From an uncultured delta proteobacterium (lineage in GTDB: Bacteria; Desulfobacterota; Desulfobaccia; Desulfobaccales; 0-14-0-80-60-11), in contig CAVPIX010000016.1 of assembly GCA_963705115.1 (NCBI GenBank), positions 579,051 through 643,050 of the forward strand: DNA of 64,000 bases. Reading direction: 5' to 3'. The notes beneath the pieces were generated by a model. It saw only the letters and a program-made list of their open reading frames with translations. It was not told where the DNA came from and did not search any database. Every line of letters begins with the position of its first letter. Within the stretch, counting starts at the first letter, position 1. Position numbers and translations under genes: made by a program. Below are positions 1-64,000 of the stretch, piece by piece.

Positions 1-1
1 A

Positions 2-148
2 TTCTTGCCGGTGGAGTTGGGCCTGGCCAAGCACTTCGACGCCAAGGCCACCCGGTTCCCCATCTGGCTTTATTTTCATGTGCAGCACATCCTGGGCTGG
101 ATTTTGATCCCCATTGCCCTGGCCAGCATTTATACCCAGATTAAGTAA
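2..148 (+). CDS. 3' end of a gene entering from upstream of the window; hydrophobic C-terminal tail, product not identifiable
   Basis: Frame open from position 2 to TAA at 146-148; encodes FLPVELGLAKHFDAKATRFPIWLYFHVQHILGWILIPIALASIYTQIK*, a helix-like hydrophobic tail. Too short for a family call. Confidence 0.4.
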   Translation, partial: FLPVELGLAKHFDAKATRFPIWLYFHVQHILGWILIPIALASIYTQIK

Positions 149-160
149 GGGACTCCTGGG

Positions 161-364
161 CTAATCTTCCGGCCACCCTTCCCGGCAGCGCTTCTTGGCT
201 TCTTTGCCGCAGAGTTCCCAGATGAAGCAGGAGGGCCGGGTCTTGCAATATTGGCAGGGGTCGGTGCAGGCCCGGCATTGGTCCAAACATTCCTGGCAGT
301 AGTGGTATTCCATCTTGTCGCAGCGGTAGGGGGCCTCCCGCCCCGGATGAAAGCGGCAATCCAT
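161..364 (-). CDS. small cysteine-rich protein (67 aa, 12 Cys), function unknown
   Basis: ORF MDCRFHPGREAPYRCDKMEYHYCQECLDQCRACTDPCQYCKTRPSCFIWELCGKEAKKRC...; AAGGAGG/GAGGA purine-rich stretch just upstream of the ATG (complement of 365-390). The two overlapping longer ORFs (130..426, 141..899) have repeat-derived low-complexity translations. Confidence 0.5.
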   Translation of the reverse strand: MDCRFHPGREAPYRCDKMEYHYCQECLDQCRACTDPCQYCKTRPSCFIWELCGKEAKKRCREGWPED

Positions 365-406
365 GTTCCTCTTTTGTCCTCCTTGGGGTATATAATATCA
401 AACTGA

Positions 407-660
407 TTATGCCCTTTGCTCCGCAAAGAGAAAAAATATGTTTACGTGGGGGAAGGGCAGGGACCTGAGGTCCCTGCCCTCCCCCACACCCCCCTCCCAA
501 CCCGCAGAGGGTCCGAGAAAGGCGGGGCCATGGGCCCCGACTTTCTCGGGAAATACTCCCCGTAGGGGATTGGGGAGGGGGTGCGGGGGAGGGCTTGCAG
601 CCCTTAGCCCTCTCCCCCGCTAGACCTGCGATAATATCTTTTGCGGAGCAAAGGACATAA
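407..660. repeat. MITE-like nested-palindrome element, full copy with both terminal inverted repeats
   Basis: Left end TTATGCCCTTTGCTCCGCAAAG (407-428) is the reverse complement of right end CTTTTGCGGAGCAAAGGACATAA (638-660) apart from small differences. Interior: hairpin GGGCAGGGACCTGAGGTCCCTGCCC; C-rich arm CCCCCACACCCCCCTCCCAACCC pairing with GGGATTGGGGAGGGGGTGCGGGGG; central hairpin GAGAAAGGCGGGGCCATGGGCCCCGACTTTCTC; hairpin GGGCTTGCAGCCC. Related copies at 19354-19563, 32948-33175, 36941-37153. Confidence 0.75.
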
Positions 661-758
661 TCGAAAGAGCAAAAAGCCGGACGCCAGACCTTCTCCGGAG
701 TTGCTTCGGGGAAGCCGGCTGCATCCCGGCTACACAGCCGCGCAGGGGAGAGTAAACC

Positions 759-1442
759 ATGCCGGATGACAGGGACGACCCCTTTCTCGAAGCCCGGCGG
801 ATGATGGTGGAGACTCAGATCCGGCGACGGGGGGTCGCCGATGCCCGGGTGCTGGCGGCCATGGGCAAGGTGCCCCGCCACCGTTTCGTCCCCAGGCACC
901 TCTGGGAACAGGCCTATGGCGACTACCCCCTCCCCATCGGCGAGGACCAGACCATCTCCCAGCCCTATATCGTGGCCCTGATGACCGAGGCCCTGGAACT
1001 CAAAGGAAGGGAAAAAGTCCTGGAGTTGGGCACCGGCTCGGGCTATCAGGCCGCCGTCCTGGCGGAGATAGCCGACCGGGTTTACACCATCGAGCGCCTG
1101 CCCTCCCTGGCCCGCAGCGCCGAGCAGGTGTTAAACGCTTTGGGATACCAGAATGTGCAGGTGCGAGTGGCCGACGGCACCCTGGGGTGGCCCGAGGAGG
1201 CGCCCTTCGATGCCATCCTGGTCACCGCCGGCTCCCCCCAGGTGCCCGCCCCCCTGGTGGAGCAGTTGGCCATGGGGGGCCGCCTGGTAATCCCCGTGGG
1301 GGACCGCTACAGCCAAACCCTAACCAAAGTGCGCCGTTTGCCGGAAGGCCTGAAACAGGAATATTTAGGGGGCTGCCGCTTCGTCAAGCTCATCGGCAAG
1401 CACGGCTGGGAGGCGGAGAAAGGGTTGGAGACGGGCTTCTGA
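759..1442 (+). CDS. pcm: protein-L-isoaspartate O-methyltransferase
   Basis: 227-aa ORF with PIMT hallmarks ([24 protein letters not shown] motif [23 protein letters not shown]). Confidence 0.9.
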
Positions 1443-1628
1443 TACCAAGTCAAAGATGAGACCCCTGGGAAAAGCATTATGGTCATCCTGAGCAAAGCGA
1501 AGGATCTCATCTTGTCAAATAGTTATGCGATAAGATTCTTCGGTCGCTCCGCTCCCTCAGAATGACAGTTCTTAGGACTTTCCCAGTCGTTCCTGAGAGT
1601 TTGACTCTCTCAAAACCATAAAAGGATC

Positions 1629-1736
1629 GGTGGGGCGGGCTTCCCCGCCCGCCACTCGGTGCGCAGAGCGCACCCTACATCTTCTTTGAACCTTGAACTA
1701 TGAACTTTGAACTTTGAACTTTGAACTTTTCAAGGC
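1629..1736. repeat. composite intergenic repeat: GC hairpins followed by six tandem heptamers (YWTGAAC, 1685-1726)
   Basis: GGTGGGGCGGGCTTCCCCGCCCGCCAC hairpin, GGTGCGCAGAGCGCACC hairpin, then TTTGAAC CTTGAAC TATGAAC TTTGAAC TTTGAAC TTTGAAC. A second copy of the same module order, ending in CTTTGAACTTTTCCAAG, lies at 33974-34062. Confidence 0.8.
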
Positions 1737-1784
1737 AGAAGTCTTACAGTGGTAGCGGTGCAGTCCCCTTAACCCCGGCGGGCC

Positions 1785-3677
1785 TCACCTTTCCCGGGCC
1801 ATGTGGGCGTTGGCGAAGTAGCTGGCCAGAAACCGCCGGGCTATGGGCGCGGCCACCTCGCCCCCCTGGCCGCCGTGCTCGACGATGACGGAGACGGCCA
1901 CCTCGGGGTTGTCAGCCGGGGCATAGGCCACGAACCAGGCGTGGTTCTGGAACTTGCGGATACTCCTGCCGGCCTTCTCTTTTTCCAAGGAAACCACCTG
2001 GGAAGTGCCGGTCTTGCCCGCCACCTCCACATCGTAAAGAGCGGCCCGCCGGCCGGTGCCGCTGCGCACCACCCCCAACAAACCCCGGCGCACCGCCGCC
2101 AGGTTGGCGGGACTGGCATCCAGGCGGCCCTGCACTACCGGCTGAAAGCGGTAGAGAATTTCCCCAGCCGGGGTTTCCACTTTATCCACCAACTGGGGCT
2201 TGTAAACCGTGCCGCCGTTGGCCACGGTGGCGGCCATCCAGGCCACCTGCAAGGGCGTGGCCAGGTTGTACCCCTGACCGATGGACAGGTTCAAGGTGTC
2301 GCCCTCGGTCCAGGGGGCCCTGTAACGGGTGCGCTTCCATTCCGGAGTGCCGATCAGCCCCGGCAGTTCCCCCCCGAGCTTGAGCCCCGAAGGAACGCCC
2401 ATCCCGAATTTCTTGCCCCATTGGGCGATGCGCTCGATGCCCAGCCGGCGCCCCACCTCGTAAAAATAGACATCGCAGGACTGCACCAGGCCCTGATACA
2501 AGGCCACGCTGCCGTGCCCCGACTTTCTATGGCAGCCGAACTCATGATTGCCCACGGTGAGATACCCGGAGCAATGAAAAGTGGTGTGGGGAGTGATGAC
2601 CTTTTCCTCCAGGCCGGCCAACGCCATGAGAATCTTGAAGGTGGAGCCGGGGGGATACTGTCCTTTGATGGTGCGGTTCATCAGGGGATGGTTCTTATTG
2701 TCCAGGAGCTTCTGCCATTCCTCGGCTTTAACCCCCCCCTGGAAGGTTTCCTGGGAGAAACTGGGGGAGGAGGCCAGGACCAGAACCTTGCCGTTTTGGG
2801 GGTTGATGGCCGCAATGGCGCCCACCTTGCCCTGGAGGATGTTTTCGGCCTCCCGCTGCAAACGGGTGTCCAGGGTCAACCGGATGTTGGCCCCGGAGAT
2901 TGCGGCGGTTTGGTCCAGGCTGCCCAACTCCCGGCCAAAGGCGTCCACCTCGATGCGGCGGGAGCCCTGCCGGCCCCGGAGAGTGTCCTCCCAGGACGCC
3001 TCGATGCCGGAGCGGCCGATATAATCCCCCATCTTGTAGGAGGGGTAACGGCCGCTCTTGAGCTGGGGATCGGTGATTTCCCCGATGTAGCCCAATATAT
3101 GGCTGGCCACGGAGGGCTGATGATAGACCCTTTTAGCGGCAATGACGATGAACACCCCGGGAAGTTCGGCCTTATAGGTCTCCACCAGGGCCATCTCGTC
3201 CCAGGCAAGGTGGGTTTTGAGACGCACCTGGGTGAGACCGGCCTGGCGAGCCTTGTCAATCTGGGCGGTGATCACACTCCCGTCAATTTTCAGGAGCGAC
3301 CCCAGACGCCGGCCCAAAAGCTCCGGGTCCTGGATGTCTTCCAGGGTGGCCATGAGGTTGAAGCTGTGCTGGTTGTCCACCAGGACCGCGCCGCTCCGGT
3401 CCAGGATCATGCCCCGCCAGGAGGGCAGATCGAGAGAGCGGATGCGGTTGGATTCCGAACGGGTCTGGAGATACTCCCCCTGGACCAACTGGAGATACCA
3501 GAGGCGCAGAAAAAGAAGCCCAAAGAGCAGGAGCACCACCGGGGCCACCCTTATCAGGACCCGCCGGGAGCGCTCCAGCTCCTCCGGGGTCATGCTGTCG
3601 CCCAGGGGTTCTTCCTGGTAAGGGTATTGCAGCGGCTGGGAAGGTTTATCGAGCTTCATGTAACCATCATCAAGCAT
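1785..3677 (-). CDS. mrdA: penicillin-binding protein 2 (elongation-specific transpeptidase)
   Basis: 630-aa ORF; N-terminal TM helix, active-site STFK (PPGSTFKILMALAG), KTGT motif (VAGKTGTSQV); last gene of the mreBCD-mrdA string. Confidence 0.9.
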   Translation of the reverse strand: MLDDGYMKLDKPSQPLQYPYQEEPLGDSMTPEELERSRRVLIRVAPVVLLLFGLLFLRLWYLQLVQGEYLQTRSESNRIRSLDLPSWRGMILDRSGAVLVDNQHSFNLMATLEDIQDPELLGRRLGSLLKIDGSVITAQIDKARQAGLTQVRLKTHLAWDEMALVETYKAELPGVFIVIAAKRVYHQPSVASHILGYIGEITDPQLKSGRYPSYKMGDYIGRSGIEASWEDTLRGRQGSRRIEVDAFGRELGSLDQTAAISGANIRLTLDTRLQREAENILQGKVGAIAAINPQNGKVLVLASSPSFSQETFQGGVKAEEWQKLLDNKNHPLMNRTIKGQYPPGSTFKILMALAGLEEKVITPHTTFHCSGYLTVGNHEFGCHRKSGHGSVALYQGLVQSCDVYFYEVGRRLGIERIAQWGKKFGMGVPSGLKLGGELPGLIGTPEWKRTRYRAPWTEGDTLNLSIGQGYNLATPLQVAWMAATVANGGTVYKPQLVDKVETPAGEILYRFQPVVQGRLDASPANLAAVRRGLLGVVRSGTGRRAALYDVEVAGKTGTSQVVSLEKEKAGRSIRKFQNHAWFVAYAPADNPEVAVSVIVEHGGQGGEVAAPIARRFLASYFANAHMARER

Positions 3678-3740
3678 TTGTCGGGCGGGCGCCGCCTGCC
3701 GATTAATACAAAGTTGCGATCATAAAAAGCGAAAACGTTT

Positions 3741-4256
3741 TTACCAGGCGGCCGGGGTCTGGCTCCGGGGCCGGCCCAGGCGTCCCAGGTGGCGCTCCAG
3801 GGTCCGAATCAAGGCGAAAAACACCGGGGTCAGACCTGCCGTGACCAACATTTCCAACCCCCGGGACCAGGACAGATTCTCGAGAAACATATCCCGGGAC
3901 CACACCAAAGAAAGGATCAGCCGCGCCCCCAGTTCCTGGAGGACCATGGCCACCAGCATTGCCAGGATCAGAAAGGCGTTGCTTTTCACCAGGAAGGTTG
4001 GACGGACCAGACGGGCCAAACCCACCATAATCAGGGAACTCAGCAGATGCACCCCGAAGGGAGCCAAAGCGTAACTGTCCTGCAGCAGCCCCAGAAACAC
4101 CGCCAGAATCAGGGCTCGGGGCAGGGAGTCTCTGAGGCTGACGTAAAACAGCAAAGGCGCCAGGGGGCGGATATAAACCTGGGGGGCCAGCAAGACCTCG
4201 CTCAGGTAAAACATGCCCAGTCCCAGGAGCAGGAAAAAGCCGAGAGAGGAAAACAT
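3741..4256 (-). CDS. mreD: rod shape-determining protein MreD
   Basis: 171-aa polytopic hydrophobic protein starting at ATG (complement 4254-4256), 2 nt after the mreC stop. The 320-aa track ORF 3741..4703 is an artefactual 5' extension overlapping mreC in another frame. Confidence 0.8.
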   Translation of the reverse strand: MFSSLGFFLLLGLGMFYLSEVLLAPQVYIRPLAPLLFYVSLRDSLPRALILAVFLGLLQDSYALAPFGVHLLSSLIMVGLARLVRPTFLVKSNAFLILAMLVAMVLQELGARLILSLVWSRDMFLENLSWSRGLEMLVTAGLTPVFFALIRTLERHLGRLGRPRSQTPAAW

Positions 4257-4258
4257 GG

Positions 4259-5095
4259 CTAAGGGTTCAAAGAAAGCTTGGCGGTCTTGACGATGAGCAC
4301 TTCTTCCAGGGCGGAGAGGTTCTCCGCCGGGGCCACCATAATGTCCTGGAAAGGCCCGCCGCCGCTTTTGTCCACCTGGGTCACCCGGCCGAAGGTCTGA
4401 CCGGCGGGATAAATGCCCCCCAGCCCCGAGGCCAGCACCAGATCTCCCACCTCGACATCGGCATTTTTCGGGACATACTCCAGGGAGCAGCGGTTGCCCC
4501 CTTTGCCCTGAATAATGCCCCGCACCCGGTTGCGCTGGATGATGGCGTCGGCGCCGCTGTTGCGGTCCACGATGAGCATCACCTTGGCATAGTGGGGATA
4601 AGTTTCCACAATGCGGCCGACGATGCCGGCCGCGCTGAGGACGGGGAGCCCCACGGCCGCGCCTTCGCTTTTGCCCATATCGATGATCACGCAGCGGGAC
4701 CACTGGGAGGGGTCATAGGCCACCACCCGGGCCCCGGAGACCGGCAGGGCCAGTTGTTTTTTCAGATCGAGGAGGCCCTCCAGGCGCTTGGTCAGGAGCA
4801 GGGCCTCCTGGTAGCGCACCTCCTTCTGGTCAAGCTCTTCCAGGCGCCTCTTGAGTTCGGCGTTTTCCTGCTTGACCCCCACCAGATAAAAGTAATCCGA
4901 CCAGACGCGCTTTAAAGACCCGCCCACCAGGTTCAGGCCTTTGATGACCGGAGCCGTCCCGGAAATGACGACACCCTCCAGAGTCTTCACCACCGGCGAT
5001 TGTTTCAGGCTTAAGGACAGGAGAGCGAGAACAACAAACAGGGTGGCGGCGATTACCAGGGGGGTGCGCAACCGGGTTCTAAGACGCACATTCAT
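4259..5095 (-). CDS. mreC: rod shape-determining protein MreC
   Basis: N-terminal TM, coiled-coil segment (ENAELKRRLEELDQKE), C-terminal beta-rich domains typical of MreC. ATG at 5095 preferred over the TTG at 5104. Confidence 0.9.
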   Translation of the reverse strand: MNVRLRTRLRTPLVIAATLFVVLALLSLSLKQSPVVKTLEGVVISGTAPVIKGLNLVGGSLKRVWSDYFYLVGVKQENAELKRRLEELDQKEVRYQEALLLTKRLEGLLDLKKQLALPVSGARVVAYDPSQWSRCVIIDMGKSEGAAVGLPVLSAAGIVGRIVETYPHYAKVMLIVDRNSGADAIIQRNRVRGIIQGKGGNRCSLEYVPKNADVEVGDLVLASGLGGIYPAGQTFGRVTQVDKSGGGPFQDIMVAPAENLSALEEVLIVKTAKLSLNP

Positions 5096-5100
5096 GGGCC

Positions 5101-6266
<1,166 letters not shown>

Positions 6267-6403
6267 TTAAATTTTTCCCGGAAGGCGCTGGGAACCACAA
6301 CAGCCTTTGGTCATCAGGCTCAGGGGGGTATGGCGGGAAGGCTCAAGGGGCGGGCGGAGATTATCCCAGTCGCCTCTTATCCTTAATTTGGCCTATCGTC
6401 TCC

Positions 6404-6432
6404 TTGACAAAAGGGCGCTGAAATGGTTTATA
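6404..6432 (+). promoter_or_regulatory. candidate sigma70-type promoter of rpmH-rnpA
   Basis: TTGACA (6404-6409), 17-nt spacer, TTTATA (6427-6432); about 40 nt upstream of the rpmH ATG, which has its own AAGGAAG RBS (6459-6465). Confidence 0.35.
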
Positions 6433-6472
6433 AAAAGTTTGTGACAAAAAATGTCCTTAAGGAAGAATCTCC

Positions 6473-6607
6473 ATGAAACGAACCTATCAGCCGAGCAGAC
6501 GGCGCCGGTCCCGCACCCACGGCTTTCTGAGCCGCATGAGCACCAGGGGCGGACGCCGGGTGTTGCAAAATCGCCGGGCCAAGGGCCGCAAACGCCTCTC
6601 GGTGTGA
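6473..6607 (+). CDS. rpmH: 50S ribosomal protein L34
   Basis: Not in the ORF track (44 aa). Translation [44 protein letters not shown] is the canonical L34 sequence. Confidence 0.95.
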
Positions 6608-6623
6608 ACCAGAGGGAGCCTCG

Positions 6624-7016
6624 CTGACGCCTACCCCCGAGTCATCCAGTGACGAAGCCCCGCACACGGCCCGCTTTACCCGGGAGGAGCGGCTCCGCCG
6701 CCGCCGGGAGTACCTCAGGGCCCAGGCCCGGGGCAAAAGGCTTTACACGGCGCATTTCGGCGTCACCCTGGCCCCGGGAGAGGGGCAAGGCCCCCGCCTG
6801 GGGCTGGTGGCGGGACGCAAGATAGGCAAAGCCTGTCGGCGCAACCGGGTGAAGCGCCTCCTCCGGGAGTTTTTCAGACGCCACAAGGGGTTGCTGCCGC
6901 CCGGGGACATTATCATCATGGCCAAAAAAGGGGCTCCTGATTTGACCTATGCCCAGGTGCAGGCCGAGCTGGCCCGAATCCTGCTCCCCCGCACCCACCC
7001 TGATCGACATGACTAA
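6624..7016 (+). CDS. rnpA: ribonuclease P protein component; 5' end uncertain (no ATG/GTG/TTG available)
   Basis: RnpA-like sequence RFTREERLRRRREYLRAQARGKRLYTAHFGVTLAP...PRLGLVAGRKIGKACRRNRVKRLLREFFR. Frame is open from 6540. The only start-like codon upstream of the conserved part is CTG at 6624; the track ORF starts at an internal GTG (6807). Confidence 0.8.
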   Translation: MTPTPESSSDEAPHTARFTREERLRRRREYLRAQARGKRLYTAHFGVTLAPGEGQGPRLGLVAGRKIGKACRRNRVKRLLREFFRRHKGLLPPGDIIIMAKKGAPDLTYAQVQAELARILLPRTHPDRHD

Positions 7017-7218
7017 GCTGGCCCTGGGACTCATCCGAGCCTATCAACTGTTCATAGCACCCCTACTTCCCAACTGCTGCCGGTTTGTTCCGAGCTGCTC
7101 GCAGTATGCCGCGGAGGCCATAAAAATTTACGGCTGCGTCAAAGGCTTGGGGCTGAGCCTGAAAAGGCTCCTGCGCTGTCACCCTCTCCATCCCGGCGGT
7201 TGGGACCCGGTTCCCTGA
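7009..7218 (+). CDS. yidD: membrane protein insertion efficiency factor YidD
   Basis: 69 aa, MTKLALGLIRAYQLFIAPLLPNCCRFVPSCSQYAAEAI...CHPLHPGGWDPVP, canonical YidD. ATG overlaps the rnpA stop (ATGACTAA). Confidence 0.9.
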   Translation: MTKLALGLIRAYQLFIAPLLPNCCRFVPSCSQYAAEAIKIYGCVKGLGLSLKRLLRCHPLHPGGWDPVP

Positions 7219-7228
7219 GGAGCTTTCT

Positions 7229-8911
7229 ATGCAAACACGGACCATCCTGGCCGTGGTGCTGAGTTTTCTGGTCTTTTTCCTGTTCACCTATCTTGGTCAG
7301 AATTTCGGGCCCAAGCCGCCGGCGGAAGCTCCCGCGCCCCAGACGGCGGGGTTGGCCACACCCTCACCGTCCCCGGAGCCCAAACCGGTTGCGGCTACCG
7401 CAGCTCCGGCTCAACCGGCCTCCCCGTCCCGACCGGCCCGGGAGGTGGTGGTGGACACCGAACTCTATCGGGCGGTCTTCACAGAGCAGGGGGCCGGTCT
7501 CAAGAGCTTTCAGTTAAAAAATTTCAAGCACAGCCTGCCCATCGAGACCATCTCCAAATTCAGCCTGGGGCCGGTGAGCTTTGAGCTGGAACGCTTTAAG
7601 GACCAGGGACAGGCCGCGGCCAAACTGAAAGAACTGGTCACGGCCGACCCGGCTCAGGCCAGGCCCCTGAGCTTCTCCTGGGAAAGCCGCGACCTGACGG
7701 TGCCGGCCACGCTGTTTTATGAAGCCAGCGCTCCGGCCCTCACCCTGAAGGACGGCGACGCCGGCGCCCTGACCTTCAAGGGCGTTACCCCCGAGGGCTT
7801 GGAGATTACCAGGACCTACCAGTTTCAGGGGCAAAGCTATGTGTTTAACCTGAAAACCACGGTGGCCAACCGCACCTCGCAGAATCTGGAGGGCAAACTC
7901 AACCTGGCCCTTACCGGCACGGCCAGTGGCCAGCCCCAGGACGCCCAGGGCCTGGCAATTTTTGTGGACAAGGCCTTAAAGGAATTTAAGTCAGGGGAAC
8001 TCAAGGAACCCAAGGTTTTTGCCGACAAAGTTCAATGGGTGGCGTTAAACGAATTGTATTTCCTGGCCGCGGCGGTGCCGACGGACGCCCCCCAGGTGCA
8101 GGCCACCCTGGCGGAGACGCCCCCGAATCAACTGGCGGCCACCCTGAACCTGCCTGAGAAAATCAGCGCCGGCCAGGAGGGCCAGGCCGCCAATGCGTTT
8201 TATTTCGGCCCCAAGGACATTAGCGATCTTCGGGCTGCAAACCTGGGGCTGGACAGGGTGGTGGATTTCGGCTGGTTCGACTGGCTGGCCCGGCCCTGCC
8301 TCTACTTTCTCAAGTGGCTCAACAGCTATATCCACAATTATGGCTGGTCCCTGATTATCATCACCATCCTCCTGAGGGTGGTCTTCTTGTATCCCAACCA
8401 CAAGAGCTTTCAGTCCATGAAGACCATGCAGAAGATTCAGCCACGGGTGGCGGAAATCAGGGAGAAGTACAAGGATGACCGGGAGGCCATGAACCGGGAG
8501 CTCATGAACCTGTACCGCACCTTCAAGGTCAATCCCCTGGGGGGCTGCCTCCCCATGGCCCTGCAGTTGCCGGTGTTTCTGGCCTTGTACAATCTGCTCA
8601 GCAGTTCCATCGAGCTGCGGCACGCCTCTTTCATCCCCACCCTGCCCTTCACCAACATCGTCTGGCTGGCCGACCTGTCCGCCAAGGACCCGCTGCTCAT
8701 CACCCCCATCATCATGGGGGCCACCATGTTCATCCAGCAGAAAATGTCTCCTTCGCCGGGCGACCCCGCCCAGGCCAAGATGATGATGTTTCTGCCGCTG
8801 ATCTTTACCTTTCTCTTCCTCAATTTTGCTTCCGGCCTGGTGATTTACTGGCTGGTGAACAACGTTCTGGCCATCGCCCAGCAGTATTTCACCAACAAGT
8901 ATCTCAAATAG
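7229..8911 (+). CDS. yidC: membrane protein insertase YidC
   Basis: 560 aa; N-terminal TM, large periplasmic domain, C-terminal 5-TM core with conserved ...MQKIQPRVAEIREKYKDDREAMNRELMNLYRTFKVNPLGGCLP... Confidence 0.95.
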   Translation: MQTRTILAVVLSFLVFFLFTYLGQNFGPKPPAEAPAPQTAGLATPSPSPEPKPVAATAAPAQPASPSRPAREVVVDTELYRAVFTEQGAGLKSFQLKNFKHSLPIETISKFSLGPVSFELERFKDQGQAAAKLKELVTADPAQARPLSFSWESRDLTVPATLFYEASAPALTLKDGDAGALTFKGVTPEGLEITRTYQFQGQSYVFNLKTTVANRTSQNLEGKLNLALTGTASGQPQDAQGLAIFVDKALKEFKSGELKEPKVFADKVQWVALNELYFLAAAVPTDAPQVQATLAETPPNQLAATLNLPEKISAGQEGQAANAFYFGPKDISDLRAANLGLDRVVDFGWFDWLARPCLYFLKWLNSYIHNYGWSLIIITILLRVVFLYPNHKSFQSMKTMQKIQPRVAEIREKYKDDREAMNRELMNLYRTFKVNPLGGCLPMALQLPVFLALYNLLSSSIELRHASFIPTLPFTNIVWLADLSAKDPLLITPIIMGATMFIQQKMSPSPGDPAQAKMMMFLPLIFTFLFLNFASGLVIYWLVNNVLAIAQQYFTNKYLK

Positions 8912-8931
8912 GCCTCGGGGGGATCAGTATC

Positions 8932-9600
8932 ATGGATTTCGTGGAATTTGAAGGCAAAACCACAGAGGAGGCCATTGCCCAGGCCTGTGCCCATTTCCAA
9001 CTTCCCGCGGAGAGTCTGGACATCGAAATTATCTCCGTGGGTTCCCCGGGAATCTTCGGGATCGGCGGACGCAAGGCTCGAGTCCGGGTGAACCTGAAGG
9101 CCGAAGGCGACGATGATCTTTTGCCCCAGGCCCAGGAACTCCTGGAGCATATCCTGGAGCTGATGGGAGAAAAGGGCAAAGTCAAAGGCCGCTTTGACGA
9201 GGAAGAACGGCTCAGTTTGAGCGTCGACGCCGAGGACGCCGGGCTCCTCATCGGCAAACAGGGCCAGACCCTGGAAGCCCTGCAGTATCTCCTCACCAAA
9301 ATGATCGCCAAGAAGGCCCGCCGCAAGGTGCGGGTGTTCATCGATATCGAGTCCTACCGGGCCCGGCACCAGGAGGCCCTCACCCAGTTGGCCCTCAAAT
9401 CCGGGGAGAAAGCCAAGAGGAGCGGCAAGCCCATTACGCTGAACCCCATGAACCCCCATGACCGCCGCATCATCCACCTGGCCCTCCAGGGGGACAAGGA
9501 AGTCAAGACCATGAGCCGGGGTGAAGGCCTCTACAAAAAAGTGGTGGTTTACCCGGCCCGCAAGAAAGATATCCAGGAGAACAGCTCCAGCTCCCTATGA
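8932..9600 (+). CDS. jag: RNA-binding protein Jag/KhpB (Jag-N, KH and R3H domains)
   Basis: 222 aa; MDFVEFEGKTTEEAIAQA (Jag_N), KH-like GLLIGKQGQTLEALQYL, R3H-like LNPMNPHDRRIIHLAL; conserved position after yidC. Confidence 0.85.
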   Translation: MDFVEFEGKTTEEAIAQACAHFQLPAESLDIEIISVGSPGIFGIGGRKARVRVNLKAEGDDDLLPQAQELLEHILELMGEKGKVKGRFDEEERLSLSVDAEDAGLLIGKQGQTLEALQYLLTKMIAKKARRKVRVFIDIESYRARHQEALTQLALKSGEKAKRSGKPITLNPMNPHDRRIIHLALQGDKEVKTMSRGEGLYKKVVVYPARKKDIQENSSSSL

Positions 9601-10976
9601 CCTGGCCCGAGGCGGGGGACACCATTGCGGCCGTCGCCACGCCCCCGGGAGAGGCGGGCATCGGCATCGTGCGGCTGAGCGGCCCCCAGGCCGAGAGCAT
9701 CGCCCGCCGCCTCTTCCGCCCCCGCCGGCCCCGAGACTCCTGGCAATCCCACCGCCTGTACCTGGGGGACTTTCTTGACTCCCAGGGGCATGTCCTTGAC
9801 GAAGTCCTCCTTACCCTCATGCGGGCTCCCCAGAGCTACACCCAAGAAGATGTGGTGGAAATTCACTGTCATTCGGGGTATGCGGTTTTGCGGGCTGTAC
9901 TGGGAGAGGTTCTGGCCCAGGGGGCACGCCTGGCCCGGCCCGGGGAGTTCACCCTGCGGGCCTTTCTGTCCGGTCGCCTGGACCTCTCCCAGGCCGAGGG
10001 CGTTCTCGAAGTCATCCAGGCCCGGACCCAGGCCTCCCTGCGGGTGGCCGCAGCGCATCTGGGAGGCGGTTTGGCGCGGCCCCTGGGGGTGTTGCGGGCC
10101 GCGCTTTTGGGGGTACTGGCTCAAATCGAGGCCGCCCTGGACTTTCCGGAGGAGGCGGCTGAACTTTCGCCAGGGGCCTTGCGGGAAGAGTTGGCCGGTC
10201 CCCTAAAGGACTTGCAGCGCCTTCTGAAGACCTACCGGCAGGGGCGCCTGCTCAGGGAAGGGGTGAAGGTGGTCCTGGCCGGCCGCCCCAACGTGGGCAA
10301 ATCCAGCTTACTCAACCGGCTCCTGGACGCGGACCGGGCCATTGTCACCGATATCCCCGGCACCACGAGAGACGTAATCGAAGAAACCCTGACCCTCGGG
10401 GGCGTGGCCCTGTGTGTGAGCGACACCGCCGGGCTCAGGGAGGCCCGGGACCTGGTGGAAGAAATGGGCGTGGCCCGCTCCCGGGATCATATGTCCCAGG
10501 CCGACCTGATCCTCTATGTCGTGGACGGCAGCGAACCTCTCTCGGAGGAAGATGCCCGGGTTTTAGGGGAATTGGCTGAACGCCCCGTTTTGGTGGTGCT
10601 TAATAAGAGAGATTTGCCTGCAAAACTCAATGTCGATGACCTGCGTCGGTATTCCTCTCAGCCGGCGGTGGAGATTTCGGCCCTCACCGGCCAGGGACTG
10701 AAGAATCTCGAAGAGGCGCTGGTGGAACTGGTCCTGGGGGGCGGGGTGCAGACCGAGGGGGAGATCATCACCCAGTCCCGCCATGCCGGCCTGCTAAACC
10801 GGGCCGAGGAAGCCCTGGGGCGGGGTCAGGGGCTTTTGGAACAGGCCGGGCCCCCCTGGGAACTGGCCGCCCTGGAAGTCAAAGAGGCCCTCCTGGCCCT
10901 GGGGGAAATCACCGGAGAGGAAGTGGGGGACGCGGTCCTGGACCACATTTTTTCCCAGTTTTGTATTGGGAAATGA
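9597..10976 (+). CDS. mnmE: tRNA modification GTPase MnmE
   Basis: 459 aa; DTIAAVATPPGEAGIGIVRLSG N-terminus, G-domain GRPNVGKSSLLN / DTAG, C-terminal FCIGK. ATG overlaps the jag stop. Confidence 0.95.
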   Translation: MTWPEAGDTIAAVATPPGEAGIGIVRLSGPQAESIARRLFRPRRPRDSWQSHRLYLGDFLDSQGHVLDEVLLTLMRAPQSYTQEDVVEIHCHSGYAVLRAVLGEVLAQGARLARPGEFTLRAFLSGRLDLSQAEGVLEVIQARTQASLRVAAAHLGGGLARPLGVLRAALLGVLAQIEAALDFPEEAAELSPGALREELAGPLKDLQRLLKTYRQGRLLREGVKVVLAGRPNVGKSSLLNRLLDADRAIVTDIPGTTRDVIEETLTLGGVALCVSDTAGLREARDLVEEMGVARSRDHMSQADLILYVVDGSEPLSEEDARVLGELAERPVLVVLNKRDLPAKLNVDDLRRYSSQPAVEISALTGQGLKNLEEALVELVLGGGVQTEGEIITQSRHAGLLNRAEEALGRGQGLLEQAGPPWELAALEVKEALLALGEITGEEVGDAVLDHIFSQFCIGK

Positions 10977-11407
10977 GGGACGGGGCCAGGGGTCGCAGAC
11001 CCCTCTCCCTTCCTTCAAACTCCCCCACCCCATAATGCGGCAGCACGGGCTTCCAGCCCCTGCCGGCTCGGCCTAAATGCCCGGACTTCCAGCCTTAGCT
11101 CGGGAGCACAGGCATCCAGCCCATAAGCGCTAATTTAAACAATTTTTGTCATTCTGAACGGAGCGCAGCGGAGTGAAGAATCTCGATTCTCCAATGAAAT
11201 TAGAGATTTTTCGCTGCGCTCAGAATGACAAGATCTTAATGTTAGCGCCTATAGGCATCCAGTTTGTGCAGGAACAGGCAGGATGCCTGTTCTCCGATTA
11301 GAAGGGTTGGGAGGGGGTGCAGGGGAGAGGGCAGGCAAGGCCGGGTTTTAAACCCGCCCCTAAATCCCTGGCCCTCCCCCCCGAATGACCTTACGCATTC
11401 CTCAACT

Positions 11408-12064
11408 ATGAAAGATCCCCTGCTCCTGTTAGAGGAAGGCGCTGCGGACCTTGGCATAACGCTGCCCCAAGAGGCCATGTCCCGCTTTGCCGTTTATTTG
11501 CAGGAACTGCAAACCTGGAACGCCCGGGTGAATCTCACCGGCCTGAAATCCCCCCGGGATATTATAATCAAGCACTTTCTCGATTCCCTGGCCATCCTGC
11601 CCTTTCTTGACGATGCGGCCTCCCTGGCGGATTTGGGGAGCGGGGCCGGTTTTCCGGGGCTGGTGCTGAAATTGGCCCAGCCGAAGTTAGCCGTCACCCT
11701 GGTGGAGTCCCGGGGAAAAAAGGCAGCCTTTCTGGAGTATCTGGCGGGGCTCTGGCAGTTGCCCGGGGTGGAAATCATCCAGGCCCACCTGACCCCGAGA
11801 CTGGCGCAGGAATGGGGGCCCCGCTTTGCCGCGGTGACCTCCCGGGCCGCCTTTTCCCTGAAACATTTTCTGGAACTGGCCGCGCCCTTGCTCCTGCCGG
11901 GGGGGCGGGCCCTGGCCCTCAAGGGACCGGGGCTTTCGCCCCAGGAGATCCAGGGGGCGCAGAAACTGCTAACTAGGGTACAATTAGGAAGCCTGGAATT
12001 TACCGAAATTCAGTTGCCTATTTCCGGAGAGACGCGGCTGTTGGTCATAGCCAGGAAAAATTAG
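11408..12064 (+). CDS. rsmG: 16S rRNA (guanine527-N7)-methyltransferase RsmG
   Basis: 218 aa from ATG 11408; WNARVNLTGLKSPRDIIIKHFLDSL and SAM motif DLGSGAGFPGLVL. The upstream 48 codons of track ORF 11264.. translate repeat sequence. Confidence 0.9.
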   Translation: MKDPLLLLEEGAADLGITLPQEAMSRFAVYLQELQTWNARVNLTGLKSPRDIIIKHFLDSLAILPFLDDAASLADLGSGAGFPGLVLKLAQPKLAVTLVESRGKKAAFLEYLAGLWQLPGVEIIQAHLTPRLAQEWGPRFAAVTSRAAFSLKHFLELAAPLLLPGGRALALKGPGLSPQEIQGAQKLLTRVQLGSLEFTEIQLPISGETRLLVIARKN

Positions 12065-12090
12065 CCAATCGGTGTTCGTTCTTCTCTTTT

Positions 12091-12254
12091 CTCGTTCCCA
12101 AGTTTAACTTGGGAACGAGGTGAATAAAGGTCTTGAGTAGTGAGCTTTTCTCTTCTCGTCCCTTTCTTGTTCCCAAACTAAGCTTGGGAACGTTATTATA
12201 AGCCAAGCTGAGCTTGGCAGCCAGGTGCGCTCCCAAGTGCAACTTGGGAACGAG
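12091..12254. repeat. cluster of four related short hairpins (stem GTTCCCAAG...CTTGGGAAC)
   Basis: CTCGTTCCCAAGTTTAACTTGGGAACGAG (12091-12119), GTTCCCAAACTAAGCTTGGGAAC (12169-12191), GCCAAGCTGAGCTTGGC (12202-12218), CTCCCAAGTGCAACTTGGGAACGAG (about 12230-12254). Confidence 0.8.
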
Positions 12255-12397
12255 CCATTCAAAACCCCATCCAACCCCATCAATGGTAGCACGGGCATCC
12301 TGCCCGTGTCTGGACGGGCTGGAAGCCCGGCCTACCGGGCTTAGGTCTGATTGTGATAATAAGGTGCTTGAACTTTCTAAAAGAAGGATATTTCTAA

Positions 12398-12748
12398 ATG
12401 TCCCTTAAAATAATGTCAATCTTGCCTGTCTTATTACTCACAGCCTCCCTGACCATCCAGGGCTGCACCGCCGCCGCGGTGGCTTATGGGGTCAGCAAGA
12501 TGACCGAGCCTAAGACTCAATCTCCTCAACCGCCGCCCCGGGCCGCGGAACTGCGCACCTATCCCGAGTACGTCACGGAAATGGAACGGATTAATCTGGA
12601 GCGGGAGAAAGCCGGTCTGCAACCCCGTCCCATCATGACCCAGGATGAGTGGGCCTCGGCCCAGAAGGCCGGCAGCCCGCCCGTGCCGCCGGCTCCCCCC
12701 GTCCCACCTGCTGAACCACCCGGAAAAGCGGTTGAATATAAAGAATAA
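12398..12748 (+). CDS. small putative lipoprotein with proline-rich C-terminus
   Basis: 116 aa; signal-like N-terminus ...ILPVLLLTASLTIQGC (lipobox-like), then EPKTQSPQPPPRAAE... and PPVPPAPPVPPAEPP. No family recognised. Confidence 0.55.
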   Translation: MSLKIMSILPVLLLTASLTIQGCTAAAVAYGVSKMTEPKTQSPQPPPRAAELRTYPEYVTEMERINLEREKAGLQPRPIMTQDEWASAQKAGSPPVPPAPPVPPAEPPGKAVEYKE

Positions 12749-12915
12749 TGCATCATTAAGAGAAGACTTGTTATATTGAGTTGCGTTCTTCTGAGCTATT
12801 TTTGTAGCCGCAGGCTTTAGCCTGCGCCTGCACAGGCTGGAAAGCCTGTGCCACCGTTTGCTGGTATGGATAGACAAATTCACCCAGAGACCTCCTGTCC
12901 TTCAAACCGAAAACC

Positions 12916-13641
12916 ATGAACCATACAATTTTTCAGGCTTTGGGACTGATGCTCCTGTCCGTGATTGGTTTTAAGGAGGCAGTGGCGTCAGGCCCAGATT
13001 CCTTTGCCACAGAACGGCAGGCCATGGTGGCCCAGCAGCTCAAGGCCCGGGACATCACCGATCCCCGGGTGCTGGCGGCCATGGCAAAGGTCCCCCGGCA
13101 CCGGTTCGTGCCGGATTATCTCAGCCATCAGGCCTACGGCGACCATCCCCTGCCCATAGGCTCCGGCCAGACTATTTCCCAGCCCTATATCGTGGCCCTC
13201 ATGTCCCAGTGGGCCGAGGTCAAGCCCGGAGACAAGGTCCTGGAGGTGGGCACCGGCTCGGGGTATCAGGCGGCCATCCTGGCCGAACTCACGGAGCGGG
13301 TTTTCACCATGGAACTGCTCCCCGAATTGGCCGAAGCCGCGGGACGCCGCCTCCGGGCCCTGGGGTATGAACGCATCCAGGGGCGGGCCGGCGACGGCTA
13401 TCAGGGCTGGCCCGAGGAAGCCCCGTTTGATGCCATCCTGGTCACGGCCACCGCGCCGGAAATCCCCAAGGCATTACAGGAACAGCTCAAAGAGGGGGGC
13501 CGCCTGGTCATCCCGGTGGGACCCCAGGGGAGCGTGCAGCAACTCCTGCGCCTGCGCAAGGTGAAGGGTGAACTTAAAGAGGAAGAGCGCGTTCCCGTCC
13601 TTTTCGTGCCCCTGGTGAAGCCCGGGGAGGGGAAGAGGTAA
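12916..13641 (+). CDS. pcm: protein-L-isoaspartate O-methyltransferase paralogue with N-terminal signal peptide
   Basis: 241 aa; same PIMT motifs as 759..1442 ([36 protein letters not shown]), preceded by MNHTIFQALGLMLLSVIGFKEAVA-SG. Confidence 0.9.
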   Translation: MNHTIFQALGLMLLSVIGFKEAVASGPDSFATERQAMVAQQLKARDITDPRVLAAMAKVPRHRFVPDYLSHQAYGDHPLPIGSGQTISQPYIVALMSQWAEVKPGDKVLEVGTGSGYQAAILAELTERVFTMELLPELAEAAGRRLRALGYERIQGRAGDGYQGWPEEAPFDAILVTATAPEIPKALQEQLKEGGRLVIPVGPQGSVQQLLRLRKVKGELKEEERVPVLFVPLVKPGEGKR

Positions 13642-13650
13642 AGGGATATT

Positions 13651-13712
13651 GGGGGAAGGGCCAGGGACCTGAGGTCCCTGCCCTCCCCCCAAGCCCCCCA
13701 CCCAACCCGCAG
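13651..13712. repeat. partial copy (first modules only) of the MITE-like element
   Basis: GGGGGAAGGGCCAGGGACCTGAGGTCCCTGCCCTCCCCCCAAGCCCCCCACCCAACCCGCAG, starting 10 nt after the pcm-2 stop. Confidence 0.7.
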
Positions 13713-13717
13713 AAGGG

Positions 13718-13755
13718 GCTGGCAAGTCAGAACCCTGACTTGCCAGCTATTTTTC
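13718..13755 (+). terminator. rho-independent terminator candidate after pcm-2
   Basis: 13-bp perfect stem GCTGGCAAGTCAG / CTGACTTGCCAGC with 4-nt loop, followed by TATTTTTC. Confidence 0.6.
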
Positions 13756-13912
13756 AGTCCCCTTAAAGGATTGGACGGGCTTCCAGCCCGTCCGGGCACG
13801 GGCTGGAGGCCTGTGCTCCTGCTCTAATGTGAGCGATTGTAGAGGAAGCTCGCCGGAGGGGGCAGGGGGCCGCGACCCCTGGCCCCCTCCCTCAAGTGCA
13901 TTGCCATGCTCC

Positions 13913-14848
13913 TTAGCCCCCTCCCCCACTCTTCACGGCCATCTCCAGGGCCCGGATGAGTTGGGTGAGGCAGTGGTTCACCGGCGCGGCGATGCCGTGT
14001 CTTTCCCCCCGGGCCGCGACCTGGGCGTTTAAGGCCTCGATTTCGGTGCGGCGGCCGGCCGCGGCGTCCTGGAGCATGGAAGAGCGGTTCTGGGCCGTAG
14101 CCGTGCAGACTTCTTTGAGGCGCTTTTCGGGATCTACGGTCAGATTGATGCCGCTGGCTAGGGCCACGGCCTTGGCTTCGGCGGCTGCAGCCACGGCCAG
14201 GTTCCAGGCCGGGGGCAGGTTCAAGAGCTCGCCGTTATTTACCCGCAACAGGGCCGTGAGGGGATTGATGCCCACGTTTACCAGGAGCTTTTCCCAGAGA
14301 GCGGCTTCGATATCGCCTCGCACTTCGCAGGGCAAACCGGCCCGCCGGAAGAGGTCCGCCACGGCCTGCACCTCGTCAGGGGCAACTTGGGAGCCTGACG
14401 GCGGGCCCACATAGGTTGGGCCCAGGCCGGCCAGATACACCTCGCCCTCGCCCAGTTTGGTGACCCCCAAAATACTGCTCCCCCCCAACAGGCGACCCCA
14501 GCCCACCACCCGGGCCATTTCCTCCAGATTCCCCAGACCGTTTTGCAAGGTAAGGGCCACGCCCCCGGCGCCCAGGAGCAGGGGCAGGCTCTCCACCGCG
14601 GCCGCGGTCTGATGGGCCTTGACCGTGAGGACGGCCAGGTCCGACAGACCCACATCCCCAGGCAAGGCGGCGGGGACTTTCACCACCTGGTCCGGTCCCG
14701 CCGGCGTCTTCAGGAGAAGACCCCGGCGATGCAAGGATTCAGCCCGCGCCGGCCGGTAATCCACCAGCCAGGCCTCTTCCCCGGACAAGGTGAATTTGGC
14801 GGCCAAAAGACAACCCAGGGCGCCGGGGCCGATAACGGCAATTTTCAC
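13913..14848 (-). CDS. panE: 2-dehydropantoate 2-reductase (ketopantoate reductase, ApbA/PanE family)
   Basis: 311 aa; N-terminal Rossmann MKIAVIGPGALGCLLAAKF, C-terminal ApbA-type domain (...RSSMLQDAAAGRRTEIEALNA...). Confidence 0.85.
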   Translation of the reverse strand: MKIAVIGPGALGCLLAAKFTLSGEEAWLVDYRPARAESLHRRGLLLKTPAGPDQVVKVPAALPGDVGLSDLAVLTVKAHQTAAAVESLPLLLGAGGVALTLQNGLGNLEEMARVVGWGRLLGGSSILGVTKLGEGEVYLAGLGPTYVGPPSGSQVAPDEVQAVADLFRRAGLPCEVRGDIEAALWEKLLVNVGINPLTALLRVNNGELLNLPPAWNLAVAAAAEAKAVALASGINLTVDPEKRLKEVCTATAQNRSSMLQDAAAGRRTEIEALNAQVAARGERHGIAAPVNHCLTQLIRALEMAVKSGGGG

Positions 14849-15029
14849 AGGTTGAACTCCGGAGAGTAATGACTGAAAAATTGTTTGCCCGTCACAAGCT
14901 GCACATTATGTTTTAGTTTCATATAATTTCGATGCAAAATTGGTTAAAGTTATTTGAAATCTCACCGAGTTAAGATACTATAACTGAAAATTACGGAATG
15001 GGGGAAAAAGGGGTTTGGCGGCCGCAACC

Positions 15030-15719
15030 ATGCCCAGGCAATTGGATCGAGAATTAAATGCTCTCAAGCAAAAGCTCCTCATCATGGCCACCAAGGCGGA
15101 AGAGGCAGTGCAGAAGAGCTTGTTTTCCGTCATCCACCGCAACTCCGATTTGGCCCGGGATGTCATTACCGATGACATTCAGTTGAATCAAATGGAGTTG
15201 GAAATCGAAGAACAGGCCTTCAAACTCCTGGCCCTACGGCAACCGGTGGCCACCGATTTGCGTCTGATCATTGCCACCATGCGCATCGCCACCACCCTGG
15301 AACGGATCGGCGACCAGGGAGTGAATATCGCCGAGCGGGCCCTGGAGCTCAACAACGCCCCCCCCGTGGAACTGCCCATCGACATGAAGATGCTGGGTGA
15401 CATGGCCTTTGGCATGGTGCGCACCAGCATCGACGCCTTTGTGCAGCAGGACCCCAAACTGGCCATCCAGGTGTGCCAGCGGGACACCGAGGTGGACCTT
15501 CTGGACGACGAGTACACCCAGAAGATCCTGGACACCATGATCAGCGAGGCCCGCTGGGTGATGCGCCTGCATCACTTCATTATTGTCATGCGGAATCTGG
15601 AGCGCATCGCCGATTTGGCCACCAACATCGCCGAGGACATTGTCTTCATTGTGGAAGGCCGGGTCATCAAGCACAGGTGCGAGGACTGGTTTCTGACCGG
15701 GAATCCAACCTCATCTTAG
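15030..15719 (+). CDS. phoU: phosphate signalling complex protein PhoU
   Basis: Two PhoU repeats (ERIGDQGVNIAE and ERIADLATNIAEDI). ATG at 15030 preferred over the TTG at 15015. Confidence 0.9.
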   Translation: MPRQLDRELNALKQKLLIMATKAEEAVQKSLFSVIHRNSDLARDVITDDIQLNQMELEIEEQAFKLLALRQPVATDLRLIIATMRIATTLERIGDQGVNIAERALELNNAPPVELPIDMKMLGDMAFGMVRTSIDAFVQQDPKLAIQVCQRDTEVDLLDDEYTQKILDTMISEARWVMRLHHFIIVMRNLERIADLATNIAEDIVFIVEGRVIKHRCEDWFLTGNPTSS

Positions 15720-17046
15720 CCTGGGCCATCTTTTCCTCTAAAAATTTTACTTCCTGCTCCAAACGGGGCTGCAACTGGCGATCACGCTCCAGGGTCTGGA
15801 GGGCATGGACCACGGAGCCGTGGCTCCGCTGGAAAAGGCGTCCCAGTTCCACCACGGTCTTCATGGTATAGAGGCGGGAAAAGTAAAGGCCGACCTGCCG
15901 GGCCCGCACCAGCTTTTTCTGCCGGCCGCGCCCTAATAACTCCCTGACGTTGATCTGGTAATAATCGCAGACAATTTTCTGGATCTGGCCGACGCTCAGA
16001 CGGGGGGCCACGGCCTTTAAATCGTGGAGGACTTCCTGGGCCAGGGGCAGGCTCACGGGCTGCCCCAGGAGGGTGGAGCGGGCCACCAGGCAATCCAGGG
16101 CGCTTTCCAGACGGCGCACGTCGCCGCTGATATGCTCTGCCACGTGCTCCATCACCGGGGTGGGCACCTTGACGCCCCGATCCTCCGCTTTTCTGGTCAA
16201 AATCTCCACCCGGGTGGCAAAGTCCGGGGGGGCGATGGGCGTGATGAGGCCGCCGGTGAACCGGGAGCGCAGTTCCTGGGACAGCTGGCTGATTTCACCG
16301 GGAAGGTAACAACTGGTGAGGACCAGCTTTTTGCGGCGGTCCAGCAGGGTGTCCAGGGTATAGCACAGTTCAGCCTGGATCTTCTCCTTGCCCGCGAGAA
16401 ACTGCACCTCTTCCATGAGGAGCACATCGCACTCACCCCGGTAGCGCTCCTTGAACCGGGACATCTGGTCCCCTTTCAGGGCCTTGACCATGTCATTGGT
16501 AAAATCCTCGGCAGTTACATAACGAACGGACGGTTGGGGCGCGGCGGCCAGGAGGCAGTTGCCCACGGCCTGGGCGAGATGGCTCTTCCCCAAGCCGGGG
16601 TTGGCCGTGAGAAACAGGATGCCGCTGAAAAAGGTGTCTTTGCGGGCCAGGGCCTCGGCGGCCCGGAAAGCCAGGCGGTTGGAGCCCCCCACCACAAAAT
16701 TATTGAAGGTGAATTCCCGATTCAGGCTGCGCCCCTGGGGGCGGGCCTGGCCGGGAAGAGGAAGGGTCAGCTGCCCGGCCGCGGGCATCGGCGCCAGGGG
16801 GCGGGGGCGGGACGGGGCCGAGGTCAGCTTTACCGGCAGGGGATGGCCTGCCTGGGTCAACACCTGGCTGATATGGGGGAGATAATGGGACTTGACCCAA
16901 CGAAGCGCAAAAGGATTGGGACAGATGAGCTGGAGTTCACCTCCGGACCCCTGGTCCACCTCCAAGGGCTCAATCCATAAAGAAAATCCTGACGGGGAGA
17001 TGTGGTCCTTCAGATCAGCTTTGACGACTTCCCAAATTTCCTGCAT
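15667..17046 (-). CDS. dnaA: chromosomal replication initiator protein DnaA
   Basis: AAA+ Walker A (NPGLGKSHLAQAVGN), Walker B (LLMEEVQFL), C-terminal DNA-binding helix region (RARQVGLYFSRLYT...LGRLFQRSHGSVVHA). ATG at 17046 preceded by AGGGGG. The 3' end overlaps phoU by 53 nt. Confidence 0.95.
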   Translation of the reverse strand: MQEIWEVVKADLKDHISPSGFSLWIEPLEVDQGSGGELQLICPNPFALRWVKSHYLPHISQVLTQAGHPLPVKLTSAPSRPRPLAPMPAAGQLTLPLPGQARPQGRSLNREFTFNNFVVGGSNRLAFRAAEALARKDTFFSGILFLTANPGLGKSHLAQAVGNCLLAAAPQPSVRYVTAEDFTNDMVKALKGDQMSRFKERYRGECDVLLMEEVQFLAGKEKIQAELCYTLDTLLDRRKKLVLTSCYLPGEISQLSQELRSRFTGGLITPIAPPDFATRVEILTRKAEDRGVKVPTPVMEHVAEHISGDVRRLESALDCLVARSTLLGQPVSLPLAQEVLHDLKAVAPRLSVGQIQKIVCDYYQINVRELLGRGRQKKLVRARQVGLYFSRLYTMKTVVELGRLFQRSHGSVVHALQTLERDRQLQPRLEQEVKFLEEKMAQAKMRLDSRSETSPRTCA

Positions 17047-17464
17047 ATTTCCCCCTATGTTGAGCCGCATATTACTTATCATCTCCCTTGATCGTCAAAG
17101 TCGGTATCTCGAAATAGAGGTTAGCGCCCACAGGAATACACCTTGAGGTAAGGGCCGTTAAACCTCAAGCTTGGCCTCAGCGAACGGAGTAAGGAAATTC
17201 CTTATGGAAGAAAACTCTGATTTAGCCGGTTCTTGGGTCAATTAACCCCGCAAACCTGCCTTCCTAGTAATCTCGCGTTTGCTGCTTTTTTTACGCTTTT
17301 TTATAGGGGAACGCTCAAAGAGGTTACAAAAATTGGTAAGGCGTTAAATTTCCATAAGGATGACTTAACATCTTTTTAATTATAGTTATATCAATACGTT
17401 AATTAAATTAATAGCAACCCTGGGAGCTTCTCTGACAGAGGTCTGGGGAGGCTCTATGGTTCCC

Positions 17465-17492
17465 TTGACAAATCCGGCGCAGCGGCTATGAT
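17465..17492 (+). promoter_or_regulatory. candidate sigma70-type promoter of the GNAT gene
   Basis: TTGACA (17465-17470), 16-nt spacer, TATGAT (17487-17492). If used, it excludes the ATG at 17488 as start and favours the ATG at 17524 (RBS AGGGGA). Confidence 0.3.
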
Positions 17493-17523
17493 GCTAGAAA
17501 GCGCTGAAACTCAGGGGAAAGCC

Positions 17524-18093
17524 ATGTTCAATTATGCGGCCTATCGCAAGTTCGTGACTTTGCAAGACGGCAAGCGGGTGATGTTCCGTTTTCTCAATGA
17601 ACAGGACCGGGAGGAATTGATCCGCCTCTTCCAGGAAGCCCCGGAAGAAGATCTGCGCTTCCTCAAACAGGACGTCAGAGACGCGAAACTGGTGAATTTC
17701 TGGGTGGACAACCTGAACTATAACAAAATCCTGCCGCTGGTGGCCGTGAACCTGGAGGGCAACCGGCTGATTGCCGACGCCACCCTGCACCGGGGCAAAC
17801 ACGCGGCCAAACACATCGCCGAGGTGCGCATTTTTGTGTCCCGGCCCTTCCGCAACCTGAGTTTGGGGTCCCTGATGCTGGAGGAGCTCGTCAACCTGTC
17901 GAAAAAAGAGGGCCTCCACTGGCTCAGAGCCGAAATTGTGGCGGACCATAAGAAAGTAATCAAGGCCTTTCGCAGCAAGGGTTTCGAGATTCGGGCCACC
18001 CTGGAGGACTACTTTATCCGGAAAGACGGCATCACTCACGACGTGGTCCTCATGCTGCGCCCGGTGCAGAAGCGGGAGGAGGCCGAGTTTTAG
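17524..18093 (+). CDS. GNAT-family N-acetyltransferase
   Basis: Acetyltransferase-fold pattern (...AEVRIFVSRPFRNLSLGSLMLEELVNLSKKEGLHWLRAEIVADHKKVIKAFRSKGF...). Start could also be 17488. Confidence 0.7.
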   Translation: MFNYAAYRKFVTLQDGKRVMFRFLNEQDREELIRLFQEAPEEDLRFLKQDVRDAKLVNFWVDNLNYNKILPLVAVNLEGNRLIADATLHRGKHAAKHIAEVRIFVSRPFRNLSLGSLMLEELVNLSKKEGLHWLRAEIVADHKKVIKAFRSKGFEIRATLEDYFIRKDGITHDVVLMLRPVQKREEAEF

Positions 18094-18177
18094 GGGCAAA
18101 CACCTCAAGGGTTATGCTGTTTTTGAGGGAGGGAGGGGGAAGGTGCACCTGGCCCTCCCTTTTGGTTTGAGAATACT

Positions 18178-19353
18178 ATGAGTGCGGTGATTTCCGGATT
18201 AGAGGTTTTTCTGCAATCCCCCCCGTCATGGGCCGCCGGGGCCGACCTGGGGCTTTTGTGCCATCCCGCCAGCGTGGACCGCAACTTCCGGCCCGCCCCG
18301 GAGCTGGTGGTCCGGCGCTTTCCCGGCCGCCTGCGGGTGCTTTTTTCTCCCCAACATGGCCTCAAGGGCGAAAAACAGGACAACATGGTGTCCTCCCCTG
18401 ATTTTGAGGACCCCTTGCTCGGCATACCGGTGGTCAGTCTTTACGGCCCCCGCCTGGACCCGCATCAGGAAGCCCTGCAGGGCCTGGATGTCTTGCTGGT
18501 GGACCTCCAGGATGTGGGCACCCGGGTGTACACCTACGGGGCCACCCTGGCCCGGGTCATGGCCGCGGCCGCCCAAGCCGGGGTGAAGGTGGCAGTGCTG
18601 GACCGGCCTAATCCTGTGGGGGGCCTCCAGGTTGAGGGCAATATCCTGCGCCCCCAGTGGGCCTCCCTGGTGGGCCCTTACCCCTTGCCCATGCGCCATG
18701 GCTTCACCCTGGGGGAGTTGGCCCGTTATTACAACGCCACGCAAAACCTTGGCTGTGATCTCGAAGTAGTCCCGGCCCGGGGTTGGCGCCGGGAGGACTA
18801 CTTCGACGCCGCCGGTCTTCCCTGGGTGCTGCCCTCCCCCAACCTGCCCACCCTGGAGGGGGCCATCGTCTATCCCGGCCAGGTGCTCCTGGAGGGCACC
18901 AATCTTTCCGAAGGCCGGGGCACCACCCGCCCCTTCGAGTTGTTCGGCGCCCCCTTTCTGGAACCCCGCCGCCTGCGGCACGAACTCTGGGACACCCCTC
19001 TGCCGGGGGTCATTCTGCGGGAGGTGGGTTTTGAGCCCACCTTTCACAAATGGGCCGGGGAGCTTTGCCATGGTTTTCAGCTCCACGTCACCGACCGGGA
19101 GGCCTTCAAGCCCTATTACACCACCCTGGGCCTGCTCGCGGCCATCCGGCGCCTCTACCCGGAGCAGTTCGCCTGGCGCCAGCCTCCCTATGAATATGAA
19201 ACCGAGCGTCTGCCCATTGATTTACTGACCGGGGACGCGGCCATCCGGGAAGGCATTGACACGGGCCGGGCTGTTCCTGAGCTGGAGGCTGCCTGGCAGC
19301 CCGGCCTCAAGGACTTTGCCACGGCCAGCCGAGAGTTTTGGTTGTATCGATAG
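18178..19353 (+). CDS. DUF1343 family protein (YbbC/NamZ-like exo-beta-N-acetylmuramidase family)
   Basis: 391 aa; matches my recollection of the family pattern: ...FSPQHGLKGEKQDN..., VVSLYG, LVDLQDVGTRVYTY, VLDRPNPVGG, PMRHGFTLGELA. Confidence 0.8.
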   Translation: MSAVISGLEVFLQSPPSWAAGADLGLLCHPASVDRNFRPAPELVVRRFPGRLRVLFSPQHGLKGEKQDNMVSSPDFEDPLLGIPVVSLYGPRLDPHQEALQGLDVLLVDLQDVGTRVYTYGATLARVMAAAAQAGVKVAVLDRPNPVGGLQVEGNILRPQWASLVGPYPLPMRHGFTLGELARYYNATQNLGCDLEVVPARGWRREDYFDAAGLPWVLPSPNLPTLEGAIVYPGQVLLEGTNLSEGRGTTRPFELFGAPFLEPRRLRHELWDTPLPGVILREVGFEPTFHKWAGELCHGFQLHVTDREAFKPYYTTLGLLAAIRRLYPEQFAWRQPPYEYETERLPIDLLTGDAAIREGIDTGRAVPELEAAWQPGLKDFATASREFWLYR

Positions 19354-19563
19354 TGGGGGGAGGGCCAGGGACCTGAGGTCCCTGCCCTCCCCCCACACCC
19401 CCCTCCCAACCCGCAAAGGGGCCGAGAAAGTCGAGGTCTTACTCTCGACTTTCTCGGGAAATTCTCGCCATAAGGGATTGGGGGAGGGGGTAAGGGCCCA
19501 CCGGCCCTTAGCCCCCTCCTCCGCAGAGATTCGATGATTGCTTTTGCGGAGCAAAGGACATAA
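19354..19563. repeat. MITE-like element copy lacking the left terminal repeat
   Basis: Begins directly after the stop at 19353 with GGGGGGAGGGCCAGGGACCTGAGGTCCCTGCCC..., has the same module order as 407-660, and ends in CTTTTGCGGAGCAAAGGACATAA. The central hairpin has a different sequence but the same structure (GAGAAAGTCGAGGTCTTACTCTCGACTTTCTC). Confidence 0.75.
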
Positions 19564-19658
19564 TCGAAAACAGAAAAACCTGCTTGCCTTGTGAAAAAGA
19601 CGGAAAAGGTATACCATGAAGCCAAGGTCCTGGTTTTATTCCAGGAAAAAGGACCCTT

Positions 19659-20612
19659 GTGAACAACCGATTGATGAAAAAAAGTATGAGCTTACCCCTG
19701 GTGATCCTCTGGCTCTGGGCCGTCCTGTTCCTGGCCGGTTGCGGCGAAGGGGAACCCATTAAAAAGATTGATTTGTCGCAGCGGGAGGAGGTCACGGTCC
19801 GTGGGCCTGAGAACGCCATCACCTATGCCTATCTCCCCCAATATGCCCACACGGTGTCTTATGAACGGCACCACCTGGTGGTGGACTATCTGAGCCGCGC
19901 CACCGGCCTGGCCTTCCGCCAGGTGTTTCCCGACACCTTTGACGAACACATGAACATGGTGGGAAGGGGCCTCATCGACATCACCTTCAGCAACCCCTTT
20001 ATTTATGTGAAGATTGCCGACCTCTACGGGGCCCGGGCCTTTGCCCGCATCGTGGAAGACAAGGGCAAGGAAAATTTCCGCGGCCAGATTATTGTCCGGG
20101 CCGACAATCAGCAGATAAAGACCCTGACGGACATAAGGGGCAAGCGCCTGATTGCCGTGGACCCCACCTCCGCCGGGGGGTTTCTCTATCCCTGGGGTTT
20201 GATCCTGGAGCAGGGCATCCGCAAGGAAGATCTGGCGGAAATCGCCTTCGCGCCGGGACCCGGGGGCAAACAGGAAAAGGTGGTCATGGCGGTGTTGTCG
20301 GGCAAATACGACGTGGGCATCATCCGGGAAGGGACCCTGGATATCATGGCCGGCAAGATCGACCTCAACCGCATCCGGGTGCTGGCTCACTCCCATTGGT
20401 ACCCGGGGTGGGTCTATGCGGCGAGGCGGGGGCTCGACCCAGGTGTGGTGGACAAAATCAGAACCGCACTGCTGGAGCTGAACGCAGACAATCCCGAACA
20501 CGCCGCCATCCTTAAAAAGGCCGGCTTCATGGCCATTGTTCCGGCCAGGGATGAGGATTTCAACCCGGTGCGGCGCCTGGGCCAGTTCGTGGTAACCGGC
20601 GAAAAACCCTGA
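19659..20612 (+). CDS. PhnD-like (phosphonate/phosphate ABC-type) periplasmic substrate-binding lipoprotein
   Basis: 317 aa; lipobox LFLAGC; PhnD/SsuA-type binding fold pattern (YLPQY..., FRGQIIVRADN..., GGFLYPW...). No ABC permease or ATPase adjacent; the next gene is a sensor kinase. Confidence 0.75.
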   Translation: MNNRLMKKSMSLPLVILWLWAVLFLAGCGEGEPIKKIDLSQREEVTVRGPENAITYAYLPQYAHTVSYERHHLVVDYLSRATGLAFRQVFPDTFDEHMNMVGRGLIDITFSNPFIYVKIADLYGARAFARIVEDKGKENFRGQIIVRADNQQIKTLTDIRGKRLIAVDPTSAGGFLYPWGLILEQGIRKEDLAEIAFAPGPGGKQEKVVMAVLSGKYDVGIIREGTLDIMAGKIDLNRIRVLAHSHWYPGWVYAARRGLDPGVVDKIRTALLELNADNPEHAAILKKAGFMAIVPARDEDFNPVRRLGQFVVTGEKP

Positions 20613-20641
20613 CCCGGCCCGAGGCCGGCAGCATTGGCATT

Positions 20642-22744
20642 ATGGGCATCATACGGTTTCTCAACAGATTATCCCTGCGAAATAAGATTGTTATCGGCAT
20701 CAGCGCCATAGTGATTATCTTCGGGGTGCTGTCGGCCCTGTTTGCCAGCCGTATTGCCGGCAGCGCCATGTTGGAGGAAATCAAAAAGCGCGGCCGGGTC
20801 ATGAGCCTCGGCCTGGCGGCCCGCATTGCCGATCCCATGCTGGCGTTAGACTTTCTCCGTCTGAAAAACATGGTGGACGAAGTCGATGAATCAAGTGACG
20901 ACATCGTCTATGTCTTTGTTCAGGATAAAGACGGCCGGGTCTTATCCCATTCTTTTAAGGGGGGGTTCCCGGTTAACCTGAAGGATGCCAACCAGGCGCC
21001 GCCGGGCGCCGCGGAGCATATTCACCTGCTGGAAATTGACGAAGGGGAACGGGTTTATGATTTCGCCATCCCCGTCACCATCAGTCATGAGCGCCTGGGC
21101 ACGGTAAGACTGGGGCTTTCCCAGAAGGAGGCTCAGGCCGCGGTCTCAAGGCTCCTGTTCATCATCTTTGGGGCCTCCCTGGGCGCGGGCCTGCTGGCCA
21201 TCGTTCTGGGCACCCTTTATGCCGGCACCGTCACCCGCCGCCTGGACATCCTGAGGAAATCTGCGGAAGAGATCGTCAAGGGGAACCTTGATGTGCAGAC
21301 CGGGCCTCAACTCCCGCGCAACTGCTGGGACCTCAAAAATTGTCAGCAACCGGAATGCCCGGCCTACGGCGACACCCGCCGGCGCTGCTGGTATCTGTCC
21401 GGCACCTTGTGCCCGGAATGCGCCGCGGGCGGGTTTGAACAAAAAATCAAGGCTTGTCAGGACTGTCAGGTCTTTTGGGAAAACAGCGGCGATGAAGTCC
21501 AGGGGCTGGCCGAAGATTTTGATTACATGGCCCTCAGTCTGCGCTCCTACATCGCCAGTCTCAAGGCCGCGGAGGCCAATATCGCCAGGCAGCAGCAAGT
21601 GACCAAGACCATTATGGAAGTCAACCCCGACCTGGTGAGCCTCCAGGACGCAGGGTTGCGCTACCAGGCCGTCAACCCCGCGTTTTGCCAATATTTCACC
21701 CTGCAGGAAAGAGACATCATCGGCAAAACTGAGGCGGAGATCTTCCCCCCGGACAAGGCTGATGTCTTCACAGCCGAAGACCGGGAGATTCTCAGGACCG
21801 GCAGGCCGCTATCCAAGGAAGTCCTCATCAGCAAAGGCAACGACAAGCACTGGTTCCACATCGTCAAGGTGCCCGTGTACGATGAGGACCAAATCGCAGG
21901 ACTCCTGCTCACGGCCCGAGATATCACCGCCATGAAAAAATTTCAGGAAAAGCTCATTCAGGCCGTCAAAATGGAGGAACTGGGCAAGCTGGCCGGGGGG
22001 GTGGCCCACGAAATCAACACTCCCTTGGGCATTATCCTGGGGTATGCCCAGATGCTCATAGAGGACCTGCCCCAGGACACGGAAAGTCACGAATTTCTGA
22101 AGATAATTGAGAAGCAGGCGCAGATCTGCCGCCACATCGTGGCCGATCTCCTGAGTTTTTCCCGGGTCAGCGAAAGCCGCATGGCAGAAATGAATCTCAA
22201 TCAGTCCATTGAGGAGGTGCTGACCCTGGTGCGCCAAATTTTCAGGCAGAACTGGGTGGACGTGGAGGTCTCTCTTGATCCCCACATTCCCCCCATCCGC
22301 GGCGACCGGGAAAAACTCAACCAGGTCTGGCTTAATCTCCTGAATAACGCCTTTGAATCCATCGGCCGGGAAGGCGCCATCCGCCTAACCTCAAAGTTGT
22401 GCCCCCAGGGCAATCATGTCTTGGTGACCGTGGCCGACACCGGCGCGGGCATCAATGACCAGGACCTGGAGAAAATTTTTGAGCCTTTCTTCAGCACCAA
22501 GGCCCCGGGAATGGGCACCGGCCTGGGGCTGTCGGTTTCTTTCGGCATTGTCCGGGAGCATCAGGGCAAAATTTTTGCGCTGAGTCCGGCCCCGCCGAAA
22601 TTTTTGGGGAATGCCGACAAACACAAGGGGCCGGGCGCCCTGTTTGTGGTGCTCTTGCCGGTGGACTGGGAGAAACCCGTGGCGGATGCCTGCGAGGAAC
22701 TGGCGGGCTTCAATATGCAGGATATACGATGGGCCACCGGTTAG
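20642..22744 (+). CDS. sensor histidine kinase (TM, HAMP, Cys-rich two-CW-like insert, PAS, HisKA, HATPase_c)
   Basis: 700 aa; H-box [14 protein letters not shown] boxes ([22 protein letters not shown]). Cys-rich segment [53 protein letters not shown] (about 21320-21478). Confidence 0.9.
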
Positions 22745-22752
22745 GGGGATGA

Positions 22753-23136
22753 ATGGGACGGATACTGGTGCTGGATGATGTCCTGGATGCCGGCGTCATG
22801 ATCAAGCGCATCCTGGAGCGCAAGGGCCACCAGGTGGCGGTCTTCACCGATGAACAGGAAGCCCTAAGGTATGCGGCTTCCTCACCGGTGGAGGTGGCCA
22901 TTCTGGATATCCGGCTCAAGAACATGAGCGGCGTCGATGTCCTGGAAGAACTGAAAAAAATTTCCCCCCGGACCCAGGTGATCATGCTCACCGGTTATCC
23001 CACCCTGGAAACGGCGCGCCAGGCAGAGGCGTGGGGAGCCTTTGACTATTGCGCCAAACCCATCGACAAGGATGAACTGGAAGAAAAGGTGGCCGCGGCC
23101 CTGGCCGCGGGGGCTGCCTCTGTCAAGTCCGCATGA
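22753..23136 (+). CDS. single-domain response regulator (CheY-like receiver)
   Basis: 127 aa; ILVLDD..., phospho-acceptor D in AILDIRL, conserved MLTGY and K in CAKP. Confidence 0.9.
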   Translation: MGRILVLDDVLDAGVMIKRILERKGHQVAVFTDEQEALRYAASSPVEVAILDIRLKNMSGVDVLEELKKISPRTQVIMLTGYPTLETARQAEAWGAFDYCAKPIDKDELEEKVAAALAAGAASVKSA

Positions 23137-23461
23137 ATCTTATTCCAAGTCGTCATCATATCAGTAGTTGCTAAGGTATCTGCCAGGCAGGTTCAATAGA
23201 TTCGTAGAACTGATGAAACTGAGAGGAAGACAAATCCCCCCTGCCCCCCTTTAATAAAGGGGGGTTCAAGATATCGGCAAGCCCAAGTCCCCCTTTGCTA
23301 AAGGGGGATTTAGGGGGATTTGATAAGCGGGGAAACGCGGGATGCGCTCATACCGAGTTGTGTTCTAAGAGCAATTTTTCATAGCCACAGGCTTCAGCCT
23401 GTGCCACCGTTTGACTGCAAACTGGTATCAGCTTTCCCGCCCGACGACCTGAGATAACCCC

Positions 23462-24935
23462 TTATTTCTTTTCCGCCCCCCGGTTAATTTCACCTCGAAC
23501 GTTTGGTTGCAGGCCGGCAGGTTCGCCGGCGGTCTGCCAGCCGCCGCCCAGGGACCGGTAGAGGGCGATGACCGCCAGGAGCTCATTGGCCTGGGCCTGG
23601 GTGAGGCGCAACTGGGACTCAAAAAGCTGCCGGTCTGAATCCAGGACCTCAAGATAAGGGGTGACGCCCCCAAAATAGCGCTGATAGGCCAGGTCGGTTT
23701 GCTGTTTCAGGGCCTTGACCTGCTTTTCGGCTTCGATGCGCACCTCACGGAGGCGCTGCACTGCGATGAGGGCGTCAGAGACGTCCTGGAAGGCCTGCTG
23801 AATGGATTTTTTGTAGGTCAGGATCAGCTCTTCTTTTTGGGCCTCTGTCAGGCGGACCCCGGCCCGGAGCCGACCGCCCTGGAAGAGGGGCTGCACCACA
23901 ATGGGAGAAAGGAGGTCCCAGAAGCTGGCGGGTCCGGTGAACAGGCTCTTCAGGGCCGCGGACTCCCAGCCCGCCACCCCGGTAAGCCGGACATTGGGGA
24001 ACAGGAGGGCCTTGGCCTCCCCCACCCTGGCGTTGCCCGCCACCAACTGCTGCTCCGCGGCCCGGATATCGGGACGGCGCTCCAGCAAGCGAGGAGGGGA
24101 GACCCGGCGGCACGGTGACCGTCAGGTCCTGCTCCAGGAGAGACTTGCCCCGGAGGATGGGCCCCGGGTTGCGCCCGATGAGCACACTGAGCAGGTTTTC
24201 CTTCTGCTCGATGGCCCGCTTGGCCTCAGGCACCACAGCCCGGGCCCCGTAAAGCAAGTTTTCGGTCATGAGCACCGGGGTGAGGGAATCCCAGCCGTAG
24301 CTGAAGCGCGCCTTCACCAGGGTGAGGGAATCTTCCCGGGTTTTGACGGTGCGTTCGCTGATATCCAGCTGCTGGTCCAGGGCCCGCAGTTCGATGTACG
24401 CCCGGGCCACATCGCTGATGAGGGTCTGGATGACGAATCTGCGGTTCTCTTCGGACGCGAAAAATTCAGCCCGGGCCGCTTCCGTGGCCCGACGGATGCG
24501 GCCGAAGAAGTCGATTTCCCAGGAGAGGTCCCCGGTCACCAGCCCCACCATGCGGTCATAGCGCGGCGTCCCCGAGGTCAGGCCTCTTTCGGAGGTCCGC
24601 ACCGCCTCCATCTGGCCCCCGGCGTTCACCGAAGGAAACAGGAAGGACCGCTGAATGGTGACCCGCTCCCGGGCCGCCAGCACCCGTTGAGCCGCGATCT
24701 GGACGTCGTAGTTTTCTTTCAAGGCAATGGTTATGAGTTCCTGGAGCTTGGGGTCCTTGAAGACCTCAAACCATCTCAGATCTCCGAAGGAGACCCCGGC
24801 CGGCTGGGCGGGCAGGTCCGGCCCCTGGCCCCGGAAAGTTTCCGGCGTAGGATAAGGAGGCCTCTGGTAATTGGGGCCCACCTTGCAGCCCCAGAGCAGC
24901 CCCAGGGTCAACAGGGCGATCAACCAGGTCCTCAT
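23462..24935 (-). pseudogene. RND efflux outer-membrane factor lipoprotein (NodT family), frame broken by a 1-nt indel near 24086-24105
   Basis: ORF 23775..24935 gives lipobox LLWGC and the first TolC-like repeat up to ...VPPGLPSS. ORF 23462..24088 continues in another frame with LLERRPDIRAAEQQLVAGNARVGEAKA.... Together they make one normal-length OMF. Confidence 0.85.
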
Positions 24936-27900
24936 GACTTTTCTCCTTGCTCACCTAAGGGATTGGCCACGGGGGCGGCAGGCGGCGGATGTTCCGGGCT
25001 TTTGCGGTGGGACCATTTTTCCACCACATAGAAGGTTACCGGAATGAGGAAAATGGCGATGATGGTGGCCGCCAGCATGCCCCCGATCACCGAGGTGCCC
25101 ATGACCTTGCGGGCGATGGCCCCGGAGCCCGAGGCCAGGGCCAGGGGCACGCACCCCAGGATAAACGCGAAACTGGTCATGAGAATGGGCCGGAGCCTGA
25201 GGCGCGCCCCCTCCAGGGCCGCGTCGGCCACATCCCGGCCTTTGTCATATTCCATCTTGGCGAATTCCACGATAAGGATGGCGTTTTTGGCTGCCAGGCC
25301 GATGAGCATAACCAGGCCGATCTGGGCATAGAGATTGAGCTCCATACTGCGCATGAAAATTCCCAGAAAGGCCCCGAAAACCGCGATGGGCGTGCCCAAT
25401 AGCACGCTGAAGGGCAGCGACCAGCTCTCGTACTGGGCCGCCAGGATCAAAAAGACAAAGGTCAGGGACAGGGCGAAAATGACCCAGGTGGGCACCCCCT
25501 CCTGGGCCTTTTTCTCCTGGAAGGACATGCCCAGGTAGTCATAGCCCATCTCCGGCGGCATGGTTGCCTTGAAGACCTCCTCCAGGGCCCGCATGCCCTG
25601 GGCGGAACTGAAGCCAGGGGCATTGACCGCGTTGATCTGGACGGCCCGGTAGAGGTTGTAGCGCATGGTGAACTCCGGCCCGGAGCGCTGCTCCAGGCTG
25701 GTGAGGGCGCTCAAGGGCACCGCGTCGCCGTTCTTGTTGCGCACATAGAACTGGCCCAATTGTTGGGCCTGGACCCGAAATTCCCCCTCGGCCTGGACGT
25801 ACACCTGCCACTGGCGGCCGAAGCGGTTGAAGTAATTGACGAAATAGCCGCCCATGAAGGCCTGCAGCACCCGGTAGACCTCGCTGATGTCCACCCCTTG
25901 TTTGAGGACCTTGTCCCGGTCCACCTTGACGAAAATCTGGGGCACGGTGGGCACAAAAGTGGTGGTCACCCGGGACAGTTCCGGCCGTTGTTTGGCCGCG
26001 GCCAGGAATTTCTGGGTATTCTCCCAGAGAAAGTTGATATCCTTGCCGGCCCGGTCCTCCAGGATGAAGGTGACCCCGCCGGCGGTGCCGATGCCGGGGA
26101 TGGCCGGGGGCGAAAACGCGAAGGCGGTGCCCTGGGGGAGTTGGGCCAGCTTCTGGTTCAGGCCGGCCATGATGGCTTCGTATTTTTCTTCAGGCTTATG
26201 GCGCTCATGCCAGGGCTTGAGGGTCACGAAGAAAAAGCCGCTGTAGGTGTTGGTAACCCCGCTGAGCATGCTGTAGCCGATGACCGAGGTGACATACTCC
26301 ACCCCCGGGGTCTTCGCCATGATTTCTTCGATATCTCGGCAGACCTCGCTGGTGCGCTGCAGGGAGGAGGCGTCAGGCAACTGCACCCCGGCATAGAGAT
26401 AGCCCTGGTCCTCCTCCGGCAGGAAGCCCCCGGGGAGCCGGCCCCCCAAAAAGCCCGTGAGCACCGTCACCAGGACCAGAAAAAGTAGGCTCATGCCGGC
26501 CTTCCGGATAAACACGCCGCACCAGCGGACATAGCCGTTGGTGGCCTTGCCGAAAAAGTCGTTGAACCAGCGGTAAAAGCGGCTAAGCGGGCCCCGGGAT
26601 TCCTTTTTGGGCCTTAAAATCATGGCAGCCAGGGCCGGGGACAGGGTCAAGGCGTTGAAGGCGCTGATGAGCACGGAGATGGCGATGGTGATGGCGAACT
26701 GCTGGTAGAGCCGGCCGGTGATCCCCGGAATAAAAATGGTGGGGAGAAAGACCGCGGAGAGGACGAGGGCGATGGCCACCACCGGTCCGGAGACCTCTTC
26801 CATGGCCTTGAAGGTGGCTTCCTTGGGAGAAAGCCCATGCTCGATGTGGTGCTCCACGGCCTCTACCACCACGATGGCGTCGTCCACCACCAGGCCGATG
26901 GCCAGCACCAGCCCCATCAAGGCAATGGTGTTGATGTTGAAGCCGATGAGGGGAAAGAAAGCAAAGGTGCCGATCAGTGACACGGGCACGGCCAGGGCCG
27001 GGATGAGGGTGGCCCGCCAGCCCTGGAGAAAGATAAAGACCACGATGATAACCAGGATGAGGGCTTCAAACAGGGTGTGGAGGATTTCTTTGATGCCCTC
27101 CCGCACCGCCTGGGTGGTGTCCAGGGCAATGACGTAATCCATGTCCGGCGGGAAGGATTTTTTGGCCTGCTCCATGAGGGCCTTCACCCCGTCCACGGCC
27201 TGGATGGCGTTGGTGCCAGGGAGTTGGTAGAGGGCCAGGACCGCAGAGGCCTTGCCGTTCAGGCGGCCCTCGAGGGCGTAGGTCTGGGCCCCCAATTCGA
27301 TCCTGGCCACATCCCGTAAGCGTACCAGCGACCCGTCCGGGTTGGCCCGCAGCACAATCCGGGCAAACTCCTCGGGGTCCTGCAGGCGGCCCTGGGAACG
27401 GATGGCATAGGTGTATTCCTGCCCCGGCGGCGCCGGTTCCGCGCCCACCTGCCCCGAGGGGTTGACGGTGTTCTGCTTCTGGATGGCATCAACGATCTCG
27501 GGGATAGTGATGTTCAGCTTGGCCAACTGGTCGGGCCTGACCCAGAAGCGCATGGCATATTGGCCGGCCCCGAAGACGGTGACGCTGGCGATGCCGGACA
27601 CCCGGGTGATCTGGTCATTTAAGTTGATGTAGGCGTAGTTGGCCAGGAAGATGGCGTCGTAGGTGCCGTTGGGGGAAATGAGGTCCACCACCATCAGGGG
27701 CGCGGCGGTGGATTTTTTGATGGTGACGCCGTAGTTGCGCACGTCCGACGGCAGCTTGGCTTCGGCCTGGCTCTCCCGCATCTGGGTCAGCACCTGGTCG
27801 ATGTTGGGGTCGGTTTTGACATCAAAGTTCACGTACAGCTTGAGCTCGCCGTTGTTGGCGTTCAAGGAGTACATGTAATTCATGTTGTCCACGCCGCTCA

Positions 27901-28105
27901 TCTCCTGCTCGATGGGCGTGGCCACGGATTGCTCCACCGTCTGGGCGTCGGCCCCCACGTAGGTGGTGTTGACGAAGATTTCCGGCGGCACGATGTTGGG
28001 GTATTGGGAAATGGGCAGGCCCAGGAGGGCCACCACTCCCACGATCACCATGACGATGGCGATGACGATGGCCACGATGGGGCGGTTGATGAAAAAGCGC
28101 GCCAT
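24932..28105 (-). CDS. RND multidrug efflux permease (HAE1/AcrB family)
   Basis: 1057 aa; MARFFINRPIVAIVIAIVM..., 12-TM architecture with two large periplasmic loops. Start of the OMF gene overlaps its stop (ATGA). Confidence 0.95.
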   Translation of the reverse strand: MARFFINRPIVAIVIAIVMVIVGVVALLGLPISQYPNIVPPEIFVNTTYVGADAQTVEQSVATPIEQEMSGVDNMNYMYSLNANNGELKLYVNFDVKTDPNIDQVLTQMRESQAEAKLPSDVRNYGVTIKKSTAAPLMVVDLISPNGTYDAIFLANYAYINLNDQITRVSGIASVTVFGAGQYAMRFWVRPDQLAKLNITIPEIVDAIQKQNTVNPSGQVGAEPAPPGQEYTYAIRSQGRLQDPEEFARIVLRANPDGSLVRLRDVARIELGAQTYALEGRLNGKASAVLALYQLPGTNAIQAVDGVKALMEQAKKSFPPDMDYVIALDTTQAVREGIKEILHTLFEALILVIIVVFIFLQGWRATLIPALAVPVSLIGTFAFFPLIGFNINTIALMGLVLAIGLVVDDAIVVVEAVEHHIEHGLSPKEATFKAMEEVSGPVVAIALVLSAVFLPTIFIPGITGRLYQQFAITIAISVLISAFNALTLSPALAAMILRPKKESRGPLSRFYRWFNDFFGKATNGYVRWCGVFIRKAGMSLLFLVLVTVLTGFLGGRLPGGFLPEEDQGYLYAGVQLPDASSLQRTSEVCRDIEEIMAKTPGVEYVTSVIGYSMLSGVTNTYSGFFFVTLKPWHERHKPEEKYEAIMAGLNQKLAQLPQGTAFAFSPPAIPGIGTAGGVTFILEDRAGKDINFLWENTQKFLAAAKQRPELSRVTTTFVPTVPQIFVKVDRDKVLKQGVDISEVYRVLQAFMGGYFVNYFNRFGRQWQVYVQAEGEFRVQAQQLGQFYVRNKNGDAVPLSALTSLEQRSGPEFTMRYNLYRAVQINAVNAPGFSSAQGMRALEEVFKATMPPEMGYDYLGMSFQEKKAQEGVPTWVIFALSLTFVFLILAAQYESWSLPFSVLLGTPIAVFGAFLGIFMRSMELNLYAQIGLVMLIGLAAKNAILIVEFAKMEYDKGRDVADAALEGARLRLRPILMTSFAFILGCVPLALASGSGAIARKVMGTSVIGGMLAATIIAIFLIPVTFYVVEKWSHRKSPEHPPPAAPVANPLGEQGEKS

Positions 28106-28110
28106 GACCC

Positions 28111-29322
28111 TTACCTCGGCTGCTTCTCAGGGGCGGTCCCGGCCCCGGAACCGGCGGCCGGCCCCTCTTCAAAGGGCTTGGGGATGACCGGCAGCCCGGC
28201 TTTGACTTTCTGGATCCCCTCCACGATGACCCGTTCCCCAGGCTGAAGGCCCTCGGTTATCACCCACATGGAGCCGGTGCGCTCCCCCACCTTGACCCAG
28301 CGCAGGTCCACCTTGTTGTCCGGACCCACCACGGCCATCTGGTATCTCCCCTGGATTTCGGTGACCGCCCGCTGGGGCACCAGCAACGCCCCTTTCTGGG
28401 TTTCGATCAGGGCCCGCACCTTGGCGAACTGGCCCGGACGCAGGAGATTGCCGGGATTGGGGAAAAGAGCCGCCACCTTGATGGTGCCGGTGCCTTGGTC
28501 CACCTGGCGGTCGGCGAAAAAAAACTTGCCCTTGTGGGGAAAGACGGTGCCGTCAGCCAGGATAAGCTCCAGGTTGGCCTCTTTGGGTTGAGTGTTGTCC
28601 CTGGCTGCGCCCTCCCGTGTGAAACGCATATATTCCTGCTCACTAATGGGGATGTACACCTTGATGGGGTCCAGGACCGAAACGGTGGTGAGCTCGGGGC
28701 CTCCGGGTTTACCCACCAGGTCGCCGAGTTGCGCCTGGGCGATGCCGGCGATGCCCTCGATGGGGGAGGTGATCCTGGTGAAGCTGAGATCGATGTCGGC
28801 TTTGCGCACCGCAGCCTTGGCGGCCTGCACCGCCGCCCGGGCCGAAGCCTCCCGGCCGATGGCGTCATCCAGGTCTTTTTTGCTCACCGCGTTCACCGCC
28901 GCCAAAGGCCTGATCTTTTCCAGATTGGCCTTGGCGGTGTACAGTTGTCCATCAGCGACGGCCAGTTCCCCTTTAGCCTGCTCCAGGACCGCCTGGAAAG
29001 GCCGTTGGTCGATCTCAAAGAGGACCTGGCCCTTCTTCACCAAGGAGCCCTCCCGATAGTTCTGTTTGATGAGATACCCCTGAACCTGGGCATTGATTTT
29101 GGCGTTCACCAGGCCGTCGGTGGTGCCCACCCACTCCCGCACGATGGGCACGTCTTTAACCATCACATTGGCCACTTCCACCGTGGGCACGGGCGGAGGG
29201 GCGGGCTGTTTTTCCCCGCAGCCGCCCGCCAGGCCAATCCACAGGCAGGCTGCTGCCAGAACAGGAATAACATACTGGGCGCTCCGGGCCTCATGACTCC
29301 GACTCATAGGGCTTGACCTCAT
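28111..29322 (-). CDS. RND efflux periplasmic adaptor (membrane fusion protein) lipoprotein
   Basis: 403 aa; lipobox GLAGGC, coiled-coil hairpin and beta-barrel pattern (ADIDLSFTRITSPIEGIAG...). Start may be the ATG at 29307. Confidence 0.9.
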   Translation of the reverse strand: MRSSPMSRSHEARSAQYVIPVLAAACLWIGLAGGCGEKQPAPPPVPTVEVANVMVKDVPIVREWVGTTDGLVNAKINAQVQGYLIKQNYREGSLVKKGQVLFEIDQRPFQAVLEQAKGELAVADGQLYTAKANLEKIRPLAAVNAVSKKDLDDAIGREASARAAVQAAKAAVRKADIDLSFTRITSPIEGIAGIAQAQLGDLVGKPGGPELTTVSVLDPIKVYIPISEQEYMRFTREGAARDNTQPKEANLELILADGTVFPHKGKFFFADRQVDQGTGTIKVAALFPNPGNLLRPGQFAKVRALIETQKGALLVPQRAVTEIQGRYQMAVVGPDNKVDLRWVKVGERTGSMWVITEGLQPGERVIVEGIQKVKAGLPVIPKPFEEGPAAGSGAGTAPEKQPR

Positions 29323-29340
29323 ATCTTTCAGGATCTCAAA

Positions 29341-30033
29341 TCACGGTTTTTCTTTGGGGGACATAACCGCCAAGGCCACCAGCCGGGCGATGGTGATGGC
29401 CAGGAAAAGCTGGCCCGTCAGGGCCTCGAACATGGTCAACATCTTGGCCACCGGGTGGACCGGGGTGATATCGCCATACCCGGTCGTGGTCAAGGTGATG
29501 TAACTGAAATAGGTCAACTGCCGCTGGAGCGCGTCCGGATCGCTCCCAGCCAAATCTTCCGGCAGGCGAAAGGCCTGGGGGATGGTGAGGGCCACCACCT
29601 GGTAGAGCAGGGCCCATATAACCCCCAAAAGCAGGTATACTACGATGGCACCGCGAATCCGGTGACCGGTCACCGGCCCCTCCCCGAAGACCTGCATGCC
29701 CACTACGGCCACTAAGAACCCCGAAAAAATCAAGCTGAGGCTGGTATTCAGGACGTTCAAGGCGACCCCTGGCCGGAATTCCTCCACCCAGGTGAGGACC
29801 AGGATGGCCGCTGCCAGGATGATGGCGAAGCTGTGCAGCCACCGTTGTCTAAAGGTGGTCACCACCCCGGTGACAATGATGAGAGAAAAAAAGAGGCGGG
29901 CCAACAACCTGCCGAAACCGAACTCACCCAGGGAGTTAACGACGATGAGATACCCTACAAAAAAAATCAGCAAGCCGGTGAGACCGGTTTCGTCTGACCA
30001 GAAATGCCGGGGGTGGACCTTTTTAAGATTCAT
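29341..30033 (-). CDS. two-TM-type potassium channel protein
   Basis: 230 aa; K+ selectivity filter TLTTTGYGD, flanking TM helices. Confidence 0.85.
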   Translation of the reverse strand: MNLKKVHPRHFWSDETGLTGLLIFFVGYLIVVNSLGEFGFGRLLARLFFSLIIVTGVVTTFRQRWLHSFAIILAAAILVLTWVEEFRPGVALNVLNTSLSLIFSGFLVAVVGMQVFGEGPVTGHRIRGAIVVYLLLGVIWALLYQVVALTIPQAFRLPEDLAGSDPDALQRQLTYFSYITLTTTGYGDITPVHPVAKMLTMFEALTGQLFLAITIARLVALAVMSPKEKP

Positions 30034-30199
30034 GGGTATTTTTTAGCGGTCGCTTCACGTCCCCTATAATACCAAGATCAGGTTGAGATACAATAACTCA
30101 TGTCGTTAACTTACTGATACCTAATAACTATTCAACCGATACCAAATACCATAGAACACGGTCGGACCAAAGGTAAAGCCAGACCCTGACCTTCCTCCC

Positions 30200-31285
30200 C
30201 TACTTGGAGCCGGGCAAGAAATAAAACATGATGGCCATAATGACATAAACCGCAATTAACTGCACTCCTTTAAACCAGTTGGCTTTGCCGTCTCCCGCCA
30301 CCATGGCCCCGATCAACACGGTAAAAAAGACGGTCCACAACAGGGTCGGGTTAAAAACCAGATTGAGGGGCTGGGGGGCCATGAAGTAGCTGGCCAGCAC
30401 CAAGACCGGGGCCACGAACAAGGCTATCTGGATGGAGCTGCCGATGGCTATGGAAACGCTGAGGTCCACGCGGTTTTTCACTGCCATGACCACGGCCGAG
30501 CTGCTCTCTGCCGCGCCGCCCACTACCGCGATAACCACGATGCCGATAAAGGCCTGGGACATGTGAAGGGCCTTGGCGGTTTCCTCCACCGCGCCCACCA
30601 GAATCTCGCTCATGAAGGCCACCAGGATAGAGGTCAAGAGAAGAGTGGCCGCGGCCCGGGTCAGGCTCCATTTTCCTTCGTGGCCGGGTTCGCCGCTCTC
30701 TCCCATGCTTTCAAAAAAATCGGGGTGGGTTTTCAACATGAAAACCAGGCTCAAAAAATAAGTGACCAGCAGCACCACCGCCACGGCCAGGCTGACGTAT
30801 TGTTCATGCTTGATGGTGTCGGCGGTGACAAAGTTGTGGAACGTGCTGGGAATGGCCAGGCTGATGACCGCGAGCAACATCATGGTCATGTAATTGCGGG
30901 TGGCTGCCGGATTAAACTCCTGCACGTGGCGTTTCAGTCCACCCAAGAGAAAAGCGGTCCCCAGCCCTAAGAGCATGTTGGCCAGGATGGCGCCGATGAT
31001 GGAGGCCTTGACCATTTCGTACAGCCCGGCCTTGAGGGCCACAAGCGCGATGATGAGCTCCGGGGCATTGCCGAAGGTGGCGTTCAGGAGGCCGCCGATG
31101 GTGTCCCCCGTGTAGGTGGCCAACTGCTCGGTGGCCTGCACCAAAAGCGCCGCCAGGGGGAAGATGGCCAGCGCGGCCAGGAAAAACAGCGCCGGCTGGG
31201 GCACGCCGCCCACCCGGTCAAGGACGATGGTCAAGGGGATGAGAAGCAGGGCCAGCCCGAACAATATTTTTTGCAGGTTCTTCAT
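30200..31285 (-). CDS. calcium/proton exchanger (CaCA family, CAX/ChaA-like)
   Basis: 361 aa; two alpha-repeat signatures GNAPELIIALVA and GGAAESSSAVVMA. Confidence 0.9.
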   Translation of the reverse strand: MKNLQKILFGLALLLIPLTIVLDRVGGVPQPALFFLAALAIFPLAALLVQATEQLATYTGDTIGGLLNATFGNAPELIIALVALKAGLYEMVKASIIGAILANMLLGLGTAFLLGGLKRHVQEFNPAATRNYMTMMLLAVISLAIPSTFHNFVTADTIKHEQYVSLAVAVVLLVTYFLSLVFMLKTHPDFFESMGESGEPGHEGKWSLTRAAATLLLTSILVAFMSEILVGAVEETAKALHMSQAFIGIVVIAVVGGAAESSSAVVMAVKNRVDLSVSIAIGSSIQIALFVAPVLVLASYFMAPQPLNLVFNPTLLWTVFFTVLIGAMVAGDGKANWFKGVQLIAVYVIMAIMFYFLPGSK

Positions 31286-31426
31286 AGCATTTTATCCCTG
31301 AGCTATCTAGCCCAGCCTTAGGCAACACCAAGAGCGTGAAGCGGATCATGGCTTGCCTGCCATGATCTCCGCCATGGTTTTTTCCGGGGGGCGCACCAAA
31401 CCCCTGATGATGAGAACCACCAGGGC

Positions 31427-31711
31427 CTAGTCGCCGGCATTGACCACCTGGCGAGAGACCCGGGGCGGAATAATCAACGTGGTGTTGGGGGCAAGATTAA
31501 AGCTGTCCTGATCTATAACGGCGCGTCCAACTCCTTGGAGGGTTATACAGACAACCTCGCCATAATGTTGGCCAACCGGGGATTCTGACCCGGGAGGCAG
31601 GGTGAGAAGCCAGACCTCCAGGGTTTTTAAACCCTGCCTTTCTCCCGCCAGGGTTTGGTGGACCAAGCCCATGAGAGGAATTTTATCGACGTTGGCGTTT
31701 TCTATGAGCAT
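31427..31711 (-). CDS. cupin-domain protein, apparently truncated by an in-frame TAG (reading frame continues 28 codons to 31346)
   Basis: 94 aa with cupin beta-barrel pattern. After TAG (31427-31429) the same frame reads ALVVLIIRGLVRPPEKTMAEIMAGKP*, which looks like the missing last strand. Confidence 0.7.
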   Translation of the reverse strand: MLIENANVDKIPLMGLVHQTLAGERQGLKTLEVWLLTLPPGSESPVGQHYGEVVCITLQGVGRAVIDQDSFNLAPNTTLIIPPRVSRQVVNAGD

Positions 31712-31799
31712 CTATTACCGTCTCCCTTTGTCAATATGGGACAGGGAACTTTTTAAAACAAGGGGAAAGGCTTGCTCTCCGGCTGGAAATGATTAGGGT

Positions 31800-32936
31800 A
31801 TGGGTATTATGGGAAAACATCTGGTTTTAGTGGGCGCGGGACATGCTCACCTGACCTGTCTGAAAAGCCTCCCGGACTTTGTCTCCCGGGGGCATCAGGT
31901 GACGGTCATCGGGCCAGCCATTCACCATTATTATTCCGGCATGGGGCCGGGCATGTTGGGCCAGACTTACCGGCCCCAGGAAATCCGCTTTAACAGTCAA
32001 CGGATGGCCGAAGCCGGGGGAGCCCGCTATGTCATGGGGATGGTGTCCCGGGTGCAGCCCCGGGAGCGGCGGCTGGTGCTGGCTTCGGGGGAGGAAATCG
32101 CTTATGACGCAGTGTCCTTCAACATCGGCAGCGGCATCCCCAAAGAGAAAGTCGATATCCAGGACGACGCCAACGTCTTCACCGTCAAGCCCATTGAACA
32201 GCTCCGCCGGGCCCAGGAGGCCATTTTGGGGCGCGTCGGGGCCAAGCCGCTGGCAGCGGTGGTGGTGGGAGGCGGGCCTGCAGGGGTGGAGATTGCCGGC
32301 AACCTCTGGCGCCTGGTAACCAATAACCAAGGGACCGTCAACCTCACCCTGGTGGCCGGGCGGCGGCTCATGGCCGATTTTCCCGACAAGGTGCGGGGGC
32401 TGGCCCTGGCCTCTTTTCAAGGCCGGGGCATCCGCGTCCTGGAAGGCGCGCATCTCCAGGAGATTCAGGCCGGCCGGGCCGTGCTCGCCAACGGCCAGGA
32501 ATTGCCCTTTGATTTCCTCTTTCTGGCCCTGGGTGTGAAGCCCCCCAGCCTGTTTCAGGATTCCGGCCTGCCCACTGGACCGGACGGCGGTCTCCTGGTA
32601 AATGAATGCCTGCAATCCGCGGCCTTTCCGGAGATATTCGGCGGGGGCGATTGTATTTATTTCCAGCCCCAACCTCTGGATAAGGTGGGGGTCTACGCGG
32701 TGCGGCAAAACCCAGTGTTGCGGGACAACCTCATGGCCGCCCTGGAGGGCCGCCAGTTCACACCTTTCCGCCCCGGCGGCGCCTATCTTCTCATCTTCAA
32801 TCTGGGAAACGGGCGTGGAATTTTTACGAAAAAACCACTGGTCTTTGACGGCCGCCCGGCTTTCTGGCTGAAAGATTTCATCGACCGCCGCTTCATGCGC
32901 AGCTTTCAGATATCGGGGGAACTGAACGAGGTGTGA
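31800..32936 (+). CDS. FAD-dependent pyridine nucleotide-disulfide oxidoreductase family protein
   Basis: 378 aa; N-terminal dinucleotide fold KHLVLVGAGHAH, second fold AAVVVGGGPAGVEIAG, FGGGDC near the C-terminal third. Confidence 0.8.
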   Translation: MGIMGKHLVLVGAGHAHLTCLKSLPDFVSRGHQVTVIGPAIHHYYSGMGPGMLGQTYRPQEIRFNSQRMAEAGGARYVMGMVSRVQPRERRLVLASGEEIAYDAVSFNIGSGIPKEKVDIQDDANVFTVKPIEQLRRAQEAILGRVGAKPLAAVVVGGGPAGVEIAGNLWRLVTNNQGTVNLTLVAGRRLMADFPDKVRGLALASFQGRGIRVLEGAHLQEIQAGRAVLANGQELPFDFLFLALGVKPPSLFQDSGLPTGPDGGLLVNECLQSAAFPEIFGGGDCIYFQPQPLDKVGVYAVRQNPVLRDNLMAALEGRQFTPFRPGGAYLLIFNLGNGRGIFTKKPLVFDGRPAFWLKDFIDRRFMRSFQISGELNEV

Positions 32937-32947
32937 TGGGTATCCGA

Positions 32948-33175
32948 TTATTCCCTTTGCTCCGCAGAGGGAATAAAGTTGTTCACGTGGGGGGATGGCC
33001 AGGGACCTAAGGTCCCTGCCCTCCCCCCACACCCCCCTCCCAACCCGCAGATGGTACGAGAAAGGCGGGGCCAAAGCCCCGCCTTTCTCGGGAAATACTC
33101 CCCTTAAGGGATTGGGGGTGGGGGTGCGGGGGAGGGGGTAAGGGCTTGCAGCCCTTAGCATCCTTCCCCGCTAAG
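32948..33175. repeat. MITE-like element copy lacking the right terminal repeat
   Basis: Starts TTATTCCCTTTGCTCCGCAGAG, then GGCCAGGGACCTAAGGTCCCTGCCC, CCCCCCACACCCCCCTCCCAACCCGCAG, central hairpin GAGAAAGGCGGGGCCAAAGCCCCGCCTTTCTC, GGGATTGGGGGTGGGGGTGCGGGGGAGGG, GGGCTTGCAGCCC. Confidence 0.75.
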
Positions 33176-33184
33176 CTTCGAAAT

Positions 33185-33742
33185 TTAGAGACTGTAAGCT
33201 CCCAACCCGCTCTCAGAATCCCGAACCATACCAATTTTCCCCTCCCGCAATTCCGCCAAAACCACCTCATCCGTGGGGAAGGCCAGGGGCGCCGGCGGAC
33301 TCGTCAGCGGGAAAAAGTCCACCCGGTCCAGGTCGTCCGCCGGCGCGAGAGTCCCAGCCACCACCTGGCCGGCAAACCAGAGGCCCACGGTAAGGCGTTC
33401 CGGGTCGTGAAAGTTGGATTGCACGGACAGGATGGGGCCCAACTCCACGATAAGGCCGGTTTCCTCCTGAAATTCCCGCACCGCCGCGTTCCGCACCTCC
33501 TCACCCCATTCCACATAGCCGCAGGGGATGCACCAGTGCCCGGCGTAAGGCCCCCCTGTGCGCCGGCCCCAAAGAATGTCCTTACCCCGACGCACCACCA
33601 CCGCCACCCCCACCGCAGGGTTCAGGTAGAGGATCTGGCGGCAATGTTTGCAGACCAGGCGCGGGTGGCCGCCTCTTACTTCGTTGGCCAAAAGCCCCCC
33701 GCAACAGGGGCAAAAACGATAATGCGAAGGGGTGCAGGACAC
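33185..33742 (-). CDS. NUDIX hydrolase with N-terminal zinc-ribbon
   Basis: NUDIX box GYVEWGEEVRNAAVREFQEETGL; N-terminal CPCCGG...CKHC. GTG at 33742 proposed as start. The track ORF's further 60 N-terminal codons lie in repeat sequence. Confidence 0.8.
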   Translation of the reverse strand: MSCTPSHYRFCPCCGGLLANEVRGGHPRLVCKHCRQILYLNPAVGVAVVVRRGKDILWGRRTGGPYAGHWCIPCGYVEWGEEVRNAAVREFQEETGLIVELGPILSVQSNFHDPERLTVGLWFAGQVVAGTLAPADDLDRVDFFPLTSPPAPLAFPTDEVVLAELREGKIGMVRDSESGLGAYSL

Positions 33743-34145
33743 ATATTTGTCAATGAAAGGTGGGAAAGGAATCCTGGAAGTGCCGGCCCAGCCTGGAAGC
33801 CTGTGCCACCGGCCCCTGCCCTCTCTCCGAAAATCAGGCTCCTGCCTTAAGCGGGAGGACAGGCGTCCCGCCTTTGCACACAGGCATAAAGCCTGGCCTT
33901 CCCCCACTAAGACCGGTAGCACGGCATCCTGCCCGTGCCGGACGGGTTGGCGCCTCTCAAATAGTTAAAAGACGGTGAGGGGGGGTCTCGCCCGCCATCA
34001 TGGCGCGCAGTGCGCACCCCTCCCCACTTGGAACCTTCCTTGCACTTTGAACTTTTCCAAGCACCCACACTATAATTGAGGTTGCAAGGAAGGGCAAATT
34101 CATTTACAAAAAGCGAGGTTTCTTTGCTTTTCGGGGGATAATGGC

Positions 34146-36185
34146 GTGGCGCCGGGTGTAAAGCTGCAAAACCTCCGCAACATCGGGATCATCGCTCACA
34201 TTGACGCGGGGAAGACCACCCTCACCGAGCGCATCCTCTATTATACGGGCCGCACCCACAAGATGGGGGAAGTGCACGACGGCGCGGCCACCATGGATTG
34301 GATGCCCGAAGAGCAGGAGCGGGGCATTACCATCACCGCGGCGGTGACCACCTGCCACTGGAAAAACGCGGTGTTCAATCTCATCGACACGCCGGGGCAT
34401 GTGGACTTCACCATTGAGGTGGAGCGCTCCCTCCGGGTCCTGGACGGGGCCATCGGGGTCTTCGACGGGGTGGCCGGGGTGGAGCCCCAGTCTGAGACGG
34501 TGTGGCACCAGGCCGACCGTTACCGGGTCCCCAAGCTGGCCTTCATCAACAAGATGGACCGGCCCGGGGCTAATTTCTGGGCGTCCATAGAGAGTCTGAA
34601 GGAAAAGTTGGGGGTCCACCCCCTCATCCTCACCATTCCCTGGGGTGAGGCGGACCAGTTCGGGGGGGTCATTGATGTTCTGCACCTGAAGGCCATCCGC
34701 TGGCGGGAGGAAACCTTGGGGGCCGAATTCGATGAACTGGAGATCCCCGCCGACCTCCAGGAAGAGGCCCTGCAGCGCCGGGAAGCCCTGGTGGAGGCCC
34801 TGGCCGAAGTGGACGACCAACTGCTGGAAGACTTTCTGGCTGAAAAACCTTTGGGTTTGGATGATCTTAAGGCCGCCATTCATCGAGTCACCCTGGGTTT
34901 GAAGGGGGTGCCGGTTTATTGCGGCGCGGCCCTGCGCAACAAGGGCATCCATCCTCTGCTGGACGGCATCAGGGACTTTCTGCCCAACCCCATGGAAGTG
35001 CCGCCCATCCGGGGCGAAAACCCACGGACGGGGAAAACCGAGACCCGGGAAGCGGAACTGGACGCCCCTCTGGCCGGCCTGGCTTTTAAGATTCAGGTGG
35101 ACCAAAGCCAGCGTCTCACCTATGTGCGCCTCTATTCCGGGCGCCTCAAGGTGGGCCAGGAGATTTTCAACCCCGTGAAAGGGGTCACCGAAAAAGTGTC
35201 CCGCATCCTGGGCATGCACGCCAACAAACGGGAGCGCCTGGAGGAGGCCCTGGCCGGCAGCATCGTGGCCTTGATGGGCCTCAAGGTGGCCACCACCGGG
35301 GACACCTTGTGCGACCAGGACCATCCCATCATCCTTGAACAAATTTCCTCTTATGTCCCGGTAATTTCCCTGGCCATCGAGCCCGAAACCCGGGAAGACC
35401 AGGAGCGCCTGGGGCCGGTCCTGACCCGCTTGGCGGAAGAGGATCCCAGTCTCGGAATCACCACCGACGAAGAGACCGGTCAGACTCTCCTTTCCGGCAT
35501 GGGGGAACTGCACCTGGAAGTGACCCTGCACCGTTTGGAGCGGGATTTCAACACGCGCCTCAGGGCCGGGCGGCCCCAGGTGGTGTATCGGGAAACCATT
35601 ACCGAAACCGCCTCAGGGACGGGGAGCTTTGACCGGGAGTTGGCGGGCAAGCAGCATTTCGCCCAGGTAAAGCTCGGCGTCCGGCCGCGCTCCCGGGGGC
35701 GGGGCATCCTGTTTTTCTCCGGCCTCCCGGAAGAACACCCCGCCCAAGGCTATGTACCGGTGATCAAGCAGGCGGTGGAGGAGGCCATGGAAGGCGGCCC
35801 CATCTACGGCCACCCCGCAGTGGACATCGCCGTCACCCTGGAAGACGCGGTCGTCAAAGAAGGCCAGGCCTCGGAAATGGCCTTCCGCATCGCCACCATG
35901 GCTGCGGTGAAAGCGGCCATGCAGGAGGGCCGGCCCCTGCTCCTGGAGCCCATCATGAAAGTGGAAATCATCGCCCCGGAGGAATTCACCGGGGAGGTGC
36001 TGGGGGACCTCCACGCCCGCAAGGGGAAAACCGAGCAACTGGCGGCCAAGGGGCCGGTGCGCCTCGTTACGGCCCGTGCCCCCCTGGCCGAAATGTTCGG
36101 CTACGCCACCACCCTGCGCTCCCTCACCCAGGGCCGGGGCACCTTTACCCTGCAGTTCGACCATTACGGGAAGGTGGAGCGGTAG
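34146..36185 (+). CDS. fusA: elongation factor G (stand-alone copy, not in an rpsL-rpsG-fusA-tuf context)
   Basis: 679 aa; G1 [10 protein letters not shown]3 DTPGHVDF, G4 NKMD, domains II-V recognisable. Confidence 0.9.
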
Positions 36186-36190
36186 CTTGC

Positions 36191-36252
36191 GGGAGGAGGG
36201 CCAGGGACCGACGATCCCTGCCCTCCCCCCACACCCCCCTCCCAACCCGCAG
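36191..36252. repeat. partial copy (first modules) of the MITE-like element
   Basis: GGGAGGAGGGCCAGGGACCGACGATCCCTGCCCTCCCCCCACACCCCCCTCCCAACCCGCAG, starting 6 nt after the EF-G stop. Confidence 0.7.
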
Positions 36253-36515
36253 ATACTTGGCGGCTAACAGCGAGGGTTTCAACCAAATGTCCCAATGAAG
36301 TTGGCTATTTAGCAGGATTGGGGAAAGAGTTTTGTTTTTTAAAAGATAAAACCTTGCGTTACCTTCATACCGATTTAGTAGGCAAACTTTATAAAGATTT
36401 TGATCCACAAAATCCAGACGAAACAATTCCGCCTAATTTGATAAAATCCTTACAAGATAAAGGGATATCCTAAGGCATGAAAGCTTTATCAAAAAACTAT
36501 CCAGAGAGTTAAGTT

Positions 36516-36935
36516 ATGGCAACCGAAAGAACATTATCCCTCATCAAGCCCGACGGCGTGTCCCGGGGTCTCATGGGCGAGGTCATCGGCCGTTTTGAGA
36601 AAGCGGGCCTGAAAATCCGGGCCCTGAAAATGATTCACCTCACCCGGGAACAGGCCCGGGGGTTTTATGCGGTTCATAAGGAGCGGCCCTTTTTTGACAG
36701 CCTCACCGCGTTCATGAGCTCCGGCCCCATTCTCGCCATGATCCTGGAGGGCGACAACGCCATTCAGAAAAACCGGGACCTCATGGGGGCCACCGACTAC
36801 CGGCAGGCAAAGCCTGGGACCATCCGGGCCGATTTCGCCCGGGACATCGAGGCCAATATCGTCCACGGCTCGGACGGGCCCGATACCGCCAGGACCGAAA
36901 TCGCCTTTTTTTTCAATGCCCTGGAAATAGTATAA
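36516..36935 (+). CDS. ndk: nucleoside-diphosphate kinase
   Basis: 139 aa; [12 protein letters not shown]..., active-site NIVHGSD. Confidence 0.95.
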
Positions 36936-36940
36936 TTCGA

Positions 36941-37153
36941 TTATCTCTTTTGCTCCGCAAAAGGCATAAATTAGCGGGGGAGGGGGCTAAGGGCCGGCGG
37001 GCCCTTACCCCCTCCCCCACACCCCCTCCCCCAATCCCTTAAGGGGTTTATATAGTGTATGGGGCCAGGCCTAAGGCCCGGCCCCATACAACCTCTATAG
37101 CGGGTTGGGAGGGGGGTGTGGGGGGAGGCCAGGGACCTCAGGTCCCTGGCCCT
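36941..37153. repeat. MITE-like element copy in inverted orientation, with a different central hairpin
   Basis: TTATCTCTTTTGCTCCGCAAAAGGCATAA..., GGGGGAGGGGGCTAAGGGCCGGCGGGCCCTTACCCCCTCCCCC..., central TATAGTGTATGGGGCCAGGCCTAAGGCCCGGCCCCATACAACCTCTATA, GGGTTGGGAGGGGGGTGTGGGGGG, GGCCAGGGACCTCAGGTCCCTGGCC. Confidence 0.7.
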
Positions 37154-37184
37154 TCACCCACAACTCCATCCGGTTGATAATCCC

Positions 37185-38210
37185 ATGACTCGCCCTCCAT
37201 CCGGTGAAATTGAACTTATCCAGCGCCTGGCCGCCATCTTCGGGGCTGCGCCTCCGGGAGTGGCCCTGGGGATTGCCGACGACTGCGCCGCCCTGGACCT
37301 GGGGGGGCCGGATTATCTGCTGTGGACCGTAGACACCCTGATTGAGGGAGTCCACTTCGACCTGGCCTCCATCTCCCTGCACCAGTTGGGCAGAAAATCC
37401 CTGGCCGTGAATTTAAGCGACATTGCGGCCATGGGCGGGGAGGCCCTGTATGCGCTCCTGTCACTGGGGTGGCCGCCGGACCGGGATTTGGCTCAAGCCC
37501 TGGAATTCGGCCAGGGGTTGGCGGCCTGCGCCCGGGATTACGGGACCGCGGTCATCGGCGGGGATACGGTGTCCTCCCCGTTGGGGCTGGCCATTACCCT
37601 GACGGTCCTGGGCCAGGTGCCCAAAAACCAGATGCTGCGGCGATCCGGGGCCCGGCTCGGCGATCTGGTCTATGTCACCGGCCCTTTGGGGGAATCAGCC
37701 GCAGGGCTGGAAATTTTGGGGCGCCAGTTAGAGATAGACCCGGCCCTGTCCCAGCCCCTAATCAGGGCGCACCTCGATCCTAAGCCCCAGTTAGCAGCAG
37801 GCCGCGTCTTGGCCCAGCAGGGTTTGGCCACCGCCTGCATCGACCTTTCGGACGGGGTGGCTTCCGACCTCAGGCACATCTGCCGGCTGAGCCGGGTGGG
37901 CGCATGCTTGTTCGCAGAGAACCTGCCTATTGCCGAAGGGGTCAGGGCCGTGGCCCGGATGGTGGGCCAGGACCCGGAGGAGTTGGCCCTGCAGGGAGGG
38001 GAGGATTATCAGCTCCTAATCACATGTGCTCCGGAGCAGGCCCCCAATCTTGCCGCAGTTTTTGCGCAAGCCGGGCTCGAAGCTCCCATCCGGATCGGCG
38101 AAATCGTCCCCGGAGACGAACTGATTTTAATTATTGGAAAAAGAGAAAAAATCATCTCGGGGTCGGGATACGAACATTTCCGACTTGACCCCAGGAAAAG
38201 TTCGGATTAA
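37185..38210 (+). CDS. thiL: thiamine-monophosphate kinase
   Basis: 341 aa from ATG 37185; GEIELIQRL..., DDCAAL, AIR-synthase-like N and C domains (NLSDIAAMGG). Upstream 23 codons of the track ORF are repeat sequence. Confidence 0.9.
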   Translation: MTRPPSGEIELIQRLAAIFGAAPPGVALGIADDCAALDLGGPDYLLWTVDTLIEGVHFDLASISLHQLGRKSLAVNLSDIAAMGGEALYALLSLGWPPDRDLAQALEFGQGLAACARDYGTAVIGGDTVSSPLGLAITLTVLGQVPKNQMLRRSGARLGDLVYVTGPLGESAAGLEILGRQLEIDPALSQPLIRAHLDPKPQLAAGRVLAQQGLATACIDLSDGVASDLRHICRLSRVGACLFAENLPIAEGVRAVARMVGQDPEELALQGGEDYQLLITCAPEQAPNLAAVFAQAGLEAPIRIGEIVPGDELILIIGKREKIISGSGYEHFRLDPRKSSD

Positions 38211-38211
38211 C

Positions 38212-38460
38212 ATGCGAAAAATTAATTGCAACCTAACACCAAATTTCCAACCCATGCCCGTAAACAACGAAAAAAACCAGTTAAGGGTTTGCTGCACCTG
38301 TGGATACTGGTCCTTCCAGCACAAGGGCTTCTGCCACCGCCTCGAGCAGGGGGCCGGCAAGTTCTGGATGTGCGAGGACTGGCGCCATGGCGCAGCCGAA
38401 GCCGAAGATTCCCTCCCCGACGCCCTGAACACCGCCCAGGTCGGGGGCGCCCTGGGGTAA
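38212..38460 (+). CDS. small Cys/Trp-containing protein (82 aa), CxxCxYW...GxC pattern
   Basis: MRKINCNLTPNFQPMPVNNEKNQLRVCCTCGYWSFQHKGFCHRLEQGAGKFWMCEDWRH...; ATG 1 nt after the thiL stop. No family call. Confidence 0.4.
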   Translation: MRKINCNLTPNFQPMPVNNEKNQLRVCCTCGYWSFQHKGFCHRLEQGAGKFWMCEDWRHGAAEAEDSLPDALNTAQVGGALG

Positions 38461-38584
38461 GGGACACCGGTTTTCCCGGCGGCTTCAAAACCTGAATCTT
38501 CGTTTTCTTAGACACCCAGAGCCATCCTCAGGGCGGGATATTCCTGGCCCATATAACTCACATCGGCTGCGGGAGGTGCTCAGC

Positions 38585-39043
38585 ATGCAGAATATTGCCT
38601 TCACGGCCCTGGTGCACGGCGTCTATGTGATCACCACCCGCCTGGGGGAACGCCTAAACGGCATGACCGCCGCCTGGGTGTCCCAGGTGTCCCTGAGCCC
38701 GCTTCTCCTCATGGCCTCCATTGCCCCGCCCCGCTATTCACATGATCTCATCAAGGAGAGCAAGGTTTTCGCGGTCAACGTCCTGGCAGCAGACCAGATT
38801 GACCTGGGGAAGCGCTTCGGTTTTGCCAGCGGCCGCCGGGTGGATAAGTTCGCCGGGCTGGAATACCTTACGGCGGCCACCGGCTCACCCATCCTGCCCG
38901 AAGCCTACGCGTATTTCGACCTGAAGCTGGTGGACACCTTTCCCGCCGGGGACCATAGCCTGTTCGTGGGGGAGGTCCTGGATGCCAAAATCCTCCAACC
39001 CGAAAAGCAGCCGCTGATTTTTTCTAAAAAAGATTTCTTCTAG
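38585..39043 (+). CDS. flavin reductase-like (FMN-binding split-barrel) protein
   Basis: 152 aa; ...VYVITTRLGERLNGMTAAWVSQVSLSPLLLMASI...; GGGAGG RBS 8 nt before ATG 38585. Confidence 0.8.
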   Translation: MQNIAFTALVHGVYVITTRLGERLNGMTAAWVSQVSLSPLLLMASIAPPRYSHDLIKESKVFAVNVLAADQIDLGKRFGFASGRRVDKFAGLEYLTAATGSPILPEAYAYFDLKLVDTFPAGDHSLFVGEVLDAKILQPEKQPLIFSKKDFF

Positions 39044-39167
39044 AAAAAGAATTGGCAATTTGTGAAAATTGTTTTATGTTGGTTAGACATTCACCAAAAT
39101 AAAATCTAACCTTGGGGTAAACCTGAGGAGATGGTTCCCGGGTTACCACCTCAAGAACGGGCTCCAC

Positions 39168-39356
39168 ATGAATTTTGATGAAGTTGGGGTAATCTGCCTT
39201 AACCGCGAGATCAGGGAAGAATGTCAGAATTGCCTGTGGTGGGAGTGGGACTCGCATAACCAGTGCTGTTGCAATTACAGCAGTCCCATTTGCTCCTTAT
39301 CCCGGGGCCAGTTTTTTTGGCGCTCCCCTCAATCTTCTCCGCCAGCCGTAGCTTGA
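39168..39356 (+). CDS. possible small Cys/Trp-containing protein (62 aa)
   Basis: MNFDEVGVICLNREIREECQNCLWWEWDSHNQCCCNYSSPIC...; shares a CxxCxWW...C pattern with 38212..38460. The 3' end overlaps nfi by 28 nt. Weak. Confidence 0.25.
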   Translation: MNFDEVGVICLNREIREECQNCLWWEWDSHNQCCCNYSSPICSLSRGQFFWRSPQSSPPAVA

Positions 39357-40012
39357 AACTCCCGCCGTCTCTGCCGACTCAAGCGGTCGGCCCGGCGTAG
39401 GGGTTCAGGCATCCGGTATTTTCCGGCGCAGCCCAGGACTATCTCCCGGCAGTCCGCCAGGCTCACCCGATTCCCCGGGGAGACAAAAAGGGGCTTGACC
39501 CCCGTGCGGCTGCGGAGAATCCAGCCTACCACCTGCCCCTCCCAGTACAAGGGGGCGGCCGACCCGGCCTCTGCTTCAGGCTCTTCTCCTTCTCCCACCA
39601 ATCTGCTTTTGGCTACGCCAATGACGGGGACATTCAAGAGCAAGCCCAGATGTGCGCCAAGGCCCAGACCCCGGGGATGAGCGATGCCCTGGCCGTCCAC
39701 CAAAAGGACATCCGGCCGCCGGGTGAGCTTTTTCCAAAGCTCCACAATAATGGGAGCCTCCCGAAAGCTCAAGAGCCCCGGTATGTAGGGAAAGGGGCAG
39801 GGGCCTTCCAGAACGGCCTCCTCCACCAGGGTGAGATCCGGATAGGTGACCACCACCAACGCCCCAAAAACGCGCTTTTCCGCCCGATCATAGGAGGCAT
39901 CCGCGCCTCCCACCAATTTTGGGGGCCGGGGCAAGGGCGTTAGCATCACCTCTCCCTGCCTGGCCTCCTGCCAGGCCACGGCCTCGTGATAGTCTTTGGG
40001 GTAAGTAAGCAT
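39329..40012 (-). CDS. nfi: endonuclease V (deoxyinosine 3' endonuclease)
   Basis: 227 aa; VGGADASY..., LLVDGQGIAHPRGLGLGAHLGLLLNVPVIGVAKS. Confidence 0.9.
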   Translation of the reverse strand: MLTYPKDYHEAVAWQEARQGEVMLTPLPRPPKLVGGADASYDRAEKRVFGALVVVTYPDLTLVEEAVLEGPCPFPYIPGLLSFREAPIIVELWKKLTRRPDVLLVDGQGIAHPRGLGLGAHLGLLLNVPVIGVAKSRLVGEGEEPEAEAGSAAPLYWEGQVVGWILRSRTGVKPLFVSPGNRVSLADCREIVLGCAGKYRMPEPLRRADRLSRQRRREFQATAGGED

Positions 40013-40233
40013 TGATAATTGATAAGGGATTTATGAGGGGAGGGCTGGGGGAGCGGCGGCTCCCCCACCCTCCCCTCATACTCCCCTCCCAACCCCCTAT
40101 TAGTAGGCCGGGAGAGTCGGGGAAATCTCCCCGACACCCCGGCAAATTTTAAGCTAATCAAAGGGTTGGGGGAGAGGGCTTGGGAGAGGGGGCAGGGACC
40201 CTCTGGTCCCTGGCCCCCTCTCCCAAAATCTTT

Positions 40234-41436
40234 TCAATTTCTCACCAACTCAGCACTATACAGGAAGGCGCCGTCCCGTTTGGTGAAATGACCCCCGTGG
40301 TTCTCAATAATCCAGCCGCTGGCGCCCTTGCCGCCGAAGGGCAGGCGCAGGGGGGTGAACAGAAATTCCGGGTTATCGTAGGTCATGCCGAAGGTGTCCA
40401 CGAGGGTCTCTTTGGCTCCCAAAGGCGGGGTCCCGAACCAGGCCACCAGGAAAGGGTAGCGGCTTTGCTGCACGCGGTCCACGGCTTCGGTGTCACTTCT
40501 TACCGGCACCAGGGCCAGAAATGGCCCGAAGAGCTCCAGGTCAGGGGGGTCGGCCACCTCCATGAGGAAGGGCCCCTGCCACTCCCCTTCCCGGCGGTGG
40601 GGCCAGAGGAAATGGGGCTGGGTGAGGGCCGCCAGAGCCCGGTCCAACAGCACCCGGGTGCGCGCCACTTTAAGGGGGCCGATCCAGATGGCGGGGTCAG
40701 AGGGATCCCCCACCTTGAATTCCGGCATCATTGCCAAAATGAGTTTTTTGGCTTCCTGGTAAATGTCCTGATGGATATACAGCCGTTTGATGGTGGTGCA
40801 GTATTGGCCGCCGTTCAGGAAAGCCCGGCGCCCCACGAAATGCACCGCTTGTTTTAGGGGGGCGTTCCGGAAAAGGATGGCCGGGGGCAGGCCGCTGGGC
40901 CCCGCAAAGAACACCTTGTCAAAATGCGCGGCCTCGGCCTCATAGATTGCTCCCACCTCGCCGCCGCCGGAAATGAACAAAACCCTGACCGCCGGGTCAA
41001 GGACGGCCCGGCGGCCGAAATCTTTGTTGCTCATGCCGGTGATGAGCTCAATATCCGGAAAAGGAGCCACCACCTCCCCCATGACCGCGGCGGTACGGGG
41101 CGTTTGGGACGAGCAACTAAAGCGGAAGCGGTTGCCCCCGAGGATGGCCGCGCCTCCCACCCGGGCCAGCATCACCGGGGCGGCGTCATAGGGGAAGATG
41201 GCGGCTACCGTGCCGTAGGGGGCCTGGCCCTGCACCTGGGGAATTTCCTCCTCCATGGACAGGAGGTGCTGCACCGCCAGGTCCACTTCCATACCGGCGA
41301 CGGTGCAGGGGGCGCCCGTGTCTTCGCCGGCGGCCTCGACTAGCGTCCGGCGGTGGTCTGCCAGCCGGTCTCCCAGACGGCGCAGGGATTCGAGTCTTTC
41401 CACCGGTTCATCAAGTGTGGCGCGCATTGGCAACAT
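40234..41436 (-). CDS. aldehyde dehydrogenase family protein (short form); start uncertain (41427, 41436 or 41496)
   Basis: Catalytic-Cys context FLNGGQYCTTIKRLYIH, ALDH-like Rossmann pattern. Divergent from the HdrD-like gene. Confidence 0.75.
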   Translation of the reverse strand: MLPMRATLDEPVERLESLRRLGDRLADHRRTLVEAAGEDTGAPCTVAGMEVDLAVQHLLSMEEEIPQVQGQAPYGTVAAIFPYDAAPVMLARVGGAAILGGNRFRFSCSSQTPRTAAVMGEVVAPFPDIELITGMSNKDFGRRAVLDPAVRVLFISGGGEVGAIYEAEAAHFDKVFFAGPSGLPPAILFRNAPLKQAVHFVGRRAFLNGGQYCTTIKRLYIHQDIYQEAKKLILAMMPEFKVGDPSDPAIWIGPLKVARTRVLLDRALAALTQPHFLWPHRREGEWQGPFLMEVADPPDLELFGPFLALVPVRSDTEAVDRVQQSRYPFLVAWFGTPPLGAKETLVDTFGMTYDNPEFLFTPLRLPFGGKGASGWIIENHGGHFTKRDGAFLYSAELVRN

Positions 41437-41734
41437 GCCCCCCCATATTGCCAAATAATACCAGAATGTAAGGGGAATGCGCTGAAGATCCATCATCTCT
41501 GTGATAACTAATCATCGTGGTGGCCTTCATGTGAAAAAAAGCATTTTCCATTTGACATGGCTAGTGGTGGTTATATAATCTTTGGGGTAGGAAATTTTCT
41601 TGTTTTCTGGTAGAAATTTCTTATAAAGGCAATTATGTAAAGATGTAGGAAAATCGGCCACCTGGCGGCCGGACTGATAGGAATGACACCATTTTTTGGG
41701 AATTAAGCCCAAAACCGAATCAGGTGGAGGAACT

Positions 41735-43099
41735 ATGGCAGAAGAAGTAAAAGAAATCAAAGTCAGCCGAAAGGACCGCAAAATAGGCGGCATCGCCCCT
41801 GAACTGGCGGATCGCTGTTATACCTGCGGAACCTGCTCCGGCGGCTGCCCGGCCACAGGTCTGCTGCCCATTGAAGGCGGCGCCGGCACCTGGGACCCCC
41901 GCAAGGCCATCCGGGCTATTGTCTTCGGCATGGAGCAGGAAGTCATCGACTCCAAATGGCCCTGGGTATGCACCGGCTGCGGCCGTTGTCAGTACCAGTG
42001 CCCCATGGGCATTCAGCTCATGCGCACCTTCCGGGCCTGCCGCACCCACCGGAACCGGGACAAGGTCCCCGGCCCCATCCACAAGGGCACCATGATGAAC
42101 CTGGAGCGGGGCAACAACCTGGGCATCCCCAAGGACGACTTCCTTTTCCTGTTGGCCGAGTTGGGCAAGGAGATGGAAGAGGAATGCTGCCCCGGCTTCT
42201 ATGTGCCGGTGGACAAGGAAGGGGCCAACGTCATCATCACCATCAACTCCAAGGAACCCTTCGGCGAACCGGACGACATGAAGTTCTGGTGGAAAATTTT
42301 CTACGCCGCCAAAGAGGACTGGACGGTATCCTCGGTAAACTGGGAAGGGGTCAACTGGGGGCTTTTTTCCGGCGACGACCCGGCCTGGAAGGAGCAAACG
42401 CACCGGGTCCTCGACAACGCCCGACGATTAAAATGCAAAACCCTTTTGCTCCCGGAATGAGGGCACGCATACTTTGCAACCCGGGCCGGGTTCAAAAATT
42501 GGTTTCCTGAAGCGTTTGAAGAATTCAAGGTGGTCAGTGTCCAGGAACTCCTGAAAGAGTACATTGAGGAGGGCCGGATCAAGCTCGATCCCTCCGTCAA
42601 CCATCACACCATTACGGTGCACGACCCCTGCAACTATGTGCGCAAGTCCCAGATAACCTTTGGCGACCACATGGGGGAACTCAACCGCTGGATCACCCAG
42701 CAGTGCGTCGATCCCTCCCTGTACCGGGAAATGTGCGACGATCCCCTGAACAACCACTGCTGCGGCGCCGGCGGCGGCGCCTGGGCCATGCCCTACGACA
42801 ACGAGCGCCTGGCTTACGGCAAAGTCAAGGTCGACCAGATTCGGGATACCGGGGCGCAGATCGTCATGGCCCCCTGCCACAACTGCCGGGACCAGATCAT
42901 GAAGGGTCTGGCCGGCGAGTTTAAAAAGGGCACGGAAGGCTTTGACATGGGCAACTACGAAGAAACCTTATATCTCTGGGAGCTGGTGGCCAACACCCTG
43001 GTGGTGGAGCCCTGGAGCGAGGAGGAGATCGAAGCCGCCCATGCGCTGCGGGACGCCCAGTTCGAGCGGGACGGCATCGAGCTCGAGGAAGAAGAATAA
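41735..43099 (+). CDS. HdrD/DsrK-like Fe-S CCG-domain oxidoreductase, read through in-frame TGA (42458-42460) as selenocysteine
   Basis: Track ORFs 41696..42460 and 42530..43099 share one frame; the 23 codons between them are open. Motifs: CYTCGTCSGGCP and CTGCGRCQYQCP (2x[4Fe-4S]), LLLPE-TGA-GHAYF, then CCG domain PCNYV...HCCGAGGG...PCHNCRDQ. GGTGGAGG RBS before ATG 41735. Confidence 0.75.
42473..42496 (+). promoter_or_regulatory. candidate bacterial SECIS hairpin for TGA 42458
   Basis: UUUG(C)AACCCG-GGC-CGGGUU-CAAA: about 10 bp with one bulged C, starting 12 nt after the UGA; apical loop 27-29 nt from the U of UGA. Confidence 0.5.
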
Positions 43100-43130
43100 C
43101 TTACCGGATTGTTTGAATAATCACGCCAAA

Positions 43131-43163
43131 GCCTGGTGGACTTGAGTTCACCAGGCTTTTTTT
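43131..43163 (+). terminator. rho-independent terminator candidate after the HdrD-like gene
   Basis: GCCTGGTG-GACTTGAGT-TCACCAGGC followed by TTTTTTT. Confidence 0.6.
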
Positions 43164-43636
43164 CTGCACTGGCCGTGCGCCTTTGTTTTATTACTAAGCT
43201 GCGTTAAAAAGTAATGGTGATAACCATCAGCATTTCCCACACAAATTCCCCTTAATCCCAGCAGTGTCCGGTAGGAATCTTTCAAGGGACGAATTTTCAA
43301 GCCCCCTCCCCACGGTGGAAGGGGGTTAGGGGGAGGGGGATTGAGCAGAAAACATGCTGAATTTGCAAAAGAAGTTGCCACCCCCACTTTAGCCCTCCCC
43401 CATCAACGGGGAGGGAGGTTCAGGCCAATGGATTCCCTATCCAAGGGCAATAAGCCAGCCCATGTCCAAATTGCTCTCACAATGAGAGAAAGCCTTGGTG
43501 GCACAGGCGTCCCGCCTGTGCTGACTCAGGCAAAAGCCTGCGCCTTTTTCTTTTGAGGTTTAACAATAAATGCCAAAAGCTTAAAGGGCACTAGGCGGGC
43601 AGGATGAATTGGGCATCACCTCGGACGCGAGTTCCC

Positions 43637-44756
43637 TCACCCAGATACATCCTCGCCGGGGTTCAGCAAATAGGCCTCCACGAAACCCTGGAGGTCGCCG
43701 TTCAGCACCCGGTCCACGTCCCCTTCTTCGTGTTTGGTGCGGTGGTCTTTCACCATGCGGTAGGGCTGGAGCACATAGGAGCGTATCTGGCTGCCCCAGG
43801 CGATGTCCTTCTGGGTCTCCTGGAGTTCCTGGCGCTTTTCATCCCGCTTGCGCCGTTCCAGATCATAGAGCCGGGCCCGCAGGACCTTCATGGCCAGTTC
43901 CCGGTTGCGGTGCTGGGAACGCTCGCTCTGGCTGATGACCACGATGTTGGTGGGCAGGTGGGTGAGGCGCACCGCGGAGCTGGTCTTATTGACGTGCTGG
44001 CCCCCGGGGCCGCTGGCCCGGAAGGTGTCCACCCGCAGGTCCTTGTCCTGGATTTCAATGCTTATGCGGTCGTCCACTTCCGGAAGCACCTGCACCGCGG
44101 CAAAGGAGGTGTGGCGACGGCCGCTGGCGTCAAAGGGAGAAATGCGCACCAGGCGATGAATGCCGTGTTCGCTCTTAAAATTGCCGTACGCGTATGGACC
44201 GCTGGCCGAAAAAGTGGCGGACTTTACCCCGGCCTCGTCCCCTTCCTGGAGGTCGATGGTTTCCGTCTTGAAGCCCTTGATTTCCGCGTAGCGCAGATAC
44301 ATGCGCAGGAGCATTTCGCACCAGTCCTGGGCCTCGGTGCCGCCGGCGCCGGCGTGAATGGTGATGATGGCGTTTCTCTGGTCGTCTTCGCTCCCCATGA
44401 GGAGCTGCAGCTGCCATTCCTTGAAGTCCCGGTCGAGGGTGGCCAGCCCCGCGGCCACCTCCTGCATGGACTGGAGGTCTTCCTCCTCCCGGGCCAACTC
44501 CAGGAGCACCTCCAGGTCCTCCACCTGGCGAGCCTGGCGGTCATAGCCCTCTAAGGCGTTGATGAGGCCGCTTCTCTCCCGCTGGACTTCAGCCGCAGCC
44601 TGGGGGTCTTCCCAAAACGCGGCCTCAGCCATGATCTTATCTATTTCAGCCAGGCGCGCCTGTTTTTTGTCCAGCTCAAAGAAAACTCCGCAGGGCCGCA
44701 AGGCGGTCCTGGTATTCAGCCAACTTGGACTTGTATTCTCCGTAGAATTCCAGCAT
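43637..44756 (-). CDS. prfB: peptide chain release factor 2, with programmed +1 frameshift
   Basis: Frame 0: ATG (44754-44756) MLEFYGEYKSKLAEYQDRLAALRSFL then TGA. The +1 frame continues ELDKKQARLAEIDK...SPFDASGRRHTSFAAV...GPGGQHVNKTSSAVR.... AAGGAG RBS upstream. Confidence 0.95.
44676..44681 (-). promoter_or_regulatory. RF2 autoregulatory +1 frameshift site CUU UGA G
   Basis: mRNA ...GCGGAGUUUUCUUUGAGCUG...: slippery CUU + UGA, with an internal SD-like GGAG 4 nt upstream, as in the classical prfB site. Confidence 0.9.
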
Positions 44757-45105
44757 ATTTTCTCCTTGCCTTTACCGTGAAAGTCCCTGGTAGGGGCGAC
44801 GCATGCGTCCCCCTGTAACAAATTTTTGTTTTCGGGGGGGGCGCCAATGCAGGGTGGGCACCGCCCACCAATAATGGCGGGCAGGGAGGCCCGCCCTACC
44901 GACCTTTCCATTATGTGATTCAACGGACCTTGGCCTGGCTCGTGAGCAAGACCGAAGTCTTAAATTCCCTTTGAGATATTGGAAACGAAATGCTGACGGG
45001 CAACAAGATGAGCTGGCGTCCTGGCGACCGTCGTCACCCGGGCGTCACAGGCCGGACCAGTTATGCAGAATGAGAATTGCTAAGGCGAACATATTGTTAA
45101 TGTTA

Positions 45106-45882
45106 TCAAGAAAAGCCCGGAAAAGAAATCCCTGCCAGCAATGAACCCAAAAGGACCGTGAGTCCCAGAACCAGGGTCTCCAGGATTTCATTTACCGCGC
45201 CGTAAACGTCGCCGGTAATGCCGCCGAGGCGCCGCCGGAAATACCGGCTGAAACCCAATACCGCCAGCCCCCCCAAAACCAGGCTGATCAGCCCTACGGC
45301 TCCTCCCGCCAAGAAAGCCAGGAAACCGCCGGCTATGGTCGCTCCCGCCACCAGTTGGGGGGTAGCGCCCTCGGTCATGGCCTGGCCCAAGCCACCGCCG
45401 GGCCGGGCATAAGGGGCCGATGAGGCCAGAAACACCAGGCTCCAGCGGCTCACCAGGGGAAAGAGCATGAGGCTGCGGGCCATGCCCCGGTCCAGGAGAA
45501 CCAGGATAAAAGAAAATTTCAGAAGGAGCACCAGCACCAGAACCACGGCCCCGAAGGCCCCCAGCCGGGAGTCCTTCATGATCGCCAGGCGGGCCTCCGG
45601 GGTGCGCCCGCCCCCCAAACCGTCCACGGTGTCGGCCAGGCCGTCCAGGTGCAGGCCCCGGGTGAGAATTACGGTGAGGGTCAGGAACAGCGCCGCCGCG
45701 GCAGGGGGAGGAAAGAGCCCGGCCAGACCGGCCCCCGCCCCCCAGTACCCCAAACCGAGGATGGCCCCCACCCAGGGGAACCAGTACAGGGACCGGGCCA
45801 GGTCCCCGGAGGTCACCTCACCCAGGCGGGGCCAGGGAAAGATGGTGAGGAAGGTGAGAGCTAAGGGGAAGGTGCATTTCAT
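45106..45882 (-). CDS. cobS: adenosylcobinamide-GDP ribazoletransferase (cobalamin synthase)
   Basis: 258 aa from ATG 45882; MKCTFPLALTFLTIFPWP..., ...HLDGLADTVDGLGG..., polytopic membrane protein. Confidence 0.9.
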   Translation of the reverse strand: MKCTFPLALTFLTIFPWPRLGEVTSGDLARSLYWFPWVGAILGLGYWGAGAGLAGLFPPPAAAALFLTLTVILTRGLHLDGLADTVDGLGGGRTPEARLAIMKDSRLGAFGAVVLVLVLLLKFSFILVLLDRGMARSLMLFPLVSRWSLVFLASSAPYARPGGGLGQAMTEGATPQLVAGATIAGGFLAFLAGGAVGLISLVLGGLAVLGFSRYFRRRLGGITGDVYGAVNEILETLVLGLTVLLGSLLAGISFPGFS

Positions 45883-46234
45883 GACAATTTCTCTGGTGGT
45901 CGGCCAGTGGCGTAGGGGCGGGTTTGAAACCCGCGCCTGCTGGTTCTCCTCCCTCATCCCACCCAGCCGCTTCGGCCGGTAGCACGGGAATCCTGCCCGT
46001 GCCTTGACGGGCTGGAAGCCCGTTCTACCGCGCTATACTAAGTTGCGATCATAAGAGTAAAGTTATAATTATTTGCTATACCTATCAAATCCCCCTAAAT
46101 CCCTCCCAAGTTGATTGTAGGGGCTTGTTTTATCAAGCCCTAAGGGCGCAATAACTTGCGCCCCTGCGGGGTTGGTAGAGGGGTTTTGGTGAGGGGGGGC
46201 AGGGGCTTGCGACCTCTGGCCCCCTCCCCTGTCT

Positions 46235-47296
46235 CTAATCCTTCTTCCCCGCCACGCCGGCCTCGGCGAAGGTGGCCATTTCCCGGTAAATGCGCCAGCC
46301 CGCCTCCAGGAGGCCCATGCCCAGGACGGCGCCGGTGCCCTCCCCCAGGCGCATGTTCAGATTAAACAAGGGTTTTAAGCCCAGGTGGTCCAGCATGATC
46401 TGGTGGCCGGGCTCCACCGAGCGGTGCGCGGCGATGAGGTAATCCGTCACGGCCGGGACCATCTGGGCGGCCACCAGGGCCCCGGCGGTGGCGATAAAGC
46501 CGTCCAGCACCAGGGGACGCCGGGCCGCGGCGGCTCCCAGGATGAGGCCGGCAATGCCGGCGATTTCCAGGCCGCCCACCCCGGCCAGGGCCCCCACGGG
46601 ATCATCTGGGGTGGCCTTGTTCAGGGCTATGGCCCGATTGATCACCGCCACTTTGTGGGGCACACAGGAAATGTCAATACCGGTGCCCCGGCCGGTGGTG
46701 GCCCCCGCCGGCCTGCCGGTGAACACCGTGGCCAGGGCCGCGGCCGCGGTGGTGTTGCCGATGCCCATGTCACCCGCGGCCAGGACATGCACGCCGTCCT
46801 CCACCGCGTCCTGGGCCCGCTCCACCCCCACCCACAGGGCCCGCAAGGCCTCTTCCCGGGTCATGGCGGGTTCCTGGGCCATGTTGCGGGTGCCGTAGGC
46901 CACCTTGCGGTAAACCAGGTTGAGGTTCGGTTCAAAGTCGTAATTGACCCCGATGTCCACCACCTCCACCCGGGCTCCGGCCTGCCTGGCCAGGACATTG
47001 ATGCCCGCGCCCCCCTGGATGAAATTGTAGACCATCTGGAAGGTGACCTCCTGGGGATAGGCGCTCACCTTTTCGGCCACCACCCCGTGGTCCCCGGCAA
47101 AGACCACCACCCTTTTGATATCCAGAGGCGGAAACATCTCCTCCCGGATGGCCACATATCTGGCGGCCAACTCCTCCAGCTTGCCCAGGCTGCCTGGGGG
47201 CTTGGTGAGGGAATCCAGGTGCTCCTGGGCCCGGGCGGTCCATTCGGGGTCCAGGGGCTTGATCTGCGAGGTGAGTTGGGCCAGTTCATATTCCAT
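46235..47296 (-). CDS. cobT: nicotinate-nucleotide--dimethylbenzimidazole phosphoribosyltransferase
   Basis: 353 aa; KPPGSLGKLEELA..., VFAGDHGV..., GDMGIGNTT..., MRLGEGTGA. Confidence 0.95.
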   Translation of the reverse strand: MEYELAQLTSQIKPLDPEWTARAQEHLDSLTKPPGSLGKLEELAARYVAIREEMFPPLDIKRVVVFAGDHGVVAEKVSAYPQEVTFQMVYNFIQGGAGINVLARQAGARVEVVDIGVNYDFEPNLNLVYRKVAYGTRNMAQEPAMTREEALRALWVGVERAQDAVEDGVHVLAAGDMGIGNTTAAAALATVFTGRPAGATTGRGTGIDISCVPHKVAVINRAIALNKATPDDPVGALAGVGGLEIAGIAGLILGAAAARRPLVLDGFIATAGALVAAQMVPAVTDYLIAAHRSVEPGHQIMLDHLGLKPLFNLNMRLGEGTGAVLGMGLLEAGWRIYREMATFAEAGVAGKKD

Positions 47297-47852
47297 GTTG
47301 TTCTCCCTTCCCAGGGGCTGCTTTGAGGGTCAAGGGGAGCCCCGCCACCAGGAGCACCACCAGATCAGCGGACGCAGCCAGAAGCTGGTGCAGCCAGCCG
47401 GCCCAGTCGCGAAACTCCCTGGCCAGGGGGTTTTCGGGGACGATGCCCCAGCCTACTTCATTGCTTACCAGAATCGTGGGCGCGGTGGCTTGCCCCACGG
47501 TGTCGGCCAGTTCCAGGATCACTTTCTTAAGAGCCGCAGCGTCCTGCCCCCGCAGGAGCCTGTTGGTGAGCCACAGGGTAAGGCAGTCCACCAGGATGAC
47601 CCCATAGCGCCCCTGGGCCTGGGCGATGGCTGCCGCCAGGTCCAGGGGGACTTCCTGGGTCTCCCAGCCCGCACCCCGGTCCCGGCGGTGCTGGGCGATG
47701 CGGGCCGCCATCTCCTCATCCCCGGCCTCGGCCGTGGCCAGATACAGGCGGGGCGGAGGAAAATGTTTCGCCAGTTCCAGAGAATAGCTGCTTTTACCGC
47801 TTCTGGCCCCCCCCAAGATAAGGGCTCGGCGGAAATGGGTCCCTGCACTCAA
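47286..47852 (-). CDS. cobU: bifunctional adenosylcobinamide kinase / adenosylcobinamide-phosphate guanylyltransferase
   Basis: 188 aa; P-loop LILGGARSGKSSYS. TTG start with GAGG 7 nt upstream; 3' end overlaps the cobT start. Confidence 0.9.
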   Translation of the reverse strand: MSAGTHFRRALILGGARSGKSSYSLELAKHFPPPRLYLATAEAGDEEMAARIAQHRRDRGAGWETQEVPLDLAAAIAQAQGRYGVILVDCLTLWLTNRLLRGQDAAALKKVILELADTVGQATAPTILVSNEVGWGIVPENPLAREFRDWAGWLHQLLAASADLVVLLVAGLPLTLKAAPGKGEQHGI

Positions 47853-48053
47853 GACAATACCTCAAGGTTCCTTTGCTGACCTGAGATTTGCGGTTGACCA
47901 CCCCAGGCAAATTTGGAATGATATCATAACAACTGGAAAAAGCTGCATGATAAATGTAACACCGGCTCACCTGACAGTCCAGGGAAATGCCGGGGACGGG
48001 GCCAGGAGACGTTCCCTCAATCCGCCCCTCAAAATCAACCCAAAGGGAGCCTC

Positions 48054-48590
48054 ATGACCCAGAAGCGCTTGCAGCAAGGTCTCATTCAGGTTTACACCGG
48101 GGAGGGCAAGGGCAAGACCACCTGTGCTTTGGGCCTGGCCCTGAGAGCCGTGGGCCAGGGTTTCAAGGTTTTCATGGTGCAGTTCCTCAAAACCGACGAC
48201 ACCGGCGAAGCCAAGGCGGCCCGTCGCCTGGCCCCGGAATTTACCATGCAGACCTTTGGGGTGCCGGGTTTCCCCAGCCTCACCAATCCCGATCCCAGGA
48301 CCCTGGCGGTGGCCCGGCAGGCCTATGACCTGGCTCGGGAAATCATCCTGGCCGGCGAGTACGATCTGGTCATCCTGGATGAGGTCAATCTCTCACTGAC
48401 CTACGGCTTGGTGCCCCTGGCCGAGATGCTGGAGGTCCTGCGCCGGCGTCCGCCGTATGTGGAAGTGGTCCTCACCGGCCGCAGCGCCCCGGCGGAATTG
48501 GTGGAAATGGCCGATCTGGTCACGGAAATGCGCCCCGTGAAGCACTATTATGAGGCCGGGGTCAAAGCCCGCCGGGGCATTGAGTGGTGA
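48054..48590 (+). CDS. cobO: cob(I)yrinic acid a,c-diamide adenosyltransferase (CobO/BtuR type)
   Basis: 178 aa; GLIQVYTGEGKGKTTCALGLALRA..., VILDEVN.... Confidence 0.9.
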   Translation: MTQKRLQQGLIQVYTGEGKGKTTCALGLALRAVGQGFKVFMVQFLKTDDTGEAKAARRLAPEFTMQTFGVPGFPSLTNPDPRTLAVARQAYDLAREIILAGEYDLVILDEVNLSLTYGLVPLAEMLEVLRRRPPYVEVVLTGRSAPAELVEMADLVTEMRPVKHYYEAGVKARRGIEW

Positions 48591-48821
48591 GAGGAATCTT
48601 TTGAAGGACAATTTCTCATGATCCCTTGGCTCGCAAAATCACTAAGTTTTCGGTAGGGCGGGCCTCCGTGCCCGCCATCATGGTACGTAATACCTGTCTG
48701 CGGTCAGACAGTGGCACAGGCTGAAGCCTGCGGCTACAAAAAAATTGCATATAAAATGCAACTGTTATAAGACGCATCCTACAGATCGAAACTCGAAACT
48801 TTTACAGAGGATCAACTATAA

Positions 48822-49082
48822 ATGGAGAAGGACTTTTTAACCACCCTCACCTTTGCGGTAGCCGGCATGGAGGAACAGGGCGGCTTTCTCTGAGTGGGCT
48901 GTCCCGACGCCGTGTGCGGCGAGATCAAGAATATTCCGGGGGTCACCCGGGTGGAGTTCGACCAGGAAACCCGCCTGTTTCAGGTGGATTTTCATAAACG
49001 CTTTGTGACCCCGGCAGACATTTTCGTGGCGGTCTGGGAGGCGGGGAAGAAAATGGGAAAGGAGTACCTCCCCAGACTGTAA
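48822..49082 (+). CDS. small HMA-fold-like protein read through in-frame TGA (48891-48893) as selenocysteine, giving a U-V-G-C motif
   Basis: ATG 48822 MEKDFLTTLTFAVAGMEEQGGFL-TGA-VGCPDAVCGEIKNIPGVTRVEFDQETRLFQVDFHKRFVTPADIFVAVWEAGKKMGKEYLPRL*. The track ORF starts at the GTG immediately after the TGA. The beta1-like TLTFAVAGM lies upstream of the TGA in the same frame. Confidence 0.55.
48908..48921 (+). promoter_or_regulatory. candidate SECIS hairpin for TGA 48891
   Basis: CGCCG-UGUG-CGGCG, 5 G:C-rich bp; loop contains GU and lies 23-26 nt from the U of UGA. Short, so only suggestive. Confidence 0.35.
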
Positions 49083-49096
49083 GCTGACAGCCTTTT

Positions 49097-50110
49097 TCAG
49101 GCCCACACCCCATCAATGGCCGCCTGGCATTTGGGGCACTTGCCGTCCTGCAAAATGAACCCCTTGATGGCATACCCCAGGCGCTCGATCAGGAGTTCCC
49201 CGCAGCTGTAGCAGTAGGTGTTTTCCCCGCCCTGCCCCGGAATGTTCCCCGTATAGACATAGCGTAGGCCGGCTGCGACACCGATGTCCCGGGCTTTGAG
49301 CAGGGTCTCCGCCGGGGTGCGGGGCCGGTCCAGCATCTGGTAGGTGGGGAAAAAGGCGCTCACATGCCAGGGGATCTCCGGCCCCACCCCCTTGATGAAC
49401 TGGGCGATGTCGGTAAGCTCCTCCGTGGAGTCATTGTGTCCCGGGATCACCAGGGTGGTGACCTCGAGCCACACCCCCAACTTTTTCAGGCGCTGGATGG
49501 TGTCCAGGACCGGCTGCAGGCGGGCCTTGCAGACCTTGCGGTAAAAGTCGTCCCGGAAGCTTTTGAGATCAACGTTGTCCCCGGCCACGACCTCGGCCAT
49601 AGCGGTGGCCGACTCCTCAGTCATGAAGCCGTTGCTGACAAAGACATTGCGGATGCCTTGCTCCTTGGCCAACCGGGCCGTGTCCAGGGCAAACTCCATG
49701 AAAATGGTGGGCTCGGTGTAGGTATAGGAAATGGTGGCGCAGCGGTTGGCCTGGGCTTCCCGGACAATCGCCTCCGGGGAGCGCTCCATGCCGGGGATTT
49801 TTCCCTGGTGCCGTTTGGGGAACTGGGAAATGTCGTAGTTCTGGCAATGGAGGCACATGAAGTTGCAGCCCGCGGTGGCGATGGAGTAAGAGCGGGATCC
49901 CGGCAGGAAATGGAACAGAGGCTTTTTCTCGATGGGGTCGATATTTTCCGCCACCACCATGCCGTACACCAGGGAGTAGAGGGTGCCGTCCTGATTCTCC
50001 CGCACGTGGCAGAGTCCCCGTTTCCCCGGATCGATTTTGCATTCATGGGCGCACAGGTGACACTGGACCTTGCCTTCCTCCACCTTGTCGTAAAACCTGG
50101 CTTCGTGCAT
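49097..50110 (-). CDS. AmmeMemoRadiSam-system-type radical SAM enzyme (PFL-activase-like)
   Basis: 337 aa from ATG 50110 (GGAG RBS); MHEARFYDKVEEGKVQCHLCAHECKIDPGKRGLCHVREN..., radical-SAM cluster motif CNFMCLHCQN. Confidence 0.85.
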   Translation of the reverse strand: MHEARFYDKVEEGKVQCHLCAHECKIDPGKRGLCHVRENQDGTLYSLVYGMVVAENIDPIEKKPLFHFLPGSRSYSIATAGCNFMCLHCQNYDISQFPKRHQGKIPGMERSPEAIVREAQANRCATISYTYTEPTIFMEFALDTARLAKEQGIRNVFVSNGFMTEESATAMAEVVAGDNVDLKSFRDDFYRKVCKARLQPVLDTIQRLKKLGVWLEVTTLVIPGHNDSTEELTDIAQFIKGVGPEIPWHVSAFFPTYQMLDRPRTPAETLLKARDIGVAAGLRYVYTGNIPGQGGENTYCYSCGELLIERLGYAIKGFILQDGKCPKCQAAIDGVWA

Positions 50111-50260
50111 GGTGTTCTCCATCTTTTGGTCTTTAGTTAATAAAGTATGCCTTGCCCGGGTCATTGTAAAGGGTGCAGATCTTTTCCGGGGCGGGCGATT
50201 ATTTCTCCGTGGATGCTTTCCTTGCCGAGAAGATGCGTTTATGATACATCTAAACCGGAT

Positions 50261-50338
50261 GGTGGGCGTAGCTCAGTTGGTTAGAGCACCGGGTTGTGGC
50301 CCCGGAGGCCGCGGGTTCAAGTCCCGTCGCTCACCCCA
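50261..50338 (+). tRNA. tRNA-His (anticodon GTG) with encoded G-1 and CCA
   Basis: Manual cloverleaf: G-1; acceptor GTGGGCG/CGCTCAC; D arm GCTC-AGTTGGTTA-GAGC; anticodon arm CCGGG-TTGTGGC-CCCGG; variable AGGCC; T arm GCGGG-TTCAAGT-CCCGT; discriminator C; CCA. Confidence 0.95.
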
Positions 50339-50349
50339 ATGATTTCAAA

Positions 50350-50383
50350 GGGTTAGGCTTATGGCCTAGCCCTTTTCTTTTTC
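50350..50383 (+). terminator. rho-independent terminator candidate after tRNA-His
   Basis: GGGTTAGGC-TTATG-GCCTAGCCC (9 bp incl. one G:U) followed by TTTTCTTTTTC. Confidence 0.6.
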
Positions 50384-51110
50384 TTCCCCACATTATTCCC
50401 CACAGCATATTGAAAATTCAGGGTAATTCTTGTGGGATTATGCGCTTATGAAAGGTTTTCTCAAAACAGCTTGGGACTCCTGGCCGAGACCCGCCCCCCT
50501 ATACCTTCCCATAGGATTTATGGGCGGGGGTATGTCATAAGTAGGTTGCCACCCGTGCTATTGACTTAAAAACTGGTTGGGAAAATTCCAGAAATACAAA
50601 AAAGGCAGATCCATCTAGTCGCCAAAAGCCATTCTTTCCCGTTACTCCCCACTCTAACAAGCCATTTTTTCACGAAACTTATCAGGCGAAGGGTAAGGTA
50701 AGGGGTCGGAGTTTTTCTCTCGAAAATTGACGTTTAATTTGGGTTGAAACCTTCTTAGGGGGGTGTGCGGGTCAATCCAGGGGTGAGAAGTGAATTGTCA
50801 ATCCCCTCTAAAAATTTTAGAAAAACAAAAAAGGGTTGTCTATCGCAAATCTTCTTCAGCAAATCACTGGCCGCTTCAGTCCAGGTGCTTCCTCTGCCCC
50901 TCTCCCACCTTTCGCCTTGGTGGGCGTCTCATCCATCTGATGCATCTCTATTCCTTTGGGGGCGAACCCTCAAGTTCTTATAAGATGGTATGAGCTATCT
51001 GGTGACAGACGATGGGCTCAGATGTTGTAAGTCTGAAATCCGAAAAAATTAGTTTTTAAAGGAAACTTTTGCTACCATGGTTTACTGAAATCAAGGTAGG
51101 CGGGGTGCTC

Positions 51111-51962
51111 ATGGTTCAGGATGTTTTCCCTCATCTCCGAAATTTATTGGTTTGCACTGATGGCTCTCCTGCCAGCGATGGGGCAGTGAATGCCGGGCTA
51201 CAACTGGGAACCCTCACCGATGTCAAGATATGTTTGCTCGAGGTAATAACTTCTCCCGTGGCCTATGAACCCATCCCGGACCTGATATTGTCAGGGTGGG
51301 AAGAACAAGCGCGACAGCGGATGAGGACATATCAGGAAAAAGCAGCGAAGACCGGAGTGGCCCTGGAGGGTGCAGTGCGCACCAGTATATCCGTCCCTGA
51401 AGGCATCATGGAGGAGGCAGACGCCAGAAAGCCAGATTGGATTATTATGGGCCGCAAGGGGCTAAGCGGCATAAAACGTCTATTCATGGGAAGTGTGACT
51501 CGTCGGGTGATCGGCTCCAGTCATTATCACGTCTTGGTGGTGCCTCGGGAAGCCAACCTGGAGTTCAAAACAATCATGATCGCCCACGACGGCTCTGTCT
51601 TTGGAGAACATGCCTGGCGGCAGACGATTCTGTTGGCTGAAAAGGCCAACTCTGAAGTGATCGCCGTGTCGGTGGCTCGGGATAAATCTCGTCAAATAGA
51701 ATGCCAAATGGTTTTGCAACACCTGGAAGCCTCCGCCGCACGCCATGGTATAACTTTGCGATCCTTATTGCTTGAGGGTCGCCCTTTTGAACAGATCATC
51801 CAAGCCGCCCAGGAGGAAAGGGTCGATTTGATTGTTCTGGGCAGCCACGGTCGGTCGGGCTTAGACCTTCTATTAATGGGAAGCGTTGCGGAGCGGGTGA
51901 CCGGCACAGTCAGGTGTCCGGTTCTGGTAACGAAGTTCCCAATGAAGGAGGTGATGGTCTAA
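51111..51962 (+). CDS. universal stress protein, tandem UspA domains
   Basis: 283 aa from ATG 51111; two USP repeats each ending in the ATP-binding-type motif (IIMGRKGLSGIKRLFMGSVTRRV and LIVLGSHGRSGLDLLLMGSVAERV). Confidence 0.85.
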   Translation: MVQDVFPHLRNLLVCTDGSPASDGAVNAGLQLGTLTDVKICLLEVITSPVAYEPIPDLILSGWEEQARQRMRTYQEKAAKTGVALEGAVRTSISVPEGIMEEADARKPDWIIMGRKGLSGIKRLFMGSVTRRVIGSSHYHVLVVPREANLEFKTIMIAHDGSVFGEHAWRQTILLAEKANSEVIAVSVARDKSRQIECQMVLQHLEASAARHGITLRSLLLEGRPFEQIIQAAQEERVDLIVLGSHGRSGLDLLLMGSVAERVTGTVRCPVLVTKFPMKEVMV

Positions 51963-52139
51963 GCCATGTCTTCTGATAGACACTCCTTCTTTAGCCCCGC
52001 CACGATCGCCTCACTATGGGCTTCTGGTGGGGAAATTTCAAACTTTAGGCTCTCAATCTTTTTATAGAGGTATTTTAGGGGTCAATTTGAGCATGTTTTA
52101 ATGCCAACATACACTCTACTGTAAGTCCAAGCATTTATT

Positions 52140-52547
52140 TCAAACAAAAACACAATTCCTTCCTATAGACCTCTTAGCTTTATCAAGTCTCAAAGGAATT
52201 ATTGCAACCTTATGTGACCCAGGCTCAAATTCCCTATTAATAAACAATGAGATTGCATCATTACACTTATTATTAAATTCTGAGTCGCAGTTATCATCAT
52301 GTTCAGATTCTTCAAAAATAACCTTAGCCATTTCATCCTTTAAATAACTCTTTGCAAAATCCTCGCTTAAATATATCCAGAAATTATTGGGCTCGACTCC
52401 TTCTCCAAAAACAAACTCGACGTGAGGACAATAACGAAAAGATTCATCAACTATATCAATTAATGCTCCACAAACCGGACAGAAAAAGGGTATCCCTATC
52501 TCTATGGTTAACCTTTCTTCAGGGTTGAGCTTTTTATTCATATCCAT
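52140..52547 (-). CDS. AT-rich orphan gene, 135-aa protein with N-terminal zinc-ribbon-like CPVCG...CPH
   Basis: Uninterrupted ORF in a strongly AT-rich stretch (20 G+C in the 60 nt 52141-52200). Acidic middle (EESEHDDNCDSEF). No family recognised. Confidence 0.6.
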   Translation of the reverse strand: MDMNKKLNPEERLTIEIGIPFFCPVCGALIDIVDESFRYCPHVEFVFGEGVEPNNFWIYLSEDFAKSYLKDEMAKVIFEESEHDDNCDSEFNNKCNDAISLFINREFEPGSHKVAIIPLRLDKAKRSIGRNCVFV

Positions 52548-52632
52548 AACTTAAAAATCCATGCCGTGAAATTATTTAGAATAAGTGTACCTCTAATTTT
52601 CCAAGGGCTAATAGACTTGCCAACATCAATTA

Positions 52633-53586
52633 TTAACTTGTTGTTTTCAAAATGTGATCTCTTACCATTTTCGGCACAAATTCATATTGAATTGTGGGAA
52701 TATTTTTAGCTTTTCCAGTTCCTTTAATTCTGCGCAATAGTGGTTTTGGCAGAAAGTCATCAAAAAAATCATCCGTGTCAAAATCATCAGACTTTATGTT
52801 CTTTTTACATAAATATAACTCACACCATTCCATACCATTAGCACTTTTAAAATCTTGAAGACTTATTCTAGCCATTTTTGTAAGCGGATGGATGAACCAA
52901 GGCTCAACCTGAAAGAAACTTAATTCTGACTCTACATAATTAAATCCTTCTGGTGTAATGAAATAATAAAAAGATATTTTGCCATCAACGCCGCTCAATG
53001 CTACTTCGAGACAATATGGCTCCGTTGGAAGAGTAATATCTATAAACCCTGAGGTTATGCTTGCAGTGCCGTCATGAGTAGTATGATTCCCAATGATTAC
53101 TTGTGTAAGCCCTGGAATAACCTTTATATTTTTAAATTTTAGCTGAAATGGATTAAATGGATATAGCATCCCACCACATGCGCACGTTGGATTCTCAAAA
53201 TTAATGTCTCGCTTGTGCCATTTATCATCTTTTTGCAGCGCCTTAAAACCTTCTTTGTCCTTCATATAGAAATGGGAAGGCAACAAGAATCGTCCTGATA
53301 GGCAAGAAAAAAATATTATTGGCAAATTATCGTCAAGTATTGCAGATGAAAAATGATCAATGCTGGCAATTTCAACAAGTGAAAATCCGGCTGGAGAATC
53401 TATACGAAATATTTCAGTCTCTTCTGTATCCTCTGATTTTGCCTTATTCGTAGCTTCTTTTTTAGATGAATAAAGCAATAGCTGCCCTTGGGTATTCCCC
53501 AGAAAACCCATTTTTTTCCCCATGAAGACATTCTTTGGGCAATTTGCTATGAAGTCAGGTTTAACCCGCAAGGCATAAAAACTCAT
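52633..53586 (-). CDS. AT-rich orphan gene, 317-aa protein, no recognisable domain
   Basis: Uninterrupted 317-codon ORF despite AT-rich composition (stop-rich background), which argues for real coding. Starts 35 nt downstream of the methyltransferase stop on the same strand. Confidence 0.6.
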   Translation of the reverse strand: MSFYALRVKPDFIANCPKNVFMGKKMGFLGNTQGQLLLYSSKKEATNKAKSEDTEETEIFRIDSPAGFSLVEIASIDHFSSAILDDNLPIIFFSCLSGRFLLPSHFYMKDKEGFKALQKDDKWHKRDINFENPTCACGGMLYPFNPFQLKFKNIKVIPGLTQVIIGNHTTHDGTASITSGFIDITLPTEPYCLEVALSGVDGKISFYYFITPEGFNYVESELSFFQVEPWFIHPLTKMARISLQDFKSANGMEWCELYLCKKNIKSDDFDTDDFFDDFLPKPLLRRIKGTGKAKNIPTIQYEFVPKMVRDHILKTTS

Positions 53587-54584
53587 TCTTCACCTCAGGT
53601 CTAAATGTGGAACTCCTCGGGTTAATTGTTCCCCTTTCCCTGGAAGGCATCCGGCCAGCCGCCGTGCAGGTTGATGACTTCGTCGATTTCCTTCATGAGG
53701 CGGATGGTTTCGTGGAGGGCGATGACGATGCGGTGGTAGTGGGTGAGGTCGTCTGCCGAGAGGGTTCGGCCCTTACGGTCCTTGAGCCATTTCTGGCAGA
53801 CTTGATAGCCGCCGATGTGGAAGCTCCAGACCTCTTCGGGGACGCCGTGGAAACCGATGGAGCCGGTCACGGCATCGTTGGGGCCGCCAGGGCCGCCCTT
53901 GGCCTTCTTGGATTTGACCGCGTCCAGCCAGACCGTGTCGTCCGACCGCCCCACCTTCTCGACGACAGGACCAACGGGGCCGGTGAAGGTAAGGACCACG
54001 GGCAGTCGGTGACCAGGGGCGATGTCGTAGCGCCACGCCTTGGCGGGTTGGTCGTAGCGGGCGTGGAGAGCCTGTTGCATCGGGGCCTCAACCAGGTGAA
54101 GGGATACGAGTTCGCCGCCTAACTGGGCCAAGGCGTGGAATAGTTCGAGGCTCGACGCAAGCGGTAGGCGGGGGAAATCGATTTTCAGAAACTCTGAATA
54201 TCGGGATCTGTATTTGGGGCTGTGAAGCACCGCATATGCATAATGGAAGATGTCCTCAGGTGTTAAGCCTTGAGGCAAACCATGGGGGACTGCTTGAGGA
54301 ACACTAAGATTATTAGCCAATGATCTCAAGAATTCCGGCCTGAGGTTGGGTTGTCGTTTATATGATAGCGCCAAGGCTTTTCCGTCTGGATAAAGCCAAA
54401 AGGGGAAAGAGATAGTTTACCTCTTTCAAGGACACCGAATGACTCTCTGTCATTATCCTCGTGATTTTGCTAACCTAAAAATGACCCCCCTGGGGAGGTT
54501 TTGGGAACCCAAAAGTGACCCCCCTGACACTGACTTCTGATACCACTGGTGACCATCACCAAAGTGGGATCAGAGGTGGAAGGG

Positions 54585-56078
54585 ATGATCAGGATGGATC
54601 AGTATGGGTATATCCGCACCGCGCACCGGGTTTACCAGAAGAGCATCAAGCAGATTTGCCGGGAGACCGGTCATTCCCGGAAAACGGTGAGAAAGGTCCT
54701 CCGGAGTGAACCATGTGGCTATGCCCCCAGGACTGAGCAACCGTATCCAGTGTTGGGGCCCTACCTCCAGGTCATTGATCAGTGGCTGACAGAGGATAGA
54801 GCCAGGCCCAGGAAGCAACGGCACACCGCCAAGCGTATTTATGACCGCTTGGTGCGGGAACTGGGCTTTCAGGGCCATGACTCCACGGTGCGGCGCTATG
54901 TCCGCCAGGCCAAGAGGCGTTTGGGAGTGCAGGTGACGCCGGCTTTTATCCCCCTGGATCCGGAAGTGGGCCGGGAAGCCGAGGTAGACTGGGGTGCAGC
55001 CACAGCCATCATCGCCGGCGAGAGGATAACGATAAAATTTTTCTGCATGCGGTCCAAGTTTTCCGGGAAGCATTTCGTGCGCTGCTACCCTTGTGAGCGG
55101 CAGCAAGCCTTCCTGGACGGTCATCTCCATGCCTTTGCCTTTTTCAAGGGCATCCACGCCGTTCTGGTCTATGACAACCTGACCTCGGCAGTGAAGAAGG
55201 TCTGCCGCGGCAAAGTGCGTATCGAGCAGGAAGAGTTTGCCAAGTTCCGGGCCTACTATAATTTTACGGCGCGCTTTTGCAACCCTGACGGCGCCCACGA
55301 GAAGGGCGGGGTCGAAGGACTGGTGGGTTACGTGCGGCGGAACTACCTGGTGCCGGTGCCTGAGGCCGAGAGCCTGGAAGCCTTGAATGACAGACTTCTG
55401 GAGGAGTGTCTGGCCTATGGCGAGCACCGGATCAGGGGCCGGGAAGGCACCGTCAACGAGTTGTTTGCCGGGGAGCAGGGCCGTCTGTTACCGCTCCCGG
55501 CCGCACCCTTCAGCCTCACACAGATCACCTCCGGCAAGGTGGACGCCTATGCCACGGTGATCGTGGACAAGAACCGCTATTCCGTGCCCAGTGTCTACGC
55601 GGGGTTAAGAGTCCAGGTGCAGTTATCCGTGACTCACCTGGAGATCTTCCATAACGGCAAGAAGCTGGCCAGGCATCCCCGGGTCTTTGGTAACAACAAG
55701 TGGCAGCTTGACCCGGACCACTACCTGGAGCTGATTCAGCAAAGACCTGGCGCCTTTCACGACGCCCGGCCGCTGCGCCGCTGGCGGGAGACCTGGCCTC
55801 CCTGCCTGGAAAAACTTTTGGCCAGGTTCCAGGAGAATCAGGGAGAAACCGCGGGCATCAAGGATTTTATCTCGGTGCTGATGCTCTATCGGGAGCATCC
55901 GGGTGAGGCGATTGCGGCCGCGGTGGAACTGGCCTTGAAGAACCACCTCAGTTCCAGCCAAGGGGTGAAACATCTCCTGCAGCAGAGCAAGGTGGAACGC
56001 TCGGCGCCTCTTCCGCAATGGCCGGCGACCTTGGTGCCCGACCTCTCCGTTTATGGCCAGTTGGGAGGGGTGTCATGA
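54585..56078 (+). CDS. istA: IS21-family transposase IstA
   Basis: 497 aa; N-terminal HTH (KQICRETGHSRKTVRKVL), DDE integrase-core region; stop overlaps the istB ATG (ATGA). Confidence 0.9.
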   Translation: MIRMDQYGYIRTAHRVYQKSIKQICRETGHSRKTVRKVLRSEPCGYAPRTEQPYPVLGPYLQVIDQWLTEDRARPRKQRHTAKRIYDRLVRELGFQGHDSTVRRYVRQAKRRLGVQVTPAFIPLDPEVGREAEVDWGAATAIIAGERITIKFFCMRSKFSGKHFVRCYPCERQQAFLDGHLHAFAFFKGIHAVLVYDNLTSAVKKVCRGKVRIEQEEFAKFRAYYNFTARFCNPDGAHEKGGVEGLVGYVRRNYLVPVPEAESLEALNDRLLEECLAYGEHRIRGREGTVNELFAGEQGRLLPLPAAPFSLTQITSGKVDAYATVIVDKNRYSVPSVYAGLRVQVQLSVTHLEIFHNGKKLARHPRVFGNNKWQLDPDHYLELIQQRPGAFHDARPLRRWRETWPPCLEKLLARFQENQGETAGIKDFISVLMLYREHPGEAIAAAVELALKNHLSSSQGVKHLLQQSKVERSAPLPQWPATLVPDLSVYGQLGGVS

Positions 56079-56869
56079 AAGCCACCACGGAGATGGTGCT
56101 CACCGACAACCTGCAGACGCTCAAGCTCTCCCATATGCTGCGCCACCTGGAACCGCAACTCCGCCAGGCCCGGGAACAGAGCCTGGACTACGGCGACTTC
56201 CTGCTCTCCTTAACAGAGCTCGAACTGGAGGGGCGGGCCGAGAACCGCCTGAGACGGCGGCTAAGGGAGGCCAAGTTCCCGCTGCTGAAGACGCTGGAGA
56301 TGTTTGACTATCATGCCGCCCCGGGTCTGGACCGACGTCTGCTGCACCAACTGGCTTCGGGGGAATATATCAGCCAGCCGCGCAACGTCATCTTTTTGGG
56401 CAAAAGCGGCACGGGCAAAACCCACCTGGCTACAGGCCTGGGTGTGGAGGCCTGCCGCCAGGGTATTACCACCCGCTTTGTCACCGGCTGCGGTCTGGCC
56501 AACGAACTCCTGGAGGCACGCCAGGGGCTCGCCCTGAGCCGCATCATTAAACGATATGCGCGCTATGGTCTGCTCATCCTCGATGAACTGGGATATGTCC
56601 CCTTCTCCAAAGAAGGCGCCGAATTGCTCTTCCAGGTGTTGGCGGAACGGCATGAACGGGGGTCGGTGATCATTACGTCCAACCTGGGCTTTGCCGACTG
56701 GACCCAGGTTTTTGGCGAGCCCACCCTCACTGCGGCGTTGTTGGATCGCCTGACCCATAAAGCCCATATTATCACCTGTGACTGGGAAAGCTTCCGGCTC
56801 CAAGAGAGTTTGAAAGTGAAAGGTGGAGCAGCCAAAGAGAAATCGAGGCAGGCCAGCCTTGGCCGGTAG
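56075..56869 (+). CDS. istB: IS21-family ATP-binding helper protein IstB
   Basis: 264 aa; Walker A FLGKSGTGKTHLATGLG, Walker B LLILDELGY. Confidence 0.9.
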   Translation: MKATTEMVLTDNLQTLKLSHMLRHLEPQLRQAREQSLDYGDFLLSLTELELEGRAENRLRRRLREAKFPLLKTLEMFDYHAAPGLDRRLLHQLASGEYISQPRNVIFLGKSGTGKTHLATGLGVEACRQGITTRFVTGCGLANELLEARQGLALSRIIKRYARYGLLILDELGYVPFSKEGAELLFQVLAERHERGSVIITSNLGFADWTQVFGEPTLTAALLDRLTHKAHIITCDWESFRLQESLKVKGGAAKEKSRQASLGR

Positions 56870-59725
56870 AACGTTCACGGCAGGATGGCAGGGCGCGCTC
56901 GGCCTGCCCTGCATGTCCCTGGTGCCGGCAGGCCGAGCACGCTTTGCCCCGGCCCGTCTGGCTTACAAACTTCAACTAACCAGACAAGAGGGGGGGTCCC
57001 TTTTCGGTTCCCACAGGGGGTCACTTTTAGGTTCCCATTTACAATCCTCGCACAAATCACATGGCTGAAAGCGCCCACTTCCACTTTTCGAGTGGTCATC
57101 AAGCCCACATTTTGATTGTCAATCATATTTGACATGATAGCGGTTGCCGGCCGCGCAATGAAACCTTTGGTTCTGCCAGTGTAGTAGATGAAACGTTTAT
57201 CGAAGGGGCGATATAGAATTGGTTTGATCAGAGCCTTAGACAAGGGACTTGACCGAATATCCCTCCTTGGGCGAGCGCAACCTTCCAATCTTGCACATCA
57301 TTTCTAAGGTTAAACTCCTCACGCGCTTGCTCCTCGTCTAGTTCGGCAAATCTCTGGACACGCGTCCAAATCTCGTCGAGATTAATGGCAATCGTTAAAT
57401 GATCTCTTAGCTGTTACAACCCCCACAGAATGGAGAATCGTTGCCTCTGAAAGCAAAGGCATAAGCTCAAATTCTTCTCGGTGTGTTTGATCTTGGGCAA
57501 TAAAAAGGTAGAATGGGTTGCTTGGCCAGAGCTTATCGCACACAAGTGAATGCACTGAACTGGTAGTGAGGGAAAGATATTTCTTTCGCGACTGCCAAAT
57601 AAATCACCATGCATTACTGACGTATTTGATGATTTTGCTACCAACGTTCTGACAAAAAGGCCGACGGCAACCCCTTGCTGAATGTCAAAAACGTTTGCAT
57701 CGGGAGTTCCATCTGGGGCTGTTTCCTTTTTTTTGGTGTTGCCGTGGAGGTTGATTAACTGGCACCGCTGGAATGAGTTCAACAAACTCTTCCTCATCCC
57801 CCTGAATGTTGGATTATCCAAATACCCGTGATTTGTTATGTAGCCAAGGACTCCATGGCCAGCGTGTTCAACAAGTAGTTGGCCCAAACGGATAAACTTT
57901 ACATAATCATCTTGAAGCCAGAGTTTCTTCTCGCCAAGAGGTTCTCCATCGATGGTCTTGTAGGAATCGACCAAATGAACAGCATGTTCAGAATTGTTTG
58001 ATGAAACACCCGCATACGGCGGATTGCCAATGACAACGGTGAAGCGCTGGCAACGTTTGATGGTATTGACTGCTTGGGCTTCGTGGTCAAGGGCGGGTAT
58101 CATAGAAGCAAATCGGCCCGAGAAGTCATGAGCCGGCTCCAAGGCGTTCGTCAGGTAGACGCGCACGCGCTCCATCGCTACCGAAATGGTAACCCGTCTC
58201 ATAAAGCTTGAGCCCGATCTTCATGTGGGCAACGGCGTAGGGGGCCATGAGCAGTTCGTAGCCGTAAAGCCGAGGGAGGAGGTTCCGAGGGACATAGTCA
58301 TTCCAGAGGTGTTCGATTTCTCTGGGGCTGCACCCCTGGTCCTGCCACTTCTTAGTCATGGTTTTATGGATGAGGTCGATGACCTCCACGATAAAAGTGC
58401 CGGTGCCGGTGGCCGGGTCCAGGATTTGGACGAAGGGTTCCTCGGGCTTGGTGCCTTCCGGGATGGTGAGGCCCTCGTGACGCTCTACCATTTCACCCCA
58501 GGTGGTCGTGTCGGCAAGGCCGTCGGTCAAGCCAAATTCGGTGCGCAAGAGATCATCTACCGAACGGACAATATAGGAGACCACCGGCCGGGGGGTATAA
58601 AAAATTCCCCGTTTCATCTTCTGTTCGGCATCATATTCCTTCAGGAAGAGTTCGTAAAAGTGGATGACCGGGTCCTCTTCGGGCTTTAAGTCTCCGAAAT
58701 CCCGGACCACGGCTTCCATGTTGGCGGCGTCCAAGAGCTCCACCACCTCGCTCACCCCAAGCTCATCGAAGTCGATACCAGGGCCCTTGCCGACCTTCCC
58801 TTTGCGGCCCCCCACGTCCAGAAAGGTCTCCATGAGCTCTTTAAGGAAGGGATTGGTGACCGGCATCTGAGCTGCCAGATCGTCGGCGGTCTTGCCCTGA
58901 GGGTTTTCTACCCGAGCCGAGAGGAGGCCGTAAGCGATAGTTTGGGCATACATATCCGCAAAGCCTTCAGCGTCCAAGTCGTGGACCAGGGCCTCCTGGA
59001 AAGCCTTCATGATTTTGGTCAAGGGGCCATCCTTGGTTTCGATCTTCAGGATGGTCCTGATGCGGTCCCGGATGGCCCGGGCCAGTTCAGCCAAGCTTAC
59101 GGCCAAATCCCGGGAAGTATTAATAACCTCCTGGTGGCGCAGGGTGAAAGCCTCCCGCCAGATCCTGCGCCAGTCTTCCAAATCATCCGGATCATCCGGC
59201 CAGGATAGCCTTCCAACCAGCATTTTCGCCACATGGTCGAGGTGGAGAGGAGTGTCCAGGTTGTCCCAGCCGAGGACCTTGAGGGTGGGCAAATCATTCT
59301 TCCGGCCATGCTGGGCGAAGTGCGCAAAGCTGATGTGCCGGTCGCCCCCCTCGCCGTAGTTGGAGATAAAGAGCAAGTCGTCAGCCTGCCAGGCGGCGCT
59401 CTCAGCCCTGTTGGCCGAAGCCCGCTTCTTCAATACTACCCGGCTCAGGATGCGCCGCAGGGCCACAACGGGAAGGCGCTTGGGCTCAAACTTGACGAAG
59501 AAGATGCCCCAGGGCTGGTTTACATCCAAGGGGCGCAGACGTTTGATCTCCTGGATCTTGGCGGCGTTGGCTGGGTCGATGCCGAGCTCCTCGGGGGAGT
59601 AATCGAAGGTCAGTTCCTCGAAGTCCTCGTCAAGAATCGGCCAGTCCAGTTCATCCCGCAGGAACTTGATCAGGGACGGAAAGGTGCGAATCTGCCGCAA
59701 TCTCTCCCGGTAATCCGTCATTGGT

Positions 59726-62700
59726 TCACCCCTCGTTCAGCTCCATCCAACACCTGAGCTTCGGCTTGACCCCAACGGGGGCGTCAACCCGCTTGAGATA
59801 GGTATTTTTGATGTGCTTGAGCATCTTATTCCGGAGGTCTTTCAGGGTCTTTTGTTCGGTAACGCACTTGCGGGGAGTGCCGGGCTTGGAGCGGATACTG
59901 TCGATGATCTCCCCTGGCTCTTCGAGGATGGTATCCCGGTCCAGGTCATAGAGATACCAGCGGGTTGTCCCGGCTTCCTCGGTGAACTCGCCGGTCTCTT
60001 TGTCCAACGCGGGTAGGCCATAGCAGAAAAAGACGCCCCTGACCCCTTTGGCGGGACGTTTGCGACCGCTGAAAATGGCACCTGGAAAGCCGTTCAGGAT
60101 GCCGATGAGATCAGGATTTTCCTGAATCAGGGCCTGATACTCAAGATGCATCTCCTCGACGGCGGTCTTGGTTCCCTCATAATCGTGATTGAACTCTTTG
60201 AGAGCCTCAAAGTCGTCCTCAGGTCTGAGCAACTTCTTGCCCTCGATGCCCATGGTCTTGGAGATTAAAAGAGTTTTTTGGGTGACGATGCGGTAAAGCG
60301 CCAGGATGGCGTTCAGCTCATCCGGAGGCAGGAAGTTCCAGAAGGACACTCTGCCCCGGGACGCAGCGACCTCAGGATGGTCCTGAGTCAGTTTCTTTTC
60401 CACCGCGGGACTCATGCGCCGGTCCACGCGGCCGATGCGCTGCATAAGGCGGACTGGATTCCAATGAATATCATAGTTGATCATCCGGGAAGCATCCTGG
60501 AGGTTAAGACCTTCAGAAAGGACGTCGGTGGAGATGAGGACGCGGGTCTCCGTTAGGCCCTTGGCCTTGAGTTCGGCGGAAGTGGCGCCGTTGTAATAGG
60601 GGGAAAAGCTCCGAATGATGTCGGCCCGGTTGCCCTTGCTGGAGCTGTCGACCTGGGCCACTCCATCGATACCCGCTTCCTGGAGTTGGCGGTGGAGATA
60701 GCGGGCCGTATCCGCGAACTCGGTGAAGATGAGGACCTTTTGGCCTTCCAGGTCTTTGGATTTGAGGAGACGGATGAGCTTTTTCAACTTATCATCATGT
60801 CGGGGCTCAAACTTTCTGGTCTCCTCAAGAAAGCTGGCGATCTGATCGAGATCCAGAAAGGTCTCCTGCATAATCTCAACGACCTCGTATTCGTCGCGGC
60901 TCAGCTTAGTAACGGCTTCGAGGAGTTCCTGCGGGACGATATCCTCGTCCACGTCTTCAAGTTCCTCCTCGTCCCAGAACGAACGCTGTCGCTGATGAAC
61001 ATAGCCCAGGACCTCGGCGTGCTGCTGCTTCCAACGCTCCAGGCGCTTCTTCTCGGCATCTGTTTCGCTGTGGACCTCTAAAAAAGCCAGTAGCTTTTTG
61101 AGCAAGCGGTCACAGGAAAACTCAAAGGCATTGACGGAACTTTCAAACCGTTTCAGGAACTGGGTGCGGATCAGGCTGATTACCTGCTTTTGGCGATTCT
61201 CCACCCAGGGATCGATGCTCTTATCGTCGCCTTTGTAATACGCCAAGGGGTAATAAATCGGGAGGCTAAACAGAGGATTCTTCTTGGCGAAGGCCTTCTC
61301 GAAGAGCTCCAGGAGACGGCCATAGGTCTTGCGAATGGAATACTCGGCTACGGCCGGGGCTTTCCTCTCCGGAAAAGCGGCAGACGCACCGGTCTCTCGA
61401 ATCTGGCTTTCGCGGGCATAGGCCCGGCTGCGCTGAACAACAAGATGCCGGAAAATATCATCGCCAGCCAGGGTCTTCTGGGCCTCGGCTAAATTCTCCC
61501 CAAGATCCAATCCATCTCCACCAAGGCGCTTATTGAGTTCTCCCTCCATGCGGTTGAAATGAGCGCGCAGATTGTGCACGCCTAAGGTTCGGGCAAAGTA
61601 GGCTTCGTCCCTCCGGGTAAAGAGCTCGGCCATGTGGCGAAAATCGGCGAGCCTATTATTAATCGGCGTGGCCGTCAGCATGAAGACTGTCTTCGGCCGA
61701 ATGGAGTCGTCAAGCAGATCGAAGAGCTTGTAATAACGTGACCGGAAATCGTCATTTTCAGAGCTCCCTTGCCTACCGGGGTTTCGAAAGTGGTGGGCCT
61801 CGTCGATGATGACTGCGTCTGCGAGCTCGGCGATGCGAAGAAACCTCTCTGGAAAGTCGCCCTTCCGGCCAAGGTCCGTGTGGCTGAAAACCGCGAGATT
61901 ACTGAAATCGGCTCCGCCCCCAACCCCTCCGATGTGAGGAAGATACTGGTGCAAATGCGGCTCCCAGACACCTTCCTTGGTGGGCTTTGGGGCAAAGAGG
62001 ACAACACGTTTCCCCTCATGCAAAATCAGGCGCTCGATGAGCATCAGCCCCACGAAGGTCTTGCCGAGGCCCACCCCGTCGCAGAGGAAGGCGCCACCAT
62101 GTTGTCGGGCGATCTTTACCAGAGCCCAGTAGGCTTCTTTCTGATAGCGGTCGAGCCTCCCAAACATCTTAGAGCGGGCCTCTTCCCACTCGCTGGCGGT
62201 TATCTCGTGCCCACGAAAGAACTCATGCAGGGCTTTGGCATAAATGTCAAAGGGAGTATAGGCGTGAATGTGCCGGGAGATGAGACTCAGCACGTCATCG
62301 GTGATTTCCTTTGCCTCCTCCCAATGGTGATCGAACCAATCTTGAAGCTGAGCAACCTCCCGACCGCTCTGAATTTGGACATTGAGCTCTATGTTTTCGG
62401 TAAGTCCCGGCCGGGTGAAGTTGCTGGATCCAACCAGAGCCTGTGCACCGACCACGTCAAGTTTGGCGTGGGTGATATAGGCCTTGGCGTGGAACTTATC
62501 TCGGTCATAGACTCGACACTCGATTTGGCGTGACTTGAGGGCCTTGGTGATCGCCGGGACCCCATCAAGGAACGGATTGGCTTCCTTCTCGGCTTCAAGG
62601 CTCTCGTCCAGACTCTCAGTGGCCTTTGCCTTAACGGCCTCGAGAAGAGCCTTCCTCGTGCGTTGGGTCGTCTCGGCGCCCATTAAGACACGGATCTTCT

Positions 62701-62875
62701 CCAACCCTTGCCATTTGCCATCAAGTTCGAGCAAAGAGCCGATCTCGAAGAATCCTGTGCAAATATCGAAACTCTTGGCGATCCCCGTCCATTCCTCGAG
62801 GTAACGGAGACCGGTCCAGCCGGATACACTGTTGTCGACGATGAAGAGGGCGCCGCCTTTCCGCTCGATTAACAT
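59726..62875 (-). CDS. PLD-family nuclease domain fused to SNF2/DEAD-like helicase (YeeB-like partner of the methyltransferase)
   Basis: 1049-aa uninterrupted ORF; HKD motif FHAKAYITH...GSSNFT; helicase motif I DGVGLGKT, motif II IIDEAHHFRN, helicase-C (HWNPVRLMQRIGRVDR). Stop is 4 nt before the methyltransferase ATG. Confidence 0.9.
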   Translation of the reverse strand: MLIERKGGALFIVDNSVSGWTGLRYLEEWTGIAKSFDICTGFFEIGSLLELDGKWQGLEKIRVLMGAETTQRTRKALLEAVKAKATESLDESLEAEKEANPFLDGVPAITKALKSRQIECRVYDRDKFHAKAYITHAKLDVVGAQALVGSSNFTRPGLTENIELNVQIQSGREVAQLQDWFDHHWEEAKEITDDVLSLISRHIHAYTPFDIYAKALHEFFRGHEITASEWEEARSKMFGRLDRYQKEAYWALVKIARQHGGAFLCDGVGLGKTFVGLMLIERLILHEGKRVVLFAPKPTKEGVWEPHLHQYLPHIGGVGGGADFSNLAVFSHTDLGRKGDFPERFLRIAELADAVIIDEAHHFRNPGRQGSSENDDFRSRYYKLFDLLDDSIRPKTVFMLTATPINNRLADFRHMAELFTRRDEAYFARTLGVHNLRAHFNRMEGELNKRLGGDGLDLGENLAEAQKTLAGDDIFRHLVVQRSRAYARESQIRETGASAAFPERKAPAVAEYSIRKTYGRLLELFEKAFAKKNPLFSLPIYYPLAYYKGDDKSIDPWVENRQKQVISLIRTQFLKRFESSVNAFEFSCDRLLKKLLAFLEVHSETDAEKKRLERWKQQHAEVLGYVHQRQRSFWDEEELEDVDEDIVPQELLEAVTKLSRDEYEVVEIMQETFLDLDQIASFLEETRKFEPRHDDKLKKLIRLLKSKDLEGQKVLIFTEFADTARYLHRQLQEAGIDGVAQVDSSSKGNRADIIRSFSPYYNGATSAELKAKGLTETRVLISTDVLSEGLNLQDASRMINYDIHWNPVRLMQRIGRVDRRMSPAVEKKLTQDHPEVAASRGRVSFWNFLPPDELNAILALYRIVTQKTLLISKTMGIEGKKLLRPEDDFEALKEFNHDYEGTKTAVEEMHLEYQALIQENPDLIGILNGFPGAIFSGRKRPAKGVRGVFFCYGLPALDKETGEFTEEAGTTRWYLYDLDRDTILEEPGEIIDSIRSKPGTPRKCVTEQKTLKDLRNKMLKHIKNTYLKRVDAPVGVKPKLRCWMELNEG

Positions 62876-62928
62876 TGGGTCTCTTTTCTCAGTCCCGTTT
62901 GGATTTAAAAATTAGTAGTCGTCACTCA

Positions 62929-63069
62929 TCATGTAAACCGGCAAGCCGAGGCCCTATTACTTCCGCAACTCTGGGGGTGCGTGATAGGGGCAACCAGCTT
63001 GGCCTTGGTTTCGGCTTCACTCAGGCACACATTCAACACACTCTTGGACTTGGTTTGGTTTTTCAGCAT
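62929..63069 (-). pseudogene. 46-codon fragment resembling the N-terminus of type I/III restriction-enzyme R subunits
   Basis: MLKNQTKSKSVLNVCLSEAETKAKLVAPITHPQSCG...; the SEAETKAKLV-P-I string matches the HsdR_N-type opening (SEA-TRAKLIDP) as I recall it, then the frame degenerates and stops. Confidence 0.3.
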
Positions 63070-63404
63070 CTTCTACTAATTACTTTATGCCCCAGTATAG
63101 GGTCGGTGGTCAAATTATTTTAAGAAGTGGCTTATGGCGGGCTTGATTCGGTCAGTCACTGATCCCCGGTCCCCTTTTCTTGCCATCGCGTCAATCGGCC
63201 CTCCCGGGGGTTTCCACCCAGTCAGTCGGGGTATCATGAGCAAGGAAGACAGGACAAAAATGAGATGTTTTTCTCGTCATCCGGAAGTTGATTGTTCCCC
63301 CTGGCAAAGGAATTAGTGTCTACCCTGGCAAGACCCAACCTCATTGACAACCTCTCCAGTTGTGAAATAAGTGGAGCTACTATCTCTTATAAAGTTCAAA
63401 ATCC

Positions 63405-64000
63405 ATGAAAGTCTGCCCATCCTGCAAAGCCAGATATTCGGATGAAGACCAATTTTGTTCCAGGTGTGGTTCCAATTTGGTCCAGAAACCCTTGGAGGAA
63501 CAAGAACCTTTTAGGCAGGGGAAAAGAGTCAATTTATTCCTGATCTATGTGCTTCCCACCATTCTTCTTGTATCTATTGTGGCCGGGGTTTTTTTCTACC
63601 TAAATTACGGACCCAGTAAGACTCTTCCAGTTCATCAACCAGAAAAGTCAGAGGAGACAGATAGTTCCAAGGCAAAACCCAAGGTTGTCCCAGAAATAAC
63701 TTCTGAAGGTTACGCTCGCCTCATAAAAGAAGTACAGCCCGCTATTGTCACCATAAAAACTTATGATCGATCAGGCGAAAAACGAAGCCTTGGCAGTGGA
63801 TTTTTTATCAATGATAAAGGACACTTAATTACAAACTATCATGTATTAAAGGATGCTTATTATGCCATCATAAAGTTTCCAGATGGCAGGGAAATCAAAA
63901 TCTATACAGATAAGGCGATTGGAATAGATCGAGAGGCAGATTTGGTAAAGATTAAAGTTAAGTTACAAAAGCCTTCTCTCAATTACTTAAAGATAGCCGA
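63405..64000 (+). CDS. zinc-ribbon / single-TM / trypsin-like (S1C, HtrA-like) serine protease, 3' end outside window
   Basis: Not in the track (no stop in window). MKVCPSCKARYSDEDQFCSRCGSNL (zinc ribbon), TM LFLIYVLPTILLVSIVAGVFFYL, then protease-domain start AIVTIKTYDRSGEKRSLGSGFFINDKGHLITNYHVLKD...DLVKIKV. Confidence 0.75.
   Translation, partial: MKVCPSCKARYSDEDQFCSRCGSNLVQKPLEEQEPFRQGKRVNLFLIYVLPTILLVSIVAGVFFYLNYGPSKTLPVHQPEKSEETDSSKAKPKVVPEITSEGYARLIKEVQPAIVTIKTYDRSGEKRSLGSGFFINDKGHLITNYHVLKDAYYAIIKFPDGREIKIYTDKAIGIDREADLVKIKVKLQKPSLNYLKIA

Follow-up and report, generated by a model that had tools for sequence, protein, structure and literature searches.

A foreign, AT-rich two-gene cassette in an accessory island of a Desulfobaccales genome, with relatives beside defence genes: a candidate conflict module

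The window, by which we mean the whole stretch of 64,000 nucleotides analysed here, comes from an uncultured delta proteobacterium of the Desulfobaccales and contains an AT-rich block (51963..53621, no strand assigned) with a GC content of about 0.35, delimited from the composition profile, the sequence and the codon-position GC. This block fills the entire gap between the stop codon of a universal stress protein (Usp) gene and that of a restriction-modification (RM) gene. Over 300-nt intervals, the GC content lies between 0.32 and 0.39 across approximately 52000-53600, against 0.55-0.70 in the flanks; the drop sets in at the stop codon of the RM gene (TAA, 53624-53622) and ends near that of the Usp gene (51962). 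The counts given in an earlier note made from the sequence alone were reproduced (20 G+C of 60 nt at 52141-52200, 41 of 60 at 46261-46320), as were its two open frames on the minus strand, which we call orfA (53586..52633, 317 aa) and orfB (52547..52140, 135 aa as read in frame). The two genes follow each other in that order on one strand, separated by an 85-nt spacer. As the codon-composition check proposed in that note was carried out, the codon-position GC set both frames apart from the core genes: GC3 is 0.296 in orfA and 0.294 in orfB, against 0.73-0.86 in core genes and 0.68-0.74 in the neighbouring RM and IS genes. When the block was shuffled (n=2000), the longest open frame reached 224 codons and 317 codons were never attained; frames of at least 135 codons appeared in 1.7% of the shuffles, so that the length of orfB is by itself weak evidence. 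Promoter and terminator scans of the block did no better than the same scans of shuffles.

The gene convergent with orfB encodes a tandem-domain Usp protein (51069..51962, plus strand, by Pfam), beyond which lies a tRNA-His gene (50262..50338, plus strand, by ARAGORN and Rfam). Directly upstream of orfA, and on the same strand, we find the C-terminal fragment of a Type IIG/ISP-like methyltransferase-TRD gene, which corresponds to the Type_ISP_C specificity domain (53622..54374, minus strand; Pfam E 2.4e-44; PADLOC REase_MTase_IIG). Within this RM gene, in which N6_Mtase, Eco57I and Type_ISP_C domains can be recognised, sits an IS21-family element (54397..57043, plus strand, by Pfam; istA at 54549-56078 and istB at 56018-56869), which is not present in the aligned, nearly identical locus L001. 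The rest of the RM-like system extends over 56875..62875 on the minus strand (Pfam, NCBIfam, PADLOC and frame analysis). It consists of methyltransferase fragments that frame analysis places in alternating frames (59736->58129, 58220->57417 and 57297->56878, minus strand) and of a PLD(HKD)-SNF2 helicase of 1049 aa (62875..59726, minus strand; Pfam, NCBIfam and PADLOC). Split by the IS21 element and by two frame changes, the RM gene beside orfA is a pseudogene.

Synteny with all close relatives stops within about 60 nt of the 3' end of tRNA-His, which indicates that the stretch from 50.4 to 64.0 kb is an accessory island. Indeed, in 80 related Desulfobaccales/Nitrospirota loci the CobO-rSAM-tRNA-His synteny breaks at about 50340-50400, and neither orfA nor orfB was found in any of them. 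The islands that relatives carry at the same tRNA-His contain integrase, replicase and capsid elements, and this tRNA gene is an integration hotspot in the Desulfobaccales clade. Nothing that would account for the insertion of the block was found, be it flanking direct or inverted repeats, an att-like tRNA repeat or an Rfam element. The recent horizontal acquisition from a low-GC donor that had been proposed is borne out by the GC3 of 0.29 against about 0.8 in the core, by the location in an accessory island and by the lack of both genes in the 80 related loci. The AT-rich block was gained by horizontal transfer, as a cassette, and its two frames are real protein-coding genes. The pair of orfA and orfB is not part of the adjacent RM system, because their GC3 of 0.29 compares with 0.70 in that system, because orfA homologues are found without RM genes at two other loci (L005 and L092), and because tblastn detected no relative of either gene in the L041 locus, which has an intact homologous Type ISP-like gene.

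The start codon of orfA (gene at 52633..53586, minus strand, defined from the ORF, ten full-length homologues, their alignment and an AlphaFold model) lies 35 nt past the stop codon of the RM gene. It is preceded, 4 nt upstream of the ATG, by a GAGGTG Shine-Dalgarno-like sequence (53591..53596, minus strand), and a terminator scan found no terminator-like site between the RM stop codon and orfA. A word-indexed homology search with orfA as the query returned zero matches, and missed even the near-identical fragments of L001. An exhaustive search recovered ten full-length homologue clusters with 27-41% identity, on contigs whose GC content ranges from 0.39 to 0.58, and the qualification of orfA as an orphan is thereby refuted; its product is a member of a rare family, so far uncharacterised, of soluble proteins about 300 aa long. 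A degenerate DNA pattern for the FSC..G..LPSHF motif gave one contig that was already known and two false positives, L094 and L095, which were dropped since what they match is a transmembrane stretch of an FtsX-like permease on very AT-rich contigs.

The landmarks previously described in orfA are all located where they had been claimed, namely a K/E-rich stretch at residues 40-60, a CACGG segment at 135 and the acidic DDFDTDDFFDDF region at 267. From the single sequence, AlphaFold yields an unusable model (pLDDT 37); from the family alignment, it gives a confident three-domain model (pLDDT 87.8, pTM 0.84). In this model, an N-terminal alpha/beta domain (residues 1-95) is followed by a hairpin region rich in Cys and His (95-160) and then by a beta-sandwich (160-262); next come a disordered acidic insertion (268-280), which the alignment indicates is unique to the window copy, and a C-terminal helix. 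The residues that are invariant in the aligned family are a Cys3-His cluster (C95, H105, C135 and C137) together with D77 and S94, and the cluster is best read as a putative structural zinc site. The window copy stays open over 317 codons in a stop-rich sequence and retains all the family-invariant residues. The remote-homology and fold searches that had been suggested assign orfA neither a family nor a fold: it matches no family of Pfam, NCBIfam, PHROGs or PADLOC, a scan of 11 family members one by one gave nothing below E 0.2, and comparison of its profile and model with PDB structures and with the viral predicted structures of BFVD turned up nothing significant, either by sequence profile or by Foldseek. 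In orfA no toxin-like signature could be seen, be it of a nuclease, a kinase or another kind, and no enzymatic, catalytic or effector domain is recognisable in either protein.

The product of orfB (52140..52547, minus strand, supported as a gene by the homologues P0001 and P0002 and by distant relatives) is small and acidic, with a pI of 4.7, and its N-terminal Cys3-His motif (C23, C26, C40 and H42) forms a zinc-ribbon-like pair, CPVCG at 23 and CPH at 40. This pair had been noticed before with a spacer of 14; the motif stands, and the spacer in fact counts 12 residues. The remainder of the protein, which comprises an acidic middle, an AISLFINREF motif and a conserved tail, has no counterpart in zinc-ribbon proteins. 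Its conserved frame is lost at a T5 homopolymer (52146..52150, minus strand), which is the same T5 in the independent contig L001, and T4 at this site would restore it. Read in the +1 frame, the 22 codons that come after the T5 give ...FEINAWTYSRVYVGIKT..., with which the C-terminus of P0002 is identical, so the conserved tail, EINAWTYSRVYVGIKTCSN and a stop (52082..52139, minus strand), lies in the +1 frame past the in-frame stop; with the frameshift corrected, the reconstructed protein has 154 aa. All of the 18 residues of this tail are identical to those of P0002, which points to a very recent inactivation, if there was one, or else to frameshifting read-through or a sequencing error. More speculatively, and by analogy with the CUU-UGA site of prfB, the window lineage might make full-length orfB through +1 ribosomal frameshifting at a GUU-UGA of similar geometry.

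Like orfA, orfB had been called an orphan, which is contradicted by the 74%-identical P0002 and by distant relatives, the small-protein family of L005 and L092 (hhalign probability 92.5%, E 4.9e-7; BLASTP E 7e-5). The proteins of this group are acidic, at pI 4.5-5.2 and one at 6.2. A correspondence between the tail of orfB and the C-terminus of the 109-aa protein of L005 was considered and rejected, since MAFFT aligns that end to the AISLFINREF motif. In Pfam the best hit of orfB is DUF7577, at 13.3 bits for a cutoff of 28, and NCBIfam, PHROGs and PADLOC gave no match; no helix-turn-helix (HTH) or RHH model matched orfB, P0002 or the orfB-like proteins, and scans of genome and metagenome collections found no orfB relative.

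In both the window and L001, orfA and orfB are adjacent and co-oriented. A 2.7-kb segment that contains the cassette and the Usp gene is almost identical in the two, while their flanks differ by about 6%. Three 1-bp indels disrupt the frames of orfA and orfB in L001; as each of them stands beside an A run and as this contig shows 48 gap openings in 7 kb elsewhere, they are likelier assembly errors than decay. The two observations that the earlier note held would speak against its proposal were therefore not made: no homology to a housekeeping family was found, and the frame breaks of the close relative L001 are more probably errors of assembly.

The distribution of the homologues and of their neighbours, which had been put forward as a check, was followed beyond these two sequences. 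A small orfB-like gene with a Cys3-His motif lies no more than about 2 kb from an orfA homologue in the window and L001, in L092 and in L005-L009. Since relatives of orfB accompany orfA in two other, unrelated loci (L005 and L092), the pairing is conserved, at no fewer than three unrelated loci in all. In L092, the protein encoded 80 nt past the orfA homologue, on the same strand, is 49% identical to the 109-aa CPVC...CEH protein of L005; in L005-L009, two orfB-like genes lie within 2 kb of the orfA homologue and are convergent with it. On the other side, no orfB-like gene follows orfA in L003, L011, L093 or the P0008 contig, and L002, L004 and L010 are too short for the pairing to be judged. 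Contexts of informative length number only three. A 267-aa protein of L092 had been taken for an orfA paralogue by eye ('LRIYSSKKLA'), which hhalign rejects with a probability of 0.4%.

In each of the three informative contexts, the neighbours are defence systems, known or predicted. In the window, these are the Type_ISP_C/REase_MTase_IIG gene and the HKD-Snf2 helicase, with the adjacency of orfA to RM genes known from only two near-identical sequences, the window and L001. In L005-L009, a ThsB-like TIR gene, a TM protein gene and the orfA homologue follow each other on one strand, adjoining HmaB/HmaC. In L092, the neighbours are ARPP-1 (E 1e-83) and a Cas4-like PD-(D/E)XK nuclease, a combination predicted to be a host immune system (Iyer et al. 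2022, PMC9503650). Cargo typical of mobile elements is likewise present at L005 (a resolvase, a secreted PLD protein, Nuc-like and with a signal peptide, and RyR-like proteins), which makes a role on the side of mobile genetic elements (MGE) possible. The locus further encodes six small proteins, most of them acidic (five at pI 4.2-5.8), in an array that includes the two orfB-like genes and a 157-aa family that recurs in L092. PADLOC gave no match for the P0006 homologue or for the orfB-like and 157-aa companions. With orfA and P0006 as queries, tblastn found no match in 72,556 plasmids, nor did it with orfA in 50,697 phages; P0002, an orfB-like protein and a 158-aa companion had no match in the plasmids, and pattern scans of IMG/VR viral contigs retrieved none of the orfA, orfB-like or 157-aa families.

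Our favoured reading, to which we hold tentatively, is that orfA and orfB may form a horizontally acquired and self-contained two-gene conflict module, most likely a new candidate for anti-phage or anti-MGE defence that would move between defence islands. The narrower proposal, that orfA and an orfB-like zinc-ribbon protein make up an unrecognised two-gene immune module whose protein architecture has no detectable relative and which works without recognisable nuclease, NTPase or NADase domain, is one that we advance with more reserve. The earlier suggestion of a toxin/immunity or anti-phage pair is in keeping with the recurrence beside defence genes, and finds no echo in any catalogued defence, toxin or antitoxin family. 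In such a module, orfA would tentatively act as the principal partner, in which a conserved core, stabilised by zinc, would be joined to a less conserved Ig-like beta-sandwich that could recognise a component of the invader, and the orfB-like protein would be its small partner, as a regulator, a neutraliser or a co-effector. The module may be partly decayed in the window strain, because the tail of orfB is lost through the frameshift, and the locus could even be non-functional there, considering both this frameshift and the pseudogene state of the adjacent RM gene.

Among the other explanations, the one that fares best, although we regard it as unlikely, is that the two genes are cargo of an integrative or conjugative element with an anti-defence or establishment function, the small acidic zinc-ribbon proteins (orfB-like and the 157-aa family) then being inhibitors of host defences. 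Such cargo would suit the position of the island at a hotspot of integration, a tRNA gene at which integrase, replicase and capsid elements are found in relatives, and would suit the resolvase, Nuc-like PLD, RyR-like proteins and six-protein array of L005 and the acidity of orfB and its relatives. However, the scans of plasmids, phages and IMG/VR were all without matches, Pfam and PHROGs show no similarity to a known anti-restriction family, the window genes trail a host-type RM operon in the same orientation, and defence genes are the immediate neighbours in three contexts out of three.

It is less probable still that the cassette is inert passenger DNA in decay, neither expressed nor functional in this host. 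Its codon usage is extremely mismatched to that of the host, the 1-nt insertion that removes the orfB tail is common to L001, where both genes carry further 1-bp indels, and the RM neighbour is disrupted by IS21 and two frame changes; but orfA remains open over its 317 codons with every family-invariant residue, the frameshifted tail of orfB has accumulated no change (18 of 18), and the L001 indels, beside A runs in an indel-rich contig, resemble assembly errors. A toxin-antitoxin or addiction module, kept by post-segregational killing and devoid of a dedicated anti-phage role, is in our opinion a rather remote prospect. In its favour, the cassette is compact and lies on one strand, the larger gene preceding the smaller by a spacer of 85 nt; the second protein is small and has an N-terminal Cys-pair zinc motif; the cassette is patchy in distribution, horizontally moved and foreign in composition; and the near-identity of 2.7 kb between the window and L001, amid flanks about 6% apart, fits a recent spread. 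Yet orfA is a three-domain protein without toxin-like signature, neither gene matches a toxin or antitoxin family (MqsA, MqsR or others) in Pfam at E<=1, the orfB-like genes of L005 are convergent and duplicated in a six-gene array, which is atypical for such modules, and, were orfA a potent toxin dependent on full-length orfB, the truncation of orfB beside an intact orfA would kill the cell. Finally, we give practically no credence to chance open frames, which would account for a frame of the length of orfB (1.7% of shuffles) but are refuted by the 317 codons that none of the 2000 shuffles attained, the distant full-length orfA homologues with their alignment, the confident structure model derived from it and the 74% homologue of orfB.

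If the proposed conflict module is a working immune or counter-immune one, it would bring to the defence catalogues a protein architecture and a mechanism that they now lack, from a poorly sampled, anaerobic source lineage (Desulfobaccales and other uncultured environmental bacteria) whose pan-immune system is mostly unexplored. Should it be merely passenger DNA, the locus would still illustrate clearly how horizontal transfer at a tRNA hotspot can be nested and mosaic. There are also lessons of method: a word-indexed search made orfA an orphan, while an exhaustive profile search gave a family sufficient for a confident model, and 'guilt by adjacency' to restriction systems can flag very rare candidates.

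Comparison with known systems starts with the Type ISP and Type IIG RM enzymes, to which the neighbour gene is akin and from which orfA and orfB are compositionally unrelated (GC3 0.29 against 0.70). The CPxC...x12...CxH pattern of orfB weakly recalls the zinc-ribbon and rubredoxin-like knuckles, through matches to DUF7577 and Zn_ribbon_4 and a likeness to the zinc sites of rubrerythrin, RNAP subunit P and KCMF1, all of them below threshold and far from significance (E >= 0.01 in Pfam, >= 0.29 in the PDB).

In MqsR/MqsA modules, the toxin gene comes first and the antitoxin has an N-terminal zinc-binding domain. The cassette shares with them the large-then-small order on one strand and a second protein that measures about 130-150 aa and bears a zinc-ribbon-like Cys motif at its N-terminus, but orfA, with another predicted architecture, is three times as large as MqsR, orfB is without a recognisable HTH, and the L005 partners are not co-transcribed. 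Thoeris, in which a ThsB TIR protein is encoded together with a ThsA-type effector (SIR2/SLOG or TM-Macro), comes to mind for L005-L009, where a ThsB-like TIR protein comes first in a same-strand cluster, a single-pass membrane protein second and the orfA homologue third. However, this TIR and TM pair could be a complete system alone, orfA has no SIR2, SLOG or Macro domain, and a TIR gene is missing near orfA in the window, where none was found in the island, as well as in L001 and L092, which argues against membership of Thoeris.

The last comparison is with the HEC/PDC candidates of Payne et al. (preprint 10.1101/2024.01.29.577857). As a general principle, genes that share the orientation of the RM, Hma, BREX or DISARM locus in which they are embedded or which they abut usually serve in defence, and 7 of the 9 candidates tested there were active. 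The orfA/orfB cassette differs from these in that it lies downstream of RM genes and not between them, in that it is a candidate from sequence alone, and in that neither gene nor their companions match any of the 5027 PADLOC models, PDC included. It resembles them in that its families are rare, patchy and without housekeeping homology, and in that it is a small foreign cassette lying beside RM-like genes, with which it is co-oriented, or beside Hma in L005.

The AT-rich block is real and sharply bounded: over ~52000-53600 its GC is 0.32-0.39, against 0.55-0.70 around it (300-nt windows), the drop setting in at the TAA (53624-53622) that ends the minus-strand gene upstream and fading near 51962, where the convergent Usp gene stops. 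The local counts of 20/60 and 41/60 G+C that the earlier note had drawn on are exact on recount. On the minus strand, the block carries orfA (53586..52633, 317 aa) and orfB (52547..52140, 135 aa), with a GC3 of 0.296 and 0.294, compared with 0.73-0.86 for the core genes of the window and 0.68-0.74 for the neighboring restriction-modification (RM) and IS21 genes. These are two real genes, foreign to this genome. Their motifs lie where that first reading had placed them, except that the spacer from CPVCG to CPH at the orfB N-terminus has 12 residues rather than 14 (C23-P-V-C26 and C40-P-H42); all zinc-ribbon or rubredoxin-like matches of orfB are sub-threshold.

A word-indexed homology search gave no match for orfA, and the same search also overlooked the near-identical fragments of L001, a closely related contig. 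An exhaustive HMMER search recovered the L001 fragment and 10 full-length proteins (271-319 aa, 27-41% identity, E 3e-65 to 2e-20), so that orfA is not the orphan it had been taken for; the 1.84 billion representative proteins searched yielded no further match, which makes the family a real but very rare one. Its alignment shows ten invariant residues (D77, S94, C95, L102, P103, H105, F106, C135, C137 and G138) and the motifs FSCxSGxYxLPSHFYR, DDxWH, PxCGCG, EPWxVCPLSGLVRI and PxIQYE, and only the window copy has the acidic DDFDTDDFFDDF stretch, as an insertion. With the 11-sequence alignment, AlphaFold predicts the architecture of orfA confidently (mean pLDDT 87.8, pTM 0.84; single-sequence pLDDT 37), and that architecture is without match: an N-terminal alpha/beta domain (~1-95), a hairpin-rich segment with four invariant Cys/His residues (~95-160), a beta-sandwich (~160-262), the acidic insertion, modeled as disordered (268-280), and a C-terminal helix after it. 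C95, H105, C135 and C137 may form a structural Cys3-His zinc site. A match to the orfA motif pattern in a transmembrane segment (FISCLIGIYLFPGHF) of an FtsX-like permease (L095, 11971-13881, and L094) is a false positive that arose by chance, which is a caution against motif-only searches; both contigs are very AT-rich (GC 0.26-0.30).

Genomic contexts were recovered for nine orfA homologues; among them an orfB-like Cys3-His protein recurs as the partner of orfA. In L092, a co-oriented gene 80 nt past the homologue P0010 encodes a small protein (...IEIKCPYCNH...YCEHTVFVYVDP...DFAAGYL) sharing 49% identity (E 8e-25) with a 109-aa protein of L005; the latter lies 0.5 kb from the homologue P0006, and a second paralogue of 132 aa is 1.4 kb away. 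Compared profile to profile, this small-protein family matches the orfB family with 92.5% probability (E 4.9e-7), and BLASTP also links it to orfB itself (E 7e-5). The similarity extends over the Cys3-His motif, the FV[YF] strand and the segment DFAxxYL. In L003, L011, L093 and the P0008 contig, orfA has no orfB-like gene after it, and the remaining contigs are too short to judge. L005 and L092 also have in common a 157/158-aa family (57% identity), which is missing from the window; its profile has no PDB match. The L092 member (3251-3727) lies right upstream of the orfA homologue.

All informative orfA neighborhoods are defense or conflict neighborhoods. The RM system that orfA comes after in the window and in L001 is Type IIG/ISP-like. 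L005-L009 have three genes on one strand, for a ThsB-like TIR protein (E 4.5e-16), a single-pass membrane protein of 217 aa and the orfA homologue; they are flanked by a resolvase on one side and on the other by six small proteins, most of them acidic, encoded in a convergent array, which HmaC and HmaB (PADLOC E = 0) directly follow. In L092, ARPP-1 (E 1e-83) and a Cas4-like PD-(D/E)XK nuclease are encoded upstream. ARPPs with REase-fold effectors are predicted host immune systems (Iyer et al. 2022, PMC9503650), and genes that sit inside or next to Hma, BREX, DISARM and RM loci and share their orientation mostly serve in defense, 7/9 candidates tested having been active (Payne et al., 10.1101/2024.01.29.577857). 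The L005 array (10905-13482, minus strand; 90-171 aa) lies immediately downstream of HmaC, in the same orientation, and includes two orfB-like genes; Pfam gave nothing significant for any of its six proteins, and PADLOC nothing for the three scanned against it. The TIR gene and that of the 217-aa protein, which has one N-terminal transmembrane helix and no family match, overlap by 28 nt (L005 8732-9918; also in L006-L009) and could be an undescribed Thoeris-like pair of TIR and membrane effector, independent of orfA.

In the window, which derives from an uncultured Desulfobaccales bacterium, the block lies inside an accessory island at tRNA-His and comes straight after an RM system that is now defunct. 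The core radical-SAM protein encoded beside the block is 86-91% identical to those of Desulfobaccales and 'delta proteobacterium' MAGs, and the order CobO, radical-SAM, tRNA-His (50262-50338) is common to relatives, ending at most ~60 nt past the 3' end of the tRNA; as nothing from ~50.4 kb to the window end is common to relatives, this part is an accessory island. Its tandem-domain universal stress protein gene (Usp, 51069-51962; GC3 0.58) is also accessory, with only 29-50% identity matches, most of them partial, in related genomes. The tRNA-His gene is an integration hotspot in Desulfobaccales: L035 (138-9850) and L057 (910-9811) carry elements with integrase and replicase, and in L035 a capsid gene, bounded by a partial tRNA-His repeat (50 nt of the tRNA 3' half), and in L041 (557-9815) a D5-type primase is found along with an intact Type ISP-like enzyme of 1025 aa. 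Within the window, the island shows no integrase and no att repeat, and its far end therefore lies past 64000. On its minus strand lie the gene for a 1049-aa HKD(PLD)-SNF2 helicase and the Type IIG/ISP-like methyltransferase-specificity gene, a pseudogene broken by an IS21-family element (istA/istB, ~54397-57043), missing from the otherwise colinear L001, and by two more frame changes. This methyltransferase gene (56875-59736) runs in frame 0 from 59736 to 58129, in frame 1 from 58220 to 57417 and again in frame 0 from 57297 to 56878; because it switches frame twice, in addition to being split by IS21, the RM system seems to be inactivated. A patch of lower GC (0.43-0.47, ~57050-58100) coincides with the middle fragment of this gene, and tandem 28-nt repeats (54465-54526) lie near the left end of the IS21 element. 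orfA starts 35 nt past the stop of this gene with a ribosome-binding site, GAGGTG, and a terminator scan found no terminator-like site between the two.

We tentatively read the orfA/orfB pair as a mobile conflict module, most likely a new defense candidate. The zinc-stabilized conserved core and more variable beta-sandwich of orfA would serve in recognition or as a scaffold, with the small zinc-ribbon protein as its partner; neither has a recognizable catalytic domain. It is unlikely, by comparison, that the pair is cargo serving the mobile element itself, in anti-defense or establishment: L005 also bears typical mobile-element cargo, which counts on that side; against it, the orfA, orfB-like (109-aa member included) and 157/158-aa families have no match in the plasmid or viral collections searched, nor orfA in phages.

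Still less likely, the pair is inert, decaying passenger DNA in this strain, a reading compatible with any function elsewhere. It would draw on the end of orfB. orfB has a 99% copy in L001 (P0001) and a 74% homologue in another metagenome (P0002). P0002 is longer: leaving aside its terminal Tyr, its final 18 residues, LFEINAWTYSRVYVGIKT, can be read in the window right after the orfB stop codon in the +1 frame. A T5 run at 52150-52146 where T4 is expected, also present in L001, explains the frame loss, the corrected protein having 154 aa. This may be a very recent truncation in this lineage, a homopolymer error common to the window and L001 or, speculatively, a tail reached via +1 frameshifting at GUU-UGA; the in-frame stop GUU-UGA-A (52140-52150) with its conserved tail is like the prfB site CUU-UGA-C, and the T5 site is most probably a simple 1-nt insertion. 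Within orfA and orfB, L001 (ENA ERZ25039459, contig_121999) differs only by an in-frame 3-bp insertion with two substitutions, one V46A and three 1-bp indels beside A runs; as this contig has 48 gap openings across 7 kb of the RM region and a name in long-read-assembler style, the indels are probably assembly errors and not proof of decay. Substitution divergence is 6.3% in the RM C-terminal segment, 5.9% beside the tRNA (50368-50934) and 0.0-0.2% over the 2.65 kb with orfA, orfB, Usp and its upstream region. The segment 50935-53664 (2.7 kb), which also takes in the final 40 nt of the RM gene, is 99.8-100% identical, and Usp 100%, between flanks diverged by ~6%, through either recent recombination or a sweep, or chimeric assembly of co-existing strains.

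A toxin-antitoxin or addiction module, for which the MqsRA-like gene order would speak, is the least probable of the functional readings. Chance open frames are refuted; 2000 shuffles of the block never reached 317 codons (longest 224). Frames of at least 135 codons came up in 1.7% of the shuffles, so that the length of orfB by itself says little.

Judged against the libraries searched here, the orfA and orfB families are of no known kind. Many such families without assigned function exist, and a tRNA-linked island with foreign cargo next to restriction genes is a commonplace setting.
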